NCBI GenBank assembly: GCA_002269645.1
Contig: NIVC01001531.1
Location: forward strand, 2,691 to 66,690
DNA: 64,000 nucleotides
Source of the DNA: Macrostomum lignano
Taxonomy: Eukaryota
Direction of reading: 5' to 3'
In this document: positions 1-64,000 of the stretch, piece after piece
Layout: each line of letters begins with the position of its first letter
Position numbering within the stretch: the stretch's first letter is position 1
The notes under the pieces: model-generated
Database searches by the model: none
Told to the model about the DNA's origin: nothing
The model's input: only the letters and a program-made list of their open reading frames with translations
Position numbers and translations under genes: made by a program

Positions 1-69
1 AGTAACAAAAAGACAGCCAAATAGAGTCTTCACAAAGACAGCAGAAAAACTGCTCAAATGAAGCGCAAT

Positions 70-330
70 GCAAAAAGAAAACATCCCAAGACAGCAAGCA
101 TCCCCCCTCCCCCCCCCCAGATAGCAAGCACCCCACATAGCAAGCACCCCCAGATAGCAAGCACCCCCAGATAGCAAGCACCCCCAGATAGCAAGCACCC
201 CCAGATAGCAAGCACCCCAGATAGCAAGCATCCCTTAGATAGCAAGCACCCCAGATAGAAAAAACCACCAGATAGCAAGCATCCAATTGATAGCAAGTAT
301 CCTTAAATAGCAAGCATTCACCAGACAAAA
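70..330. repeat. 18-19-bp minisatellite (cagatagcaagcaccccc)n inside Helitron copy 1
   Basis: Tandem units read directly; the same unit occurs at about 58640-59300. Confidence 0.92.
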
Positions 331-399
331 AGTATATAGTGCAACATTTCCTTAGCTTTCTAGGGGCTCCTTTATGATTGGCATGACACTTCTTATTAC

Positions 400-2220
400 G
401 TTTGAAAATGTCTCTCCTGTGTTTGAAATGGTGGCTATTTTATTTTTGAATTCGTGGCTTTTTAATGTTTGGCATGGTGACTCTTTAATGTTCTACATGG
501 TGGCTCTTTAATGTTTGACATCTTGCCAGTTTTATGTCTGTCATGGTGGCTCCTTACTGTTAGAAACGGTGGCTCTTTAATGTTTGACATGGAGTCACAT
601 ATATGTTTCACATGGTGGCTCTTCTATGTCTAACTTGGTAGCTCTTTTATGTTTGACATCGTGGCTCGTTAATGTTCTACATGGTGGCTCTTTAGTGTTT
701 GACATGGTGGCTCTATAATGTTCTACATTGTGGCTCTTTAATGTTCTACATATTGTGGCTCTTTAACGTTCGACAGGGTGGCTCTTTAATGTTTGACATG
801 GAGTCACGTATATATTTGGCATGGAGTCACATATATGTTTGACATGGTGGCTCTTTAGTGTTCGATATGGTGGCTCTTTAATGTTTGACATAGTGGCTCT
901 TAATTTTTGACATGGTGGCTCTTTAATGTTTGACATGGAGTCACGTATGTGTTAGACATAATGGCTCTTTAATGTTTGACATGGTGGCTCTTTAATGTTT
1001 GACATGGTGGCTTTTAATTTTTGACATGGTGGCTCTTTAATGTTTGACATGGAGTCACGTATATGTTAGACATAATGGCTCTTTAATGTTTGACATGGTG
1101 GCTCTTTAATGTTCGACATGGTGGCTCTTTATTGTTCGAAATTGTGGCTCTTTAATGCTCTACATTGTGGCTCTTTAATGTTCTACATGGTAGCTCTTTA
1201 ATGCCTGACATTGTGGCTCTTTAATGTTCTACATATTGTGGCTCTTTAATCTTCAACATGGTGGCTCTTTATTGTTTGACATGATGACTCTTTAATGTTG
1301 GATGTGGTGGCTTTTTAATGTTCTACATTGTGGCTCTTTAATGTTCTACATTGCAGCTCTTTAATGTTCTACATGGTGGCTCTTTAATGCTCTACATTGT
1401 GGCTCTTTAATGTTTTACATGGTGGCTCTTTAATGCCTGACATTGTGGCTCTTTTATGTTCTACATATTGTGGCTCTTTAATCTTCGACATGGTGGCTCT
1501 TTATTGTTTGACATGATGACTCTTTAATGTTTGACGTGGTGGCTTGTTAATGTTCTACATTGTGGCTCTTTATTGTTTGACATGATGGCTTTATAATGTT
1601 TGACATCATGGCTCTTTAATGTTCTACATTGTGGCTCTTTAATGCTTGACATTGTGGCTCTTTAATGTTCTACATATTTTGGCTCTTTAATGTTTGACAT
1701 TGTGGCTCTTTAATGTTCTACATTGTGGCTCTTTAATGTTCTACATTGTATCTCTTTAATGTTCTACATGGTGGCTCTTTAATGTTCTACATTGTGGCTC
1801 TTTATTGTTTGACATGATGGCTCTTTGATGTTTGACATGGAGTCACGTATGTGTTAGACATGGAGTCATGTATATATTTGGCATGGAGTCACATATATGC
1901 TTTACATGGTGGCTCTTTAATGTTGACATGTTGGCTCTTTAATTTTTGACATGGTGGCTCTTTAATGTTTGACATGGTGGCTCTTTTATGCTTGACATGG
2001 AGTCACGTATATGTTTGACATGGTGGCTCTTTAATGTTTGACATGGTGGCTCTTTAATGTTCGACATGGTGGCTCTTTTATGCTTGACATGGTGGCTCTT
2101 TTATGCTTGACATGGTAACTCTTTTATGTTCGATATGGTGGCTCTTTTATATTTGACATGGTGGTTCTTTAATGTTTGACATGGTGGCTCCTTTAGGTTT
2201 GACATGGTGGCTCTTCTATT
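400..2220. repeat. 23-bp minisatellite (tttgacatggtggctctttaatg)n inside Helitron copy 1
   Basis: About 1.8 kb of tandem 23-bp variants; the same unit occurs at about 59390-60460. Confidence 0.95.
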
Positions 2221-5039
2221 GCGCTTTTTTATGTTTAGCAGTTTTTTTTGTTTTTAAGGTGTTTTAATAAAAAAATTATTTTGCGCTTCTAAGATTCGAA
2301 CCCAGGTCGCTACATTAGCATTCTAGTCTGTTCGCATTGGGGCTATCTCTTTTCAATTGGAGAACATGAATTGTGGCCATTATAATTTAATTCTTACAGC
2401 AAGTCAATTGGAGTAGAAAGTTATGACATAATCAATTTCTCAGTCAGCCAGTATCAGTCCTAATTTAAGTTAGCAATATTGTTATGCAATTTAAATCAAG
2501 TTTTGTGTGCATTTCTTCGGCACTGTTTTCAACTGGTTGTGATGTAATCCTTATCACAATTGGAATTCAGTCAGTCAGTTTTTTCTCTAGCATTCTTACA
2601 ATGCATTTCAGGTCGAAAGAGCTGCTTGACCTTTGCAAAAAAGCATGTTTTTCGAATATTTAATCCCTTTAAAATTGAGCAATTTCTTAGCCAAGATGCA
2701 TGTACCGTCCCAGGAAAATTTCTGATCAAATGGTGCAAGTTTGAAGAAAATCGGTTGAGCCATTTTTTCTGAAATCTATCGCATACCTACCCACATACAT
2801 ACATACAGACAACTCATTTTTAGTATATTGGACTATAGCCTCATAACTTAGGTCGTTAGGACTATACATTTTAGTTAAAGCCAATACTTATCTACTATGG
2901 CCATAGACATGTCATGGACATGTAAATTTGCGAATGCAAATGCAAACGTGGCATGAGATTCTTTGAGCCTGCCGGAATGGTATGTACTAATAGATAGTAC
3001 ACTACTATTAACGGAACTATGAAGGTTTGATTTTACAACATAAAAACTCATTTATAATAAAAACTATATAAGAACATAAATAAAACTAAAAAGAAGAGTT
3101 CCACTCTCAATAAAATCCCTGAAAACACATTAGTCCTACTCCTACAGACAACAGTATGTGTAAAAATAATCAGTCATTCTTATGAACTCAGCTAGCTTTT
3201 ACAATAATAAACAGAATTCTTGAATTAAAAGAGGAAACAATGCTTTTTTTTACTTTCATTTCTTTTACACAAAGTAATTATAAATACAACTAACAAAGAT
3301 TTGCGTACAGAATAAAGATCTTGCTTCTTTTACATTGAAAAGAAACTTCCATGCATAGATTTTATTTTACCGCTTAGAAACCGTAAAATACCGGTACCGC
3401 TTAGCTAAAGTTATAGTTCTACATAGTCCTGTATACAATATATATACAGGATACGATATAGATGTATCATATCGACAATAATTAAAGTGTATAATTATAT
3501 AAAGACCATAGTTAGTTTTTCAGAACAAAAATCACTAAAGATTTATATGATCGTTGATTAAGGCACCGACAAAAGAATTACATAAAAACAACGAGTACTC
3601 AAGATCTCATTTAGTCTAGCTGACTGAAAAACGATCCTTGTTACCATGCTTCTGTTTAAAATTGGATCAATATTTTTTTGGACTTCCGCCTTTTATGATT
3701 TAGCCTTGTGAATTCAACGTTAATTTTTTGACGGACGTAATTAAAATGGTAAAAAAATTCCTAATTTAGGCCTAATTTTGAAGTTCCTGGAAAAATAGTT
3801 TTGCAAATTTATCCAAGACCAAAGGCATGGCCTCTTCGCAGTTCGCACGCTTAGTATATGAGCTTTGCTGGCCTAATTTGACACGGAAAGTTTAATTCGC
3901 TCTTTTGCTTACTTGGTTAGATATAGGCCTATAATCTAGCGCAATGACTGCGGGAGAGAATAGGAGAGAATAGATGAGAGAAGAGGAACAGGAAGATGTG
4001 TTGGAGAGAAAAGTAGAGGGTAGTGGATAAATGAAGACTTCAGAGGAAAGCGAAATAAAACAGATAAATGGAGGGAGCTAAGAGGAAAGAGGGGATAAAG
4101 CGATAGAGGGGAGAATTGAGAAAAATAAGGGTAGGGCCGCAGGGCGGGGCCCCCAATCGTTAAGAAGAGACCAACCTGTAATAATCCCAAAAAACCATCA
4201 AAGTAGGCCCTATTTAGGCCCAGTACGGCAGTATGTTGGATCAGGTGGAAAAATGATGGCCATGTATGGCCATGTATCCCCTAGCATAGGCCAGTGCCTA
4301 TGTCTCTGTGGAAAGCATAAAATGTTACACACTTTTGAAAACATGCAATATGACATAATTAAAACAATTTTTCTATAGGAGTATAGGCCTATGCAGCCTA
4401 TTGAATGGCAGGGGCAAATAGTAGTGTATACTGTATAGGCCTATGCATACTTATTTAAAATTCAACAAGTTGTAATAGCCTAATGCTTTAGCCTTTAGCA
4501 TTTGCCAAATTGGCTGTTACCAAACTGACTTATTGACAATTTTGATTGTTGCCAAATTGGCTTAGTGCCAAATTGACTGGAAGCTGGTCAGTAGCCAGAT
4601 TGCTTTTATAGACCCAAGGCCAGAGAGATGCTTTTTACAACTGTTTTTTGGTTTAATGTCTAGTTTAGGCCTACAGTCTAGCTAGCTCGAGTTGCAAGTT
4701 GCATCAGCTAGGCCTATCTTTCACTAGGCCCTATATAGATAGGCTAAAATCAAATCATGATTTCTATGCTTTTTTATACCTATACTTTTTAGTGCTTAGT
4801 TGTTAGCATTTCAATATCCCACCTAGTTTGCTTTTTGGTGCTTAAATTATAAATTTGAATAGGGCCTATGAATTGTTTTTATTTTTTATGATGCTAAGTC
4901 ATTAATTTATAGTTATATTTAGTAAGGCCTTAAAAATCTGAATAATAAATAATATATATTTAACTAACTAAAGCCAAGTCAAGACAAGGTAATATTTATT
5001 TTGTTAAAGTAATTTTTATAGACTTAGTATTTTCTTTGA

Positions 5040-5950
5040 AATCTAAAATTGTAAGGTAGGGGCAAAGAAAAGAAAGATTTGGAATTGGACAGTCTTGGCC
5101 AATTTCATAAAATTTCAACTTTAAATTGTGTTGCCACTATCTGTAACTTGGCACTCGTAAATCTATAAAGTTTCACAGATTGTTGGGGTCAATTTTCTTT
5201 CTAGATACTCTATCTGCATCTGCTAGGTACTTAATTCTGGGGGGAGGATAATAGTTACCGCAGTTGAGCAGTCTTTAGTAGGCATAGTCATTTAGAAAGT
5301 AGACACCAAGATCTTGACACTAAATTTCAATGTTCGCCATTTTGCTTAACTGATTACTTTTAATAGAATAGCATTGCCATCACTGTAATTTTGTATTATA
5401 GAACATTGAGATCTCAGAGCTCATTCAGAGTTGAGATTAATTTAGTTGTTTTATACCTTGTGGGCAAACAACTCAAGATAAACTATCAGGGGCTTTGATT
5501 AATTAGTGCAAAGAAATAGGTATTAATATTTATTAGTTTTTTAAATGAATAGACTGATTATTATTAATATTTAACAGATGAGATTTCCAGTGGTGCCAAA
5601 GTGCTGAATTAGATATTATTGAAAGGTAACCAAGTAGTTTAAGCTATTGAAAGTAGTATCACATAGGCAAAATTAAAATAAGTAATAAAAAATAAACTAA
5701 AACTACAACAAGTAAACCAAAGCAGGGAGGAAGAGCAAAGGAACAAAAGAGCAAAAGCATGCATATAGTGCAGCCCAATCTGGGTATATAAATAATGGGA
5801 TAATAAATTAAACAACATGTAGGGCAACCAATAAGGCAAAGGATAGGGCAACTGTAGGACAGTGTTCCCATTCTGCCACAAATTTGTGCCATGCCCAAAA
5901 ATGAGGCAATATGGCACAAATATGCAATTAATAAGGTTCGGCATGAATCT
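5040..5950 (+). repeat. Diverged dispersed repeat of unknown class, copy A (inverted copy B at about 61380-62400)
   Basis: aacattgagatctcagagctcattcagagttgaga (about 5402-5436) matches the reverse complement of about 62018-62055 (aacattgagggtctcagagctttctttgagttgaga), and the similarity extends on both sides. Boundaries are approximate. Confidence 0.6.
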
Positions 5951-6899
5951 AAAAATGTGGAAAATTTGCGCCTAAATTGTAACCCTTTTCTGCATTTTTT
6001 TGATGCTCTTTTTTGTTTGCTTTTCATATTAGGTATTGTTTGTAACAAAACAGACCACTTTTATGTACCAATAGAATAACAAAGCCAACCCTGATGGTGT
6101 TGGAAAGAAACTATTATGTTTTATAATTGTAGTATTGATTTAGAGAAATTAATAGTCTGATGCCCATGCTGTTATTGCCATTTTTACCAATTTTTTGCCA
6201 GGTTGTAGTGTTTTATCTCATCCAAATTTGGATGATTTATGATTGAGGTCCCTGGATATTTGGTATTTGAGTTTTTTTAATATTCAATGGGAATTACACT
6301 GCATTAGAGCCTTAGAGGTAAAAAGTGATAATGGCGCAAAAAAATCCATGGTGCAAAAATGAAAGGCTTGGCACAAAAAATGAAGGTTGCTAAGTGGTAA
6401 CACTGCTATAAAGGCAAGGAATGGGGTGACAGATGGGGCTATAGAAACTTGAACAAAACGAAAAACACAAAAATTAAAGGCCAACCAATGGGGCAAAGGA
6501 TGGGGCAGCAGAAGAATGAGGAAAACCACTGGTAGGGCATCATCACTGCATGAGTCATTATCTTAGCCAAATGGTAGATTGCCCTACCACAATTGCACAG
6601 TGACTATAAATAGCTATTAATAATAATTGTTGGGTATGCAATTTAGGGGCAATCATTTTGTTTTTATCTTAGTTATAGTGATCAATATCAATATCATACA
6701 AATCTACATTTACATGTATATAATATAATTAGGCCTTGTGCATAAGAACAATAAATGCTAATGTTTAGTTTGCACATGTATAGAAATCTCTTAAGTTGTC
6801 TTGTCTAACTAGTATGGGTATTCATTTAATATATTATTTACTTCTGATACAAATGGCAGCAGAATCTATTTGTATATACTTTTAATTTGTTTTTTATTT

Positions 6900-8600
6900 T
6901 AAAACTCTGAAAATTATCTTGGTGATAGAGCTTTGGCACTGGAGACTGAGTATGTTCTATGCAATTTTTTATGCATTTCAATTACTTTTGTCACTGCAAA
7001 GGAATATGTCTACACTAATTCACTTAGCTGGATATATAGAAAGAAAAGGAAGTCATAGACATCCACATTATTATAGGTTTATCTGTCTATTCTAATATAG
7101 GCTTTTGTATGATTCCTGGGTCTTTGTTATAAGTTTACTAGTTTTATATGGATACTATAATGAGGAACAACTGCATTGTGTGCCACAGAGAAGTTTGTCC
7201 AATGATACAGTTCCAATATATTGTTGCAAAGGCAAAACATATTATGATTGGTCAATTATTGAATATTGGTCATTGACTTCCTTTTACTTATGAAAAAAGT
7301 TATAATGGTTAAATTTTTTAATTTTTTTATGAGAGGCAGGGGGTTGTGTGCACCCTGGCGCACTTTAAGCGACATAGGCACACAACCGGTGAGAGGCATT
7401 ACTGCCCATTCTGCCGACTCCCCTGAGCAGGCATACAAGCGCGGGGATACATACGCAGGCACACACTCACACAGGAGTGTACAGTGGCCCTAACTTTATC
7501 AATTGTTAGGCATGTACACTTCACTGCGCCTTGGGGGGGGGGTTGGCTCTCAAGGCTGTTAATTGTACGAGCAGAGCCAAGCCGAAATTCCAATTCAGCC
7601 CCAAATTAATGTGGCTGCACTTGGAATCGAGCCTGGGTCGCTGGCACACCAGAGCAGCTGCGCTACCGCTGGGCTACGGCCCCCCTTAATAATAGTTAAA
7701 TTACAACTATATATCTAAGATTAAATTTACTTTTTGTATAATTATTTCTTGTATTCGAAAAATAGGATATGAGACCTTAGTGCACTTTGCTAGTATTTTA
7801 TTAAGTATGCTTTACTAAGTTCAAAAAGGCCTATTTCTTCTAATACTATTAGCAAATAAAAGGCTCTAATTTGGCTAAATTCTGCAGCTTAGGTCTCTTG
7901 CAAAAGAGCTTGGCTGCTTTATTTAGAAATTCTTTGGGAGCATTGTCTCTAGGCCTAATTAGTAGCAATAGTCAACAAAGCTCAAAGCTTTGATCAATGT
8001 TGCAATCTTATTTGTCTAGCCATTTTTTATTGTTGTGCTTGCATTGAAACATAGAAGAAGCTTTCAACAATAGTTTTTATAAAGTAACAGAATATATTAA
8101 TTTTTATAAATACAATCTAATCTAATAAGCTATAGTAGATAGGTCATTTACTAGTGTTACAATTCTGCAATACAAAGTTGAGCAGGGCATATGTTACAAA
8201 TGTCCTTGCTAGCCTACTAATAGACATCAAGGTTGGCATAGAATGACCAGTACAATATTCCTTTGTTGAATATTGCTATTAAAAAACTATCAAAAGTAGT
8301 CTGTCAGGTGCAAGGGCAGGTCTATGGTTGAAAATGGCAATGCAATCTAGATTTATATTAGTGGCCTATTGACAGGGGTTCTGTAGCCTTTGTCTATGTA
8401 TATATGCAATGGACATGATTAATAGTGTCAATGTAGTTTCTAGTGTACCTTAAATTCAAGAAAATCTACATAAGACAGATTGCATCTTTTATAACCTTGC
8501 ACTCTATGCTTAATTGAAAAAATATCCACACTTTTCAGCAAGGTGAACTGGCATTCTTTCATCTTGCAATCCCCAATTTTATTTAGTTTCATTTTACAAT
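6900..8600 (-). pseudogene. Heavily decayed non-LTR retrotransposon (LINE) reverse-transcriptase remnant, interrupted by a SINE
   Basis: Frameshifted minus-strand fragments resemble RT motifs in the expected order: AIFNKGIL (LFNKSL-like, about 8270), FLNLSKAY (FLDLSKAFD-like, about 7820) and KGSQ*PIFN (QGS..P.LF-like, about 7270). Many stops; pattern recognition only. Confidence 0.3.
7325..7685 (-). mobile_element. tRNA-derived SINE-like element
   Basis: The minus strand begins gggggccgtagcccagcggtagcg (A-box-like) ... ggctcgattcc (B-box-like), followed by a GC-rich body and an A-rich end, within AT-rich DNA. No convincing cloverleaf. Confidence 0.55.
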
Positions 8601-9241
8601 CCCCATTGAAAATGAAAAAGGCAATGTACTTTATTCAAAAAAGGTCATATATAGTAATTGTATTTGTATTGTATATTGTATTGTAATATGTAATATATTA
8701 TGTAATATAAGGCTTAGTTAATATGTTCAGGTAGCTCAAAACATGCACGCACCCCCTCACTTCATCTTATAAGCTTACAATCACTTAATAGAAATGAAGT
8801 TCTATAATGAGAGTGGTATACACAAGTGAATGCAAAAAGGATAAAGTCAACCTAGGCGGCAGGCCCAATCTAGCTTAGCTAATAAAAAAGCAGTAAGGAA
8901 AGAGGTCAATGTTAAACATATGCAGGTGAGAAGAAACCTGTTTATTGGTCTGGCTTTATACGAGCTAAAGTAACAGAACGCGCTTTTACAAAAGATATTA
9001 GGCTTTTTCCAGTTTTTCAACCATCTTTAGTTCTTGTAGATTGTAAAGTGCAAAAGTGCAAAAAACGCTAACTTTGCTACTAAATAATGAGTAGATAAGC
9101 GCAGCTTTTTGAGAGTAAAATATTAAATTAAATATTTGTATTTAATTTTGTTCTTTTATTATTAGATCACTCGTCATTGGCTGGCAAGATAGCGATCTAG
9201 AAAGAGATTGACCCGTTGGACTCTGACCCCTCACTGTTGCA

Positions 9242-9250
9242 TATAAAAGG
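9242..9250 (+). promoter_or_regulatory. Candidate TATA box of the Bcl-2-family gene
   Basis: TATAAAAGG lies about 95 bp upstream of the predicted first ATG (9337). Confidence 0.45.
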
Positions 9251-9336
9251 CCCCAAGTATTGCTACGTAATGTTCTACTTTTTCTCTTCGCCTAACTTTG
9301 AGTCAAATCTTTACCTATCTAAGCCGATTTGAAGCT

Positions 9337-10913
9337 ATGACAGTAGTTCTGTCGTCTACCCTGGGTCAGACTGGGTAAGTGGACCAGAAACCCACATAGC
9401 TGATAGCAGTGTACACTGCAGCCTGTTTACCTTGCTCATTTAATGCATAAATCATTATACATTATTTTGATATTAATCTTGCCGGACTCGCTCGCATTGC
9501 AGGCCAACTAACCGCTTGCAGCCCATGGCTGGTCAGGCTTCCTCTTCTAGTAGCAGCGGCGGCGGCAGCAATGGAGGAGCTTCCAACGATGGAGATCGGG
9601 AAATCTTTCGCGAATTAATGACTGTCTACCTGCAGAAAAGTGCCAGCAGCAATGTTCGATTCCAAGCAGCCTCAAACGGCAGTTATTATCGGCATGCCCA
9701 GCAGAAGCAGCAAAACGGCAAAAGCAGCAACAGTCCCCTGATGCAAGAGTTGTCTTCGGCAGTGATTGGCCTCACAAGCGACTACGAGTTGAGATATCGA
9801 GAGAAGCTAAACGACCTCAGATCCAATTGGGTTATCGACGCCAATTGTCCCAGAGACAGTTTCAGACAAGTGCTAGACAATGTCTTCGTTGATAATTGCA
9901 ATTGGGGTCGGGTTGTTACTATCTTTGTGTTCGGCTCTATGTTCCTCAGCCAGTGCCAACGCCAGGGGATCAGCGGGGTGACGGCTGCTGAAGTCTGCGA
10001 CTGGTCAGTGGAGTACGTTGATAAGCGAGTGCTGCAGTGGATCAATCAGAATGGCGGCTGGGTGAGTGGCTTCAATCCTATTGTTTCTTAGATGCACGAA
10101 GTGCACAAGTGGTCTTTCATATCCTTGGAACTTTATATCTCCGTTAGAATTAGGCTTAGGGTTAGGCTTGTCGGAGGTATGACATGTCGGAGATATGGAG
10201 TGTCGGAGATATGAAGTGTCGGAGATATGAAGTGTCGGAGATGCGAAGTGTCGGAGATATGAAGTGTCGGAGATATGAAGTGTCGGAGATATGGAGTGTC
10301 GGAGATATGAAGTGTCGGAGATATGAAGTGTCGGAGATATGAAGTGTCGGAGATATGGAGTGTCGGAGATATGAAGTGTCGGAGATATGGAGTGTCGGAG
10401 ATATGAAGTGTCGGAGATATGAAGTGTCGGAGATGCGAAGTGTCGGAGATATGGAGTGTCGGAGATATGAAGTGTCGGAGATATGAAGTGTCGGAGATGC
10501 GAAGTGTCGGAGATGCGAAGTGTCGGAGATGCGAAGTGTCGGAGATATGAAGTGTCGGAGATGCGAAGTGTCGGAGATATGAAATGTCGTAGATATGACG
10601 TGTCGGAGATGCGAAGTGTCGGAGATATGAAATCGCCTCCGAACAAACCCCAAATGAATGTGGGTGCGCATTGAGTGAAACCAGCTTGGGTTCTCTGACA
10701 GAAATTACTTTATTTAGTAAAACAAAATGAGTATAAATATTTTTTATTCTCCTGCAGCTTGGCCTGATCCGCTTCTATAACGACGGCGAATCTGGTGGCC
10801 TTGGCAATGGGCCAAATAATAATAACAACGATAGCGGTGTGCTAACTAGACTACTGACAGTAGCCGGCGCTGGGCTGGCCATTGCATCACTGACATCGTT
10901 TCTGCGCGCTTGA
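9337..10913 (+). CDS. Bcl-2 family apoptosis regulator (Bcl-2/Bcl-xL-like architecture), about 250 aa
   Basis: Exons 9337-9374, 9503-10061 and 10758-10913, all GT-AG and in frame (753 nt). BH1 NWGRVVTIFVFG; BH2 WINQNGGW|LGLIRFY, split by the phase-0 intron typical of this family; BH3-position SDYELRY; C-terminal hydrophobic anchor LLTVAGAGLAIASLTSFLRA. The first exon is less certain; the alternative start is ATG 9525. Confidence 0.88.
10185..10630. repeat. 16-bp intronic minisatellite (tgtcggagatatgaag)n
   Basis: Tandem units read directly inside intron 10062-10757. Confidence 0.95.
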
Positions 10914-11859
10914 AAATTGACAGGCAGACAGACAGACAGAATGGCACTTTTTATCAGTAAAAAATTGTTTTTAAGCAAAAAAATTGCAAAACATCCAATA
11001 TCAGAACTGCGAGCATTGGTACTTTTTTCTTTAACTTTGAGTAAAGAGTTCCCAGCGCTCTTGCAATATAAACAATTTACAAGGGTCTAAGGGTTGTTAG
11101 TAATTTTTTATTAATTGGAGATGTTCCAAGAATTGCCTATAAAAACTATAAATACAAGCGCAACACTCAGCTGTAGTACTAATTAGATGACGAGGCATTT
11201 AGCCTATAAAATACAGTCATAGTTACTCCTGCCGTTTACCCTAAATTACGTTTCTTCTTTCTTAGGTTAGTCGCATTTTTGGTCAAAAAGCCGGTCGAAT
11301 GTGTAAAATGGGGGGGAGGGGTGTTGCGCATGTATGCCATCGAACAAAACACAGATTTCTATCGCTTCTCTTGAGTTCTGTTTTTATCTATAGTATGAAA
11401 TAATTTTCAATTCTCAATGCTGTCATTCTTCTATGCCTGTACAATCTTTGTAGTTAGGAGTAATAGAAGTCTATATATAATGCTTCTTTATATTTTTATT
11501 TGGCACAGATTACTACCTGTATAAATACTAGTATGTATCGTTTCGTAAGTAGTATAATGTTTTATTGATTGATTCTTTTTTAATGTATTTTATTCCCATT
11601 TTTTAAGCTCCTACTTACATAAGTGCAAGCTCCGGCTGCTTGAACCTGGCAATACTTATTCATTTTATTTCTAATGTATGCTAACTGAAGATTCACGCAC
11701 TTGGTGGGTTTATGCGATTTTACTACCGAAACATTGAATCGATTGCTTTCTTGCTTTGCCTCTTCTGTTGCCTGTTTCTCTGAGTCTATAATTTAATCCG
11801 TGCACACTTAATTAGCAGTTTTATGTTTTGTTTAAATTGCCTATGTTTAATTTTGATAA

Positions 11860-12660
11860 ATTCGCTCCTAATCCACCTCAAGAATCGCCCCTAATCTACC
11901 CTAAGAATCGCCCCTAATCCGTCTCAAGAAGCGTCCCTAATCCACCCCAATAATCACCCCTAATCCGTCCCAAGAAGCGTCTCTAATCCAACCCAATAAT
12001 CACCCCTAATCCGTCCCAAGAAGCGTCTCTAATCCACCCCAAGAATCGCCTTCTAATCCAGCCCAAGAATCGCCCCTAGTCCCCCCCAAAAATCGCCCCT
12101 AATCCACCTCAAGAATCGCCCCTAGTCCACCCCAAGAATCGCCCCTAATCCACCTCAAGAATCGCCCCTAGTCCACCCCAAGAATCGCCCCTAGTCCACC
12201 CCAAGAATCGCCCCTAATCCACCCCAATAATCACCCCTAATCCGTCCCAAGAAGCGTCTCTAATCCAACCCAATAATCACCCCTAATACGTCCCAAGAAG
12301 CGTCACTAATCCACCCCAAGAATCGCCCCTAGTCCACCCCAAGAATCGCCCCTAATCCACCTCAAGAATCGCCCCTAGTCCACCCCAAGAATCGCCCCTA
12401 ATCCAGCCCAAGAATCGCCCCAATCCACCTCAAGAATCGCCCCCAATCCAGCCCAAGAATCGCCCCCAATCCACCTCAGGAATCGCCCCAATCCACCTCA
12501 AGAATCGCCCCTAATCCAGCCCAAGAATCGCCCCAATCCACCTCAAGAATCGCCCCCAATCCAGCCCAAGAATCGCCCCCAATCCACCTCAGGAATCGCC
12601 CCCAATCCAGCCCAAGAATCGCCCCTAATCCAGCCCACGAATCGCCTCGAACCCATCTAA
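11860..12660. repeat. 23-bp minisatellite (aagaatcgcccctaatccacccc)n
   Basis: Tandem units read directly; related arrays at about 14017-14620 and 21317-21360. Confidence 0.95.
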
Positions 12661-13726
12661 AACATCGCCCTGAATACATCAAAAGAGAAAACCTGTAATA
12701 TTGAGTTCAGACTTGCAGATCAAATCGTTTCTATTGGCCGTTCTTTTATTTCAAATTCTTTAATCCGTGCAAAAATGAAATAAAATTAACAAACAGTACG
12801 GACAGTTTTGATTGTTCTCAATTCTCATGAACTGCGTGTACTGTACGGATTTTGTTTTCTTCTTTAAATAAGTCTTCTATGTGCTTTATTTCTTAAAAGT
12901 AGACATCTACCATAGTAGAACTTATTGATTTATGATCCCGTTATTACCTATCTCTTTTTTGTTTAGTCTGCTTTTGCATAGGCCAGGCAACAAAGCGAGA
13001 GAAAAGACTTATAGAAAAAAAGACATGCTAGCAATCTGTTCTACCCCTCAGTTTCTTCTATAATCTACAATTCTACATATATCTCTTCGCTCTGCCGAGA
13101 CTCTCTGTTATTGCTTTGCAGCTTGTTAATGCCCGTTTTAATTTGAAATCAAAACGGCAATCTTTGCTTTGGGTGTTGTACATCAAATAGTTATATAAAT
13201 ATATTAATAACATAAAGTGGCAAATGCAATGCACCACTCTTTTAAAAGAAGTTTCATTTCAAAATTATAGACTAACTTGTTAATCTGTTTGTTTGTTTTT
13301 GTGTTGATAAGCTTTATGTCTCATTAGCTGTCGTGTATTTTTAGAAATGACCAAATACCACCATAATGTTGGCACAGAGCGCAAGTGTAATTTAAGATTT
13401 AAAAAATATTATAGTTAGGCCTGGGCCCAGTGCGTTACAGAATTGCTTTTGTGCGTTTTGCTTGTACTTTTAATTTAATGACACAAAACCAGCCTTCAAA
13501 AGTTTCTAAGCAATAAAGTCTCCCATTCCATTATTCACTTTCTGCTAGCTCGTAACACTTATGTTGTATGTTATAAAACTGTTTTACGATACATATCGTT
13601 AGTTTAGGCCGTGGCAATTTTTTTAATGAAAATAATACACACCACTTATTGCGATTTTTTCCCTGCGCGAATGATTGGGCACTACGGCGGATATAATTCA
13701 ACTGGACTTTGGATGACATAAACAAG

Positions 13727-16489
13727 ATGGCACTGTTGAAACGAGCATGGATTGGTTACGATCGGTTGCTAAGGACGCATCCTGTTGTTACGCCCGCCCT
13801 GACAACCGGAGTGCTGATGGGCGTCGGAGATGTGGCTGCCCAGAGTCTGGAGGGGTACGGCTATCGGAGAATGAGTTTTCGCAGAACATCCAAGGTTTTC
13901 TTGTTGGGTGCCTGCGCTTATGTGAGTTTGCTTTTGCATGGCTTAGCAATAGATTAAAAGATTGGTTCTTCAACTGTTCTATCACCCAGTATGGGATAAT
14001 ATATCGGTTTAAGGAATCGTCCCTAATCCGTCCAAAGAATCCTTCCTAATCCACCCAAGAATCGCCCCTAATCCGTCCAAAGAATCCTCCCTAATCCACC
14101 CCAATAATCGCCCCTAATCCGTCCAAAGAATCCTCCCTAATCCACCCCAAGAATCGCCCCTAATCCGTCCAAAGAATCCTCCCTAATCCACCCCAATAAT
14201 CGCCCCTAATCCGTCCAAAGAATCCTCCCTAATCCACCCCAAGAATCGCCCCTAATCCGTCCAAAGAATCCTCCCTAATCCACCCCAAGAATCGCCCCTA
14301 ATCCGTCCAAAGAATCCTCCCTAATCCACCCCAATAATCGCCCCTAATCCGTCCAAAGAATCCTCCCTAATCCACCCCAAGAATCGCCCCTAATCCGTCC
14401 AAAGAATCCTCCCTAATCCACCCCAAGAATCGCCCCTAATCCACCCCAAGAATCGCCCCTAATCTACCTCAAGAATCGCCCCTAATCCAGCCCAAGGATC
14501 GTCTCTAATCCACCCGAAGAATCGCCTACAATCCACCTCAAGAATCGCTAATTCACCTCAAGAATCGCCCCTAATCCGCCCCAATAATCGCCCCGAATTA
14601 CCACTCCGAGAATCGCTTTTATTGTACAAGTTAGTATGAAAAATTACACAGAGGGCAAGAAGATAAAATTTATGAAATGTTCATACCGTATTTAGATATA
14701 TCGGTCTCTCTGTGCTATGCTTACTGAAAAGAAAGTATTTCCGATTAATAAAACGGAAACATTGCCTACTTTTAATTGCTTTTAATAATTTTTAATGGCG
14801 CACATTTCCGTAAACAGTTTTCCTGACTTATCAACAGAAGCTTCTTTTTGAAGGTACATGCGCGCTTTATAGATTTGTTAGTAGTATAGTTAGTTCCAGT
14901 GTTGAAAAATAAGCAGAAATTTTTTATTTTAATGCGTTAGTAACTTCATGTCTAGTGATAAATTAACATTTTGACCCACAAGTCATGACCCATCTAATGT
15001 TCATGACTTATCTGATTTCTATGACCCACCTACTGTTCATGACTTATCTTCTGATTTCTATGATCCACAGGTCATGACCCACTATGTGTCTATGACTTGT
15101 CTGGTTTCTATGTCCCACAGGTCATGACCCACCGTGTGTCTATGACTTATCTGATTTCTATGTCCCACAGGTCATGACCCACCGTGTGTCTATGACTTAT
15201 CTGATTTCTATGATCCACAGGTCATGACCCACTATGTGTCTATGACTTGTCTGGTTTCTATGTCCCACAGGTCATGACCCACCGTGTGTCTATGACTTAT
15301 CTGATTTCTATGTCCCACAGGTCATGACCCACCGTGTGTCTATGACTTATCTGATTTCTATGATCCACAGGTCATGACCCACTATGTGTCTATGACTTGT
15401 CTGGTTTCTATGTCCCACAGGTCATGACCCACCGTGTGTCTATGACTTATCTGATTTCTATGTCCCACAGGTCATGACCCACCGTGTGTCTATGACTTAT
15501 CTGATTTCTATGACCCACAGGTCATGACCCACCATGTGTCTATGACTTATCTGATTTCTATGACCCACAGGTCATGACCCACCATGTGTCTATGACTTAT
15601 CTGATTTCTATGTCCCACAGGTCATCACCCACCTTGTATTCATGACTTATCTGACTCTATGACCCGTAGGTCATAAGCCACATAATGTTCAGAATAATGA
15701 TTCCGGATCTAGATACTAGACCTAAAAGCCTCATTGATGCAAATTCTTTAACATTATTTTTCAATCACTGTTTGAATTCAAGCTTTTTAAACCAATTGCA
15801 GGGCCCAATGCTGAACAAGTGGTATCATTTCCTGTCGCACAGGTTCGCTAATCAAAGTCACCGAGTATTGAAGATGGTTGCCGCCGATCAGCTAATCATG
15901 GCCCCCGTGTCCGTGGCACTGTACGTGTCCGCTGTGTCCGCTCTGAACTCGGGCAGCCTTGCCGGCGTTGCCAGGCAGTTTGACCACTTTCCCGAGATAA
16001 TGGCCACTAATTATAAGGTTGGCGGGGCGGGGGGCTGTCTGTCTGTCTGTCTGTCTGTTTGTATGTCTGTATGTCTGTCTGTCTGTCTATCTGTCTGTCT
16101 GTCTGTCTGTCAGTCAGTCAGTATTTTCTTCCTTTCTCTTTACAAGGTGTTGATTTATCTTTCTTTCAGTTGTGGCCAGCAGTTCAGGTGTTAAACTTCA
16201 CCTTTGCACCGAGTCATTTAAGGTAAATTTTTAAAACGATTTTTTTGGCTTTTCACATAAAATGATGCTCAATAAATGCCAGGCTAAATAAATGCATATT
16301 AATTACTTGCCACCTAGGCTGCTTGTGGTGAACTGCGTCACCATAGTGTGGAACACCTACCTGTCCTGGGTGGCTCACCGGCCGCGCTTAGCGGCTAAAA
16401 AGAAATTAATAAAATCTGTGCCCACAGCCAGTGGAGTCAGCTTGGCCGCCGTTAATCATGACCAGTCGGCTTTGAAGCGTGATAACTAA
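13727..16489 (+). CDS. MPV17: Mpv17 mitochondrial inner-membrane protein (Mpv17/PMP22 family), about 211 aa
   Basis: Exons 13727-13921, 15802-16017, 16170-16222 and 16318-16489, GT-AG and frame-consistent. Family motifs: TGVLMGVGDVAAQ, GPMLNKWY, KMVAADQ, TNYKLWPAVQVLNF and RLLVVNCVTIVWNTYLSWVAH. Confidence 0.92.
14017..14620. repeat. 23-bp minisatellite with alternating 46-bp dimer, in MPV17 intron 1
   Basis: Alternation of aagaatcgcccctaatccgtcca and aagaatcctccctaatccacccc. Confidence 0.92.
14985..15680. repeat. 50-bp minisatellite in MPV17 intron 1
   Basis: Unit gtcatgacccaccgtgtgtctatgacttatctgatttctatgtcccacag; period 50 (15121 to 15171), with a three-unit variant cycle. Confidence 0.93.
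16036..16120. repeat. (TCTG)n microsatellite in MPV17 intron 2
   Basis: Read directly. Confidence 0.9.
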
Positions 16490-16569
16490 ATGGCAAAGTT
16501 ATTCGTCAAATAGGCTATTTATTAATAGATTATCTATCACGGCGTAAATGTTTCTATCAGGGACAACTC

Positions 16570-17120
16570 GCTCCCCGTCCCCCAGCTAGCTGACTAATGT
16601 ACACTCTCCCGTCCCCCCAATTAGCTGACTAATGTACACTCTCTCTCCCGTCCCCCCCAATTAGCTGACTAATTTACACTCTCTCTCCCGTCCCCCCAAT
16701 TAGCTGACTAATTTACACTCTCTCTCCCGTCCCCCCAATTAGCTGACTAATGTACACTCTCTCTCCCGTCCCCCCAATTAGCTGACTAATTTACACTCTC
16801 TCTCCCGTCCCCCCAATTAGCTGACTAATGTACACTCTCTCTCCCGTCCCCCCCAATTAGCTGACTAATGTACACTCTCTCTCCCGTCCCCCCCAATTAG
16901 CTGACTAATTTACACTCTCTCTCCCGTCCCCCCAATTATCTGACTAATTTACACTCTCTCTCCCGTCCCCCCCAATTAGCTGACTAATGTACACTCCCTC
17001 CCCGTCCCCCAGCTAGCCGGCTAATGTTCTCTCCCCCGTCTCCCAACTAGCCGACTAATGTACATTCTCTCCCCCGTCCGCCAGCTAGCCGACTAATGTA
17101 CATTCTCTCCCCCGTCCCTC
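16570..17120. repeat. 39-40-bp minisatellite (ctcccgtccccccaattagctgactaatgtacactctct)n
   Basis: Tandem units read directly, starting about 80 bp after the MPV17 stop. Confidence 0.93.
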
Positions 17121-17849
17121 GCTTTTCACCCGCCAGAATGTACAATTCGTATATATTCGCATTAAACTCTTAACAACTATTAGAAAAAAACTTAAAATAG
17201 TTTTATTGTTTTATTTTATTATAGAAATAAATTCCTGCTAATAAAATTAACCGGTTGCTTTGCTTGATTTATGGTTTATGAGATTTTCCTTCTAGCGCAG
17301 CTGCTTTATATTTTATACTTTAAATACTTAAGGAAAAACAATATTTCACACCAAAAAGAATTAATAGGCCGGAACCCCGAACACTTGACTAAATATCTAT
17401 GATACTCAGGAAATTAAATAAATTTGTGGTTTATGTTATTTTTCTCACTTTCAGCTTTCTGCCGCGATATTTATTGACTATCCTATCCCATTATAACGGC
17501 AGTTTTTCTGTCATTTTTTGGTATAAAAGTACGTTTCGAGGCGGTGTTTTATGCGCTGAATGCAACTCAGTAAACAAAGTTCTTGCAGCTGTTGGTGTCT
17601 AAAATTCTGTGACTAAGTTAATTAATTTAATTAATTTTATTAATTGTTTTAAGCCACTGGCAAACACCGATATTAATAAAAATGTTTATTGTACGCTCTG
17701 GTGAATTGCTATTTACAAGAAAATTAGCAAGTAACAATATTTTTTGTTTTTACTCATATCGCCTTTATCGTGTTTAGAGATTCTGATTAAGAAACGAAAA
17801 TTTACGACAACTGAAGCCTAATGCAGACTCCTCAACCCTGACCCCCTAA

Positions 17850-18060
17850 CCATTCACTCCCCAACCCTTACCCCCTGCCCCAATGCACACTTCTTAACCC
17901 TTTACCCCAATGTACGCTCCCCAACCCTTTACCCCAATGTACACTCCCCAACCCTTTACCCCAATGTACACTCCCCAACCCTTTACCCCAATGTACACTC
18001 CCCAACCCTTTACCCCAATGTACACTCCCCAACCCTTTACCCCAATGTACACTCCCAAAC
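17850..18060. repeat. 27-bp minisatellite (atgtacactccccaaccctttacccca)n
   Basis: Read directly; it produces the spurious MYTPQPFTP ORF. Confidence 0.93.
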
Positions 18061-18469
18061 CTTACCTACTAATTCCAGCTTTGAGTAACAATTACACATA
18101 ATTCTTGCCTTATTATGTTACTTCAAGCCATGCCAAAAATGTTTGCCAGAATTTTCAGACCTTAGTAGTAAAACTTTCAAGCTGATTCTCGAACTGTTTT
18201 GCGCATATTTTTTTAAAAAACAGAAGTCTTACTTGTACGCTCGTATTTCAATTTTGCCGTTTTAAAGTGCCCGCAACGCTTACTGACGATGTTTAAACTA
18301 TTTTTGTTTTTTTTGAAAAGAACGAGTTCTTAGACGTGCTTTTTGAGCAGTGTTGTGAAACTCAATTTTAAATAGTGAAATACACTGTGCCAGTATTGGT
18401 GGCTCCGTTAGATTATATTTTGTTACCCTGTTCATTAATGCCTGTTCTTGTGCTGTTCTATTTCTAAAT

Positions 18470-19810
18470 TCTCAGTAGAGATCTCTTATCTATCTCAGTA
18501 GAGATCTCTTATCTATCTCAGTAGAGATCTCTCATCTATCTCAGTAGAGATCCCTCATCTATCTCAATTGAGATCTCTCATCTACCTCAATTGAGATCTC
18601 TCATCTATCTCAGTAGAGATCCCTCATCTATCTCAGTAGAGATCTCTCATCTATCTCAGTAGAGATCTCTCATCTATATCAGTAGAGATCTCTCATCTAT
18701 CTCAATTGAGATCTCTCATCTATCTCAGTAGAGATCTCTCATCTATCTCAATTGAGATCTCTCATCTATATCAGTAGAGATCTCTCATCTATCTCAATTG
18801 AGATCTCTCATCTATCTCAGTAGAGATCTCTCATCTATCTCAGTAGAGATCTCTCATCTCTCTCAGTAGAGATCTCTCATCTATCTCAGTAGAGATCCCT
18901 CATCTATCTCAATTGAGATCTCTCATCTATCTCAGTAGAGATCTCTCATCTACCTCAATTGAGATCTCTCATCTATCTCAGTAGAGATCCCTCATCTATC
19001 TCAGTAGAGATCTCTCATCTATCTCAGTAGAGATCTCTCATCTATCTCAATTGAGATCTCTCATCTATCTCAGTAGAGATCTCTCATCTATCTCAATTAA
19101 GATCTCTCATCTATATCAGTAGAGATCTCTCATCTATCTCAATTGAGATCTCTCATCTATCTCAGTAGAGATCTCTCATCTATCTCAATTGAGATCTCTC
19201 ATCTATCTCAGTAGAGATCTCTCATCTACCTCAATTGAGATCTCTCATCTATCTCAATTGAGATCTCTCATCTATCTCAGTAGAGATCCCTCATCTATCT
19301 CAGTAGAGATCTCTCATCTATCTCAGTAGAGATCCCTCATCTATATCAGTAGAGATCTCTAATCTATCTCAATTGAGATCTCTCATCTATCTCAGTAGAG
19401 ATCTCTCATCTATCTCAATTGAGATCTCTCATCTATATCAGTAGAGATCTCTCATCTATCTCAGTAGAGATCTCTCATCTATCTCAATTGAGATCTTTCA
19501 TCTATCTCAGTAGAGATCTCTCATCTATCTCAGTAGAGATCTCTCATCTCTCTCAGTAGAGATCTCTCATCTATCTCAGTAGAGATCCCTCATCTATCTC
19601 AATTGAGATCTCTCATCTATCTCAGTAGAGATCTCTCATCTACCTCAATTGAGATCTCTCATCTATCTCAGTAGAGATCCCTCATCTATCTCAGTAGAGA
19701 TCTCTCATCTATCTCAATTGAGATCTCTCATCTATCTCAGTAGAGATCTCTTATCTATCTCAGTTGAGATCTCTCATCTTTCTCTGTTGAGAACTCTTAT
19801 CTATCTCATT
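18470..19810. repeat. 23-bp minisatellite (tcagtagagatctctcatctatc)n
   Basis: About 1.3 kb with period 23; two variants (tcagtaga and tcaattga). Confidence 0.95.
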
Positions 19811-19897
19811 GCAAAAATATAGTTGAAAGTTTTATAAAATATTTGCGTGGAAACATTTCTGCGTATAAATTAAAGATAGCGCACCACAAAGCATTAA

Positions 19898-20128
19898 ATG
19901 AAAGCAGCATACTTTGGATCCGTTGCAGTGCTTGGTGGCATATCTTTGGCATTTTATTCCTGGTACCTGTTGCAGCACAACGACAAAATAGTGCATCCGA
20001 CTTCCAAGCAACGGATTGAAGAATTTGACCGTTCGTTGACGAAGCGATTTGAATTATTCGCGGGAAATTCGAGCAATAGCAGCAGCAGCAAAAGTAGCAC
20101 AGTTGCTGAAACGCCTAAGCGTGATTAG
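19898..20128 (+). CDS. Putative 76-aa single-pass membrane microprotein (ORF1 of the candidate polycistronic unit)
   Basis: ATG to TAG in non-repetitive, exon-like sequence. Hydrophobic segment FGSVAVLGGISLAFYSWYLL, then a charged helix and a Ser-rich tail. The stop is followed immediately by a donor-like GTTAGT. Confidence 0.55.
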   Translation: MKAAYFGSVAVLGGISLAFYSWYLLQHNDKIVHPTSKQRIEEFDRSLTKRFELFAGNSSNSSSSKSSTVAETPKRD

Positions 20129-20149
20129 GTTAGTTGCGTGAGCTTGTGA

Positions 20150-20820
20150 CGACCCCTAGATAATCAGGGGTGGTTGGCGGGCCCTAGATAATCAGGGGTG
20201 GTTGGCGGGCCCTGGATAATCAGGGGTGGTTTGCGAGCCTTGGATAATCAGGGGTGGTTGGTGAGCCCTAGATAATCTGGGGTGGTTGGCGAGCCCTAGA
20301 TAATCAGGGGTTGGCGAGCCCTGGATAATTAGGGGTGGTTGGCGAGCCCTGGATAATTAGGGGTGGTTGGCGAGCCCTGGATAATCAGGAGTGGTTGGTG
20401 AGCCCTGGATAATCAGGAGTGGTTGGTGAGCCTTGGATAATCAGGGGTGGTTGGTGAGCCTTGGATAATCAGGGGTGGTTGGCGAGCCCTGGATAATCAG
20501 GGGTGGTTGGCGAGCCCTGAATAATCAGGGGTGGTGGTGGGCCCTGGATAATCAAGGGTGGTGGTGGGCCCTGGATAATCAGGGGTGGTTGTTTGCGGGC
20601 CCTGGATAATCAGGGGTGGTGGTGGGCCCTGGATAATCCGGGGTGGTTGTTTGCGGGCCCTGGATAATCAGGAGTAGTGGTGGGCCCTGGATAATCCGGG
20701 GTGGTTGTTTGCGGGCCCTGGATAATCAGGGTTGGTTTTTGCGCACCCTATATAATTAGGGGTGATTGTCGGGCCGTGGATTAGTAGGTGGTTGTGTAAA
20801 TGGACCCTGGATAATTGGGG
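20150..20820. repeat. 28-31-bp G-rich minisatellite (ccctggataatcaggggtggttggcgag)n in predicted intron 20129-20911
   Basis: Read directly. Confidence 0.93.
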
Positions 20821-20949
20821 TGAATGACTGACCGTAAACACTGGATCGGGGCAGCCAACGTGAAATGATTTTAATCCCTAATTAATTATTAAACTGCCTT
20901 ACTAATTACAGGTATTCCTTCGTGCAAATCCTGAGGTTCCCCGGTTACT

Positions 20950-21231
20950 ATGCTACTATTTTTACGTCGATGTTTCTGGGAGGCGCGCGTGTTCACAGTT
21001 CAGCACCCGTTTCTGTCGCTCGCCACAATGCTTGGTTTAAGTGGGTCGGCCATCTACCTGTCAGAGGACCGTTATCGATTTTTAACCGCCCAATCTAGAG
21101 CCGAATTGCAAAGAATGGAGTCGCTAAGTTGGAGAGAAAGATGGTTTATTAATTTCAAAGATAAACAGCGACTGATTCTGCCGGAGTCTGTGTACCGCCG
21201 GCTGTTTGATGAGGATGACAAGTCTGAGTGA
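20950..21231 (+). CDS. Putative 93-aa single-pass membrane microprotein (about 100 aa if spliced 21227 to 22134); ORF2 of the candidate polycistronic unit
   Basis: GC/CpG-rich coding-like sequence 38 nt after a branch-point and acceptor (actaattacag, 20901-20911). Arg-containing N-terminus and hydrophobic segment PFLSLATMLGLSGSAIYL. A donor-like GTGAGC at 21228 overlaps the stop. Confidence 0.6.
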   Translation: MLLFLRRCFWEARVFTVQHPFLSLATMLGLSGSAIYLSEDRYRFLTAQSRAELQRMESLSWRERWFINFKDKQRLILPESVYRRLFDEDDKSE

Positions 21232-21759
21232 GCTCCCGGTCCCACTGCTACCCAGACAGTTGTGTGCTGCGCTTTTGGGGATGTGTTTGGTTGGTTGAAG
21301 ACACAGAAATTAAGTATCGCCCCTCAAAAATCCTCTCAAGAATCGCCTCTCAAGAATCGCCCAAAAGTCCCAACTTTGAGACCGAAAGATCCCAAATTCG
21401 AAAATCGTGCTTAAAATCCCAAAATCGGAAATCGCTTCAAAAATCCCAAATTCGAAAATCGCCCCAGAAATCCCAAATTTTAGAATCGTCACAATAATCC
21501 CAAATCAAGTCGTCATGATACGGTTAGTTAAAGTTCATTGTTTTTTAGTTAAAATAATCTTAGTTTTGAATTACTTACTTTTAGTAGCCTGTGTAAAATC
21601 ATTTATGCTGAAAATTGAAAAGTACAGTACGAGCATAAGTATGTTGATCTTACCATTTTGTAGAAAGCGAAACTAACTCAAGTAAAAACTCGTTGAATTT
21701 CCTAATTTCATGCTAAATGCACATTATGCTTTTTTATTTCATAATTTTTATACAGTTGA

Positions 21760-22075
21760 TATAGAGATGAGGTTAGGCTATAGGTGAAATGAGTATATAG
21801 AGATGAGATTAGCCTACATATGAGATTGTAAGCACAGACATGAGACTAAGCTACAGGAGAGTTTGTGAGCACAGTCATGAGACTAAGCTACAGGTGAGAT
21901 TGTAAACACAGACATGAGATTAAACTACAGGTGAGATTGTTAGCACAGACATGAGATTGAGCTAAAGGTGAGATTATGAGCACAGACATGAGATTAAGCT
22001 ACAGGTGGGAGTGTGAGCTCAGACATGATATTAAACTACTGGTGAGATTGTGAGCACCGACATGAGATTATGAGC
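21760..22075. repeat. About 37-bp degenerate minisatellite in predicted intron 21228-22133
   Basis: gacatgag recurs at period 37 (21911 to 21948). Confidence 0.85.
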
Positions 22076-22138
22076 CATTGCATCACAAATACAATGCAAT
22101 AGCCTTAAGTCTATGTTCCCAATTGCTGTTCAGCAGCA

Positions 22139-22744
22139 ATGCCAACCCTACTTACTAGCAGTAGTATGATGAGTACTATGCAGCGTATTAGACCGCTACT
22201 ACAGCTGAGACACCTGAGCAGCGAACGGTACAGCTATTGGCGCGGATTTCTCGATCGCCTAGCAACAGAGGCCAATGCCTTGACAACAGAGCCTTCAGCT
22301 AGTGGTAAACAGGCCACCACAGCTGACTCATACCTGCTGCCTGAGTCGAGAGATCTCGCTAGGAAAGCCCGGCCGATGCAGAACGGCGGCCTGCTGCCGC
22401 GGCTAAAGGATCCCAGACACGAGGCGCCGGTGGTGATGCCGCCGTATCAGCCTATTGATGACTGGCACCCGAAGCAGGCTCTGTTTGGTCAGAACGACTA
22501 CATTGACATACTGGGCGAGGGCGAGGTCACGCCGAAAGATCTCTACGTCGGGCCCAATTACACTCGGCTGAGTCGGGGCAGCGAGTTTCTGAGAAATTTC
22601 CGGCGCCTATCGGTGCAAGACGAGTATATGAAGGAGTTTATGCCCACTAGGCGGTCCATTATTCAGCTGAATAATTACAATTCGCTCAAGTATAGAAATA
22701 AGAGAAGGAATAATGTGTTCCCTAAGTATAGGGAAGAGCCTTGA
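22139..22744 (+). CDS. MRPL51: Mitochondrial large-subunit ribosomal protein mL51; intronless CDS; true start may be Met 22166 or 22178
   Basis: GGLLPR and WHPKQALFGQNDYIDILG motifs are characteristic of invertebrate mL51 (recalled). The N-terminus MQRIRPLLQLRHLSS looks like a mitochondrial presequence. Confidence 0.82.
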   Translation: MPTLLTSSSMMSTMQRIRPLLQLRHLSSERYSYWRGFLDRLATEANALTTEPSASGKQATTADSYLLPESRDLARKARPMQNGGLLPRLKDPRHEAPVVMPPYQPIDDWHPKQALFGQNDYIDILGEGEVTPKDLYVGPNYTRLSRGSEFLRNFRRLSVQDEYMKEFMPTRRSIIQLNNYNSLKYRNKRRNNVFPKYREEP

Positions 22745-22867
22745 GGTTAAGCAGAATTTGCCTTGGTTAGTTCCTGACAATTATTCAATGACTGAAATTT
22801 GCTTCGTTGTATTTGAATATTGTTCTATGCTAGTGTTGTTTTGATTGGCATTTTTTAGCTTGTTGTC

Positions 22868-23400
22868 TTGTTAGGCTTTCCATCTTCCTTTACCCTCTTC
22901 TTTCCTCTCTCTACCCTCTCCTCACCCCTCTTTACCCTCTCCTCGCCCCTCTCTACCCTCTTCTCTCCCCTCTTTACCCTCTCCTCGCCCCTCTTTACCC
23001 TCTCCTCGCCCCTCTCTACCCTCTTCTCTCCCCTCTCTACCCTCTTCTCTCCCCTCTCTACCCTCTTGTCTCCCCTCTTTACCCTCTCCTCGCCCCTCTC
23101 TAACCTCTTCTCTCCCCTCTTTACCCTCTCCTCGCCCGTCTTTACCCTCTCCTCGCCCCTCTTTACCCTCTCCTCGCCCCTCTCTACCCTCTTCTCTCCC
23201 CTCTCTACCCTCTTCTCTCCCCTCTTTACCCTCTCCTCGCCCCTCTCTAACCTCTTCTCTCCCCTCTTTACCCTCTCCTCGCCCCTCTTTACCCTCTCCT
23301 CGCCCCTCTCTACCCTCTTCTCTCCCCTCTTTACCCTCTCTTCTCTCCTTCTCCCCTCCGCTCTCTTTACCATATTTCACCCTCTTTACCCTCTCTCTAT
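22868..23400. repeat. 21-bp CT-rich minisatellite (tttaccctctcctcgcccctc)n
   Basis: Read directly; source of three spurious ORFs. Confidence 0.95.
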
Positions 23401-23834
23401 CTCCCTTCCATCATTTCCTTTTCATTCTCTTTCATTGCTAAGCTACAACACAAGAAATTCGAACTCACTTCAGCCTATTTTATGATCTGTAAAAACAAAA
23501 AATACACCCTAGAGAAAAAAAACATTTTTTCAGCGAAAAAATAAAAATTGATGTATAATCTAATGAAAAGCAATTTAAAACACCTCTGAACGTTGAAAAT
23601 TGTTAATTTTTGTACGTCAAAAACTTATTTTCAGTAGAGACTAAAACTAATTTATAATTGATTAATTTGCTTCTATCTGACTTGATCATTTTATTAAATT
23701 GAATGGGTGCCTGGCGAACTCAAGTGATTGATATGATAAAATTGTAAATGATTTTGCAAATTATCATACTCGTTTCCGAAATTAAATCAAATTATTTTGT
23801 ATAGAAAAACACTGGTAAAATGTGTTGGCGATTC

Positions 23835-24320
23835 ACTTTAATGTACACTCGCTCCCTTCTGAGCCCCATTCCAACCCCACCCAATGTACACTCGCTCCCG
23901 ACTGAGCCCCATTCCAACCCCACCCAATGTACACTCGCTCCCGACTGAGCCCCATTCCAACCCCACCCCAATGTACACTCGCTCCCGACTGAGCCCCATT
24001 CCAACCCCACCCCAATGTACACTCGCTCCCGACTGAGCCCCATTCCAACCCCACCCCAATGTACACTCGCTCCCGACTAAGCCCCATTCCAACCCCACCC
24101 AATGTACACTCGCTCCCGACTAAGCCCCATTCCAACCCCACCCCAATGTACACTCGCTCCCGACTAAGCCCCATTCCAACCCCACCCAATGTACACTCGC
24201 TGCCGACTGAGCCCCATTCCAACCCCACCCCAATGTACACTCGCTCCCGACTAAGCCCCATTCCAATCTACCCCAATGTACACTCGCTGCCGACTGAGCC
24301 CCATTCCAATCCACCCCTAT
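23835..24320. repeat. 43-44-bp minisatellite (aatgtacactcgctcccgactgagccccattccaaccccaccc)n
   Basis: Read directly. Confidence 0.95.
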
Positions 24321-24408
24321 TTATACATTGCGGTGCTTCAGACTTTGTGTCACAAGTTTGTAAAGCTTCATAGAAAAAAATTTCTGAATCAAAACAAAAA
24401 AGCAAACC

Positions 24409-27400
24409 ATGACAGGATCTGCTACTACCCGACAGGTACCTGTCAATCAAAGCTCATCATCAGGTTTCATTGGACGAGCAATTCTTGTGTTGATAATTAG
24501 TTTCATTGTCTACAGCTTGTTGTCGGCCTACTTTCCTGCAAGTACTGACAGTATCGCACCTGATGAATCAGGAAGCTTAAAAGAAGACCAAGTATCATTA
24601 GTTACCAGCGCTGTAGCATTCGAAAATGATCGACTTAAAGTCTATCGGACTGTATCTTCGAACAGTGGAAAAATAAAGAAAAAATCTGAGCTTATTGGCG
24701 AATTCAGTCTGGCATGGAGTGGAGAGAAATTGTCCGTTCAATCCAAGGTTTGTTTTGTTATATTACTTGATTTTCTTGGAATTCTAAGAAATTTTGCTAC
24801 GATTCTTGGAAAGTGTCGGCTCATTCTTAGTATACTTATGCAAGTACATGTAGTATTATTCGTAGCTAATTTTCAAGTGTACATTATCTCTGTTTCTTGG
24901 AATCAATTTACATGTAACTGCATGTAAGTGTAAAACTATTTCTTGGAATGTGACGCTCTATGTTAGCATTTGAAGTTTTATTTCTTAGAATATGAAGCTC
25001 GATCTGCTTCCCAGAATGTGAAAGCATATTTCTTATAATGTGGAGCTGCATTTCTTAGAATGTAAAGCTTTATTTTTAAAACGTGGAGCTGTATTTCTTA
25101 GAATGTGGAGCTGTATTTCTTGGAATGTGGAGCTGCATTTCCTGGAATGTGGAGCTGTATTTCTTGGAATGTGGAGCTGCATTTCTTGGAATGTGGAGCT
25201 GTATTTCTTAGAATTTGGAGCTTTATTTCTGAATATTTTGGTAATAGAAGCTATATTTCCTAAGATGTAGAGCTCTGTTTCTTGAAAAGCGAAGCTCTCT
25301 TTTTTAGAAAGTTGATCCGCTTCCAAAATAGATCATATTGACTCTAAGGATTTTTGATATAAATTCTTTGGGTGTGTCTCTATATGATTCTTAGAATGTG
25401 TCACTCTGATTCTTAGAATTTATCTCTCTGATTCTTAGAATTTGTCTCTCTGATTCTTAGAATTTGTCTCTCTGATTCTTAGAATTTGTCTCTCTGATTC
25501 TTAGAATTTGTCACTCTGATTCTTAAAATTTGTCACTGATTATTAAAATTTGTCACTCTGATTCTTAGAATTTGTCTCTCTGACTCTTAGAATGTGTCCC
25601 TCTGCTTCGTAAAATGTTTCACTCTGATTTTTGAAGTGTCTAGCACTGATTCTTAGAAAATACCATTTAAATTATTTGCAAATCAACAAAAATTACTGTC
25701 ACATTCCAGTCCGACCAGCAACCCAGCAGTTCTCGTCCTACAGATGCACGTGACCTGTCAATCACCTGGAGCAACGGAGGCAGCAGTCTTACTGTCACCA
25801 CGCTACCCCAGTCGTTTATTAATTCTCGATTCTTGAGCTGCCACCGCGCCGTCCTGACAACGGCAGCAAAAGAGTCTGCCAGTCTCTGCCTCGAGCTGCC
25901 GGCAGCCTCAGTCTACGGCGGCGGGGCCGCGTTCGACCAGCGCTGGCCAATCAACAGCCAGTCGATGCCAAGTCAAGCCTACGTCAGCAACGATTTCGCG
26001 GAACTCACCGGTGCTAAACGATCCGATCTCTGGGGCGGATTCGTTGAACGACTCTGGCTAACGTCTCGGGGCCTGCTGGTGCATGTGGACGATGCCACAC
26101 CGCTGTCGGTTGGTCAAGAAGCCGATCGTAGGCTATGCTTGACTGCCACACCCGATGACGAGGCTTATCTTTGGCGATCGAATCCTAGGGATTATTTGAA
26201 TGTCACAATCTGTGCGGCTGACAGCGCCAAGGAGGCTTACTTGGCTGCGCACAGCTGGTGAGAGCTCTCTGGCTTTTACACGTATCTATGGGCGATACTA
26301 ACTCTTACCTAATGCCCACTTGTAAGTCAGGGCGACTGTACACCCCCTGTGCCGGTGTCTGTCCGCTCTGGGATCAGGGATCGGGCATGACTGCTTGCCT
26401 GTCTGCAAAAACTTATAGGCTTTCATTCCGTGTCCTCCACTAGCCCTCAGTGTCCTCCACTAGCCTTCAGTGTCCTCCACTAGCCTTCAGTGTCCTCCAC
26501 TAGCCTTCAGTGTCCTCCACTAGCCTTCAGTGTCCTCCACTAGCCTTCAGTGTCCTCCACTAGCCTTCAGTGTCCTCCACTAGCCTTCAGTGTCCTCCAC
26601 TAGCCTTCAGTGTCCTCCACTAACCTTCAGTGTCCTCCACTAGCCTTCAGTGTCCTCCACTAGCCTTCAGTGTCCTCCACTAGCCTTCAGTGTCCTCCAC
26701 TAGCCTTCAGTGTCCTCCAATAGCCTTCAGTGTCCTCCACTAGCCTTCAGTGTCCTCCACTAGCCTTCAGTGTCCTCCACTAGCCTTCAGTGTCCTCCAC
26801 TAGCCTTCAGTGTCCTCCACTAGCCTTCAGTGTCCTCCACTAGCCTTCAGTGTCCTCCACTAGCCTTCAATGTCCTCCACTAGCCTTCAGTGTCCTCCAC
26901 TAGCCTTCAGTGTCCTCCAATAGCCTTCAGTGTCCTCCACTAGCCTTCAGTGTCCTCCACTAGCCTTCAGTGTCCTCCACTAGCCTTCAGTGTCCTCCAC
27001 TAGCCTTCAGTGTCCTCCACTAGCCTTCAGTGTCCTCCACTAGCCTTCAGTGTCCTCCACTAGCCTTCAGTGTCCTCCACTAGCCTTCAGTGTCCTCCAC
27101 TAGCCTTCAGTGTCCTCCACTAGCCTTCAGTGTCCTCCACTAGCCTTCAGTGTCCTCCACTAGCCTTCAGTGTCCTCCACTAGCCTTCAGTGTCCTCCAC
27201 TAGCCTTCAGTGTCCTCCACTAGCCTTCAGTGTCCTCCACTAGCCTTCAGTGTCCTCCACTAGCCTTCAGTGTCCTCCACTAGCCTTCAGTGTCCTCCAA
27301 TAGCCTTCAGTGTCCTCCACTAGCCTTCAGTGTCCTCCACTAGCCTTCAGTGTCCTCCACTAGCCTTCAGTGTCCTCCACTAGCCTTCAGTGTCCTCCAC

Positions 27401-29477
27401 TAGCCTTCAGTGTCCTCCACTAGCCTTCAGTGTCCTCCACTAGCCTTCAGTGTCCTCCAATAGCCTTCAGTGTCCTCCACTAGCCTTCAGTGTCCTCCAC
27501 TAGCCTTCAGTGTCCTCCACTAGCCTTCAGTGTCCTCCACTAGCCTTCAGTGTCCTCCACTAGCCTTCAGTGTCCTCCACTAGCCTTCAGTGTCCTCCAC
27601 TAGCCTTCAGTGTGTCCTCCACTAACTTTCAGTGTCCTACAGTAATCTTCAGTGTCCTACAATAACCTTCAGTGTCCTCCACTAGCCTTCAGTGTCCTCC
27701 ACTAGCCTTCAGTGTCCTCCACTAGCCTTCAGTGTGTCCTCCACTAACTTTCAGTGTCCTACAGTAATCTTCAGTGTCCTACAATAACCTTCAGTGTCCT
27801 ACTGTAATCTTCAGTGTCCTCCACTAACCTTCACTATCCTACACTAACCTTCATTGTCCTACAGTAATCTTCAGTGTCCTCCACTAACCTTCAGTGTCCT
27901 CCACTAACCTTCACTATCCTACACTAACCTTCATTGTCCTACAGTAATCTTCAGTGTCCTCCACTAACCTTCAGTGTCCTCCACTAACCTTCACTATCCT
28001 ACACTAACCTTCATTGTCCTACAGTAATCTTCAGTGTCCTCCACTAACCTTCAGTGTCCTACACTAACCTTCACTATCCTACACTAACCTTCATTGTCCT
28101 ACAGTAATCTTCAGTGTCCTCCACTAACCTTCAGTGTCCTCCACTAACCTTCACTATCCTACACTAACCTTCATTGTCCTACAGTAATCTTCAGTGTCCT
28201 CCACTAACCTTCACTATCCTACACTAACCTTCATTGTCCTACAGTAATCTTCAGTGTCCTCCACTAACCTTCAGTGTCCTCCACTAACCTTCACTATCCT
28301 ACACTAACCTTCATTGTCCTACAGTAATCTTCAGTGTCCTCCACTAACCTTCAGTGTCCTACAATAACCTTCAGTGTCATACAGTAATCTTCAGTGTCCT
28401 CCACTAACCTTCAATGTCCTCAAATGCCCTTCAATGCTCTACTAACGTTCAATGTCCTCAAATGACCTTCAATGCTCTCCACTAACCTTCAATATCGTCC
28501 AATGACCTTCTGGTGTCCTCCACTGGTCTTTAATGTTCTCTACTATTAGCTTCGTCACTACAACGTTTAATGTTATTCACTAATTTTAAATGTCGACTAA
28601 CCTTGAATGTCCTCCAATGGCCCCAATGTATTCCACTATCCTTCCATGCGACACATGCAATGCGAAGCAATCAAACAATCTTTCCTCGCAACAGGCTGTA
28701 CACTCGTCCAACATCGTCTCCCGACCGTCGCATCCTTCGCGAACCAATCTGGTGCACGTGGGCCAGGCACAAGACGGCGGTGGCTCAATCTGATGTGGAA
28801 TCTCTGGCTAATGACGTCACTAGGCTTGGCTTTCCCGCCAGTCAGATTGAAATTGACGATCGGTACACGATTAACTACGGCGATTTGGCATGGGATCCGA
28901 TTAAGTTTCCTAATCCTGCCGAGATGACGGCCAAACTAAAGTACATCGGGCACCGGGTCACGACTTGGATTGTGCCATTTTTTAATAAGAACACTTCGGC
29001 CTATGATGAAGCTGCGGCTGCTGGATATCTTTTGATTGAAAGCGTTAACGACAACAACAACAGATCAGCCGATATTCTCTGGTGGCAGGGAGTCGGAGGT
29101 CAGCTGGACCCGACCAACCCCAGCGCCGTCAGCTGGTTCGCGAACCGGCTGGCCAGATTTCGTCAGCAATTTGGCATCGAATCGTTTAAATTCGACGCTG
29201 GCGAGGTGTACTATCTGAGGGGGGCTCGAACTCAGGCCCCGCTGGAGGCGCCGATGCAGTTCACGACGGCCTACGTTCAGCAGGTGGCGGCAAAGTTCGG
29301 CGGAGCTGTCGAAGTTCGAGCCGGCTATCGAACTCAGTCAGTACCGGTTGCGACGCGGATGTTTGACAAGGACAGCCACTGGGGCGGGAGGAACGGACTG
29401 CGATCCATTGTGCCCAATGCGCTGATGCTGTCCATGGCGGGGTACCACTTTGTGATGCCCGACATGATTGGCGGTGA

Positions 29478-29561
<84 letters not shown>

Positions 29562-29564
29562 TAC

Positions 29565-29649
<85 letters not shown>

Positions 29650-30176
29650 TTCTGGGGCTCCAGAGTCAACAACATTGCATCCAATTTCCAGGAAACGCGT
29701 ACTCCGAGGACTCCATGGAAGGCGCCAGGCCGGAACGTGAGCTGTACATCCGCTGGATGCAGCTCAGCAGTTTTCTACCAATCGTGCAGTTTTCAATCGC
29801 ACCCTGGGACTATGACCAAGAAGTGACGGACATTGCTCTGAAGACGCTGAAGCTCAGAGCGGAAGTGTACATCCCCGCGTTGGAAGCGGCTTTGACCCAG
29901 TTGTTCAGCACGGGAGAGCCTGTCACCAGACCGCTGTGGTGGGCTTCGGACGGTACAGTCGATGACGTCAGACTTTGGACAGTGGACGATCAGTTCCTTG
30001 TTGGCGACTCGCTGCTAGTGGCTCCGGTAATTCGACAAAGCACAGTTGCTAGGGACATCTTGCTGCCGTCGGGGCGATGGAAGGACGGCTACAGCGGCCG
30101 ACTGGTTGATGGACCGCTGGTGCTGAAGGACCACCCGGCCAAACTGGATATGGTGCCGCATTTTATCAGAGTGTAG
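24409..30176 (+). CDS. MYORG: MYORG-type glycoside hydrolase family 31 (type II membrane alpha-galactosidase-like), about 716 aa
   Basis: Exons 24409-24747, about 25710-26257, 28695-29473 and 29692-30176 with compatible phases 0/2/1 (2151 nt). N-terminal TM helix; motifs [16 protein letters not shown] (nucleophile Asp), MPDMIGGNA (acid/base Asp), [10 protein letters not shown] and [15 protein letters not shown]. The exon 2 acceptor is the least certain. Confidence 0.88.
25040..25270. repeat. 22-bp minisatellite (gaatgtggagctgtatttcttg)n in MYORG intron 1
   Basis: Read directly. Confidence 0.88.
25385..25660. repeat. 22-bp minisatellite (ctctgattcttagaatttgtct)n in MYORG intron 1
   Basis: Read directly. 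Confidence 0.88.
26437..28530. repeat. 20-bp minisatellite (cactagccttcagtgtcctc)n in MYORG intron 2
   Basis: Nearly perfect from 26437 to about 27610, then patterned variants, degenerating toward 28530. Confidence 0.97.
29479..29650. repeat. (TCTG)n microsatellite in MYORG intron 3
   Basis: Read directly, starting immediately after the gtgagt donor. Confidence 0.97.
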
Positions 30177-30609
30177 CTAATCATGACTAGCGTTCGATGC
30201 TGCTAACTATTTTATTACATCTGCTTGATCATAAAAATTACTAGCTACAACTAAAAGGAGTACATGTATCTTCTTTGCAAGTAAACAAAAAACGGTAAAA
30301 CACAATTTCCAGCCAATTCGGGACAAAAATATAACAAAAAATACTATATATTTTGGTTTCTAAACGAACCGAACTAACAAAAAAGTAGAATATCATCTTT
30401 ATTGATGCTTTTTTTAATAATGAAATTTGATAGACTGCGAAATATTTTTTGTTTTCTTCTAAGCAGTAAAAATATTATTTTCGAGTTTAGAAACGGTCAA
30501 ATTTCAACAGCTAATCAGCGAGAAAGTAAGGACATGAGAAATATTTGAGAAAAAAAACTGATCGAGTCTTTTTAGCCAATCAGAGAGCGAGCTGAAGTGG
30601 AGAGTGAAA

Positions 30610-30880
30610 GATGGATGGAATGGTGAACTCTCTGTAGCCGATGAACGAGCAAGAAGGGGTAGAGAGTACGCGATGGAATGGTGAACTCTCTTTAGCCAAT
30701 GAACTAGCGAGAAAGGGTAGAGAGTACGCGATGGAATGGTGAACTCTCTGTAGCCAATGAACGAGCGAGAAGGAGTAGAGAGTACGCGATGGAATAGTGA
30801 ACTCTCTGTAGCCAATGAACGAGCGAGAAGGGGTAGAGAGTACGCGATGGAATGGTGAACTCTCTGTAGCCAATGAAGGA
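30610..30880. repeat. 58-bp tandem repeat (about 5 copies) between the converging MYORG and CTNS 3' ends
   Basis: gatggaatggtgaactc recurs at 30614, 30672 and 30730 (period 58). Confidence 0.92.
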
Positions 30881-31067
30881 TTGAATGGAGTCGAGGATGC
30901 TAGCGGTTAAGGTTTGTGAAAACTAGTCATTTCTTTTCTTCTATACTATTTCTATTACTATACGGCCTTTTACTACGGGTTTATTGCTCTCTCAATAACA
31001 GTATAAAAATGCTCCAAAAGATGACGGGGAAACAAAGTTAGAAACTAGTCGGTCTGCTATTTTTCCC

Positions 31068-32405
31068 TCACAGCAGTCTTGTCTTCTCGTCGGTGGATTT
31101 TTCCATTTGGTAGGCGTTGCTGTTGCTGTTGACACGGGCATCCGAGTGGGTCACGCTGCCGCCATCGATGACTATAATGCCTCCAGTGCTTGGCCCATAA
31201 AAGCAGTAGTGCTGCATGAAGAACAGAATGTTATAGAAAATGGAGACAATGCCGAGACCGAGTTTGGTTGGGTCGCCTAGCAGCGAGTCCCAGTCATTAT
31301 AGTTATATGCCAGCAAAAGCATCTGGGCAATGCTGAGAAAGCCGCCAGAAAAATCCAGGTAAACCTGGCCAATGGACCAACCCCAGGTGGACTTTCGACT
31401 GTAGTTCATATAAGCCTGCGGCACGTATTTAACCAGTGTAATCAAGAGTTTTAGGTAGGACGCAAAATAGATAAACTGTAGCCAGGTGAGACCGCAGGTA
31501 GCTCCACAGGCGGCGGTTAGTATCAGACAGATTAATAGGAATGACGCCATACCGCCTAGTAACAGACTGCCAATTATGGAGAGTTTCTGTCCGCCGCGTT
31601 CATAAATAAAGCATTGAATGCCCTGGAATATGGTGATGCCGAAGCAGTGCAAGGCGAAGATGCAGTCAGCCAGCTGCACTGGGATGACGCCTCGGGGATG
31701 CTGCTGGTGATACATCACCTGCAATGGCGGCACCCAGTACAGGCCGACATTGAAGATGCTGTAGACAATAAAGCCCATGATGTTGAAGCCGACAAAGTCG
31801 AAATTTAAACCGACCACAGACTTTCTGGTGTAGTTCAGCCAAGTCTGCGGGTAGTAGGACGCCGACCAGCAGAAGACGTACAACAGACCGACAGTGAAGT
31901 TTATAACGTTGATCCATCGACTGCGAATAACTTGGATTCGAACGAATCGGTCGGGACGATTCTCGAACTCGGGATTGGTGCAGTTCAGACCGATGATCAG
32001 GTGACCTGGCGTCAGACCGACTATCACGAATGGCATGGCGTGATAGGTTTCGTTGGTCGATGGAAGCCAGACGCGAGCCAGATCGCCAATCACTGGCACT
32101 CGCTGCTTGCTGGTGATCGCGTCGCCGGCCTCCATCTGATAGGTGAAGTACAGATAGTCGTCCTTGGTTGAGTTGCTGAATTGGCCAGATAATTGGAAGA
32201 ATAGATGGGCCTGTTCTCCAACTTCGATAGCTACGTCAGTCTGCGAGAATGTCACCGTGATCGGTTCTGTCTCGTCGATTGTCTGGAACAGCTCCTCTTC
32301 GACTGTAGTACCACCCGTAGTTGTTGTTGACGTGACCATCATACTTTGAGCCGCTAGAATAACGAGGAAAAAGGTAATTATAATGCCTGATTTAGACGCA
32401 AGCAT
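31068..32405 (-). CDS. CTNS: Cystinosin (lysosomal cystine/H+ symporter, PQ-loop family), 445 aa, intronless CDS
   Basis: Signal peptide, lumenal domain with N-glycosylation sequons, 7-TM region with two PQ loops (SASYYPQ, KYVPQAYMNY), and RKSVVGLNFDF, KSTWGWSIG and GDPTKLGLG motifs. Confidence 0.95.
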   Translation of the reverse strand: MLASKSGIIITFFLVILAAQSMMVTSTTTTGGTTVEEELFQTIDETEPITVTFSQTDVAIEVGEQAHLFFQLSGQFSNSTKDDYLYFTYQMEAGDAITSKQRVPVIGDLARVWLPSTNETYHAMPFVIVGLTPGHLIIGLNCTNPEFENRPDRFVRIQVIRSRWINVINFTVGLLYVFCWSASYYPQTWLNYTRKSVVGLNFDFVGFNIMGFIVYSIFNVGLYWVPPLQVMYHQQHPRGVIPVQLADCIFALHCFGITIFQGIQCFIYERGGQKLSIIGSLLLGGMASFLLICLILTAACGATCGLTWLQFIYFASYLKLLITLVKYVPQAYMNYSRKSTWGWSIGQVYLDFSGGFLSIAQMLLLAYNYNDWDSLLGDPTKLGLGIVSIFYNILFFMQHYCFYGPSTGGIIVIDGGSVTHSDARVNSNSNAYQMEKSTDEKTRLL

Positions 32406-32605
32406 GACGTACTACGGTGTTGGTAAAATTACATTCACCGTTAATTAATGTTTAGAGCTGTATAGTCAAAGACCCTCGCGGTGCACTTTGTTTATATAGT
32501 GCGCGTGCTGCGAGAGTCCACCGTACAGTTATTAAGATTGAAACCGGTTATCTCTAGTTGATGCGGTGTACATTTAATTGACTGCGAGAGAGCTGTTACG
32601 CTAAG

Positions 32606-32765
<160 letters not shown>

Positions 32766-35029
32766 AAAAACCGGTTGGTACTAGAGTGGCTATAAAGCTA
32801 TATAGTAAGTGCCCTATAGGTCACGCGATTGAATTTTTTATAAGCAGTTTTCTAGCCCTTAAACAACGCCGTACTAACACGTAAGTATATAAGAAAAGAC
32901 GTGCCAATACGATATGATAAGCGCACTGTAATTGCAATTGCAGTGGGTGAGCATGACATCGTGACGTGTGTAATTTGTGAGTTATCGGAAAAATTCCAAG
33001 TGGAAATTTTTCTTGAATGCGTCTTTATTGAGTGTTCGCACTATATAAATTCGTTCATTCAATTCTGCCTACTCGTACTAATTAAAGGGGTTAAAAAACA
33101 TTCTAGGTCAAACCTTGATCTCTGCTTTTTAGTGGATCTATAATCATATATGTGTTGCCCTGTTGTGGCTACAATTGGGTGGTACGGTAAATGTATAGTT
33201 GGTATATGTAACATATACTGTACATTGTACATATGCGATGCTGTGTAGTAGCGTTAAAATGTACCCTACAAGTGTGTACTATGAACTCTGCACCCGCATT
33301 AACATTTGCATGCACATACTACACATGAATACATGCATGTATTGTATGATATTCGATCAGGTACAAAATTTAATATTGAAAACACGAATAGGGGCCCGGC
33401 CCTTGGATTGGGTAGTTCTGCGTGTCTACTTTATTTTCTTTAAGTCGGTATGCATACAACAATAGCTACTACGGTCGCGAACCGAGATGAACCTTAGGCT
33501 ATGGATCAAATACACTATACTAATTGATGGTTCACTCAACAATTTTAGCAAAACTGCGCGTGTAAGACGAGCAAGGAGCAAATTAAAGGACCAAAGCAAA
33601 TTCAACGTTAAAAACCTGGATTTATCTCAAAACTTTTATGCCTTTTCCTTTGGCGAAATTACGCCACGATTTTGCTACCAATTAAGAGTAGAGAGAGGAA
33701 AAGTAGAGGGGAGAAAGGAAAGGGTAGACGGAGAACGTCAGCTTGGAGCGGTTCAGCCTGCATGGGTGAGGACACTCCCTACATGTACGTGCTCGAGCCG
33801 AGCCAAAGCGTTCGAGACCCATGGAAACTCAGCGCAGAATCTGCCGAATGCGCAGAAGCTCAGTTTGGGGCTTTAGTCTTTTTTAAAAGCAGAGTTGAAT
33901 TTGGTATGCAGAAGTGCATAACCAGCCCAAGTAAAAAATAGGGGGGGGGGGTAACTAACATGCATGTATATATTCTCAATTGCTCATTAACTTGCGATGT
34001 ACATGCACTGTAACATGCATCCTGCCGATGCGTTTGCTCAAATTCCTTTACGACATTCAGGCGTCTGACCTTTCGATAAAATCGCCGTAGAATCCCCCTG
34101 CAGAGCATCAAGAAGAGTACTGGTTTGCTATAACGGTTGCTATAATGGTTGCTATAATGACATTTTCAGAGTTGATGACATTTGAGTTGATGAGTTGATG
34201 AATTTGAGAGTATTTGAGTGTATGTATTTGAGTTGATGAGAGTTGATGACAGTTGATGACATTTGCGGATTACAGAAATAATTTTGTACCATACAATTAT
34301 GTTTGTTGCTTTTTACGCATTTTATACTAGTTATTTTAGGTATTTTACACACATTTTCCATTTCGCTATGTCTGTTACCAAAGTAAGTGTTTCGCTTCGC
34401 CAGCTCATTTTTCACAGGGTACATTCTGCAATAGTTACACATACAAAGAGAATACAAGAAGATTAAATTTAAGTCTTACTGTATATGCTCTTTTTACTAA
34501 ATTTAAACTAGAGTTCGTCTCAGCTTAGAAAGTAAGTATGTGACCAAGGCTTTTTAAGCATTCTATATTTAATTTGTTTGAATGCTTGCAAGTAAAAAAG
34601 TAAGTATTCGAGTTAATTACTTTCAAAGAAAAAAATAGGACGTCATGTTCTTTTTTGTTTACGCTTTAACGAAGCATTCGCAATCCGGAGCAGTTTAACC
34701 TGTTGTTTGTGTTAGAGAGTTTTTATTACAATCAATGACCATTATTAGGCCCTATAAAACGTTTTGTTCATTGCAATTAATATGACACTATTATATTGCA
34801 ATATAATACAACAATACATAACATTGGTTGGCAATATTACAATATATTTAAATAGCAACAGTTGTGCACAGAGACAGACAGAGAGGATGACTGATGAGTG
34901 AGTCATCATGCTAAATAACACCATTTGCTTAGTTTGCCTTGTTTTCGTTGGTGGACACTGTCTTTAGAGATTCCTTATTATCAGTAATACCACATTCAGC
35001 ATTCTGCTTGTCCAGTATGTAGTCACCCT

Positions 35030-35896
35030 CAGTGTTGGGCAAGTTACTCAAAAAAAGTAACTTGCGTTACTGTAACTTAAGTTACCAATTTTTAAAAAGT
35101 AACTTACGTTAGCCTAGTAACTTTAGACAAAAACCCGGTAACTTTTAAGTTACTGTCCGTTACTCACTTCCGTTACCCATGTTATTAACAAAATTTTCTG
35201 CTTTTTTCACATTGCATTTTTTTACATTGTTGTTACCGAAATTTGCCATTGGGCATTGGGATTAACCGATTAACAGACAGAGACAGCAATTGGCGACACG
35301 ATGTGAGGCAAGTAGAAGGACCGATGGGCAATGGCAATCAATAATTAAAATTATAAATGATAAAATAAACGAATATCAATAATTCAATAGAGTAAAATAA
35401 ATAGAACTGTATAAAATAGTGTAGTGTACTGCAGTGCCAGTGGAGGGACTTGTGGAGGCTACAGACGAATTTCTTTCTTTGGTTGTTTGTTTGAATCAAA
35501 CTTGAAAATTTTTAGTAAATTGAAAATGAGAAATAAAAATTGAAAAATAAAATGAAAGGCGAAAATATTTTACTGAAATTATAACTAAGCAAAACATGTT
35601 TTAAGTATTTCTTCATTAATTAAAGCGCAATACCAAATGATACTATTCACTTAATTTTGAATTAGGAATGAAAAATGCAAAAAAATGTGACAACCGGCGT
35701 AATAGCTAAGCATTTCAGTTTTAAATTTAAATATTGCGATTGTTGCAAAGTAACTGTAACGGACTTCTGAAATTTGAGTAACTTACCGTTACTCCGTTAC
35801 TAAAATAAAAAAGTAACTTGCGTAAGGAACGCTTTACGAAAAAGTAACTTGCGTTACCATTTGCAAGTTACTCGGTAACGGAAGTGCCCAACACTG
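35030..35896. mobile_element. MITE with terminal inverted repeats, hAT-like
   Basis: TIR CAGTGTTGGGCA (35030) / TGCCCAACACTG (35896), with clustered subterminal gtaac/gttac motifs at both ends. No matching 8-bp TSD. Confidence 0.75.
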
Positions 35897-36950
35897 ATAT
35901 TTACAATTAAATACTAGGCTAGAAAAATAAAGCACAATGGTATAAAGCTAAATTTAAAATTAAATTAAAAAGTTTCAAATAATATAACTTTACTATATTA
36001 TAGTATAGGTCCTATATTCTTTGATTTTAGCCTTATAAATTATAATAGATTAGGCCTAGCCCTAAGGCTAAGGCCGTAGGCGGCAGGCCTACTTATTACT
36101 AAGACAAATTGCAATTTAACCAATAATATAGTAGACATAGATACAATAGCAATAACAGTACTTCCTCTAGAGCCTACCCCACAACCTGGCCTGGTAGTAA
36201 TATAATTAATGAATAGCTAATATATCTAGGCTTAATAAAAATGATTAAAATTGACATTGTTATTATTGCAGCCACTTCAATTTTATTATTATCAATTATA
36301 GAGTTACTACATAGATTCAAGTAGGCCCTACTAGGTTTAGTATTGGATAAAGGACTAAATTTATGATAAAATTATACAAAATATTATATCCATAGTTAAA
36401 AACTATGAATAAAAAATATTCATAGTTTAACGATCTGCATTTGCATTACTTGCCACATGTTTTGTTTTGTATCCTGACCAGTATATTAAGACTTCGTATA
36501 TTTTATATTCTATAGGCCTTTTGAATTATATACTTGCATCTTAATACTAAAACTGGTGCGATGTTTGTACTGTCTAATTCTGCTGTTTTTTTAAAAAAAA
36601 GCTACGATGTATATGCTTGGCGCGATGATGACGACGCGATAATTCTCGGTGTAGACCTGTGCTGTTTTTAAACTTACGAAACAATATTCACTATAACAAA
36701 AGGTGACAAAACTCATAAACGAAAGACACCATTAGTTTAGGAATATTTTAGTTCAAATAAGCATTGAACTCAAAAACACAGCAAAATCATCATACAAAAA
36801 ATCTTCAAATTGAAACTCAAGAGTACAATAAAAATCAACAACACCCCGACTGTTCGTATGTATTTTAACTACGAGCTCGTACATGTATATTTATGTACGA
36901 TCGATCGATCGACTGGACGATTGATTACACAGGCCGCAGTCTCAGGGAGT

Positions 36951-37620
36951 CAGGGTGTCCGCGCCATGTATTTAGTTTCGATTTCCAGGTTTTCAAGAAT
37001 TTTTTTCGTGTTGCGTCTAGACTATTTTCAGGTTAGATTAACAGTTTTCAGTTATATATATAATTTCTCATTTTCATATAAAAAACTAACAATTGGACTT
37101 CGTGACGATCAGCACATGTTAAAAAACACTCTTGTTTAACGCTTTTAAAATAGTTAAAAGTTTTGTGTAGTTGTAAGAGCACGAAAAGTAAGATCAGCTC
37201 AGCTAAGCTTAGTTCAGCTTGCTCTGTTCATTTTTTCCGAGACTATTTGCGCAGCTCCCGGACAGGAATTAATTATGAAGCTTCAGTCTCCGCCAAAAGT
37301 GCTCGTATTGTTGCTTCCATCTTCTGTTCGATGCGTGAAATCTCTTCAGTTGCTCTTTTTTCAGCTTCACTATTATTAGTTATTCTGCTATTCGTTCTTC
37401 TTGTCGTCTAGGGCACGGCGGCAACGCTCGAATAGGGTGGCTTGGAAAGAGCAATATTCATCGGACCCCCAGCAGCTCTATAAATTGCGTCCTGAACTAG
37501 GCGCATGGACACCAAGGAACAGGGATCTGCAGAAGATTAGGCACCAGCAAAAAACCTCGGCCTGTGGGAATCATTCAAGGCATTGCTCCTACAATTAGAT
37601 ATCGATCAACGTTCTAGATA
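36951..37620 (-). pseudogene. Possible decayed hAT-like transposon end with a frameshifted transposase C-terminal fragment
   Basis: Terminus-like CAGGGTGTCCGC at 36951. Minus-strand pieces in different frames (SLVSMRLVQDAIYRAAGGPMNIALSK, CRRALDDKKNE and a coiled-coil AEKRATEEISRIEQKME) resemble, from memory, the C-terminus of hAT-like transposases. Confidence 0.35.
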
Positions 37621-38211
37621 GCTACTGTGCAGTTATTCAAATCAGACCTGTATTTTTGCTATAGCTACTAATTAAAGGAATAGATCAACAAAAACAACCC
37701 GAAATGTTTGATATTAGTAAAACTAGTAGTAAAACTGAACACCAACTACACCGTGCATAGCGGGTGCTGATTATTAAATAGATTTTATGCTCTTATGCAC
37801 ACGATATATTTATCGCAGAGAAAGAAAGGAAATATGGTGGCAATATTAGCTTATTGTACGTACATCTAATTCAGCTTGAGTGCTCTAGAGTAAAAAGCAT
37901 TTAGTACAAGTATATACGGAATAGCAACAGTAAAAAGCTACAGCTAATCAAGATTCTTTATAGCGCATGAAAAATGTATCATGACTGGTGGTGTACGCGA
38001 GGACAGATAATCAACATCAAAGACCAAGAAAATCTATATAAGCCTTTTAATCCTGATTTGTTTTTTTTAGTTTAAGATGAAAACACAATTAGTTCAACTA
38101 ATATACACACTACACAGGATAATATAATAAGAGAAAATTTACAAAGCTATCATTATTATTCTTAATAATCGTAAATAGTAAGTAGTACGGAAAGGCGCCA
38201 ATTGTAACGGA

Positions 38212-38477
38212 TCAGTCAGTCAGTCAGTCAGTCAGTCAGTCAGTCAGTCAGTCAGTCAGTCAGTCAGTCAGTCAGTCAGTCAGTCAGTCAGTCAGTCAGT
38301 CAGTCAGTCAGTCAGTCAGTCAGTCAGTCAGTCAGTCAGTCAGTCAGTCAGTCAGTCAGTCAGTCAGTCAGTCAGTCAGTCAGTCAGTCAGTCAGTCAGT
38401 CAGTCAGTCAGTCAGTCAGTCAGTCAGTCAGTCAGTCAGTCAGTCAGTCAGTCAGTCAGTCAGTCAGTCAGTCAGTC
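38212..38477. repeat. (CAGT)n microsatellite, about 66 perfect units
   Basis: Read directly. Confidence 0.98.
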
Positions 38478-39099
38478 GGACAGACATTTTTAAACCACAT
38501 ATAACACACAGACTCAGCTTAGCTGGTAACAGACAGAAGAGGAATAAAACTGGGTCATAAAAATTACAGATACAAAAAATTGAAAATCACAAAAATACTT
38601 AGCTCAATTAGAGAATTCAAACAAGTCGATAGCTCCTATAGCTGACAGGCAGATCTGGATATTATGATTACACGAAAGAGGGTGCTCTGTACATCTTCTG
38701 GGATTGCATATGAAAAGTGTGCAATAAAAAATGGAAAATACATTTAAACAACACTGATTATAACAAATGTTTAGTAGGCCACAATCAAAGTAAAGACACA
38801 CACACACACACACGATTATCCATGAGAAGTGGTCAAGATAGTCAAAAAACATCAAATGGTTGGCTAAGAAACTATTCATAATGATAATATCATCAATAGC
38901 AACTATAATAAGCTCGTACAGCGGCTGCTAAGTGATGGGATAGTTATAGAGAGGCCTACCCTGGTTACAGCTGTATCTAAATGTAGCAAATTGTGGCCTA
39001 CTAAACCGTAGGGGCCGTAGAGTCGTATCCGAGGCGTGCTGGAGTCATTGTAGAGTCACTGAGTTGCATCTGCGTCACTTAATGAATTCAGAATCGCAT

Positions 39100-39424
39100 T
39101 TCGCATTAACAGTTCAGTAAGAACTCTTTTTAGTCTACTTCAGTTAGTAACCGATTACACCTGCTCCAATTGGGCCAGATGTGCAACCGACAGCTCAGCC
39201 GCAGCTATTGCGCGGCGCATCTGAAGGCTGCGTACGGCTGTTCAGTCCATGGACTGGGGGGGGGGGGGGCGCCACACACCCTCAACTACCCCAGCTAACG
39301 CTGGCACCCATTTTAAGTTTTAAGTGTCTTTCTTAAAGACAAAAATTTTTCCGGTGGTGATATCGGGAATCGAACCCCCGACCTTCAAGTTGTGAGTCCG
39401 AAGCTCTAAGCACTAGGCTACATT
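39100..39424 (-). mobile_element. tRNA-derived SINE-like element just downstream of RNF123
   Basis: Minus strand gtagcctagtg (A box) ... ggttcgattccc (B box) at 39353-39424, with a poorly pairing anticodon arm around CAC. It is followed by aaatgggtgccagc, which resembles the central core of invertebrate SINEs. The 3' boundary is approximate. Confidence 0.6.
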
Positions 39425-39640
39425 ATTATACGTCATGATTACTTGAGTTAGTTGGAAGTTAAGCGTCAACACGACTTCTGGATGAAAGATTTTACAACTG
39501 ACGTGACTCAACAGTCGCCTCAGAGCCACTATCCCAACAATCAGCCCTTGTACAAGCTATTATAAAATACAATCAAAAGAGGCAGTCAACAAGAGTCAAA
39601 AAATCGATATCAGACACTTACAAAAGCCAACTCAATCAAT

Positions 39641-42600
39641 CTACATTTTAATCTGATTGCCAGAGAAATCTTCAACTTTTTTCACGGCCGCCTTACAGAA
39701 GAAGCATTCTCGTTTGTTGCTAAGCTGCAACGCGATGCAGGAGCCGCAGGAGCGGTGGCCGCACGGTTTGAACACTACGCTGAGCTTGTGCGCGTAGCAG
39801 ATTGGACACAGATCGTCCTCTGAGCAGCCGGTCAACTCTGAGTCTTCAACTAGGCTGTCCAGATCTTCGCCGAGTTGTTTGACAAATTCCAGCTCCGCTG
39901 AGGTGACCAGACCTTCTTCGTCACCCTTAGTAGCATAGGCGGCTAAAACTTCGTACACTTTAGTCAGTGTGCGCGAATTTAAACACGCTTCGCTTTTTAA
40001 ACTGCTCAATACAGTCTGTCGGCGGGTTGCCGCTGATGAGGCTGACCCTGAACCGGCCGTGAGCTCGCGGAGAAGGCCGCAGACGCCCGCTAGCAGGGGG
40101 AACAGGCCAGTGGCGCCACAGATGCTTGGCAATCGGAGCATGATCTGGCCAGCAACCTGCGGTTGTGTAGGGGGGATTTCCATTGCTTAGTTGTGTGCGA
40201 ATGAATGAGACTTGCCAAATCAAGTAAACTCTTATTTATTTGCCGCATTATCTAGCAGCCGATTTCTTTCTAAAAGCCTAGCAACAGATCCCATTCTCAC
40301 ACCATAGCAACAGACCCCAATCACCTAATTTTACCTTGGGACTTGAAAACTTAGTAATAGACTAAATTTCTAATCTCCCATAGCAACAGATCCCATCTCC
40401 TGTTCCCGTAGCAACAAGATTTCATCTACCATAAAAACAGATTCCATCCCCCGTTCCCATAGCAACACAAATCCCATCTCCCGTTCCTACAGCAACACAG
40501 ATCCCATCTTCCATTACCATAGCAACACAGTTCCCATCTCCCATAGCAACAGAGATTCCATCCCCCATTCCCGTAGCAACACAGATCCCATCTCCCGTTC
40601 CCATAGCAACACAGCCCATCTCCCGTTCCCATAGCAACACAGCCCATCTCCCGTTCCCATAGCAACACATATCCCATATTCCGTTTCCATGGCAACACAG
40701 ATCCCATCTCCCATGGCAACACAGATCCCATCTCCCATGGCAACACAGATCCCATCTCCCATAGCAGCACAGATCCCATCTCCCATGGCAACACAGATCC
40801 CATCTCCCATAACAACACGAATTCCATCTTCTGTTCCCACAGAAACACAGATCCCATCTCCCATAGCAGCACAGATTGCACCTTCCATAGCAACATAGCG
40901 AAAGCTTCCAGTAAGCTACCTGGCTCAGCCGGCTCAAAAACAAGCTAGAAGTTGGTTGCACAAAGAACTCAGGCGTTAAATGCGCCACCATCTCGAGCGC
41001 CCGGACCAGCACGACTGTCATGTCGAGGAAGCCAGACAGCACTTTGGCTCGCCGACTGCTGATGGCGGCTCCGGCGGCTGAGGCGGCATTCCGGCTGTCC
41101 TGCGACACAGACAGGTAGTCTGAGAAGCTCAGATTGAGCTTGTTAAGCAGGAAATCGACAATTTGACGTTGCAATGCCGGGTCGGAGACCAGGAGGGCGC
41201 GGATTTGGCGCTGATAAAATGCCGAAGGATACGGGTCTGCAATGGGAGAAACGACTCAACCTAATAACTTGGAGGTGGAAAGAAAAATTAGCAAACCTAA
41301 AGATCTTAGAATGGTGAAGGGATTTAAACATAGGATCAGTTCGGGAATCTGGGAATAGGATCAGTTAGGGGATCTGGGAATAGGATCATATTAGGGATCT
41401 GGGAATAGGATCAAATTGGGGTCTGGGAATAGGATCAGTTTGGGTAACTGGGAATAGGATCATATTAGGGATCTAGGAATAGGATCAGTTCGAGAATCTG
41501 GGAATAGGATCAGATTTGGGATGTGGGAATAAGATCAGTCTAGGGATCTGGGAATAGGATGAGTCCTAGGGAATCTAGGAATAGGATCAGTTTGAGGATC
41601 TGGGAATAGGATCAGTTTGAGGATCTGGGAATAGGATCAGTTTGGGGATCTGGGAATAGGATCAGTCTACTGGGAATCTGGGAATAGGATCAGTTTGGGG
41701 ATCTGGGAATAGGATCAGTCTACTGGGAATCTGGGAATAGGATCAGTAGGAATCTAGGAATAGGATGAGTCTCGGGAGTTTAGAAGACTAGTTAGAGGGT
41801 CAGACAATGAGAAGAATTTAGGACCAGTTTGAAGATCACGGAATGGGAATAAATGGGAGCAAGCTGAAGATCTGGGAATGGGAAGAATTGGGACCAGTTT
41901 GAGCATCTAGAAAATAAATGAAGGATCCCTGGGCTCCCACTAGAAACCAAAAACTCACCCAAATCAAAGCTCTTCGGAGTCGGAGTCGTATTAAACAACC
42001 GATTGGCAGCCAGCTGCTTCATCAGGTCGCCACCACCGCCGCTGCCGCCGGCGCTGCCAGCCTCGCCGGAAGCGTCAGCCAAGTCGTCTGGCTCTTCGGC
42101 GTACCGAAACGCGAACCCGTCGCCTTTCCAGAATCGAACCAGGACTCGATTAGTGAGAAACCAGCGCCTGCTATAGCCGGAATCTGACGAAGCCGGTAGC
42201 AACAAAGACTTTACTAGGGAAGCCGCTTCATCCTGGCTGAATCTTTGTAGCGCCTCGATGAAGTCAGGCTCGCAGGTGAGCACAACCAGATTAGACAGGA
42301 ACAGTTCGCGAGTCTCCGAGCTCACTATACGAGGATCGTCGAAATAGGCTGTGATGAAGCGGGCGAAGCTGAGCAGGATTTCTGCGCTATCTGTAGGCGG
42401 TTGAGATAGATAACTTTTATTCCTTAGTTAGATAAGATGATAATTTAGCTGTAGGATTACATAAATTACACTTATAGTCATCGTAAACAAGTTCTACTTC
42501 TCGTTTCAGAGATGGATGGATCCACAGACAGACAGACACAGACAGACAGATAGACAGACAGACAGAGAGAAGGACAGACAGACAGACGAACAGACAGACA

Positions 42601-45600
42601 GACACAGACAGACAGACAGACAGACAGACAGAGAGACAGACAGACAGACAGTGACAGACAGATAGATAGACAGACAGACAGACAGAAAGACTCACCCTCA
42701 GCGGTCTGGAACGGCACCAGCAGGCCGCACACATCCTTCAGAGTGTAGAACGCATTAGCCGCAGTGGAAACAAAATACTCGGGCAAGAATCGGAACAAAT
42801 TATTATTGTCCGCCTCTCCGCCAGCTCCAGCCGCTTTAGCAAAGGTCGCGGATAACACCGAGCACAGCCAACGAACAGAGGCGCGCATTTCGGGCGACAA
42901 TGGTCCGGCTAGCAGATGCGCCAGCGCCGCCTCTCGACCAATCAGATGATCGCGCAGCACCCGTTCGGCGGCTTCAATCCGCTGCCCGATGTCGGCCAGC
43001 CGATCCGGCGGACAGCGGGCCAGATTAGCTCTAGTCTGGTCCAGCGCGTCGCAATAAGACGCATAGTCTAGCAGCCGCTTGCTAGCCAGCACTAGCTGGC
43101 GGTAGACGCTCAGATAGAATAAAGCTATAGTGCAGTCCAATAGACGGATTAGGGGCAGAATTAGACTATGCTGCAATTGCTGCTGCTGCTGCTGCTGTTT
43201 GCGACTATGCCGACGGTGGTGCTGACTGCTGAGCGAGTGCATCTGCAACAGCAGCTGCTGTCGCTCGTCTAGGAATGTGGCAGTTGGCGACGAGCCAGCT
43301 GAAGTGCCGGCAGGACTGGAGGAGGGTGGCAGCAGGTGGCGGCAACCAAACTCGGCCAGCATTGCTGGTCCAAGCGGCTGCTGCGGATGGGCCGGCGTCG
43401 ATGGCGAAGGCGGAGTTGCCGAGGCCTACAGCGGTTTCAGTTTGATTGGGATAGGGATCTGGGAGGCTGGATCAGGAACTGGGGATCTGGGAGGCTGGCC
43501 CAGCAACTGAGGATCTGGGAGGCTGGCCCAGCAACTGAGGATCTGGGAGGCTGGTCCAGCAACTGACACTCTGGGAGGCTGGTCCAGCAACTGAGGATCT
43601 GAGAGGCTGGCCCAGCAACTGACACTCTGGGAGGCTGGTCCAGCAACTGAGGATCTGGGAGGCTGGTCCAGCAACTGACACTCTGGGAGGCTGGTCCAGC
43701 AACTGAGGATCTGAGAGGCTGGCCCAGCAACTGACACTCTGGGAGGCTGGTCCAGCAACTGAGGATTTGGAAGGCTGGCCCAGCAACTGAGGATTTGGAA
43801 GGCTGGCCCAGCAACTGACACTCTGGGAGGCTGGTCCAGCAACTGACACTCTGGGAGGCTGGCCCAGCAACTGACACTCTGGGAGGCTGGTCCAGCAACT
43901 GACACTCTGGGAGGCTGGTCCAGCAACTGAGGATCTGAGAGGCTGGCCCAGCAACTGACACTCTGGGAGGCTGGTCCAGCAACTGAGGATCTGAGAGGCT
44001 GGTCCAGCAACTGACACTCTGGGAGGCTGGTCCAGCAACTGAGGATCTGAGAGGCTGGCCCAGCAACTGACACTCTGGGAGGCTGGTCCAGCAACTGAGG
44101 ATCTGAGAGGCTGGCCCAGCAACTGACACTCTGGGAGGCTGGTCCAGCAACTGAGGATCTGGGAGGCTGGTCCAGCAACTGAGGATCTGAGAGGCTGGCC
44201 CAGCAACTGACACTCTGGGAGGCTGGTCCAGCAACTGAGGATTTGGAAGGCTGGCCCAGCAACTGAGGATTTGGAAGGCTGGCCCAGCAACTGAGGATTT
44301 GGAAGACTGGCCCAGCAACTGACACTCTGGGAGGCTGGCCCAGCAACTGGGGGTCTGAGAGGCTGGCCCAGAAACTAAGAATCTGGGAGGCTGGTGGGCC
44401 AGCATTAGACGATCTGGGGAGCTGGCCCAGCAACTGTTGATCCGGAAAGGTGCGGCAAGTCTCCTAGAGGATAAAAAACGATTAGACGCAAGTCACCTGT
44501 TGCTGCTCAGCCGTGGGCGAGCTACCCTCTTTATGGCCGCCGCCGCTTCCGCCCCGGCCAGTGAAGGTCAGCAGGGCGCCCAGACCTCCAACAAAGCGCC
44601 GTTTCCCGCTGCTAGCAGCCGAGTCCCCCAGCGAGCTCAGGCCGGCGCCGAAGCCGCCCCGCTGCCGATACTGCTCAGCCAGGGTGGCCGAAGAGCGCAG
44701 CACGGCAGACACTTCGTCTTTGTAAGTTTTGGCCAGGTAGGCTTGCAAACCGCCTAGCCGTTGGGCATCGTACGAGTCCAACTCTTCTAGGCAGAAATAT
44801 TCGGCTGGTATGTAGGGCTGCTGCTCGAATGGCTGCGATTAGAGAGAAGGTTCGAATCTCGGTAAAGAACAGTGGTTCGAAGTTCGAATGTTTAGTAATT
44901 TAAGATGAGGGTCTCGCAGGGTCTACTAAGTTCATGGGATCGAATCACTATGGTCTTCAGGGGTTCGAATGTAATCTCTATACAGGTCTGGGGTTCGAAT
45001 CTCTATGAAGGTCTGGGGTTCGTATCTCTATGAATGTCAGGAGTTCGAATCTCTAAGAAGGTCAGGGGTTCGGATCTCTAAGAAGGTCAGGGGTTTGAAT
45101 CTCTATGAAGGTCAGGGGTTCAAATCTCTATGAATGTCAGGGTTCAAATCTTTATGAAGGTCAGGGGTTCGAATCTCTTTGAAGGTCAGGGGTTTGAATC
45201 TCTATGAAGGTTGGGGTTTGAATCTCTATTAAGGTTGGGGTTTGAATCTCTATGAAGGTTGGGGTTTGAATCTCTATGAAGGTTGGAGTTTGAATCTTTA
45301 TGAAGGTTGGGGTTTGAATCTCGATGAAGGTCTGGGGTTTGAATCTCTATGAAGGTTGGGGTTCGAATCTCTATGAAGGTCTGGGGTTCGAATCTGTATG
45401 AAGGTCTGGGGTTCGAATCTCTATGAAGGTCTGGGGTTTGAATCTCTATGAAGGTTGGGGTTCGAATCTCTATGAAGGTCTGGGGTTCGAATCTGTATGA
45501 AGGTCTGGGGTTCGAATCTCTATGAAGGTCTGGGGTTCGAATCTCGATGAAGGTCGGGGTTTGAATCTCTATGAAGGTCTGGGGTTCGAATCTTGTTTTG

Positions 45601-48600
45601 TGGAAAATAAGATTTGGACCTATAGTAGATGTCAGTTAGAAATCAATATCTAAAACCATCAAAATGGATATACAAAAGCAATATTTAATAATACTACTAA
45701 CAGCCATCTCTGGTGTGCCATTCCATTTAGACTGAATAGTTCGCACCAAAGCGTGAAAAAAGGCCGGCATAGCGTGTTGCGGACAGCAGTCGCGCAGTAC
45801 AGCAGGCTGCATACTGACAGTATCCGGTGACATGTTGTCGCGTACAAACTCGTGCAGTCTATCAGCAAATATAGACAATGTACCGTCTGTGTGATTCATT
45901 AAAGTGCGCAGCATCTCTTGAATAAGATCGTCGACTTTGCTAATGCTGGCCTGATAGTCTGCTAGGCGAGATTGGGCTGAGGGGCCGAGGCGCCAGGCTA
46001 TGCTGGGGGTGGCGTGCGGACTGTTGCTGTACTTCTCGCGTTTCGAGTCCTCCTGCGCGGCAATAGGGGTATATGGGGTGTTTTGCTGTGATAGAGAGTG
46101 GGGTAATTAACAGAGTATGGTAAACTGTGGTAGAGTAAGGTAGGGTGTGGTAGAGTGGCATATAGTGTGATACAGTGGGTTAGGGTGTAGTAGAGTGGGG
46201 TAGGTGTGGTAAGATGTTAGACTCGGGTAGAGCATGGTAAGTGGTAGAGACCTAGGTATACATGCGCAACATTGGGAATCACCCGGCCGTTTCTATTGGC
46301 AACACATGTAAGTCGCTATTGGCTGAGAGCAGTCACGTGACTACTATTCAGTCCAGTAGCGACCTACGTGTCTGTGTTTCCAATAGAAACGGCCGGGTGA
46401 ATCCCTAGGTTGCTCCCAAGCATGGACCTAGGGTAGAGCATGGTAGAGTGAGGTCGCGTGTGATAGAGTGGGGTAATGTGTTGTACAGTTGGGTAGACTA
46501 TGGTAGGGTGTGATAGAGTAGACAAAATATGACAGAGTAGAGTAGGAAAGTGTGGTAGAGCGCATCAGTTTATGGGAGCACCCCAACTGCCAGCCGGAAA
46601 ACTGCCAGCCGACAACTGCCAGTCGACAATTGCCAGCCGAGAAATCTGCCAGCCGACAAGTTCTAGCTAATTGAATCTAATGTAGCCTACTTATTAGCTA
46701 AGTAAAAAGCACGAAACTGTTTGGCTAGCAAAAGGCTTGTGGGGTAGCCTTAAATGTCGCCCTTCCCTTTCCTAATTTTTTCAGATTTCCATTAGAAGTA
46801 TATATGTGAAGGAGAAGGCATTCTGTAATGCCTATTGTAAATATTTCTGTATTGAAAGTTTATTTACTTTATTATTTAATTTGCGATTGCTTTATGACGC
46901 AATCCTAGATAAGTGCCAAGAAATAAAGCTTTCAAAGAAAGAGCAAAGGCTACCTAAAATACGAAATTTGAATGCCTTCTCCTTCACATATATACTTCTA
47001 ATGGAAATCTGAAAAAATTAGGGAAGGGAAGGGCGACATTTAAGGCTACCCCACAAGCCTTTTGCTAGCCAAACAGTTTCGTGCTTTTTACTTAGCTAAT
47101 AAGTAGGCTACAGTAGATTCAATTAGCTAGAACTTGTCGGCTGGCAGTTGTTGGCTGGCAGATTTCTCGGCTGGCCTTTTTTCGGCTGGCAGTTTTCTCG
47201 GCTGGCAGTTTTCCGGCTGGCAGTTTTCTCGGCTGGCAATTGTCGGCTGGCAGTTGTCGGCTGGCAGTTTTCCGGCTGGCAGTTGGGGTGGACCCTCAGT
47301 TTATAGAGGCGAATAGACTGAAGTGGGATGGATAGGAGAGGAAGTTAACCAATACACTTACAAAAATGTGCGGCTCCTTAGTGAACAGTAACTCCGGCAA
47401 TTGATTAACAAAGCAGAACACTGGCAATTCCACGGTATCAAACAGTACAGAGGAGACTAAATAACGCCTAGCGCAATCGTGTCTGAGCATAGCCAATAGG
47501 ATGGTCAGGCAGGTGCGCTGATGAGCGTAATCTCGGCTGGGATGGCTGTGACAGGTGGCGAATAGGGCCGACACGATGGAGGCTAAGGCGCGTTGGCAGG
47601 AGTCCCGCTGGAAATAAACAGCATATGAGTATATAATACTAGTTAATATTGCCCGTTGTGAATAAAGGGAGTCAGGTATCAGATATACCCAATATAATGA
47701 AAGTAAAGGCGAATCTCATAGTGGCTAGAGGGCGAATCTCATAGTGGCTAGAGGACGAATCTCATAGTGGCTAGAGGACGAATCTCATAGTGGCTAGAGG
47801 ACGAATCTTATAGTGGCTAGAGGACGAATCTCATAGTGGCTAGAGGACGAATCTCATAGTGGCTAGAGGACGAATCTCATAGTGGCTAGAGGACGAATCT
47901 CATAGTGGCTAGAGGACGAATCTCATAGTGGCTAGAGGACGAATCTCATAGTGGCTAGAGGACGAATCTCATAGTGGCTAGAGGACGAATCTTATAGTGG
48001 CTAGAGGACGAATCTCATAGTGGCTAGAGGACGAATCTCATAGTGGCTAGAGGACGAATCTCATAGTGGCTAGAGGACGAATCTCATAGTGGCTAGAGGA
48101 CGAATCTCATAGTGGCTAGAGGACGAATCTCATAGTGGCTAGAGGACGAATCTTATAGTGGCTAGAGGACGAATCTCATAGTGGCTAGAGGACGAATCTC
48201 ATAGTGGCTAGAGGACGAATCTCATAGTGGCTAGAGGACGAATCTCATAGTGGCTAGAGGACGAATCTCATAGTGGCTAGAGGACGAATCTCATAGTGGC
48301 TAGAGGACGATCTCATAGTAGCTAGAAAAACGGATCTCATAGTAGCTAAAGGACGAATCTCATAGTAGCTAAGAGACGAATCTCATAGTAGCTAAGAGAC
48401 GAATCTCATAGTAGATAGTGGCTAGAGGACGAATCTCAAAGTAGTTAACTAAGGGACGAATCTCATAGTTAATGGAAGAAGGAAAAATATCATAGTAGCC
48501 AGTGCCTTTTTTGCTTACGTTAAAAACGAAAGCTTACCTGTAGAAAAGTACAAATGTACTGCACAATAACCTCCAAATGGCATTGCCTAGCCTGCGGCAA

Positions 48601-51600
48601 GCAATCGATATCGCTAAATTTGGCCATCAACGGTAGAATGTATTTGGCAACTGTGTAGTCGCAGGTCTGCAATTATAAAAGGACACGGTGTACTTTTCTA
48701 ATTAAATCTTAAACAGATATTAGTGAATGAATAAACATGTGCATAAACATATTCAGAGATAATTGCTTGATATCAACAGCTAATCCGAATAAACAAAGAG
48801 ACAATTAATATCTCTACGAATATTTGAAAAAGCTTCAAACGAACGAGACAATTCTCATCATGTAGGCTTTATGAATCGGATTCATAGGGGTTCATTAGGG
48901 TCGGATTAGTGGTTCTCCCAGGAGCAGATTAGTAGGGCGAGATTCTCTCATGAGCGGATTAATAGGGCGAGATTCTCTCAGTGGCGGATTAGTAGGGCGA
49001 GACTCTCTCAGGGGCGGATTAGTAGGGCGAGACTCTCTCATGAGCGGATTAGTGGGCCGAGACTCTCTCATGAGCGGATTAGTAGGGCGAGATTCTCTCA
49101 GGGGCGGATTAGTAGGGCGAGACTCTCTCAGGGGCGGATTAGTGGGCCGAGACTCTCTCAGGGGCGGATTAGTAGGGCGAGATTCTCTCATGAGCGGATT
49201 AGTAGGGCGAAACTCTCTCAGTGGCGGATTAGTAGGGCGAGATTCTCTCATGAGCGGATTAGTCGGGCGAGATTCTCTCATGAGCGGATTAATAGGGCGA
49301 GACTCTCTCAGTGGCGGATTAGTAGGGCGAGATTCTCTCATGAACGGATTAGTAGGGCGAGATTCTCTCATGAGTGGATTAGTAGGGCGAGATTCTCTCA
49401 GGGGCGGATTAATAGGGCGAGATTCTCTCAGGGGCGGATTAGTAGGGCGAGATTCTCTCATGAGCGGATTAATAGGGCGAGATTCTCTCATGAGCGGATT
49501 AATAGGGCGAGATTCTCTCATGAGCGGATTAGTAGGGCGAGATTCTCTCAGGGGCGGATTAGTAGGGCGAGACTCTCTCAGTGGCGGATTGGTTAAAAGA
49601 CTAGAGGCTTTATCTAGATCTCATAGCTTTATCTAGAAGCTTTACAAAAAGAGAAAATATTGGTACTAATTCTTACCAATCCCTGTTCGATAAGTGGCAC
49701 CAAATGCGAAGCAATCAACCAGCAAGTTGAATCTCTACTTCTAGTAGTAGCTGATGACGAGGCGGTGGTAGCAACAGACGAAACACCAGCTGACGCGACA
49801 TTTGATGCGGAACCAGTATTGCCGCTGTGCATTGGCGCAGCTGGTTGAACAGGTTCTTGTAAACTGGCTCCAGTAACCTTAGTAGCAGCCGAGGCATCGT
49901 TGCGTGTGTCTGCGGCTAACGGTATCAGCCGCTCTAAATGCGACAGCACAGGCACTAGGCGAGTTTCTAAACGTAGCGGCGGCGCTTGCAACGGTTGATA
50001 ATCCTCCGGAATCGGGTAGCTGCAGTAGACAAAAATAGTAAAGTTTTTATAGAGTTAAAACTCTATGCTAACCTACTGTTAGTAGCAGGATGATAAATTG
50101 CTGGTGATTAAATACCCGATACTCAAACTACTGTTAGTAGTAAGAAGATTAGATTGCTGGTGATTAAATACCCGATACTCAAACTACTGTTAGTAGTAAG
50201 AAGATTAGATTGCTGGTAATTAAATACCCGATACTCAAACTACTGTTAGTAGTAAGAAGATTAGATTGCTGGTGATTAAATACCCGATACTCAAACTACT
50301 GTTAGTAGTAAGAAGATTAGATTGCTGGTGATTAAATACCCGATAACTCAATCTACTGTTAGTAGTAAGATGATTAGATTGCTGGTAATTAAATACCCGA
50401 TACTCAAACTACTGTTAGTAGTAAGAAGATTAGATTTCTGGTGATTAAATACCCGATAACTCAATCTACTGTTAGTAGTAAGAAGATTAGATTGCTGGTA
50501 ATTAAATACCCGATACTTAATCTACTGTTAGTAGTAAGATGATTAGATCGCTGGTAATTAAATACCCGATACTCAACCTATAATATTCATAGTAGCCGAT
50601 AATAGTAGCAAGATGATACGTAGATTTCTGTTAGTTTAACACCCTAAAACTGAACCTCGATAAAACCTACTAACAGTAGAACCAGATCTAAGACATTTTG
50701 CAACAAGAAACTTACGCAAAAGGCACGTCGCCAAAATTCAGAAACGCTGCCTGGCCTCGAGCTACGCTCAAAGCTGGAAAGTACGCGACGCCGGGACCCA
50801 GACGAACATTATCGAAAGCAACGCCCAGGCTGCGTCCGTTGCGATAGAACGACACGACGCCTTCGTCGCAGTCGATGCAGCAAGTGATGACGTCGTGAGG
50901 TAGCCAGGGCTGTTTAGATGTGAAAAAAATGATAAACAAAAACTGTGATCAGTTAAACAGTTTATGAAGTGCTCTATTTTTGGATTAATGGATTAGAGAT
51001 ATCTTAACAACAAATCAATTCCAAATCAGAGTATACGCTTTGATATCAATAGCCATTCCAAGACGTTAGCAAAATTTAATAAATAAAAATCAAATTTTGC
51101 ACTGTATTGGACAGCGTTCAAACGAACGAGACAATTCTCATCATGTTTGTCTGTGCATGTTTTTTTCTATTATTTGAACTCATGTTTCCAAGACAAAAGT
51201 TTAACAAACTGACAGTTTATTGCGACTAAACACCAGTCCCTCTTCTCGAAATCCCATTTTATCGAAATCTTAATTTGTCTTCCACAAATCCGATTTCCTC
51301 TTTCCCAAATCCCACAATCACTTTGCCAAATCCCAGTCCCTCATCCTCTCTTCCCACTCCCTCTTCCCTTAATCCAACTCCATCTTCCCCGAATCCCAGT
51401 CGCTCTTCCTTAACTCCCAGTCCCTCTTCTCCAATCCCAGTCCCTCTTCCTCCAAATCCCACTCCCTCTTCTCCAATCCCAGTCCCTCTTCCTCCAAATC
51501 CCACTCCCTCTTCCCTGAATCCCAGTCCCTCTTCCTCCAAATCCCACTCCCTCTTCCCCGAATCCCAGTCCCTCTTCCTCCAAATCCCACTCCCTCTTCC

Positions 51601-54600
51601 CCGAATCCCAGTCCCTCTTCCTCCAAATCCCACTCCCTCTTCCTCCAAATCCCAGTCCCTATTCCCCGAATCCCAGTCCCTCTTCCTCCAAATCCCAGTC
51701 CCTATTCCCCGAATCCCAGTCCCTCTTCCTCCAAATCCCAGTCCCTCTTCCCCGAATCCCAGTCCCTCTTCCCTGTCTTCCACAAATCCGATTTCCTCTT
51801 TCCCAAATCCCACTCCCTCTTCCCCAAATCCAACTCAATCTTCCCCGAATCCCACTCCCTCTTCCCCGAATCCCACTCCCTCTTCCCCGAATCCCACTCC
51901 CTCTTCCCCGAATCCCACTCCCTCTTCCCCGAATCCCAGTCCCTCTTCCTCCAAATCCCACTCCCTCTTCCCCGAATCCCAGTCCCTCTTCCTCCAAATC
52001 CCACTCCCTCTTCCCCGAATCCCAGTCCCTCTTCCTCCAAATCCCACTCCCTCTTCCTCCAAATCCCACTCCCTCTTCCTCCAAATCCCAGTCCCTATTC
52101 CCCGAATCCCAGTCCCTCTTCCTCCAAATCCCAGTCCCTATTTCCCGAATCCCAGTCCCTCTTCCTCCAAATCCCAGTCCCTCTTCCCCGAATCCCAGTC
52201 CCTCTTCCCTGTCTTCCACAAATCCGATTTCCTCTTTCCCAAATCCCACTCCCTCTTCCCCAAATCCAACTCAATCTTCCCCGAATCCCACTCCCTCTTC
52301 CCCGAATCCCACTCCCTCTTCCCCGAATCCCACTCCCTCTTCCTCCAAATCCCAGTCCCTATTCCCCGAATCCCACTCCCTCTTCCCCGAATCCCACTCC
52401 CTCTTCCCCGAATCCCACTCCCTCTTCCTCCAAATCACAGTCCCTATTCCCCGAATCCCAGTCCCTCTTCCTCCAAATCCCAGTTCCTCTTCCCCGAATC
52501 CCAGTCCCTCTTCCTCCAAATCCCAGTTCCTCTTCCCCGAATCCCACTCCCTCTACCTCTAAATCCCACCCCTCTTCCCCAAATCCAACTCAATCTTCCC
52601 CGAATCCTACTCCCTCTACCTCCAAATCCCACCCACTCTTCCCCAAATCCAACTCAATCTTCCCTATATTCTACTCCCTCTTCTCCGAATCCCAGTACCT
52701 CTGCCTTAAATCCCACTGTCTCTTTTCCCTGAATCCCACTGTCTTTCACTCTTTCTTCTCCAAATTCCCAGACCCTCCGTCCAAAATCCTACTCCCTCCT
52801 CCCGAAACCCCAGTCTCTTTTCCCAAATCCCACTGTTTCTTCCAAAATCCCACTCCCTCTTCGCTAATCCCCACTCCTAGGACCGGTACAAACCTCTCCG
52901 TAAGTTCCAAATTTGGCGTTCCATTTCCGCACCCTGGAGCCGTCATAGGAAAACGAATTTGGCGTGTCACCGACGCCGTTCTGAAAATAAAAAGTAAAAT
53001 TGCAATTAGCTCGTATTGCTTAAATAACAATAATAATAAAGCCTATTGCAAGACAGATTTAAATATAAATTAGGACCGATTGTACTACTGTAGATAAGAA
53101 ACAAATCTCTTCAGATATCAAACAAATCTCATGGAAGCTAAGAAACGAATCTCATCAGATAAGAAACGAATCTCATGCAAGGTAGCAAACAAATCTCATG
53201 GAAGATAAGAAACTAATCTCATGGAAGCTGAAAAACGAATCTGATCAGATAAGAAACGAATCTCATGGACGCTACGAAACGAATCTAATGAAAGCTAAGA
53301 AACGAATCTGATGGAAGCTAAGAGACGAATCTGATGGAAGCTAAGAGACGAATCTCATGGAAGCTAAGAAACGAATCTGATGGAAGCTAAGAGACGAATC
53401 TGATGGAAGCTAAGAGACGAATCTCATGGAAGCTAAGAAACGAATCTGATGGAAGCTAAGAGACGAATCTGATGGAAGCTAAGAGACGAATCTAATGGAC
53501 GCTACGAAACGAATCTGATGGAAGCTAAGAGACGAATCTCATGGAAGCTAAGAAACGAATCTGATGGAAGCTAAGAGACGAATCTGATGGAAGCTAAGAG
53601 ACGAATCTCATGGAAGCTAAGAAACGAATCTGATGGAAGCTAAGAGACGAATCTGATGGAAGCTAAGAGACGAATCTGATGGAAGCTAAGAGACGAATCT
53701 GATGGAAGCTAAGAGACGAATCTGATGGAAGCTAAGAGACGAATCTAATGGAAGCTAAGAGACGAATCTCATGGAAGCTAAGAAACGAATCTGATGGAAG
53801 CTAAGAGACGAATCTGATGGAAGCTAAGAGACGAATCTGATGGAAGCTAAGAGACGAATCTAATGGAAGCTAAGAAACGAATCTGATGGAAGCTAAGAGA
53901 CGAATCTGATGGAAGCTAAGAGACGAATCTAATGGAAGCTAAGAGACGAATCTCATGGAAGCTAAGAAACGAATCTGATGGAAGCTAACTTCTAAGAGAC
54001 GAATCTCATGGAAGCTAGAAGACGAATCTAATGGAAGCTAAGAAACGAATCTGATGGAAGCTAAGAGACGAATCTCATGGAAGCTAAGAGACGAATCTGA
54101 TGGAAGCTAAGAGACGAATCTGATGGAAGCTAAGAGACGAATCTCATGGAAGACAAGAACGAATCTGATGGAAGCTAAGAGACGAATCTAATGGAAGCTA
54201 AGAGACGAATCTCATGGAAGCTAAGAAACGAATCTGATGGAAGCTAACTTCTAAGAGACGAATCTCATGGAAGCTAAGAGACGAATCTGATGGAAGCTAA
54301 GAGACGAATCTAATGGAAGCTAAGAGACGAATCTCATGGAAGCTAAGAAACGAATCTGATGGAAGCTAAGAGACGAATCTGATGGAAGCTAAGAGACGAA
54401 TCTGATGGAAGCTAAGAGACGAATCTAATGGAAGCTAAGAAACGAATCTGATGGAAGCTAAGAGACGAATCTGATGGAAGCTAAGAGACGAATCTAATGG
54501 AAGCTAAGAGACGAATCTCATGGAAGCTAAGAAACGAATCTGATGGAAGCTAACTTCTAAGAGACGAATCTCATGGAAGCTAGAAGACGAATCTGATGGA

Positions 54601-57178
54601 AGCTAAGAGACGAATCTGATGGAAGCTAAGAGACGAATCTAATGGAAGCTAAGAAACGAATCTGATGGAAGCTAAGAGACGAATCTGATGGAAGCTAAGA
54701 GACGAATCTAATGGAAGCTAAGAGACGAATCTCATGGAAGCTAAGAAACGAATCTGATGGAAGCTAACTTCTAAGAGACGAATCTCATGGAAGCTAGAAG
54801 ACGAATCTAATGGAAGCTAAGAAACGAATCTGATGGAAGCTAAGAGACGAATCTCATGGAAGCTAAGAGACGAATCTGATGGAAGCTAAGAGACGAATCT
54901 GATGGAAGCTAAGAGACGAATCTCATGGAAGACAAGAACGAATCTGATGGAAGCTAAGAGACGAATCTAATGGAAGCTAAGAGACGAATCTCATGGAAGC
55001 TAAGAAACGAATCTGATGGAAGCTAACTTCTAAGAGACGAATCTCATGGAAGCTAGAAGACGAATCTAATGGAAGCTAAGAAACGAATCTGATGGAAGCT
55101 AAGAGACGAATCTCATGGAAGCTAAGAAACGAATCTGATGGAAGCTAAGAGACGAATCTGATGGAAGCTAAGAGACGAATCTAATGGACGCTACGAAACG
55201 AATCTGATGGAAGCTAAGAGACGAATCTCATGGAAGCTAAGAAACGAATCTGATGGAAGCTAAGAGACGAATCTGATGGAAGCTAAGAGACGAATCTGAT
55301 GGAAGCTAAGAGACGAATCTAATGGAAGCTAAGAGACGAATCTCATGGAAGCTAAGAAACGAATCTGATGGAAGCTAAGAGACGAATCTGATGGAAGCTA
55401 AGAGACGAATCTGATGGAAGCTAAGAGACGAATCTAATGGAAGCTAAGAAACGAATCTGATGGAAGCTAAGAGACGAATCTGATGGAAGCTAAGAGACGA
55501 ATCTAATGGAAGCTAAGAGACGAATCTCATGGAAGCTAAGAAACGAATCTGATGGAAGCTAACTTCTAAGAGACGAATCTCATGGAAGCTAGAAGACGAA
55601 TCTAATGGAAGCTAAGAAACGAATCTGATGGAAGCTAAGAGACGAATCTCATGGAAGCTAAGAGACGAATCTGATGGAAGCTAAGAGACGAATCTGATGG
55701 AAGCTAAGAGACGAATCTCATGGAAGACAAGAACGAATCTGATGGAAGCTAAGAGACGAATCTAATGGAAGCTAAGAGACGAATCTCATGGAAGCTAAGA
55801 GACGAATCTGATGGAAGCTAAGAGACGAATCTGATGGAAGCTAAGAGACGAATCTCATGGAAGACAAGAACGAATCTGATGGAAGCTAAGAGACGAATCT
55901 AATGGAAGCTAAGAGACGAATCTCATGGAAGCTAAGAAACGAATCTGATGGAAGCTAACTTCTAAGAGACGAATCTCATGGAAGCTAGAAGACGAATCTA
56001 ATGGAAGCTAAGAAACGAATCTGATGGAAGCTAAGAGACGAATCTCATGGAAGCTAAGAGACGAATCTCATGGAAGACAAGAACGAATCTGATGGAAGCT
56101 AATATGATAAAAAATGTGCGCCATAAAGATAATTATGGCCCAAATAGTGAACCAATTACCTCTCTGGAAAAGGTACACTTCAAGGTGCACCAGCCAATCT
56201 GCATCAGCCCGCCTGTACACAATCGCGTCTCGTAGCACCATTTGCCGCTATAGACGCAACAATTAGCTCGAGCTGTGCTAAACGAACTGTGCCCAACAAC
56301 TAATTGGCGGCGCTGATCCAATAGCACCTGGCCGCCGATGTTGGTCTCGGAGTCTAATTGTACTTTTGTTGGACCTAAACGGCCGCTATTGAAAGCTTTG
56401 AGGGCAGCTGGAATGTAGAGGATTTAGGTAAATTTGATCTTAGATCAGAATTACAACGGTTTTAATCTATGGGAATATGGATTATTAGGTGTGGGATTTG
56501 GGATTATTAGCTGTGGGATTTGAGATTATTGGCCTGTAGGACTTGGGACTATTAGCTGTGGGATTTAGGATTATTAGCTGTGGGATTTAGGATTATTAGC
56601 TGTGCGATTTGGGATTATTAGCTGTGGGATTTGGCATTATTAGCTGTGGGATTTGGGATTATTAGCTGTGGGATTTGGCATTATTAGCTGTGGGATTTGG
56701 GATTATTAGCTGTGGGATTTGGGATTATTAGCATAGGATTTGAGGGTTTGCTTGCAATCTTGCAGACACAGGGATAGAGAATATCAAGAAAGACAGCTAA
56801 GAAAAAGAAATTAACAGGACTAAACCTAAAAGCAGTACTCACAGTTAATTTTTGCCTCATCAATAGAATCTGAAATAGTTTGCTTTATATATTCGCTCAA
56901 ATTAGTCAGGGACCATTCTGATGACCTGGAATGATAGTTTCATTTTAAAATCCAATAGTGCACTGAGGAAAGTGCTAGTTAATATTGTTTTAATTATTTT
57001 TCAGACATACATTTTAAAAAAACTCACTTAGAATTGCTGAGCAACTCAGGAAAGACATGATTGAGTAGTGCATCATGGTCAGCTTGAGTAAACATGGATG
57101 AATCTAAAACATATAAACAATGCTGATTTTAGATCTTGCTTATGGATAAAATTTGATATTGAAAAACTTACCTGTCAT
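39641..57178 (-). CDS. RNF123: E3 ubiquitin ligase RNF123/KPC1 (SPRY domain plus C3HC4 RING), about 1364 aa
   Basis: Fifteen exons: 57178-57172, 57103-57028, 56925-56843, 56407-56160, 52980-52894, 50909-50716, 50019-49677, 48666-48538, 47607-47362, 46052-45702, 44832-44497, 43425-42696, 42390-41959, 41236-40920, 40156-39641. All GT-AG with compatible phases (4095 nt). Motifs: [47 protein letters not shown] and RING CPICYAH...CGHRSCGSC...CFFC. Confidence 0.93.
40270..40895. repeat. 24/30-bp minisatellite (cccatagcaacacagatcccatct)n in an RNF123 intron
   Basis: Read directly. Confidence 0.92.
41330..41775. repeat. About 25-bp minisatellite (gggaataggatcagtttggggatct)n in an RNF123 intron
   Basis: Read directly. 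Confidence 0.92.
42525..42690. repeat. (GACA)n microsatellite in an RNF123 intron; it is (TCTG)n on the coding strand
   Basis: Read directly. Confidence 0.93.
43455..44430. repeat. 28-bp minisatellite (gggaggctggtccagcaactgacactct / ...gaggatct)n in an RNF123 intron
   Basis: Period 28; source of the three spurious 270-335-aa ORFs. Confidence 0.96.
44950..45592. repeat. 24-25-bp minisatellite (gaatctctatgaaggtctggggttc)n in an RNF123 intron
   Basis: Read directly. Confidence 0.93.
46251..46432. mobile_element. About 180-bp palindromic MITE-like insert
   Basis: Arms ggaatcacccggccgtttctattggcaacac and gtgtttccaatagaaacggccgggtgaatccc, bounded on both sides by cctagg. Confidence 0.65.
46574..47295. 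mobile_element. Mutator-like (MULE) non-autonomous foldback element with a 9-bp TSD
   Basis: Inverted arms of about 250-320 bp starting GGG, containing tandem ctgccagccga subrepeats. Flanked by identical tcagtttat at 46565-46573 and 47296-47304. Confidence 0.85.
47715..48470. repeat. 23-bp minisatellite (ggacgaatctcatagtggctaga)n in an RNF123 intron
   Basis: Read directly; nearly perfect. Confidence 0.96.
48925..49590. repeat. 30-bp minisatellite (ggcggattagtagggcgagattctctcagg)n in an RNF123 intron
   Basis: Read directly; gives spurious 208-aa and 228-aa ORFs. Confidence 0.96.
50073..50580. repeat. 56-57-bp minisatellite in an RNF123 intron
   Basis: Unit ctactgttagtagtaagaagattagattgctggtgattaaatacccgatactcaaa, about 9 copies. 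Confidence 0.95.
51235..52880. repeat. About 21-22-bp C-rich minisatellite (cccgaatcccagtccctcttc)n in an RNF123 intron
   Basis: Read directly; source of the 485-aa Pro/Ser ORF. Confidence 0.95.
53100..56100. repeat. 23-bp minisatellite (gacgaatctgatggaagctaaga)n, about 3 kb, in an RNF123 intron
   Basis: Read directly; variant blocks recur. Confidence 0.97.
56470..56740. repeat. 22-bp minisatellite (gggattattagctgtgggattt)n in an RNF123 intron
   Basis: Read directly. Confidence 0.92.
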
Positions 57179-58639
57179 TTTTGCATAGATTAAAAAGAAA
57201 ATGAAAGAACCTGATTTAGGGCTGAAAAAAAGTAATTAACTTCAGAACTTTATAAAACATAATGACTATATCTTATAAATAAAAGATATACAATCAATAA
57301 AAAAATCTAAACCTTTTGCTTTTTACAAAGACACTTTTTGTGACATTATGATACTTTTTGTAAAAAACTTGTTTTAAATAATAAAAATGCAATAAATCAT
57401 TTCTTTATCTAAGTCTATATTCTTAATGTCATCCTGTCTTCCCGTGGGTTTATTGAATGCCAGTTCTCTGTTGAATTTGATAATTCTAATATATATCTTA
57501 AGAATGTTTCACAAGGCTTTTCTTTAAAAAAAGTAATACCATTATAACATCTATTAAATGTCAAAAATCTTATCTGCCTTTATAAGACACATTATTTTTT
57601 CTTCCAATATCTCTTGAAATTATGTGTTTAAAATTTCTGTAAAATATTTTGTTTATTTTGAAGAATAAACACAACTAAAGTAACTGTTTCTTATGAATTT
57701 ATCTAAAAGACAAATATATATTTTAGTAAACTGGGTGGCCATGGGATAGTTTATAAATGTATAGTTAAATGAAACTAATTCTCTTTATTGCAGACATTAG
57801 ATACATTAGCTATGGCATAGAAATATTAAAATAATTATGAATCAAGCAAATTTTGAGTAGGCCCTATTAATAAAAATTCTAAGGTTCTAATGGTTTTATT
57901 ACTTGGTAATATATATGTGTAAAAAACAAGTTTTAATAAAAAAAAGTTTTTTTATAAATCAATAAATATGTAACATTGCAATGCAAATAATATTATAACA
58001 GAACTGTTACATTTTTTATAAAAAAACTTTAAAGAAAACTTGACACTTAAAAATAGATTATTTTGTATCTTAAAAATGAAAAAATGTAAGTTCTACCATG
58101 AAGTCATAAAAAATTCAATATAATCAGTGATACAACCAGGAGTGACAGACCAAAGTAGCCATAGACCAATGTGGCCACAAGGCAAACCTATTTCTTATTG
58201 CTTTGAAGGGAAGGCTAAGAATAAGGTGAGGTATAGAAATGGAAACTTTTTCTCATCAATTCTTATCTTAACCTCTATAAGTCCATATCTTATTTGCCAA
58301 ACTATCTAGTTTTAGATAGACCTAGCTTTTGAATAACCAATAGTAAATACTATATTATTGATAATTAGGTATGTATTTATTAATTGGGTCTATAGTCAAA
58401 GTTATACAATCACAATCAATCACACAATACAATCACATTGGTCCTTTAACTTCTCTCTATATCCTAGTAGCTAGAATAGCCAATAATAATTTAGAGGTTA
58501 AAATTTGTTTCTCTTTAGGCCTATATACTAGCAATCTTTGCCCCCCGATAGGGGACATCTGGATAGAATCCTTGTTCTTTACAAATAACAAATAGACAGC
58601 AAAATAAAGCCTTCATAAAAAAACAACAGACATTCCCTC

Positions 58640-59300
58640 TTAAAAACAAAACATCCCAAGACAGCAAGCATCCTCAGACAGCATTCAAGCATTGATCCCC
58701 AAATAGCAAGCATCCCCCAGACTGCAAGCATCCCCCAGATAGCAAGCATCCCCCCAATAGAAAGCAACCCAAGATAGCAAGCATCCCCCAGATCGCAAGC
58801 ATCCCCGAGATAGCAAGCATCCCCAGATAACAAGCATTCCCCCAGACCCCAGATAGTAAGTGTCCCCCAGATAGCAAGCATCCCCCAGATAACAAGCATC
58901 CCCCAGATAGCAAGCATCCCCTCCCAGATAGCAAGCATCCCCTAGATAGCAAGCATCCCCCAGATCGCAAGCATCCCCTAGATAGCAAGCATCCCCAGAT
59001 AGCAAGCATTCTCCCAGACCCCAGATAGTAAGCATCCCGCAGATAGCAAGCATCCCCCAGATAGCAAGCATCCCGCAGATAGCAAGCATCCCCCAGATAG
59101 CAAGCATCCCCCTAGATCGCAAGCATCCCCCAGACAGCAAGCAACCCCTGATAGCAAGCATAACCTGGATACAAATAGACCTTATAGATATCTTGCAACC
59201 CCCTCTCAGATAGCAAGTACTCTCCACCCCCAAGAGCAAGCATCCCCCTGATAGCAAGTATCCATCCTTAAATAGCAAGCATCCACCAGAGAACAAGTAG
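58640..59300. repeat. 18-19-bp minisatellite (cagatagcaagcatcccc)n in Helitron copy 2
   Basis: Read directly. Confidence 0.93.
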
Positions 59301-59389
59301 CTAGTGCAACAATTTCCTTAGCTTTATAATGGTTCCATTTTGTTTGGCATGCACTTCTTTTTATGTTTGAAATGGTGTCTCTTTTTGTT

Positions 59390-60460
59390 TAAAAATGTGG
59401 CTCTTTAATGTTTGACATGGTAGCTCTTCTATGTTTGACATAGTAGCTCTTTTGTGTTTGACATGATAGCTCTTTAATGTTTGACGTGGTGGCTCTTTTG
59501 TGTTTGACATGATAGCTCTTTAATGTTTAACATTGTGGCTCTTCTATGTTTGGCATGGTAGCTCTTTAATGTTGACATGGTGGCTCTTCTATGTTTGACA
59601 TGGTAGCTCTTTAATGTTTCACATGGTGGCTCTTTAATGTTTAACATGGTGGCTCTTTAATGTTCTTCATGATGTAGCTCTTTTATGTTACACATGGTGG
59701 CACTTTAATGTTCGACATGGTGGCTCTTTAATGTTTGACATTAAGTCATATATATGTTTGACATGGTGGCTCTTAAATGTTTGACATGGTGGCTCTTAAA
59801 TGTTTGACATGGTGGCTCTTTAATGTTCAACATTGTGGCTCTTTTATGTTTGACATGGTGGCTCTTAAATGTTTGACATGGTGGCTCTTAAATGTTTGAC
59901 ATGGTGGCTCTTAAATGTTTGACATGGTGGCTCTTTAATATTCTACATGGTGGCTCTTTTATGTTTGACATGGTGGCTCTTTAATGTTCTTCATGGTATA
60001 GCTCTTTTATGGTAGACATGGTGGCTCTTTAATGTTCAACATAGTGGCTCTTTAATGTTCAAAATGGTGGCTCTTTAATATTTGACATAAAGTCACATAT
60101 ATGTTTGACATGGTAGCTCCTAAATGTTTGACATGGTGGCTCTTTATGTTTGACATGGTGAATCTTTTTTGTTCTATATGGTAACTCTTTTATGTTTTAT
60201 ATGGTGGCTTTTTAATGTTTGACATGGTGGCTCTTTAATGTTTGAAATGGTGGCTCTTTTATATTTGACATGGTGGCTCTTTAATGTTTGACATGGTGGC
60301 TCCTAATTGTTTGACATGGTGGCTCTTCAATGTTCAAAATGGTGGCTCTTTAATGTTCGAAATGGTGGCTCTTTTATGTTTGACATTGTGGCTCTTAAAT
60401 GTTTGACATGGTGGGTCTTTTATGTTTGACATGGTGGCTCTTCTATGTTTGACATTGCGC
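59390..60460. repeat. 23-bp minisatellite (tttgacatggtggctctttaatg)n in Helitron copy 2
   Basis: Read directly. Confidence 0.95.
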
Positions 60461-61379
60461 TTCTTTGATGTTTAGCAGTTTTATTGTGTTTTTAAGGTGT
60501 TTTAATAAAAAAATCTTTTTTGCACTACTAAGATTTGAACCCAGGTCGCTATATTGGCATTCCAGTCTGTTCGCATCAGGGCTATCTCTTTTCAATTGGA
60601 GAACATGAATTGTGGCCCTTATAATTCAATTCTTACAGCAAGTCAATTGGAGAAAAAAGTTATGACATAATCAATTTCCCAGTTAGCCAGTATCAGTCTT
60701 ACTTCAAGTTAGCAATATGGTTACGCAATTTAAATCATGTCGTGTGAGCATTTCTTCGGCACTGTTTTCAACTTGTTCGGAATCTTTATCGGAGTTGAAA
60801 TTCAGTCAGTCAGTTTTTTCTCTAGCATTCTTACAATGCATTTCAGGTCGAAAGAGCTTCTTGACCTTTGCAGAAAAGCATGTTTTTCGAATATTTAATC
60901 CCTTTAACATTGAGCAATTTCTTAGCCAAGATGCATGTACCGTCCCAGGAAAATTTCTGATCGAATGGTGCAAGTTTGAAGAAAATCGGTTGAGCCGTTT
61001 TTTCTGAAATCTATTGCATAGCTACATACATACATACATACATACATACATACAAACAACTCATTTTTAGGATATAGGAAGCTGATTTAGAACAATGCCT
61101 AGATACTATAGCTACTTTGGTATATGGCCACCTTAGACATGCGTATAACTGGGGCCTGGGGTATAGATAGGGACAATTGGCCTCACACTCTTGAATAGAC
61201 TAGAAAAAATCAAAGGCAACCAAGCAAATTGTTGTCAAAATATAGAGCTGCACTCCTTTTACTCTTTTGGGTTTTTATCTTTCAGAATCTACCCTCTCTC
61301 AACAAACTTTAACCTATGCTAAGGCTTTAAATTAATATTTATTATGTGGTAGGCCGGTCTACCACTGGGGCTTCGGCAA

Positions 61380-62400
61380 CAGTTGGCGATGCGCGGAACG
61401 CCTCTACCCGGCGGACAATTCTTTGACATCATTTTGGCTCCCCCACTTGAACTGTCTTCTTCCCCCCGTTGTTCCTACCTCTGGTCCATCGGTTGCCCCT
61501 TCCCTTGGTCCTGCTTTGTTTTGCCGTTTTCCACCCAGGTTTGTCCACTTTTCTTACCGGTGTTCCCCCCTGTGTTCCTTCTGGTGTTCCCCTGATCGTT
61601 TTTTTGCGTTCTTTTGGTATTTAATCTTTGGCGTTGCTTTAGTTTGTCAACCCCTTCTCCCCTTTTCTTCTTTCTTCTTGGTTGTTTTAGTTTGATCTTA
61701 TAGGCCGTGACTTAACTTTGTCTTGTTAGTTTTCTAATAGTTGCACGGCACTGTCTCATAATCATCTGTCTAATTGTAGTGTGAACAATTACTCTATCAC
61801 CTAACTTCTTTATTAGTCAATTAGCTTGTCTTTTTATTCAATTAACTTTGTGAATAATAACAATTTCTTAATCACTGACTACCGTAAAATTAATCAATAA
61901 TAAATAACGAGCAATAATAATAAGTTTTATAAATAATTAATATTTATCTAGTCAGTCTTAATCGAAGCCTTTAGTTTATATTAAGTTCTTTGCCCGCAGG
62001 GCGTAAAATAACCAATCAGTCTCAACTCAAAGAAAGCTCTGAGACCCTCAATGTTCTGTAAAATGACATTTAAGGTGGTGGCAGTGCTACTTTACTACTT
62101 AGAGTAACACAACTAGCAATCTTGACAAATCATAAGTTTACAGTGTCTGAGGACCCATTCTGAACGACTCAGGCTGCTACTAGACCGCTCGACTGCAATT
62201 ACGACTACCCTTACCCTGGAATTGAGGACCCAGCAGACAGAGTAACCTAGGAAAAGAATCAGCGCATCAATTCGTGCATTTTCTGGCTTTATTCGTGTTT
62301 CTACAACACTGGCGGCAATTCAAACGAGGAATCCACCCCACCTCACTAGTGTCAGCATAATTTCGAAACCGAGAGTTTCCAAGAAAATTCTTCTCCACCC
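61380..62400 (-). repeat. Diverged dispersed repeat of unknown class, copy B
   Basis: Inverted homology to about 5040-5950 (see copy A). Confidence 0.6.
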
Positions 62401-63448
62401 CCACCTCAATTATAAGAGGAAAACAATTAATTAGGCAAAAGCCAAGGCATTAATTATAACAAAATGGTCAAAAAATTGTGGTCTTACTAAGTATTATAAA
62501 CCTAAGACTAATGTTTTAGGCAGTTTCAAAGAACAAATTTTTTGGTTATTCTGGCTATATTATATTTTTATCAATAAAAAAGCTTGAAAGTTAAGAAATC
62601 TTAAAAAAATTTAGGCCATGGACTTTGCTACCAATGACTTTGCTGCAGTTTGCTATCAAATGCGCTCATTTGATATAATGAGAGAGATAATAAAAAAGAC
62701 ATTAATAATTATATATCAAAATTTTAATAAAGCTTTTGGCAACAAAAAGGGGCCTAATTTGTATCATGGCAAAATGCATACAAAATGTTTAAAAAATACA
62801 AAAACTTATTTTGTACCTTCTTTGTTTTTTTGACCAATTTCTAATAAAGGGCCTAAGCCAAGCCAATGTGTTCTTTTATTTTACTCTGGCCAATACGATT
62901 GATCAAAAAAAGAAAAATACTAAAAATAACTTTCAAAATCAAAACTGAAGTCCCTACTAGCTACGCCTACTGTACTAGTACTAGGCCATATGCCGCATAT
63001 TATTAGCATAAATATGGTAGTAGTAGTAGTAAGTTTGGCTCAGGCAAAAAGCCTGTTTGGCCAGTATAGTTAGGTGTATTGAATAATAATTAAAGGGGAG
63101 GCTAATATTAATAATAAATAACAAACAGAGCAGAAAGGAAGCCGTTTTAACTTTTTAAAGAAAGTTTAACTTTAACTAAGAAGTTTAAATTTTCGACTAG
63201 AGAGCGATTAAAAACAAATTTACGCTACATAAATCTAGTTTACATTTTTTCACAGCATATTTGCAATAATAACATATGATGTTTTGGCTACAAGTGCAAA
63301 ATATTTCTAATACAAACTTTAAATGCTCTTTTCAATTTAACACAAAAAATCAGTCACGTTTTTATTTTCTTGTCGCACTATTTTAGTCGTTTTTACTTTT
63401 GTGGTCACGAGCTAGGTTGCTTGCTTCTCTGAATAGAAGTTATATATC

Positions 63449-63586
63449 ATGAAAAAATATTTATTTGTCTTTGCGCTCATCATAACTGCTTTGATTTTTC
63501 TTTTGGCAAGCCTATACAGCTTTGTTTTTGATGTAGAGTACAACAAATGTGACATGACATACATGTTTCAATATCCAGAGTACATT
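63449..63586 (+). CDS. PGAP1: GPI inositol-deacylase PGAP1, first coding exon (gene continues beyond the window)
   Basis: N-terminal TM helix, then FDVEYNKCDMTYMFQYPEYI, matching the recalled PGAP1 motif FEENKCSMSYMFEYPEY. Followed by a gtaagt donor at 63587. Confidence 0.85.
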
Positions 63587-64000
63587 GTAAGTTACACATT
63601 ATATTTATTATGCTATATTTTTTATGTTGTAATATATTATATTAGATAATTTCCGAGAGTGCTTTAAATTTTTTGAAGACGTTAATCCCTTAGTTATTGA
63701 CTTTAGACTAAGGAGTATATTTTTTACAATAGAACCAAACAGTCTATAGTCTGCAACAGCCTGGGAAGATGAAATAAAGTAGAAATCAAGGAAAAATAAC
63801 TGAGATTAGGGATTTTTTGTTATTAAAAAATTTTTTATATGTGCATTATAGTCTAGATATTAAAAATTCTCAATATTTTCTATTTTATAGGCCTATTTTA
63901 TTTTTTCAATCACTAATAAATAAATCAAGTTTTTTGTTTAATTTTAAAACTTAAATTGGGTTAGACTAAATTTATTAGCATCTAGTTATTGTGCTCCTCA

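What the first reader, a model, noticed from the sequence alone, without database searches (positions are those of the whole stretch)
19898..22744. Candidate spliced tricistronic mRNA: two membrane microproteins upstream of MRPL51
Seen: the ORF1 stop is fused to a donor (TAG|GTTAGT, 20128/20129; the same donor hexamer is used in the RNF123 model at 45701). An array-filled interval follows, then a branch-point and acceptor (actaattacag|, 20911), and the ORF2 ATG 38 nt later. ORF2 ends on a second donor (GA|GTGAGC, 21228), followed by another array-filled interval and tandem acceptors (ttcag|cag|, 22133/22136) just before MRPL51. Both intervals resemble the array-filled introns of the well-supported genes in this window. 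Inference: one spliced mRNA carries three separate ORFs with very short spacers, read by leaky scanning or reinitiation. Known precedents for such mRNAs exist (for example SNURF-SNRPN and the MIEF1 upstream microprotein), but I do not recall this arrangement at MRPL51. If the acceptors instead take a spliced leader, this is an SL trans-spliced operon.
Basis: partly seen in the sequence, partly recalled or inferred. Interest (0 to 1): 0.82.

Follow-up and report, generated by a model that had tools for sequence, protein, structure and literature searches.

The report
Flatworm gene cluster, probably an SL operon
The three reading frames are real, but they lie in the flatworm Macrostomum lignano, where neighbouring genes are routinely cut into separate messages by spliced-leader trans-splicing, so this is most likely an ordinary operon and not one spliced three-protein mRNA.

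Summary
The sequence features are all present at the stated coordinates: ORF1 (76 aa), ORF2 (93 aa), an mL51/MRPL51 ORF (201 aa), the GT and AG motifs, and the tandem arrays. The window is Macrostomum lignano contig NIVC01001531.1 (assembly Mlig_3_7). [quoted passage not shown]

The RNA-seq-based GenBank annotation lists ORF2 and MRPL51 as separate genes. The MRPL51 model is 5'-partial and starts at 22130, inside the proposed "intron 2". The same annotation bridges all three array-filled introns of the neighbouring GH31 gene.

The donor motifs are not special. GT[GA]AG occurs 14 times in the region, including 8 in or beside the 37-mer array. Donor 2 would delete ORF2's stop codon and make ORF2 overlap the MRPL51 ATG by 20 nt. 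Arrays cover 37.5% of the window, so they do not mark introns.

Repeat-adjusted spacers (151 and 459 nt) meet the published 1-kb operon criterion. ORF1 and ORF2 have no detectable homologues. They are less diverged than the flanks among three near-identical genomic copies.

The tricistronic mRNA is unlikely. No SL or junction reads could be examined.

The parts
19833..19870 (+). Two TATA-like motifs (TATAAAA 19833-19839, TATAAAT 19864-19870) in the 90-nt unique stretch between the 23-mer array and the ORF1 ATG. This is a possible promoter for the first cistron.
   Evidence: Read directly from the sequence. This is inference only; such motifs are common in AT-rich DNA.
19898..20128 (+). ORF1, 76 aa, with a hydrophobic N-terminal segment and a Ser-rich tail. 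It is not annotated in GenBank and its coding status is uncertain.
   Evidence: Searches show the ORF with no homologue, Pfam or PDB match. There is one synonymous change among the 3 copies. The in-frame codon score is the best of six frames but mid-ranked among same-sized ORFs. It has no internal ATG (not significant).
20129..20142 (+). Candidate donors just after the ORF1 stop: GTTAGT at 20129, and a consensus GTGAG at 20138.
   Evidence: Both are identical in all 3 copies. A GTT-type donor (AAG|GTTTGT) is used in GH31 intron 1.
20150..20781 (+). 28-mer tandem array (about 22 copies) in the ORF1-ORF2 spacer. The other two genomic copies have 377 nt here.
20888..20911 (+). ATTAAA (20888-20893), a CTAAT branch-like motif, and the acceptor TTACAG| ending at 20911. 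I propose this as the SL trans-splice acceptor of ORF2, or a cis acceptor if ORF1 is a 5' exon.
   Evidence: TTACAG matches the published trans-splice acceptor motif [T/C]TNCAG (PMC8629364). It is identical in the 3 copies.
20950..21231 (+). ORF2, 93 aa, annotated in GenBank as a separate complete CDS (hypothetical protein). It is lineage-restricted.
   Evidence: There is no homologue among 1.84 billion representative proteins; the only two other hits are spurious matches to repeat proteins. It is 100% identical in the 3 copies. An in-frame TGA at 20932-20934 lies between the acceptor and the ATG.
21228..21233 (+). It is probably not used.
   Evidence: Using it removes the ORF2 stop codon.
21312..22070 (+). 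ORF2-MRPL51 spacer with arrays at 21312-21361, 21385-21505 and 21799-22070. The last is a 37-mer whose unit carries CAG|GTGAGA and CTACAG. It measures 272 nt here and about 1000 and about 1870 nt in the other copies.
22129..22136 (+). Tandem acceptors ttcag|cag|, 5 and 2 nt before the MRPL51 ATG. I propose these as the SL trans-splice site.
   Evidence: The annotated MRPL51 CDS starts at 22130 and is flagged partial.
22139..22744 (+). MRPL51 / mL51 gene, single exon, 201 aa from its ATG. GenBank annotates 204 aa, 5'-partial, from 22130.
   Evidence: Pfam PF10244 E=1.3e-18. The closest relatives are mL51 of Lingula and Octopus.
22888..24317 (+). Spacer to the next + strand gene, with arrays at 22888-23349 and 23840-24317. 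In the L002 copy a 5'-partial 94-aa CDS is annotated inside the first array, so the + strand is transcribed past MRPL51.
24388..30176 (+). GH31 gene. It has 4 exons (24388-24747, 25710-26257, 28695-29473, 29692-30176) and 3 array-filled introns. It serves as the control for what a real array-filled intron looks like in the annotation.
   Evidence: The rebuilt 723-aa products match the GenBank proteins BOX15_Mlig006082g2 and g3 exactly.

Best explanation
The locus is part of a co-oriented gene cluster in the flatworm Macrostomum lignano (contig NIVC01001531.1; contig position = window position + 2690). ORF1, ORF2 and MRPL51 are separate cistrons.

The most likely mechanism is a polycistronic precursor transcribed rightward from a promoter at or upstream of ORF1. 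Each upstream cistron is cleaved and polyadenylated. The 35-nt spliced leader (...TTGCATG) is then trans-spliced onto TTACAG| (20911) for ORF2 and onto ttcag|cag| (22133/22136) for MRPL51. This gives capped monocistronic mRNAs with 38-nt and 2-5-nt genomic leaders.

The array-filled intervals are operon spacers or 3' UTRs, not introns. The GT motifs at the two stop codons are incidental, at least for ORF2-MRPL51.

What is shown: the ORFs and motifs, the species, the separate gene models, the 5' end of the MRPL51 model, and spacers within the published operon threshold. What is inferred: SL addition at these two AGs, and co-transcription.
For: Species and its biology:
- The window is 100% identical to L001 = NIVC01001531.1. 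NIVC is the Mlig_3_7 accession (PMC5730564).
- Operon spacers are repeat-filled, with a repeat-adjusted mode of about 100 bp and a 1-kb threshold. The trans-splice acceptor motif is [T/C]TNCAG (PMC8629364).

This locus:
- Repeat-adjusted spacers are 151 nt (ORF1 stop to acceptor 1) and 459 nt (ORF2 stop to acceptor 2).
- Acceptor 1 is TTACAG.
- The RNA-seq-derived GenBank annotation has ORF2 and MRPL51 as separate genes in all annotated copies. The MRPL51 CDS is 5'-partial from 22130, 4-7 nt upstream of the acceptors.
- MRPL51 (Mlig028470) and GH31 (Mlig006082) carry different transcriptional-unit prefixes. The gN suffix numbers the genomic copies.
- The pipeline bridged three array-filled GH31 introns but did not join ORF2 to MRPL51.
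- All genes from Bcl-2 to GH31 are on the + strand, with none on the opposite strand between them.
Against: - No SL-containing read, poly(A) site or precursor read could be inspected.
- The SL sequence and SL RNA gene are absent from the window, as expected.
- Acceptor 2 (GTTCAG) does not match the published hexamer at its first position.
- The annotated 5' end (22128-22130) is a few nt upstream of the AG rather than exactly at it. The GH31 model's 5' end also does not sit on an AG. These ends could therefore be transcription start sites or ends set by read coverage.
- No AATAAA lies in either spacer; there is only ATTAAA at 20888 and inside the array.
- MRPL51 has its own transcriptional-unit prefix. 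That is expected if units break in repeats (PMC8629364), but it equally fits an independent gene.
- The SL AUG is out of frame with both ATGs and would open overlapping uORFs of 43 and 11-12 codons.
Confidence: 0.58

Rival explanations
1. Independent neighbouring genes. ORF2 and MRPL51 (and ORF1, if it is real) each have their own promoter and poly(A) site. They are merely co-oriented in a repeat-rich region, and the AGs before the ATGs are chance or unused.
For: - The gene models are separate, and MRPL51 has its own transcriptional-unit prefix.
- The annotated 5' ends of MRPL51 and GH31 do not coincide exactly with an AG.
- [TC]TNCAG occurs 2.9 per kb, so an acceptor-like motif within 40 nt of an ATG is expected about 10% of the time.
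- About 55% of conserved M. lignano genes are not trans-spliced.
Against: - The unique sequence available for a promoter is small: about 170 nt before ORF2 and about 70 nt between the 37-mer array and MRPL51.
- The spacers meet the published operon criterion.
- There are pyrimidine-rich acceptors directly before both ATGs.
- The + strand is annotated as transcribed inside the array downstream of MRPL51 in L002.
Confidence: 0.22
2. Partial cis-splicing. ORF1 lies on a 5' exon that is cis-spliced (20128 or 20137 to 20912) onto the ORF2 exon. This gives either a dicistronic ORF1-ORF2 mRNA read by leaky scanning, or an ORF2 mRNA with a long uORF. MRPL51 is still a separate mRNA.
For: - ORF1 has no CDS of its own in GenBank although the 93-aa ORF2 does. 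This fits one gene model in which only the longest ORF is annotated.
- Two donors (GTTAGT at 20129, consensus GTGAG at 20138) lie within 15 nt of the ORF1 stop and are conserved in 3 copies.
- GTT donors are used in this genome (GH31 intron 1).
- The ORF1 ATG has a weak context (T at -3), and no other ATG lies between it and the ORF2 ATG in the spliced form.
Against: - The ATG-free state is not significant (P=0.14 by codon shuffle; 8 of 49 similar ORFs share it).
- The acceptor matches the trans-splice motif equally well.
- ORF1's low divergence among the copies would be unexplained if it were only a UTR, although the counts are tiny.
- No transcript evidence is available.
Confidence: 0.17
3. 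One reading: a single mature mRNA, cis-spliced at 20128^20912 and 21227^22134/22137, carries ORF1, ORF2 and MRPL51. All three are translated by leaky scanning or reinitiation.
For: - GT and AG motifs are present at the stated positions and conserved in 3 copies.
- Array-filled introns do exist in this window (GH31).
Against: - The annotated MRPL51 model starts inside 'intron 2' and is a separate gene from ORF2.
- The pipeline that produced this annotation bridged the array-filled GH31 introns.
- Donor 2 deletes ORF2's stop codon, and ORF2 then overlaps the MRPL51 ATG by 20 nt.
- Eight ATGs precede the MRPL51 ATG, which is implausible for a housekeeping mitoribosomal protein.
- Eight better donor matches lie closer to acceptor 2, in or beside the 37-mer array; the array unit carries CAG|GTGAGA.
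- 'Intron 2' varies from 0.9 to 2.5 kb among the copies.
Confidence: 0.03
4. ORF1 and/or ORF2 are not protein-coding. They would be chance ORFs in transcribed UTR or spacer sequence, or in a non-coding RNA. In that case MRPL51 is the only real protein gene in the interval.
For: - Neither ORF has a homologue outside M. lignano: ORF2 was searched exhaustively, ORF1 only by word index.
- There are no Pfam or PDB matches.
- The AlphaFold model of ORF2 is poor, with pLDDT 51.
- Codon scores rank 14th and 26th among 49 same-sized ORFs.
- The hydrophobic segments are below the usual transmembrane threshold.
Against: - ORF1 plus ORF2 show 1 change in 513 nt, against 15-18 events in 852 nt of unique flanks among the genomic copies (Fisher P=0.003-0.008). 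This is comparable to MRPL51.
- The single change is synonymous.
- The in-frame codon score is the best of six frames for both, and ORF2's score equals MRPL51's.
- The ORFs fill the small unique islands between arrays.
Confidence: 0.35

Closest known systems
SL trans-spliced operons of Macrostomum lignano (Wudarski et al. 2017, PMC5730564; Ustyantsev & Berezikov 2021, PMC8629364)
   Same: Same species and assembly. The genes are co-oriented. The spacers are repeat-filled and shrink to 151 and 459 nt after repeat subtraction, below the 1-kb criterion. An AG acceptor lies just upstream of each downstream ATG, and TTACAG fits the published motif. A conserved housekeeping gene sits as a downstream cistron.
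   Different: SL reads at these sites were not seen here. The second acceptor is GTTCAG. The upstream cistrons are two very small ORFs without homologues, and one of them is unannotated.
Caenorhabditis elegans operons (SL2-type and SL1-type)
   Same: A polycistronic precursor is resolved by 3' end formation coupled to SL trans-splicing. Mature mRNAs are monocistronic. Nuclear genes for mitochondrial proteins are common operon members (from my own knowledge).
   Different: Nematode spacers are about 100 nt and free of repeats, and a dedicated SL2 is used. M. lignano has a single SL ending in AUG, and its spacers are inflated by tandem arrays.
Cis-spliced bicistronic or uORF-microprotein mRNAs (SNURF-SNRPN; MIEF1 upstream microprotein)
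   Same: Small ORFs lie upstream of a larger conserved ORF on the same strand. In both MIEF1 and this locus a mitoribosome-related protein is involved.
   Different: In those cases one mature mRNA demonstrably carries both ORFs. Here the annotation separates the genes, the proposed splice destroys ORF2's stop codon, and MRPL51 would sit behind 8 ATGs.
mL51 (MRPL51, Pfam PF10244)
   Same: ORF3 residues 100-188 match the full Pfam model (E=1.3e-18). The N-terminus is basic and rich in hydroxylated residues, like a mitochondrial presequence.
   Different: It is longer than typical animal mL51 (201 aa against 128-199 aa) because of about 100 N-terminal residues. It is only about 46% identical to the nearest non-Macrostomum protein.

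Membership tests
SL trans-spliced operon (M. lignano operational definition, PMC8629364) | Immediately adjacent genes on the same strand, with no opposite-strand gene between them | tested here: met
   ORF2, MRPL51 and GH31 are consecutive + strand annotated genes. ORF1, the Mpv17-like gene and Bcl-2 lie upstream on the + strand.
SL trans-spliced operon (M. lignano operational definition, PMC8629364) | Repeat-adjusted intergenic distance below 1 kb | tested here: met
   The distances are 151 nt (ORF1 to acceptor 1) and 459 nt (ORF2 to acceptor 2) after subtracting TRF arrays. They were measured from CDS ends, so they are upper bounds on transcript-to-transcript distance.
SL trans-spliced operon (M. 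lignano operational definition, PMC8629364) | The downstream gene carries the 35-nt SL at its 5' end (SL-containing RNA-seq reads) | not testable with these tools
   No read data or genome-browser tracks were available. The only indirect evidence is that the MRPL51 model is 5'-partial and begins 4-7 nt from the AGs.
SL trans-spliced operon (M. lignano operational definition, PMC8629364) | [T/C]TNCAG motif at the outron-exon junction | tested here: inconclusive
   TTACAG at 20906-20911 matches. GTTCAG at 22128-22133 misses the first position. The motif occurs 2.9 per kb by itself.
Cis-spliced polycistronic mRNA (SNURF-SNRPN / MIEF1 type) | One mature mRNA contains all the ORFs | tested here: not met
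   This test is indirect. The RNA-seq-based GenBank models keep ORF2 and MRPL51 apart, and the MRPL51 model starts inside the proposed intron. The same pipeline bridged the array-filled GH31 introns. Raw reads were not examined. The link from ORF1 to ORF2 was not tested.
Cis-spliced polycistronic mRNA (SNURF-SNRPN / MIEF1 type) | The ORFs remain intact and separate after splicing, in an arrangement that allows scanning or reinitiation | tested here: not met
   ORF2 loses its stop codon, becomes 99-100 aa, and overlaps the MRPL51 ATG by 20 nt. Eight ATGs precede the MRPL51 ATG. The ORF1-ORF2 pair alone would satisfy this feature (38-nt spacer, no intervening ATG).
mL51 / MRP-L51 (PF10244) | Significant full-length match to the family profile | tested here: met
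   E=1.3e-18 and 67.3 bits against a cut-off of 25, covering profile positions 1-90 of 93. The homologues found are annotated mL51.
Conserved microprotein families (for ORF1 and ORF2) | Detectable homologues outside the species | tested here: not met
   For ORF2 the exhaustive HMMER search found only itself plus two spurious repeat proteins. For ORF1 the word-index search found no candidate. Neither has a Pfam or PDB hit. Other Macrostomum species appear to be absent from the searchable collections.

The most novel reading that the evidence does not exclude
ORF1 and ORF2 are two Macrostomum-specific microproteins made from one cis-spliced dicistronic mRNA. Its exon 1 ends at the ORF1 stop, the 28-mer array is the intron, and ORF2 is read by leaky scanning past a weak, otherwise ATG-free ORF1. 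This dicistronic unit is in turn the upstream cistron of an SL operon with the mitoribosomal gene MRPL51, so cis-polycistrony would be nested inside trans-spliced polycistrony.
Probability: 0.1. Interest if true: 0.45.

Novelty: new member of a known kind. Interest (0 to 1): 0.18.

Why it matters
There is little beyond annotation value. If the operon reading holds, this is one more of the roughly ten thousand M. lignano genes already assigned to operons with repeat-inflated spacers.

The useful outcomes are practical:
- It gives a warning for sequence-only scans. In SL-trans-splicing species, an acceptor just before an ATG with no coding continuity upstream signals trans-splicing, not a cis intron.
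- It adds an unannotated 76-aa ORF (ORF1) and an unannotated Mpv17-like gene copy to this contig.
- ORF1 and ORF2 are candidate lineage-specific small proteins. They lie next to genes for mitochondrial proteins (Mpv17-like, mL51, Bcl-2 family) and could be tested cheaply.

Tried and rejected
- Homology for ORF1 and ORF2. Pfam to E=1 found nothing. PDB sequences to E=10 gave only chance hits. The word-index search found nothing for ORF1 and only self for ORF2. The exhaustive search of 1.84 billion representatives for ORF2 returned self plus two repeat-protein artefacts.
- AlphaFold of ORF2 without an alignment gave pLDDT 51, which is unusable, so no fold search was run.
- Transcript contigs. 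The exact-protein look-up found only the three genomic contigs, with no RNA-derived contig. The MRPL51 search found no other Macrostomum species, so a synteny or dN/dS test across species was impossible.
- The three genomic copies are more than 99% identical in the ORFs. Only a coarse comparison of ORF against flank divergence was possible.
- The codon-usage score gave the correct frame as best, but it did not separate these ORFs from other same-sized ORFs.
- ATG depletion in ORF1 is not significant.
- Searches found no SL RNA gene in the window and no Rfam family.
- Literature and supplement searches for Mlig028470 or MRPL51 found nothing.
- I first tried to read the 'g2' suffix of the MRPL51 locus tag as 'second gene of a transcriptional unit'. 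I rejected this after the GH31 look-up showed that g1, g2 and g3 number the three genomic copies.
- The exact look-up of the 94-aa L002 CDS failed.
- A strict-motif splice solver for GH31 found no model, because intron 1 uses GTTTGT. A relaxed solver succeeded.
Full report
**Observation.**
- ORF1 runs 19898-20128 (76 aa), ORF2 20950-21231 (93 aa) and ORF3 22139-22744 (201 aa).
- ORF3 is a clear mL51/MRPL51 (Pfam PF10244, E=1.3e-18).
- TAG|GTTAGT (20128/20129), ...ctaattacag| (20911), GA|GTGAGC (G at 21228) and ttcag|cag| (22133/22136) are all present.
- Tandem arrays fill 20150-20781, 21312-21505 and 21799-22070.

One detail of the model fails on the sequence alone. Donor 2 overlaps ORF2's TGA. 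The proposed splice therefore removes the stop codon, lengthens ORF2 to 99-100 aa, and makes it end 20 nt after the MRPL51 ATG.

**Where the window comes from.**
- The exact ORF2 protein is encoded on three contigs of GCA_002269645.1.
- Locus L001 is 100% identical to window 10950-31231, so the window is NIVC01001531.1:2691-66690.
- NIVC is the Macrostomum lignano Mlig_3_7 assembly (PMC5730564).
- The other two loci are near-identical duplicates from this partly duplicated genome.

This species matters for the interpretation.
- 30-39% of its genes receive a 35-nt spliced leader (CGGTCTCTTACTGCGAAGACTCAATTTATTGCATG).
- About 15% of genes lie in operons.
- The authors showed that operon spacers are inflated by repeats. 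After repeat subtraction the spacers peak near 100 bp, and 1 kb is used as the operon threshold.
- The trans-splice acceptor motif is [T/C]TNCAG and the cis donor motif is GT[G/A]AG (PMC8629364).

**Are the motifs and arrays informative?** They are not.
- Arrays cover 37.5% of the window and occur in introns and between genes alike.
- GT[GA]AG occurs 14 times between 19.8 and 23 kb. One lies 9 nt after donor 1, and eight lie in or beside the 37-mer array, whose unit carries CAG|GTGAGA, a better consensus match than donor 2.
- [TC]TNCAG occurs 2.9 times per kb.
- Donor 1's unusual GTT cannot be held against it. I rebuilt the neighbouring GH31 gene, and its intron 1 uses AAG|GTTTGT. The rebuilt 723-aa proteins match GenBank entries exactly.

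**What the deposited, RNA-seq-based annotation says.**
- ORF2 is a separate, complete 93-aa CDS in all three copies.
- MRPL51 is a separate gene whose CDS is flagged partial and begins at 22130 with SAAM.
- The nearest in-frame upstream stop is at 22106-22108. A 5'-partial CDS starting at 22130 therefore means the mRNA model starts at 22128-22130.
- The GH31 copies are named Mlig006082g1, g2 and g3 on the three contigs, so the gN suffix numbers genomic copies.
- MRPL51 (Mlig028470g2 on the third contig) therefore belongs to a different transcriptional-unit cluster from GH31. Most simply it is a cluster of its own.
- The same pipeline joined GH31 exons across three array-filled introns. These contain two 22-mer arrays, a 2.1-kb 20-mer array and (GTCT)44. 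Arrays thus did not stop it from finding real junctions, yet it found none between ORF2 and MRPL51.
- The authors note that unspliced transcriptional units tend to break in repeat-rich operon spacers. That is the pattern seen here.

**Fit to the operon definition.**
- The genes are adjacent and co-oriented.
- Repeat-adjusted spacers are 151 nt and 459 nt, and 703 nt onward to GH31.
- Acceptor 1 is TTACAG. Acceptor 2 is GTTCAG, a near match.
- The SL's terminal AUG would be out of frame with both ATGs. It would open overlapping uORFs of 43 and 11-12 codons. The SL AUG has T at -3 (SL sequence). The ORF2 and MRPL51 ATGs have A and G at -3.
- I could not see SL reads, poly(A) sites or start-site data. 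SL addition and co-transcription therefore remain inferred.
- Independent promoters are the main rival, because the annotated 5' ends of MRPL51 and GH31 do not sit exactly on an AG.

**Are ORF1 and ORF2 genes?**
- Neither has any detectable homologue. For ORF2 this holds after an exhaustive search of 1.84 billion representative proteins. For ORF1 only the word-index search was run.
- Pfam, PDB and an AlphaFold model gave nothing.
- Hydrophobic segments are borderline for membrane spans.
- In their favour, ORF1 plus ORF2 show one synonymous change in 513 nt among the three genomic copies. The unique non-coding flanks show 15-18 events in 852 nt (Fisher P=0.003-0.008). MRPL51 shows 3-5 changes in 606 nt.
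- The annotated frame has the best codon score of six frames for both ORFs, though that score does not stand out among same-sized ORFs.
- I rate ORF2 as probably coding and ORF1 as uncertain.

- ORF1 has no CDS of its own in GenBank.
- Two donors follow its stop codon.
- No ATG lies between the ORF1 and ORF2 start codons in the spliced form (not significant).
- The ORF1 ATG has a weak context.

**Comparison and verdict.**
- The locus works like, and by two of the tested criteria qualifies as, a Macrostomum lignano SL operon with repeat-filled spacers. That kind is described genome-wide (PMC8629364).
- It does not meet the defining features of a SNURF-SNRPN or MIEF1-type polycistronic mRNA for the MRPL51 link.
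- The finding is ordinary for this species. The specific locus, the unannotated ORF1 and an unannotated Mpv17-like gene upstream are small annotation gains.
- Interest is low. The decisive test is to look for SL, junction and poly(A) reads in existing public data.

Noticed in passing
window 13709-16489 (+): An Mpv17/PMP22-like gene appears to be present but unannotated in this contig. Its exons lie near 13709-13957, about 15800-16010 and about 16180-16489, with array-filled introns. The L003 copy carries an annotated 211-aa Mpv17_PMP22 gene at the syntenic place.
   Followed up: partly
window 24388-30176 (+): All three introns of the GH31 gene are dominated by tandem arrays. Intron 3 (29474-29691) is almost entirely (GTCT)44, directly continuing the donor GTGAGTCT. 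The same intron is about 930 nt in L003. Intron 1 uses a non-consensus AAG|GTTTGT donor. UniRef calls the protein 'Family 10 glycosylhydrolase', whereas Pfam places it in GH31.
   Followed up: yes
whole window: 37.5% of the 64 kb is tandem arrays made of many unrelated units of 16-436 nt, and they are strongly strand-asymmetric in composition. The same 23-mer family recurs at 420-2215 and 59359-60473.
   Followed up: partly
window 20150-20781 and 21799-22070 versus L002 and L003: Array copy number differs widely among the three otherwise more than 97% identical genomic copies. The first array is 631 nt here against 377 nt in the others. The second is 272 nt here against about 1000 and about 1870 nt.
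   Followed up: partly
L002 12807-13412 and 13825-14109: In the L002 copy the MRPL51 ORF is intact but not annotated. Instead a 94-aa 5'-partial 'CDS' is annotated inside the CT-rich array downstream. This is evidently a transcript fragment of the + strand running through the array. Its exact sequence was not found by look-up.
   Followed up: partly
window 9516-30176 (+), 31068-32405 (-), 39641 to beyond 42405 (-): Six consecutive + strand genes (Bcl-2 family, Mpv17-like, ORF1, ORF2, MRPL51, GH31) are followed by minus-strand PQ-loop and RNF123 genes. At least three of the + strand genes are families I know to be tied to mitochondria. The operon might extend beyond the three ORFs, although Mpv17-like to ORF1 is about 1300 nt after repeat subtraction.
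   Followed up: partly
window 20912-20949: Three of the 38 nt between acceptor 1 and the ORF2 ATG differ in the other copies (20920, 20921, 20936). ORF2 itself (282 nt) has no difference, so there is a sharp change in constraint at the ATG.
   Followed up: no
RNF123 is indeed on the minus strand, but I did not verify this exon boundary.
   Followed up: no
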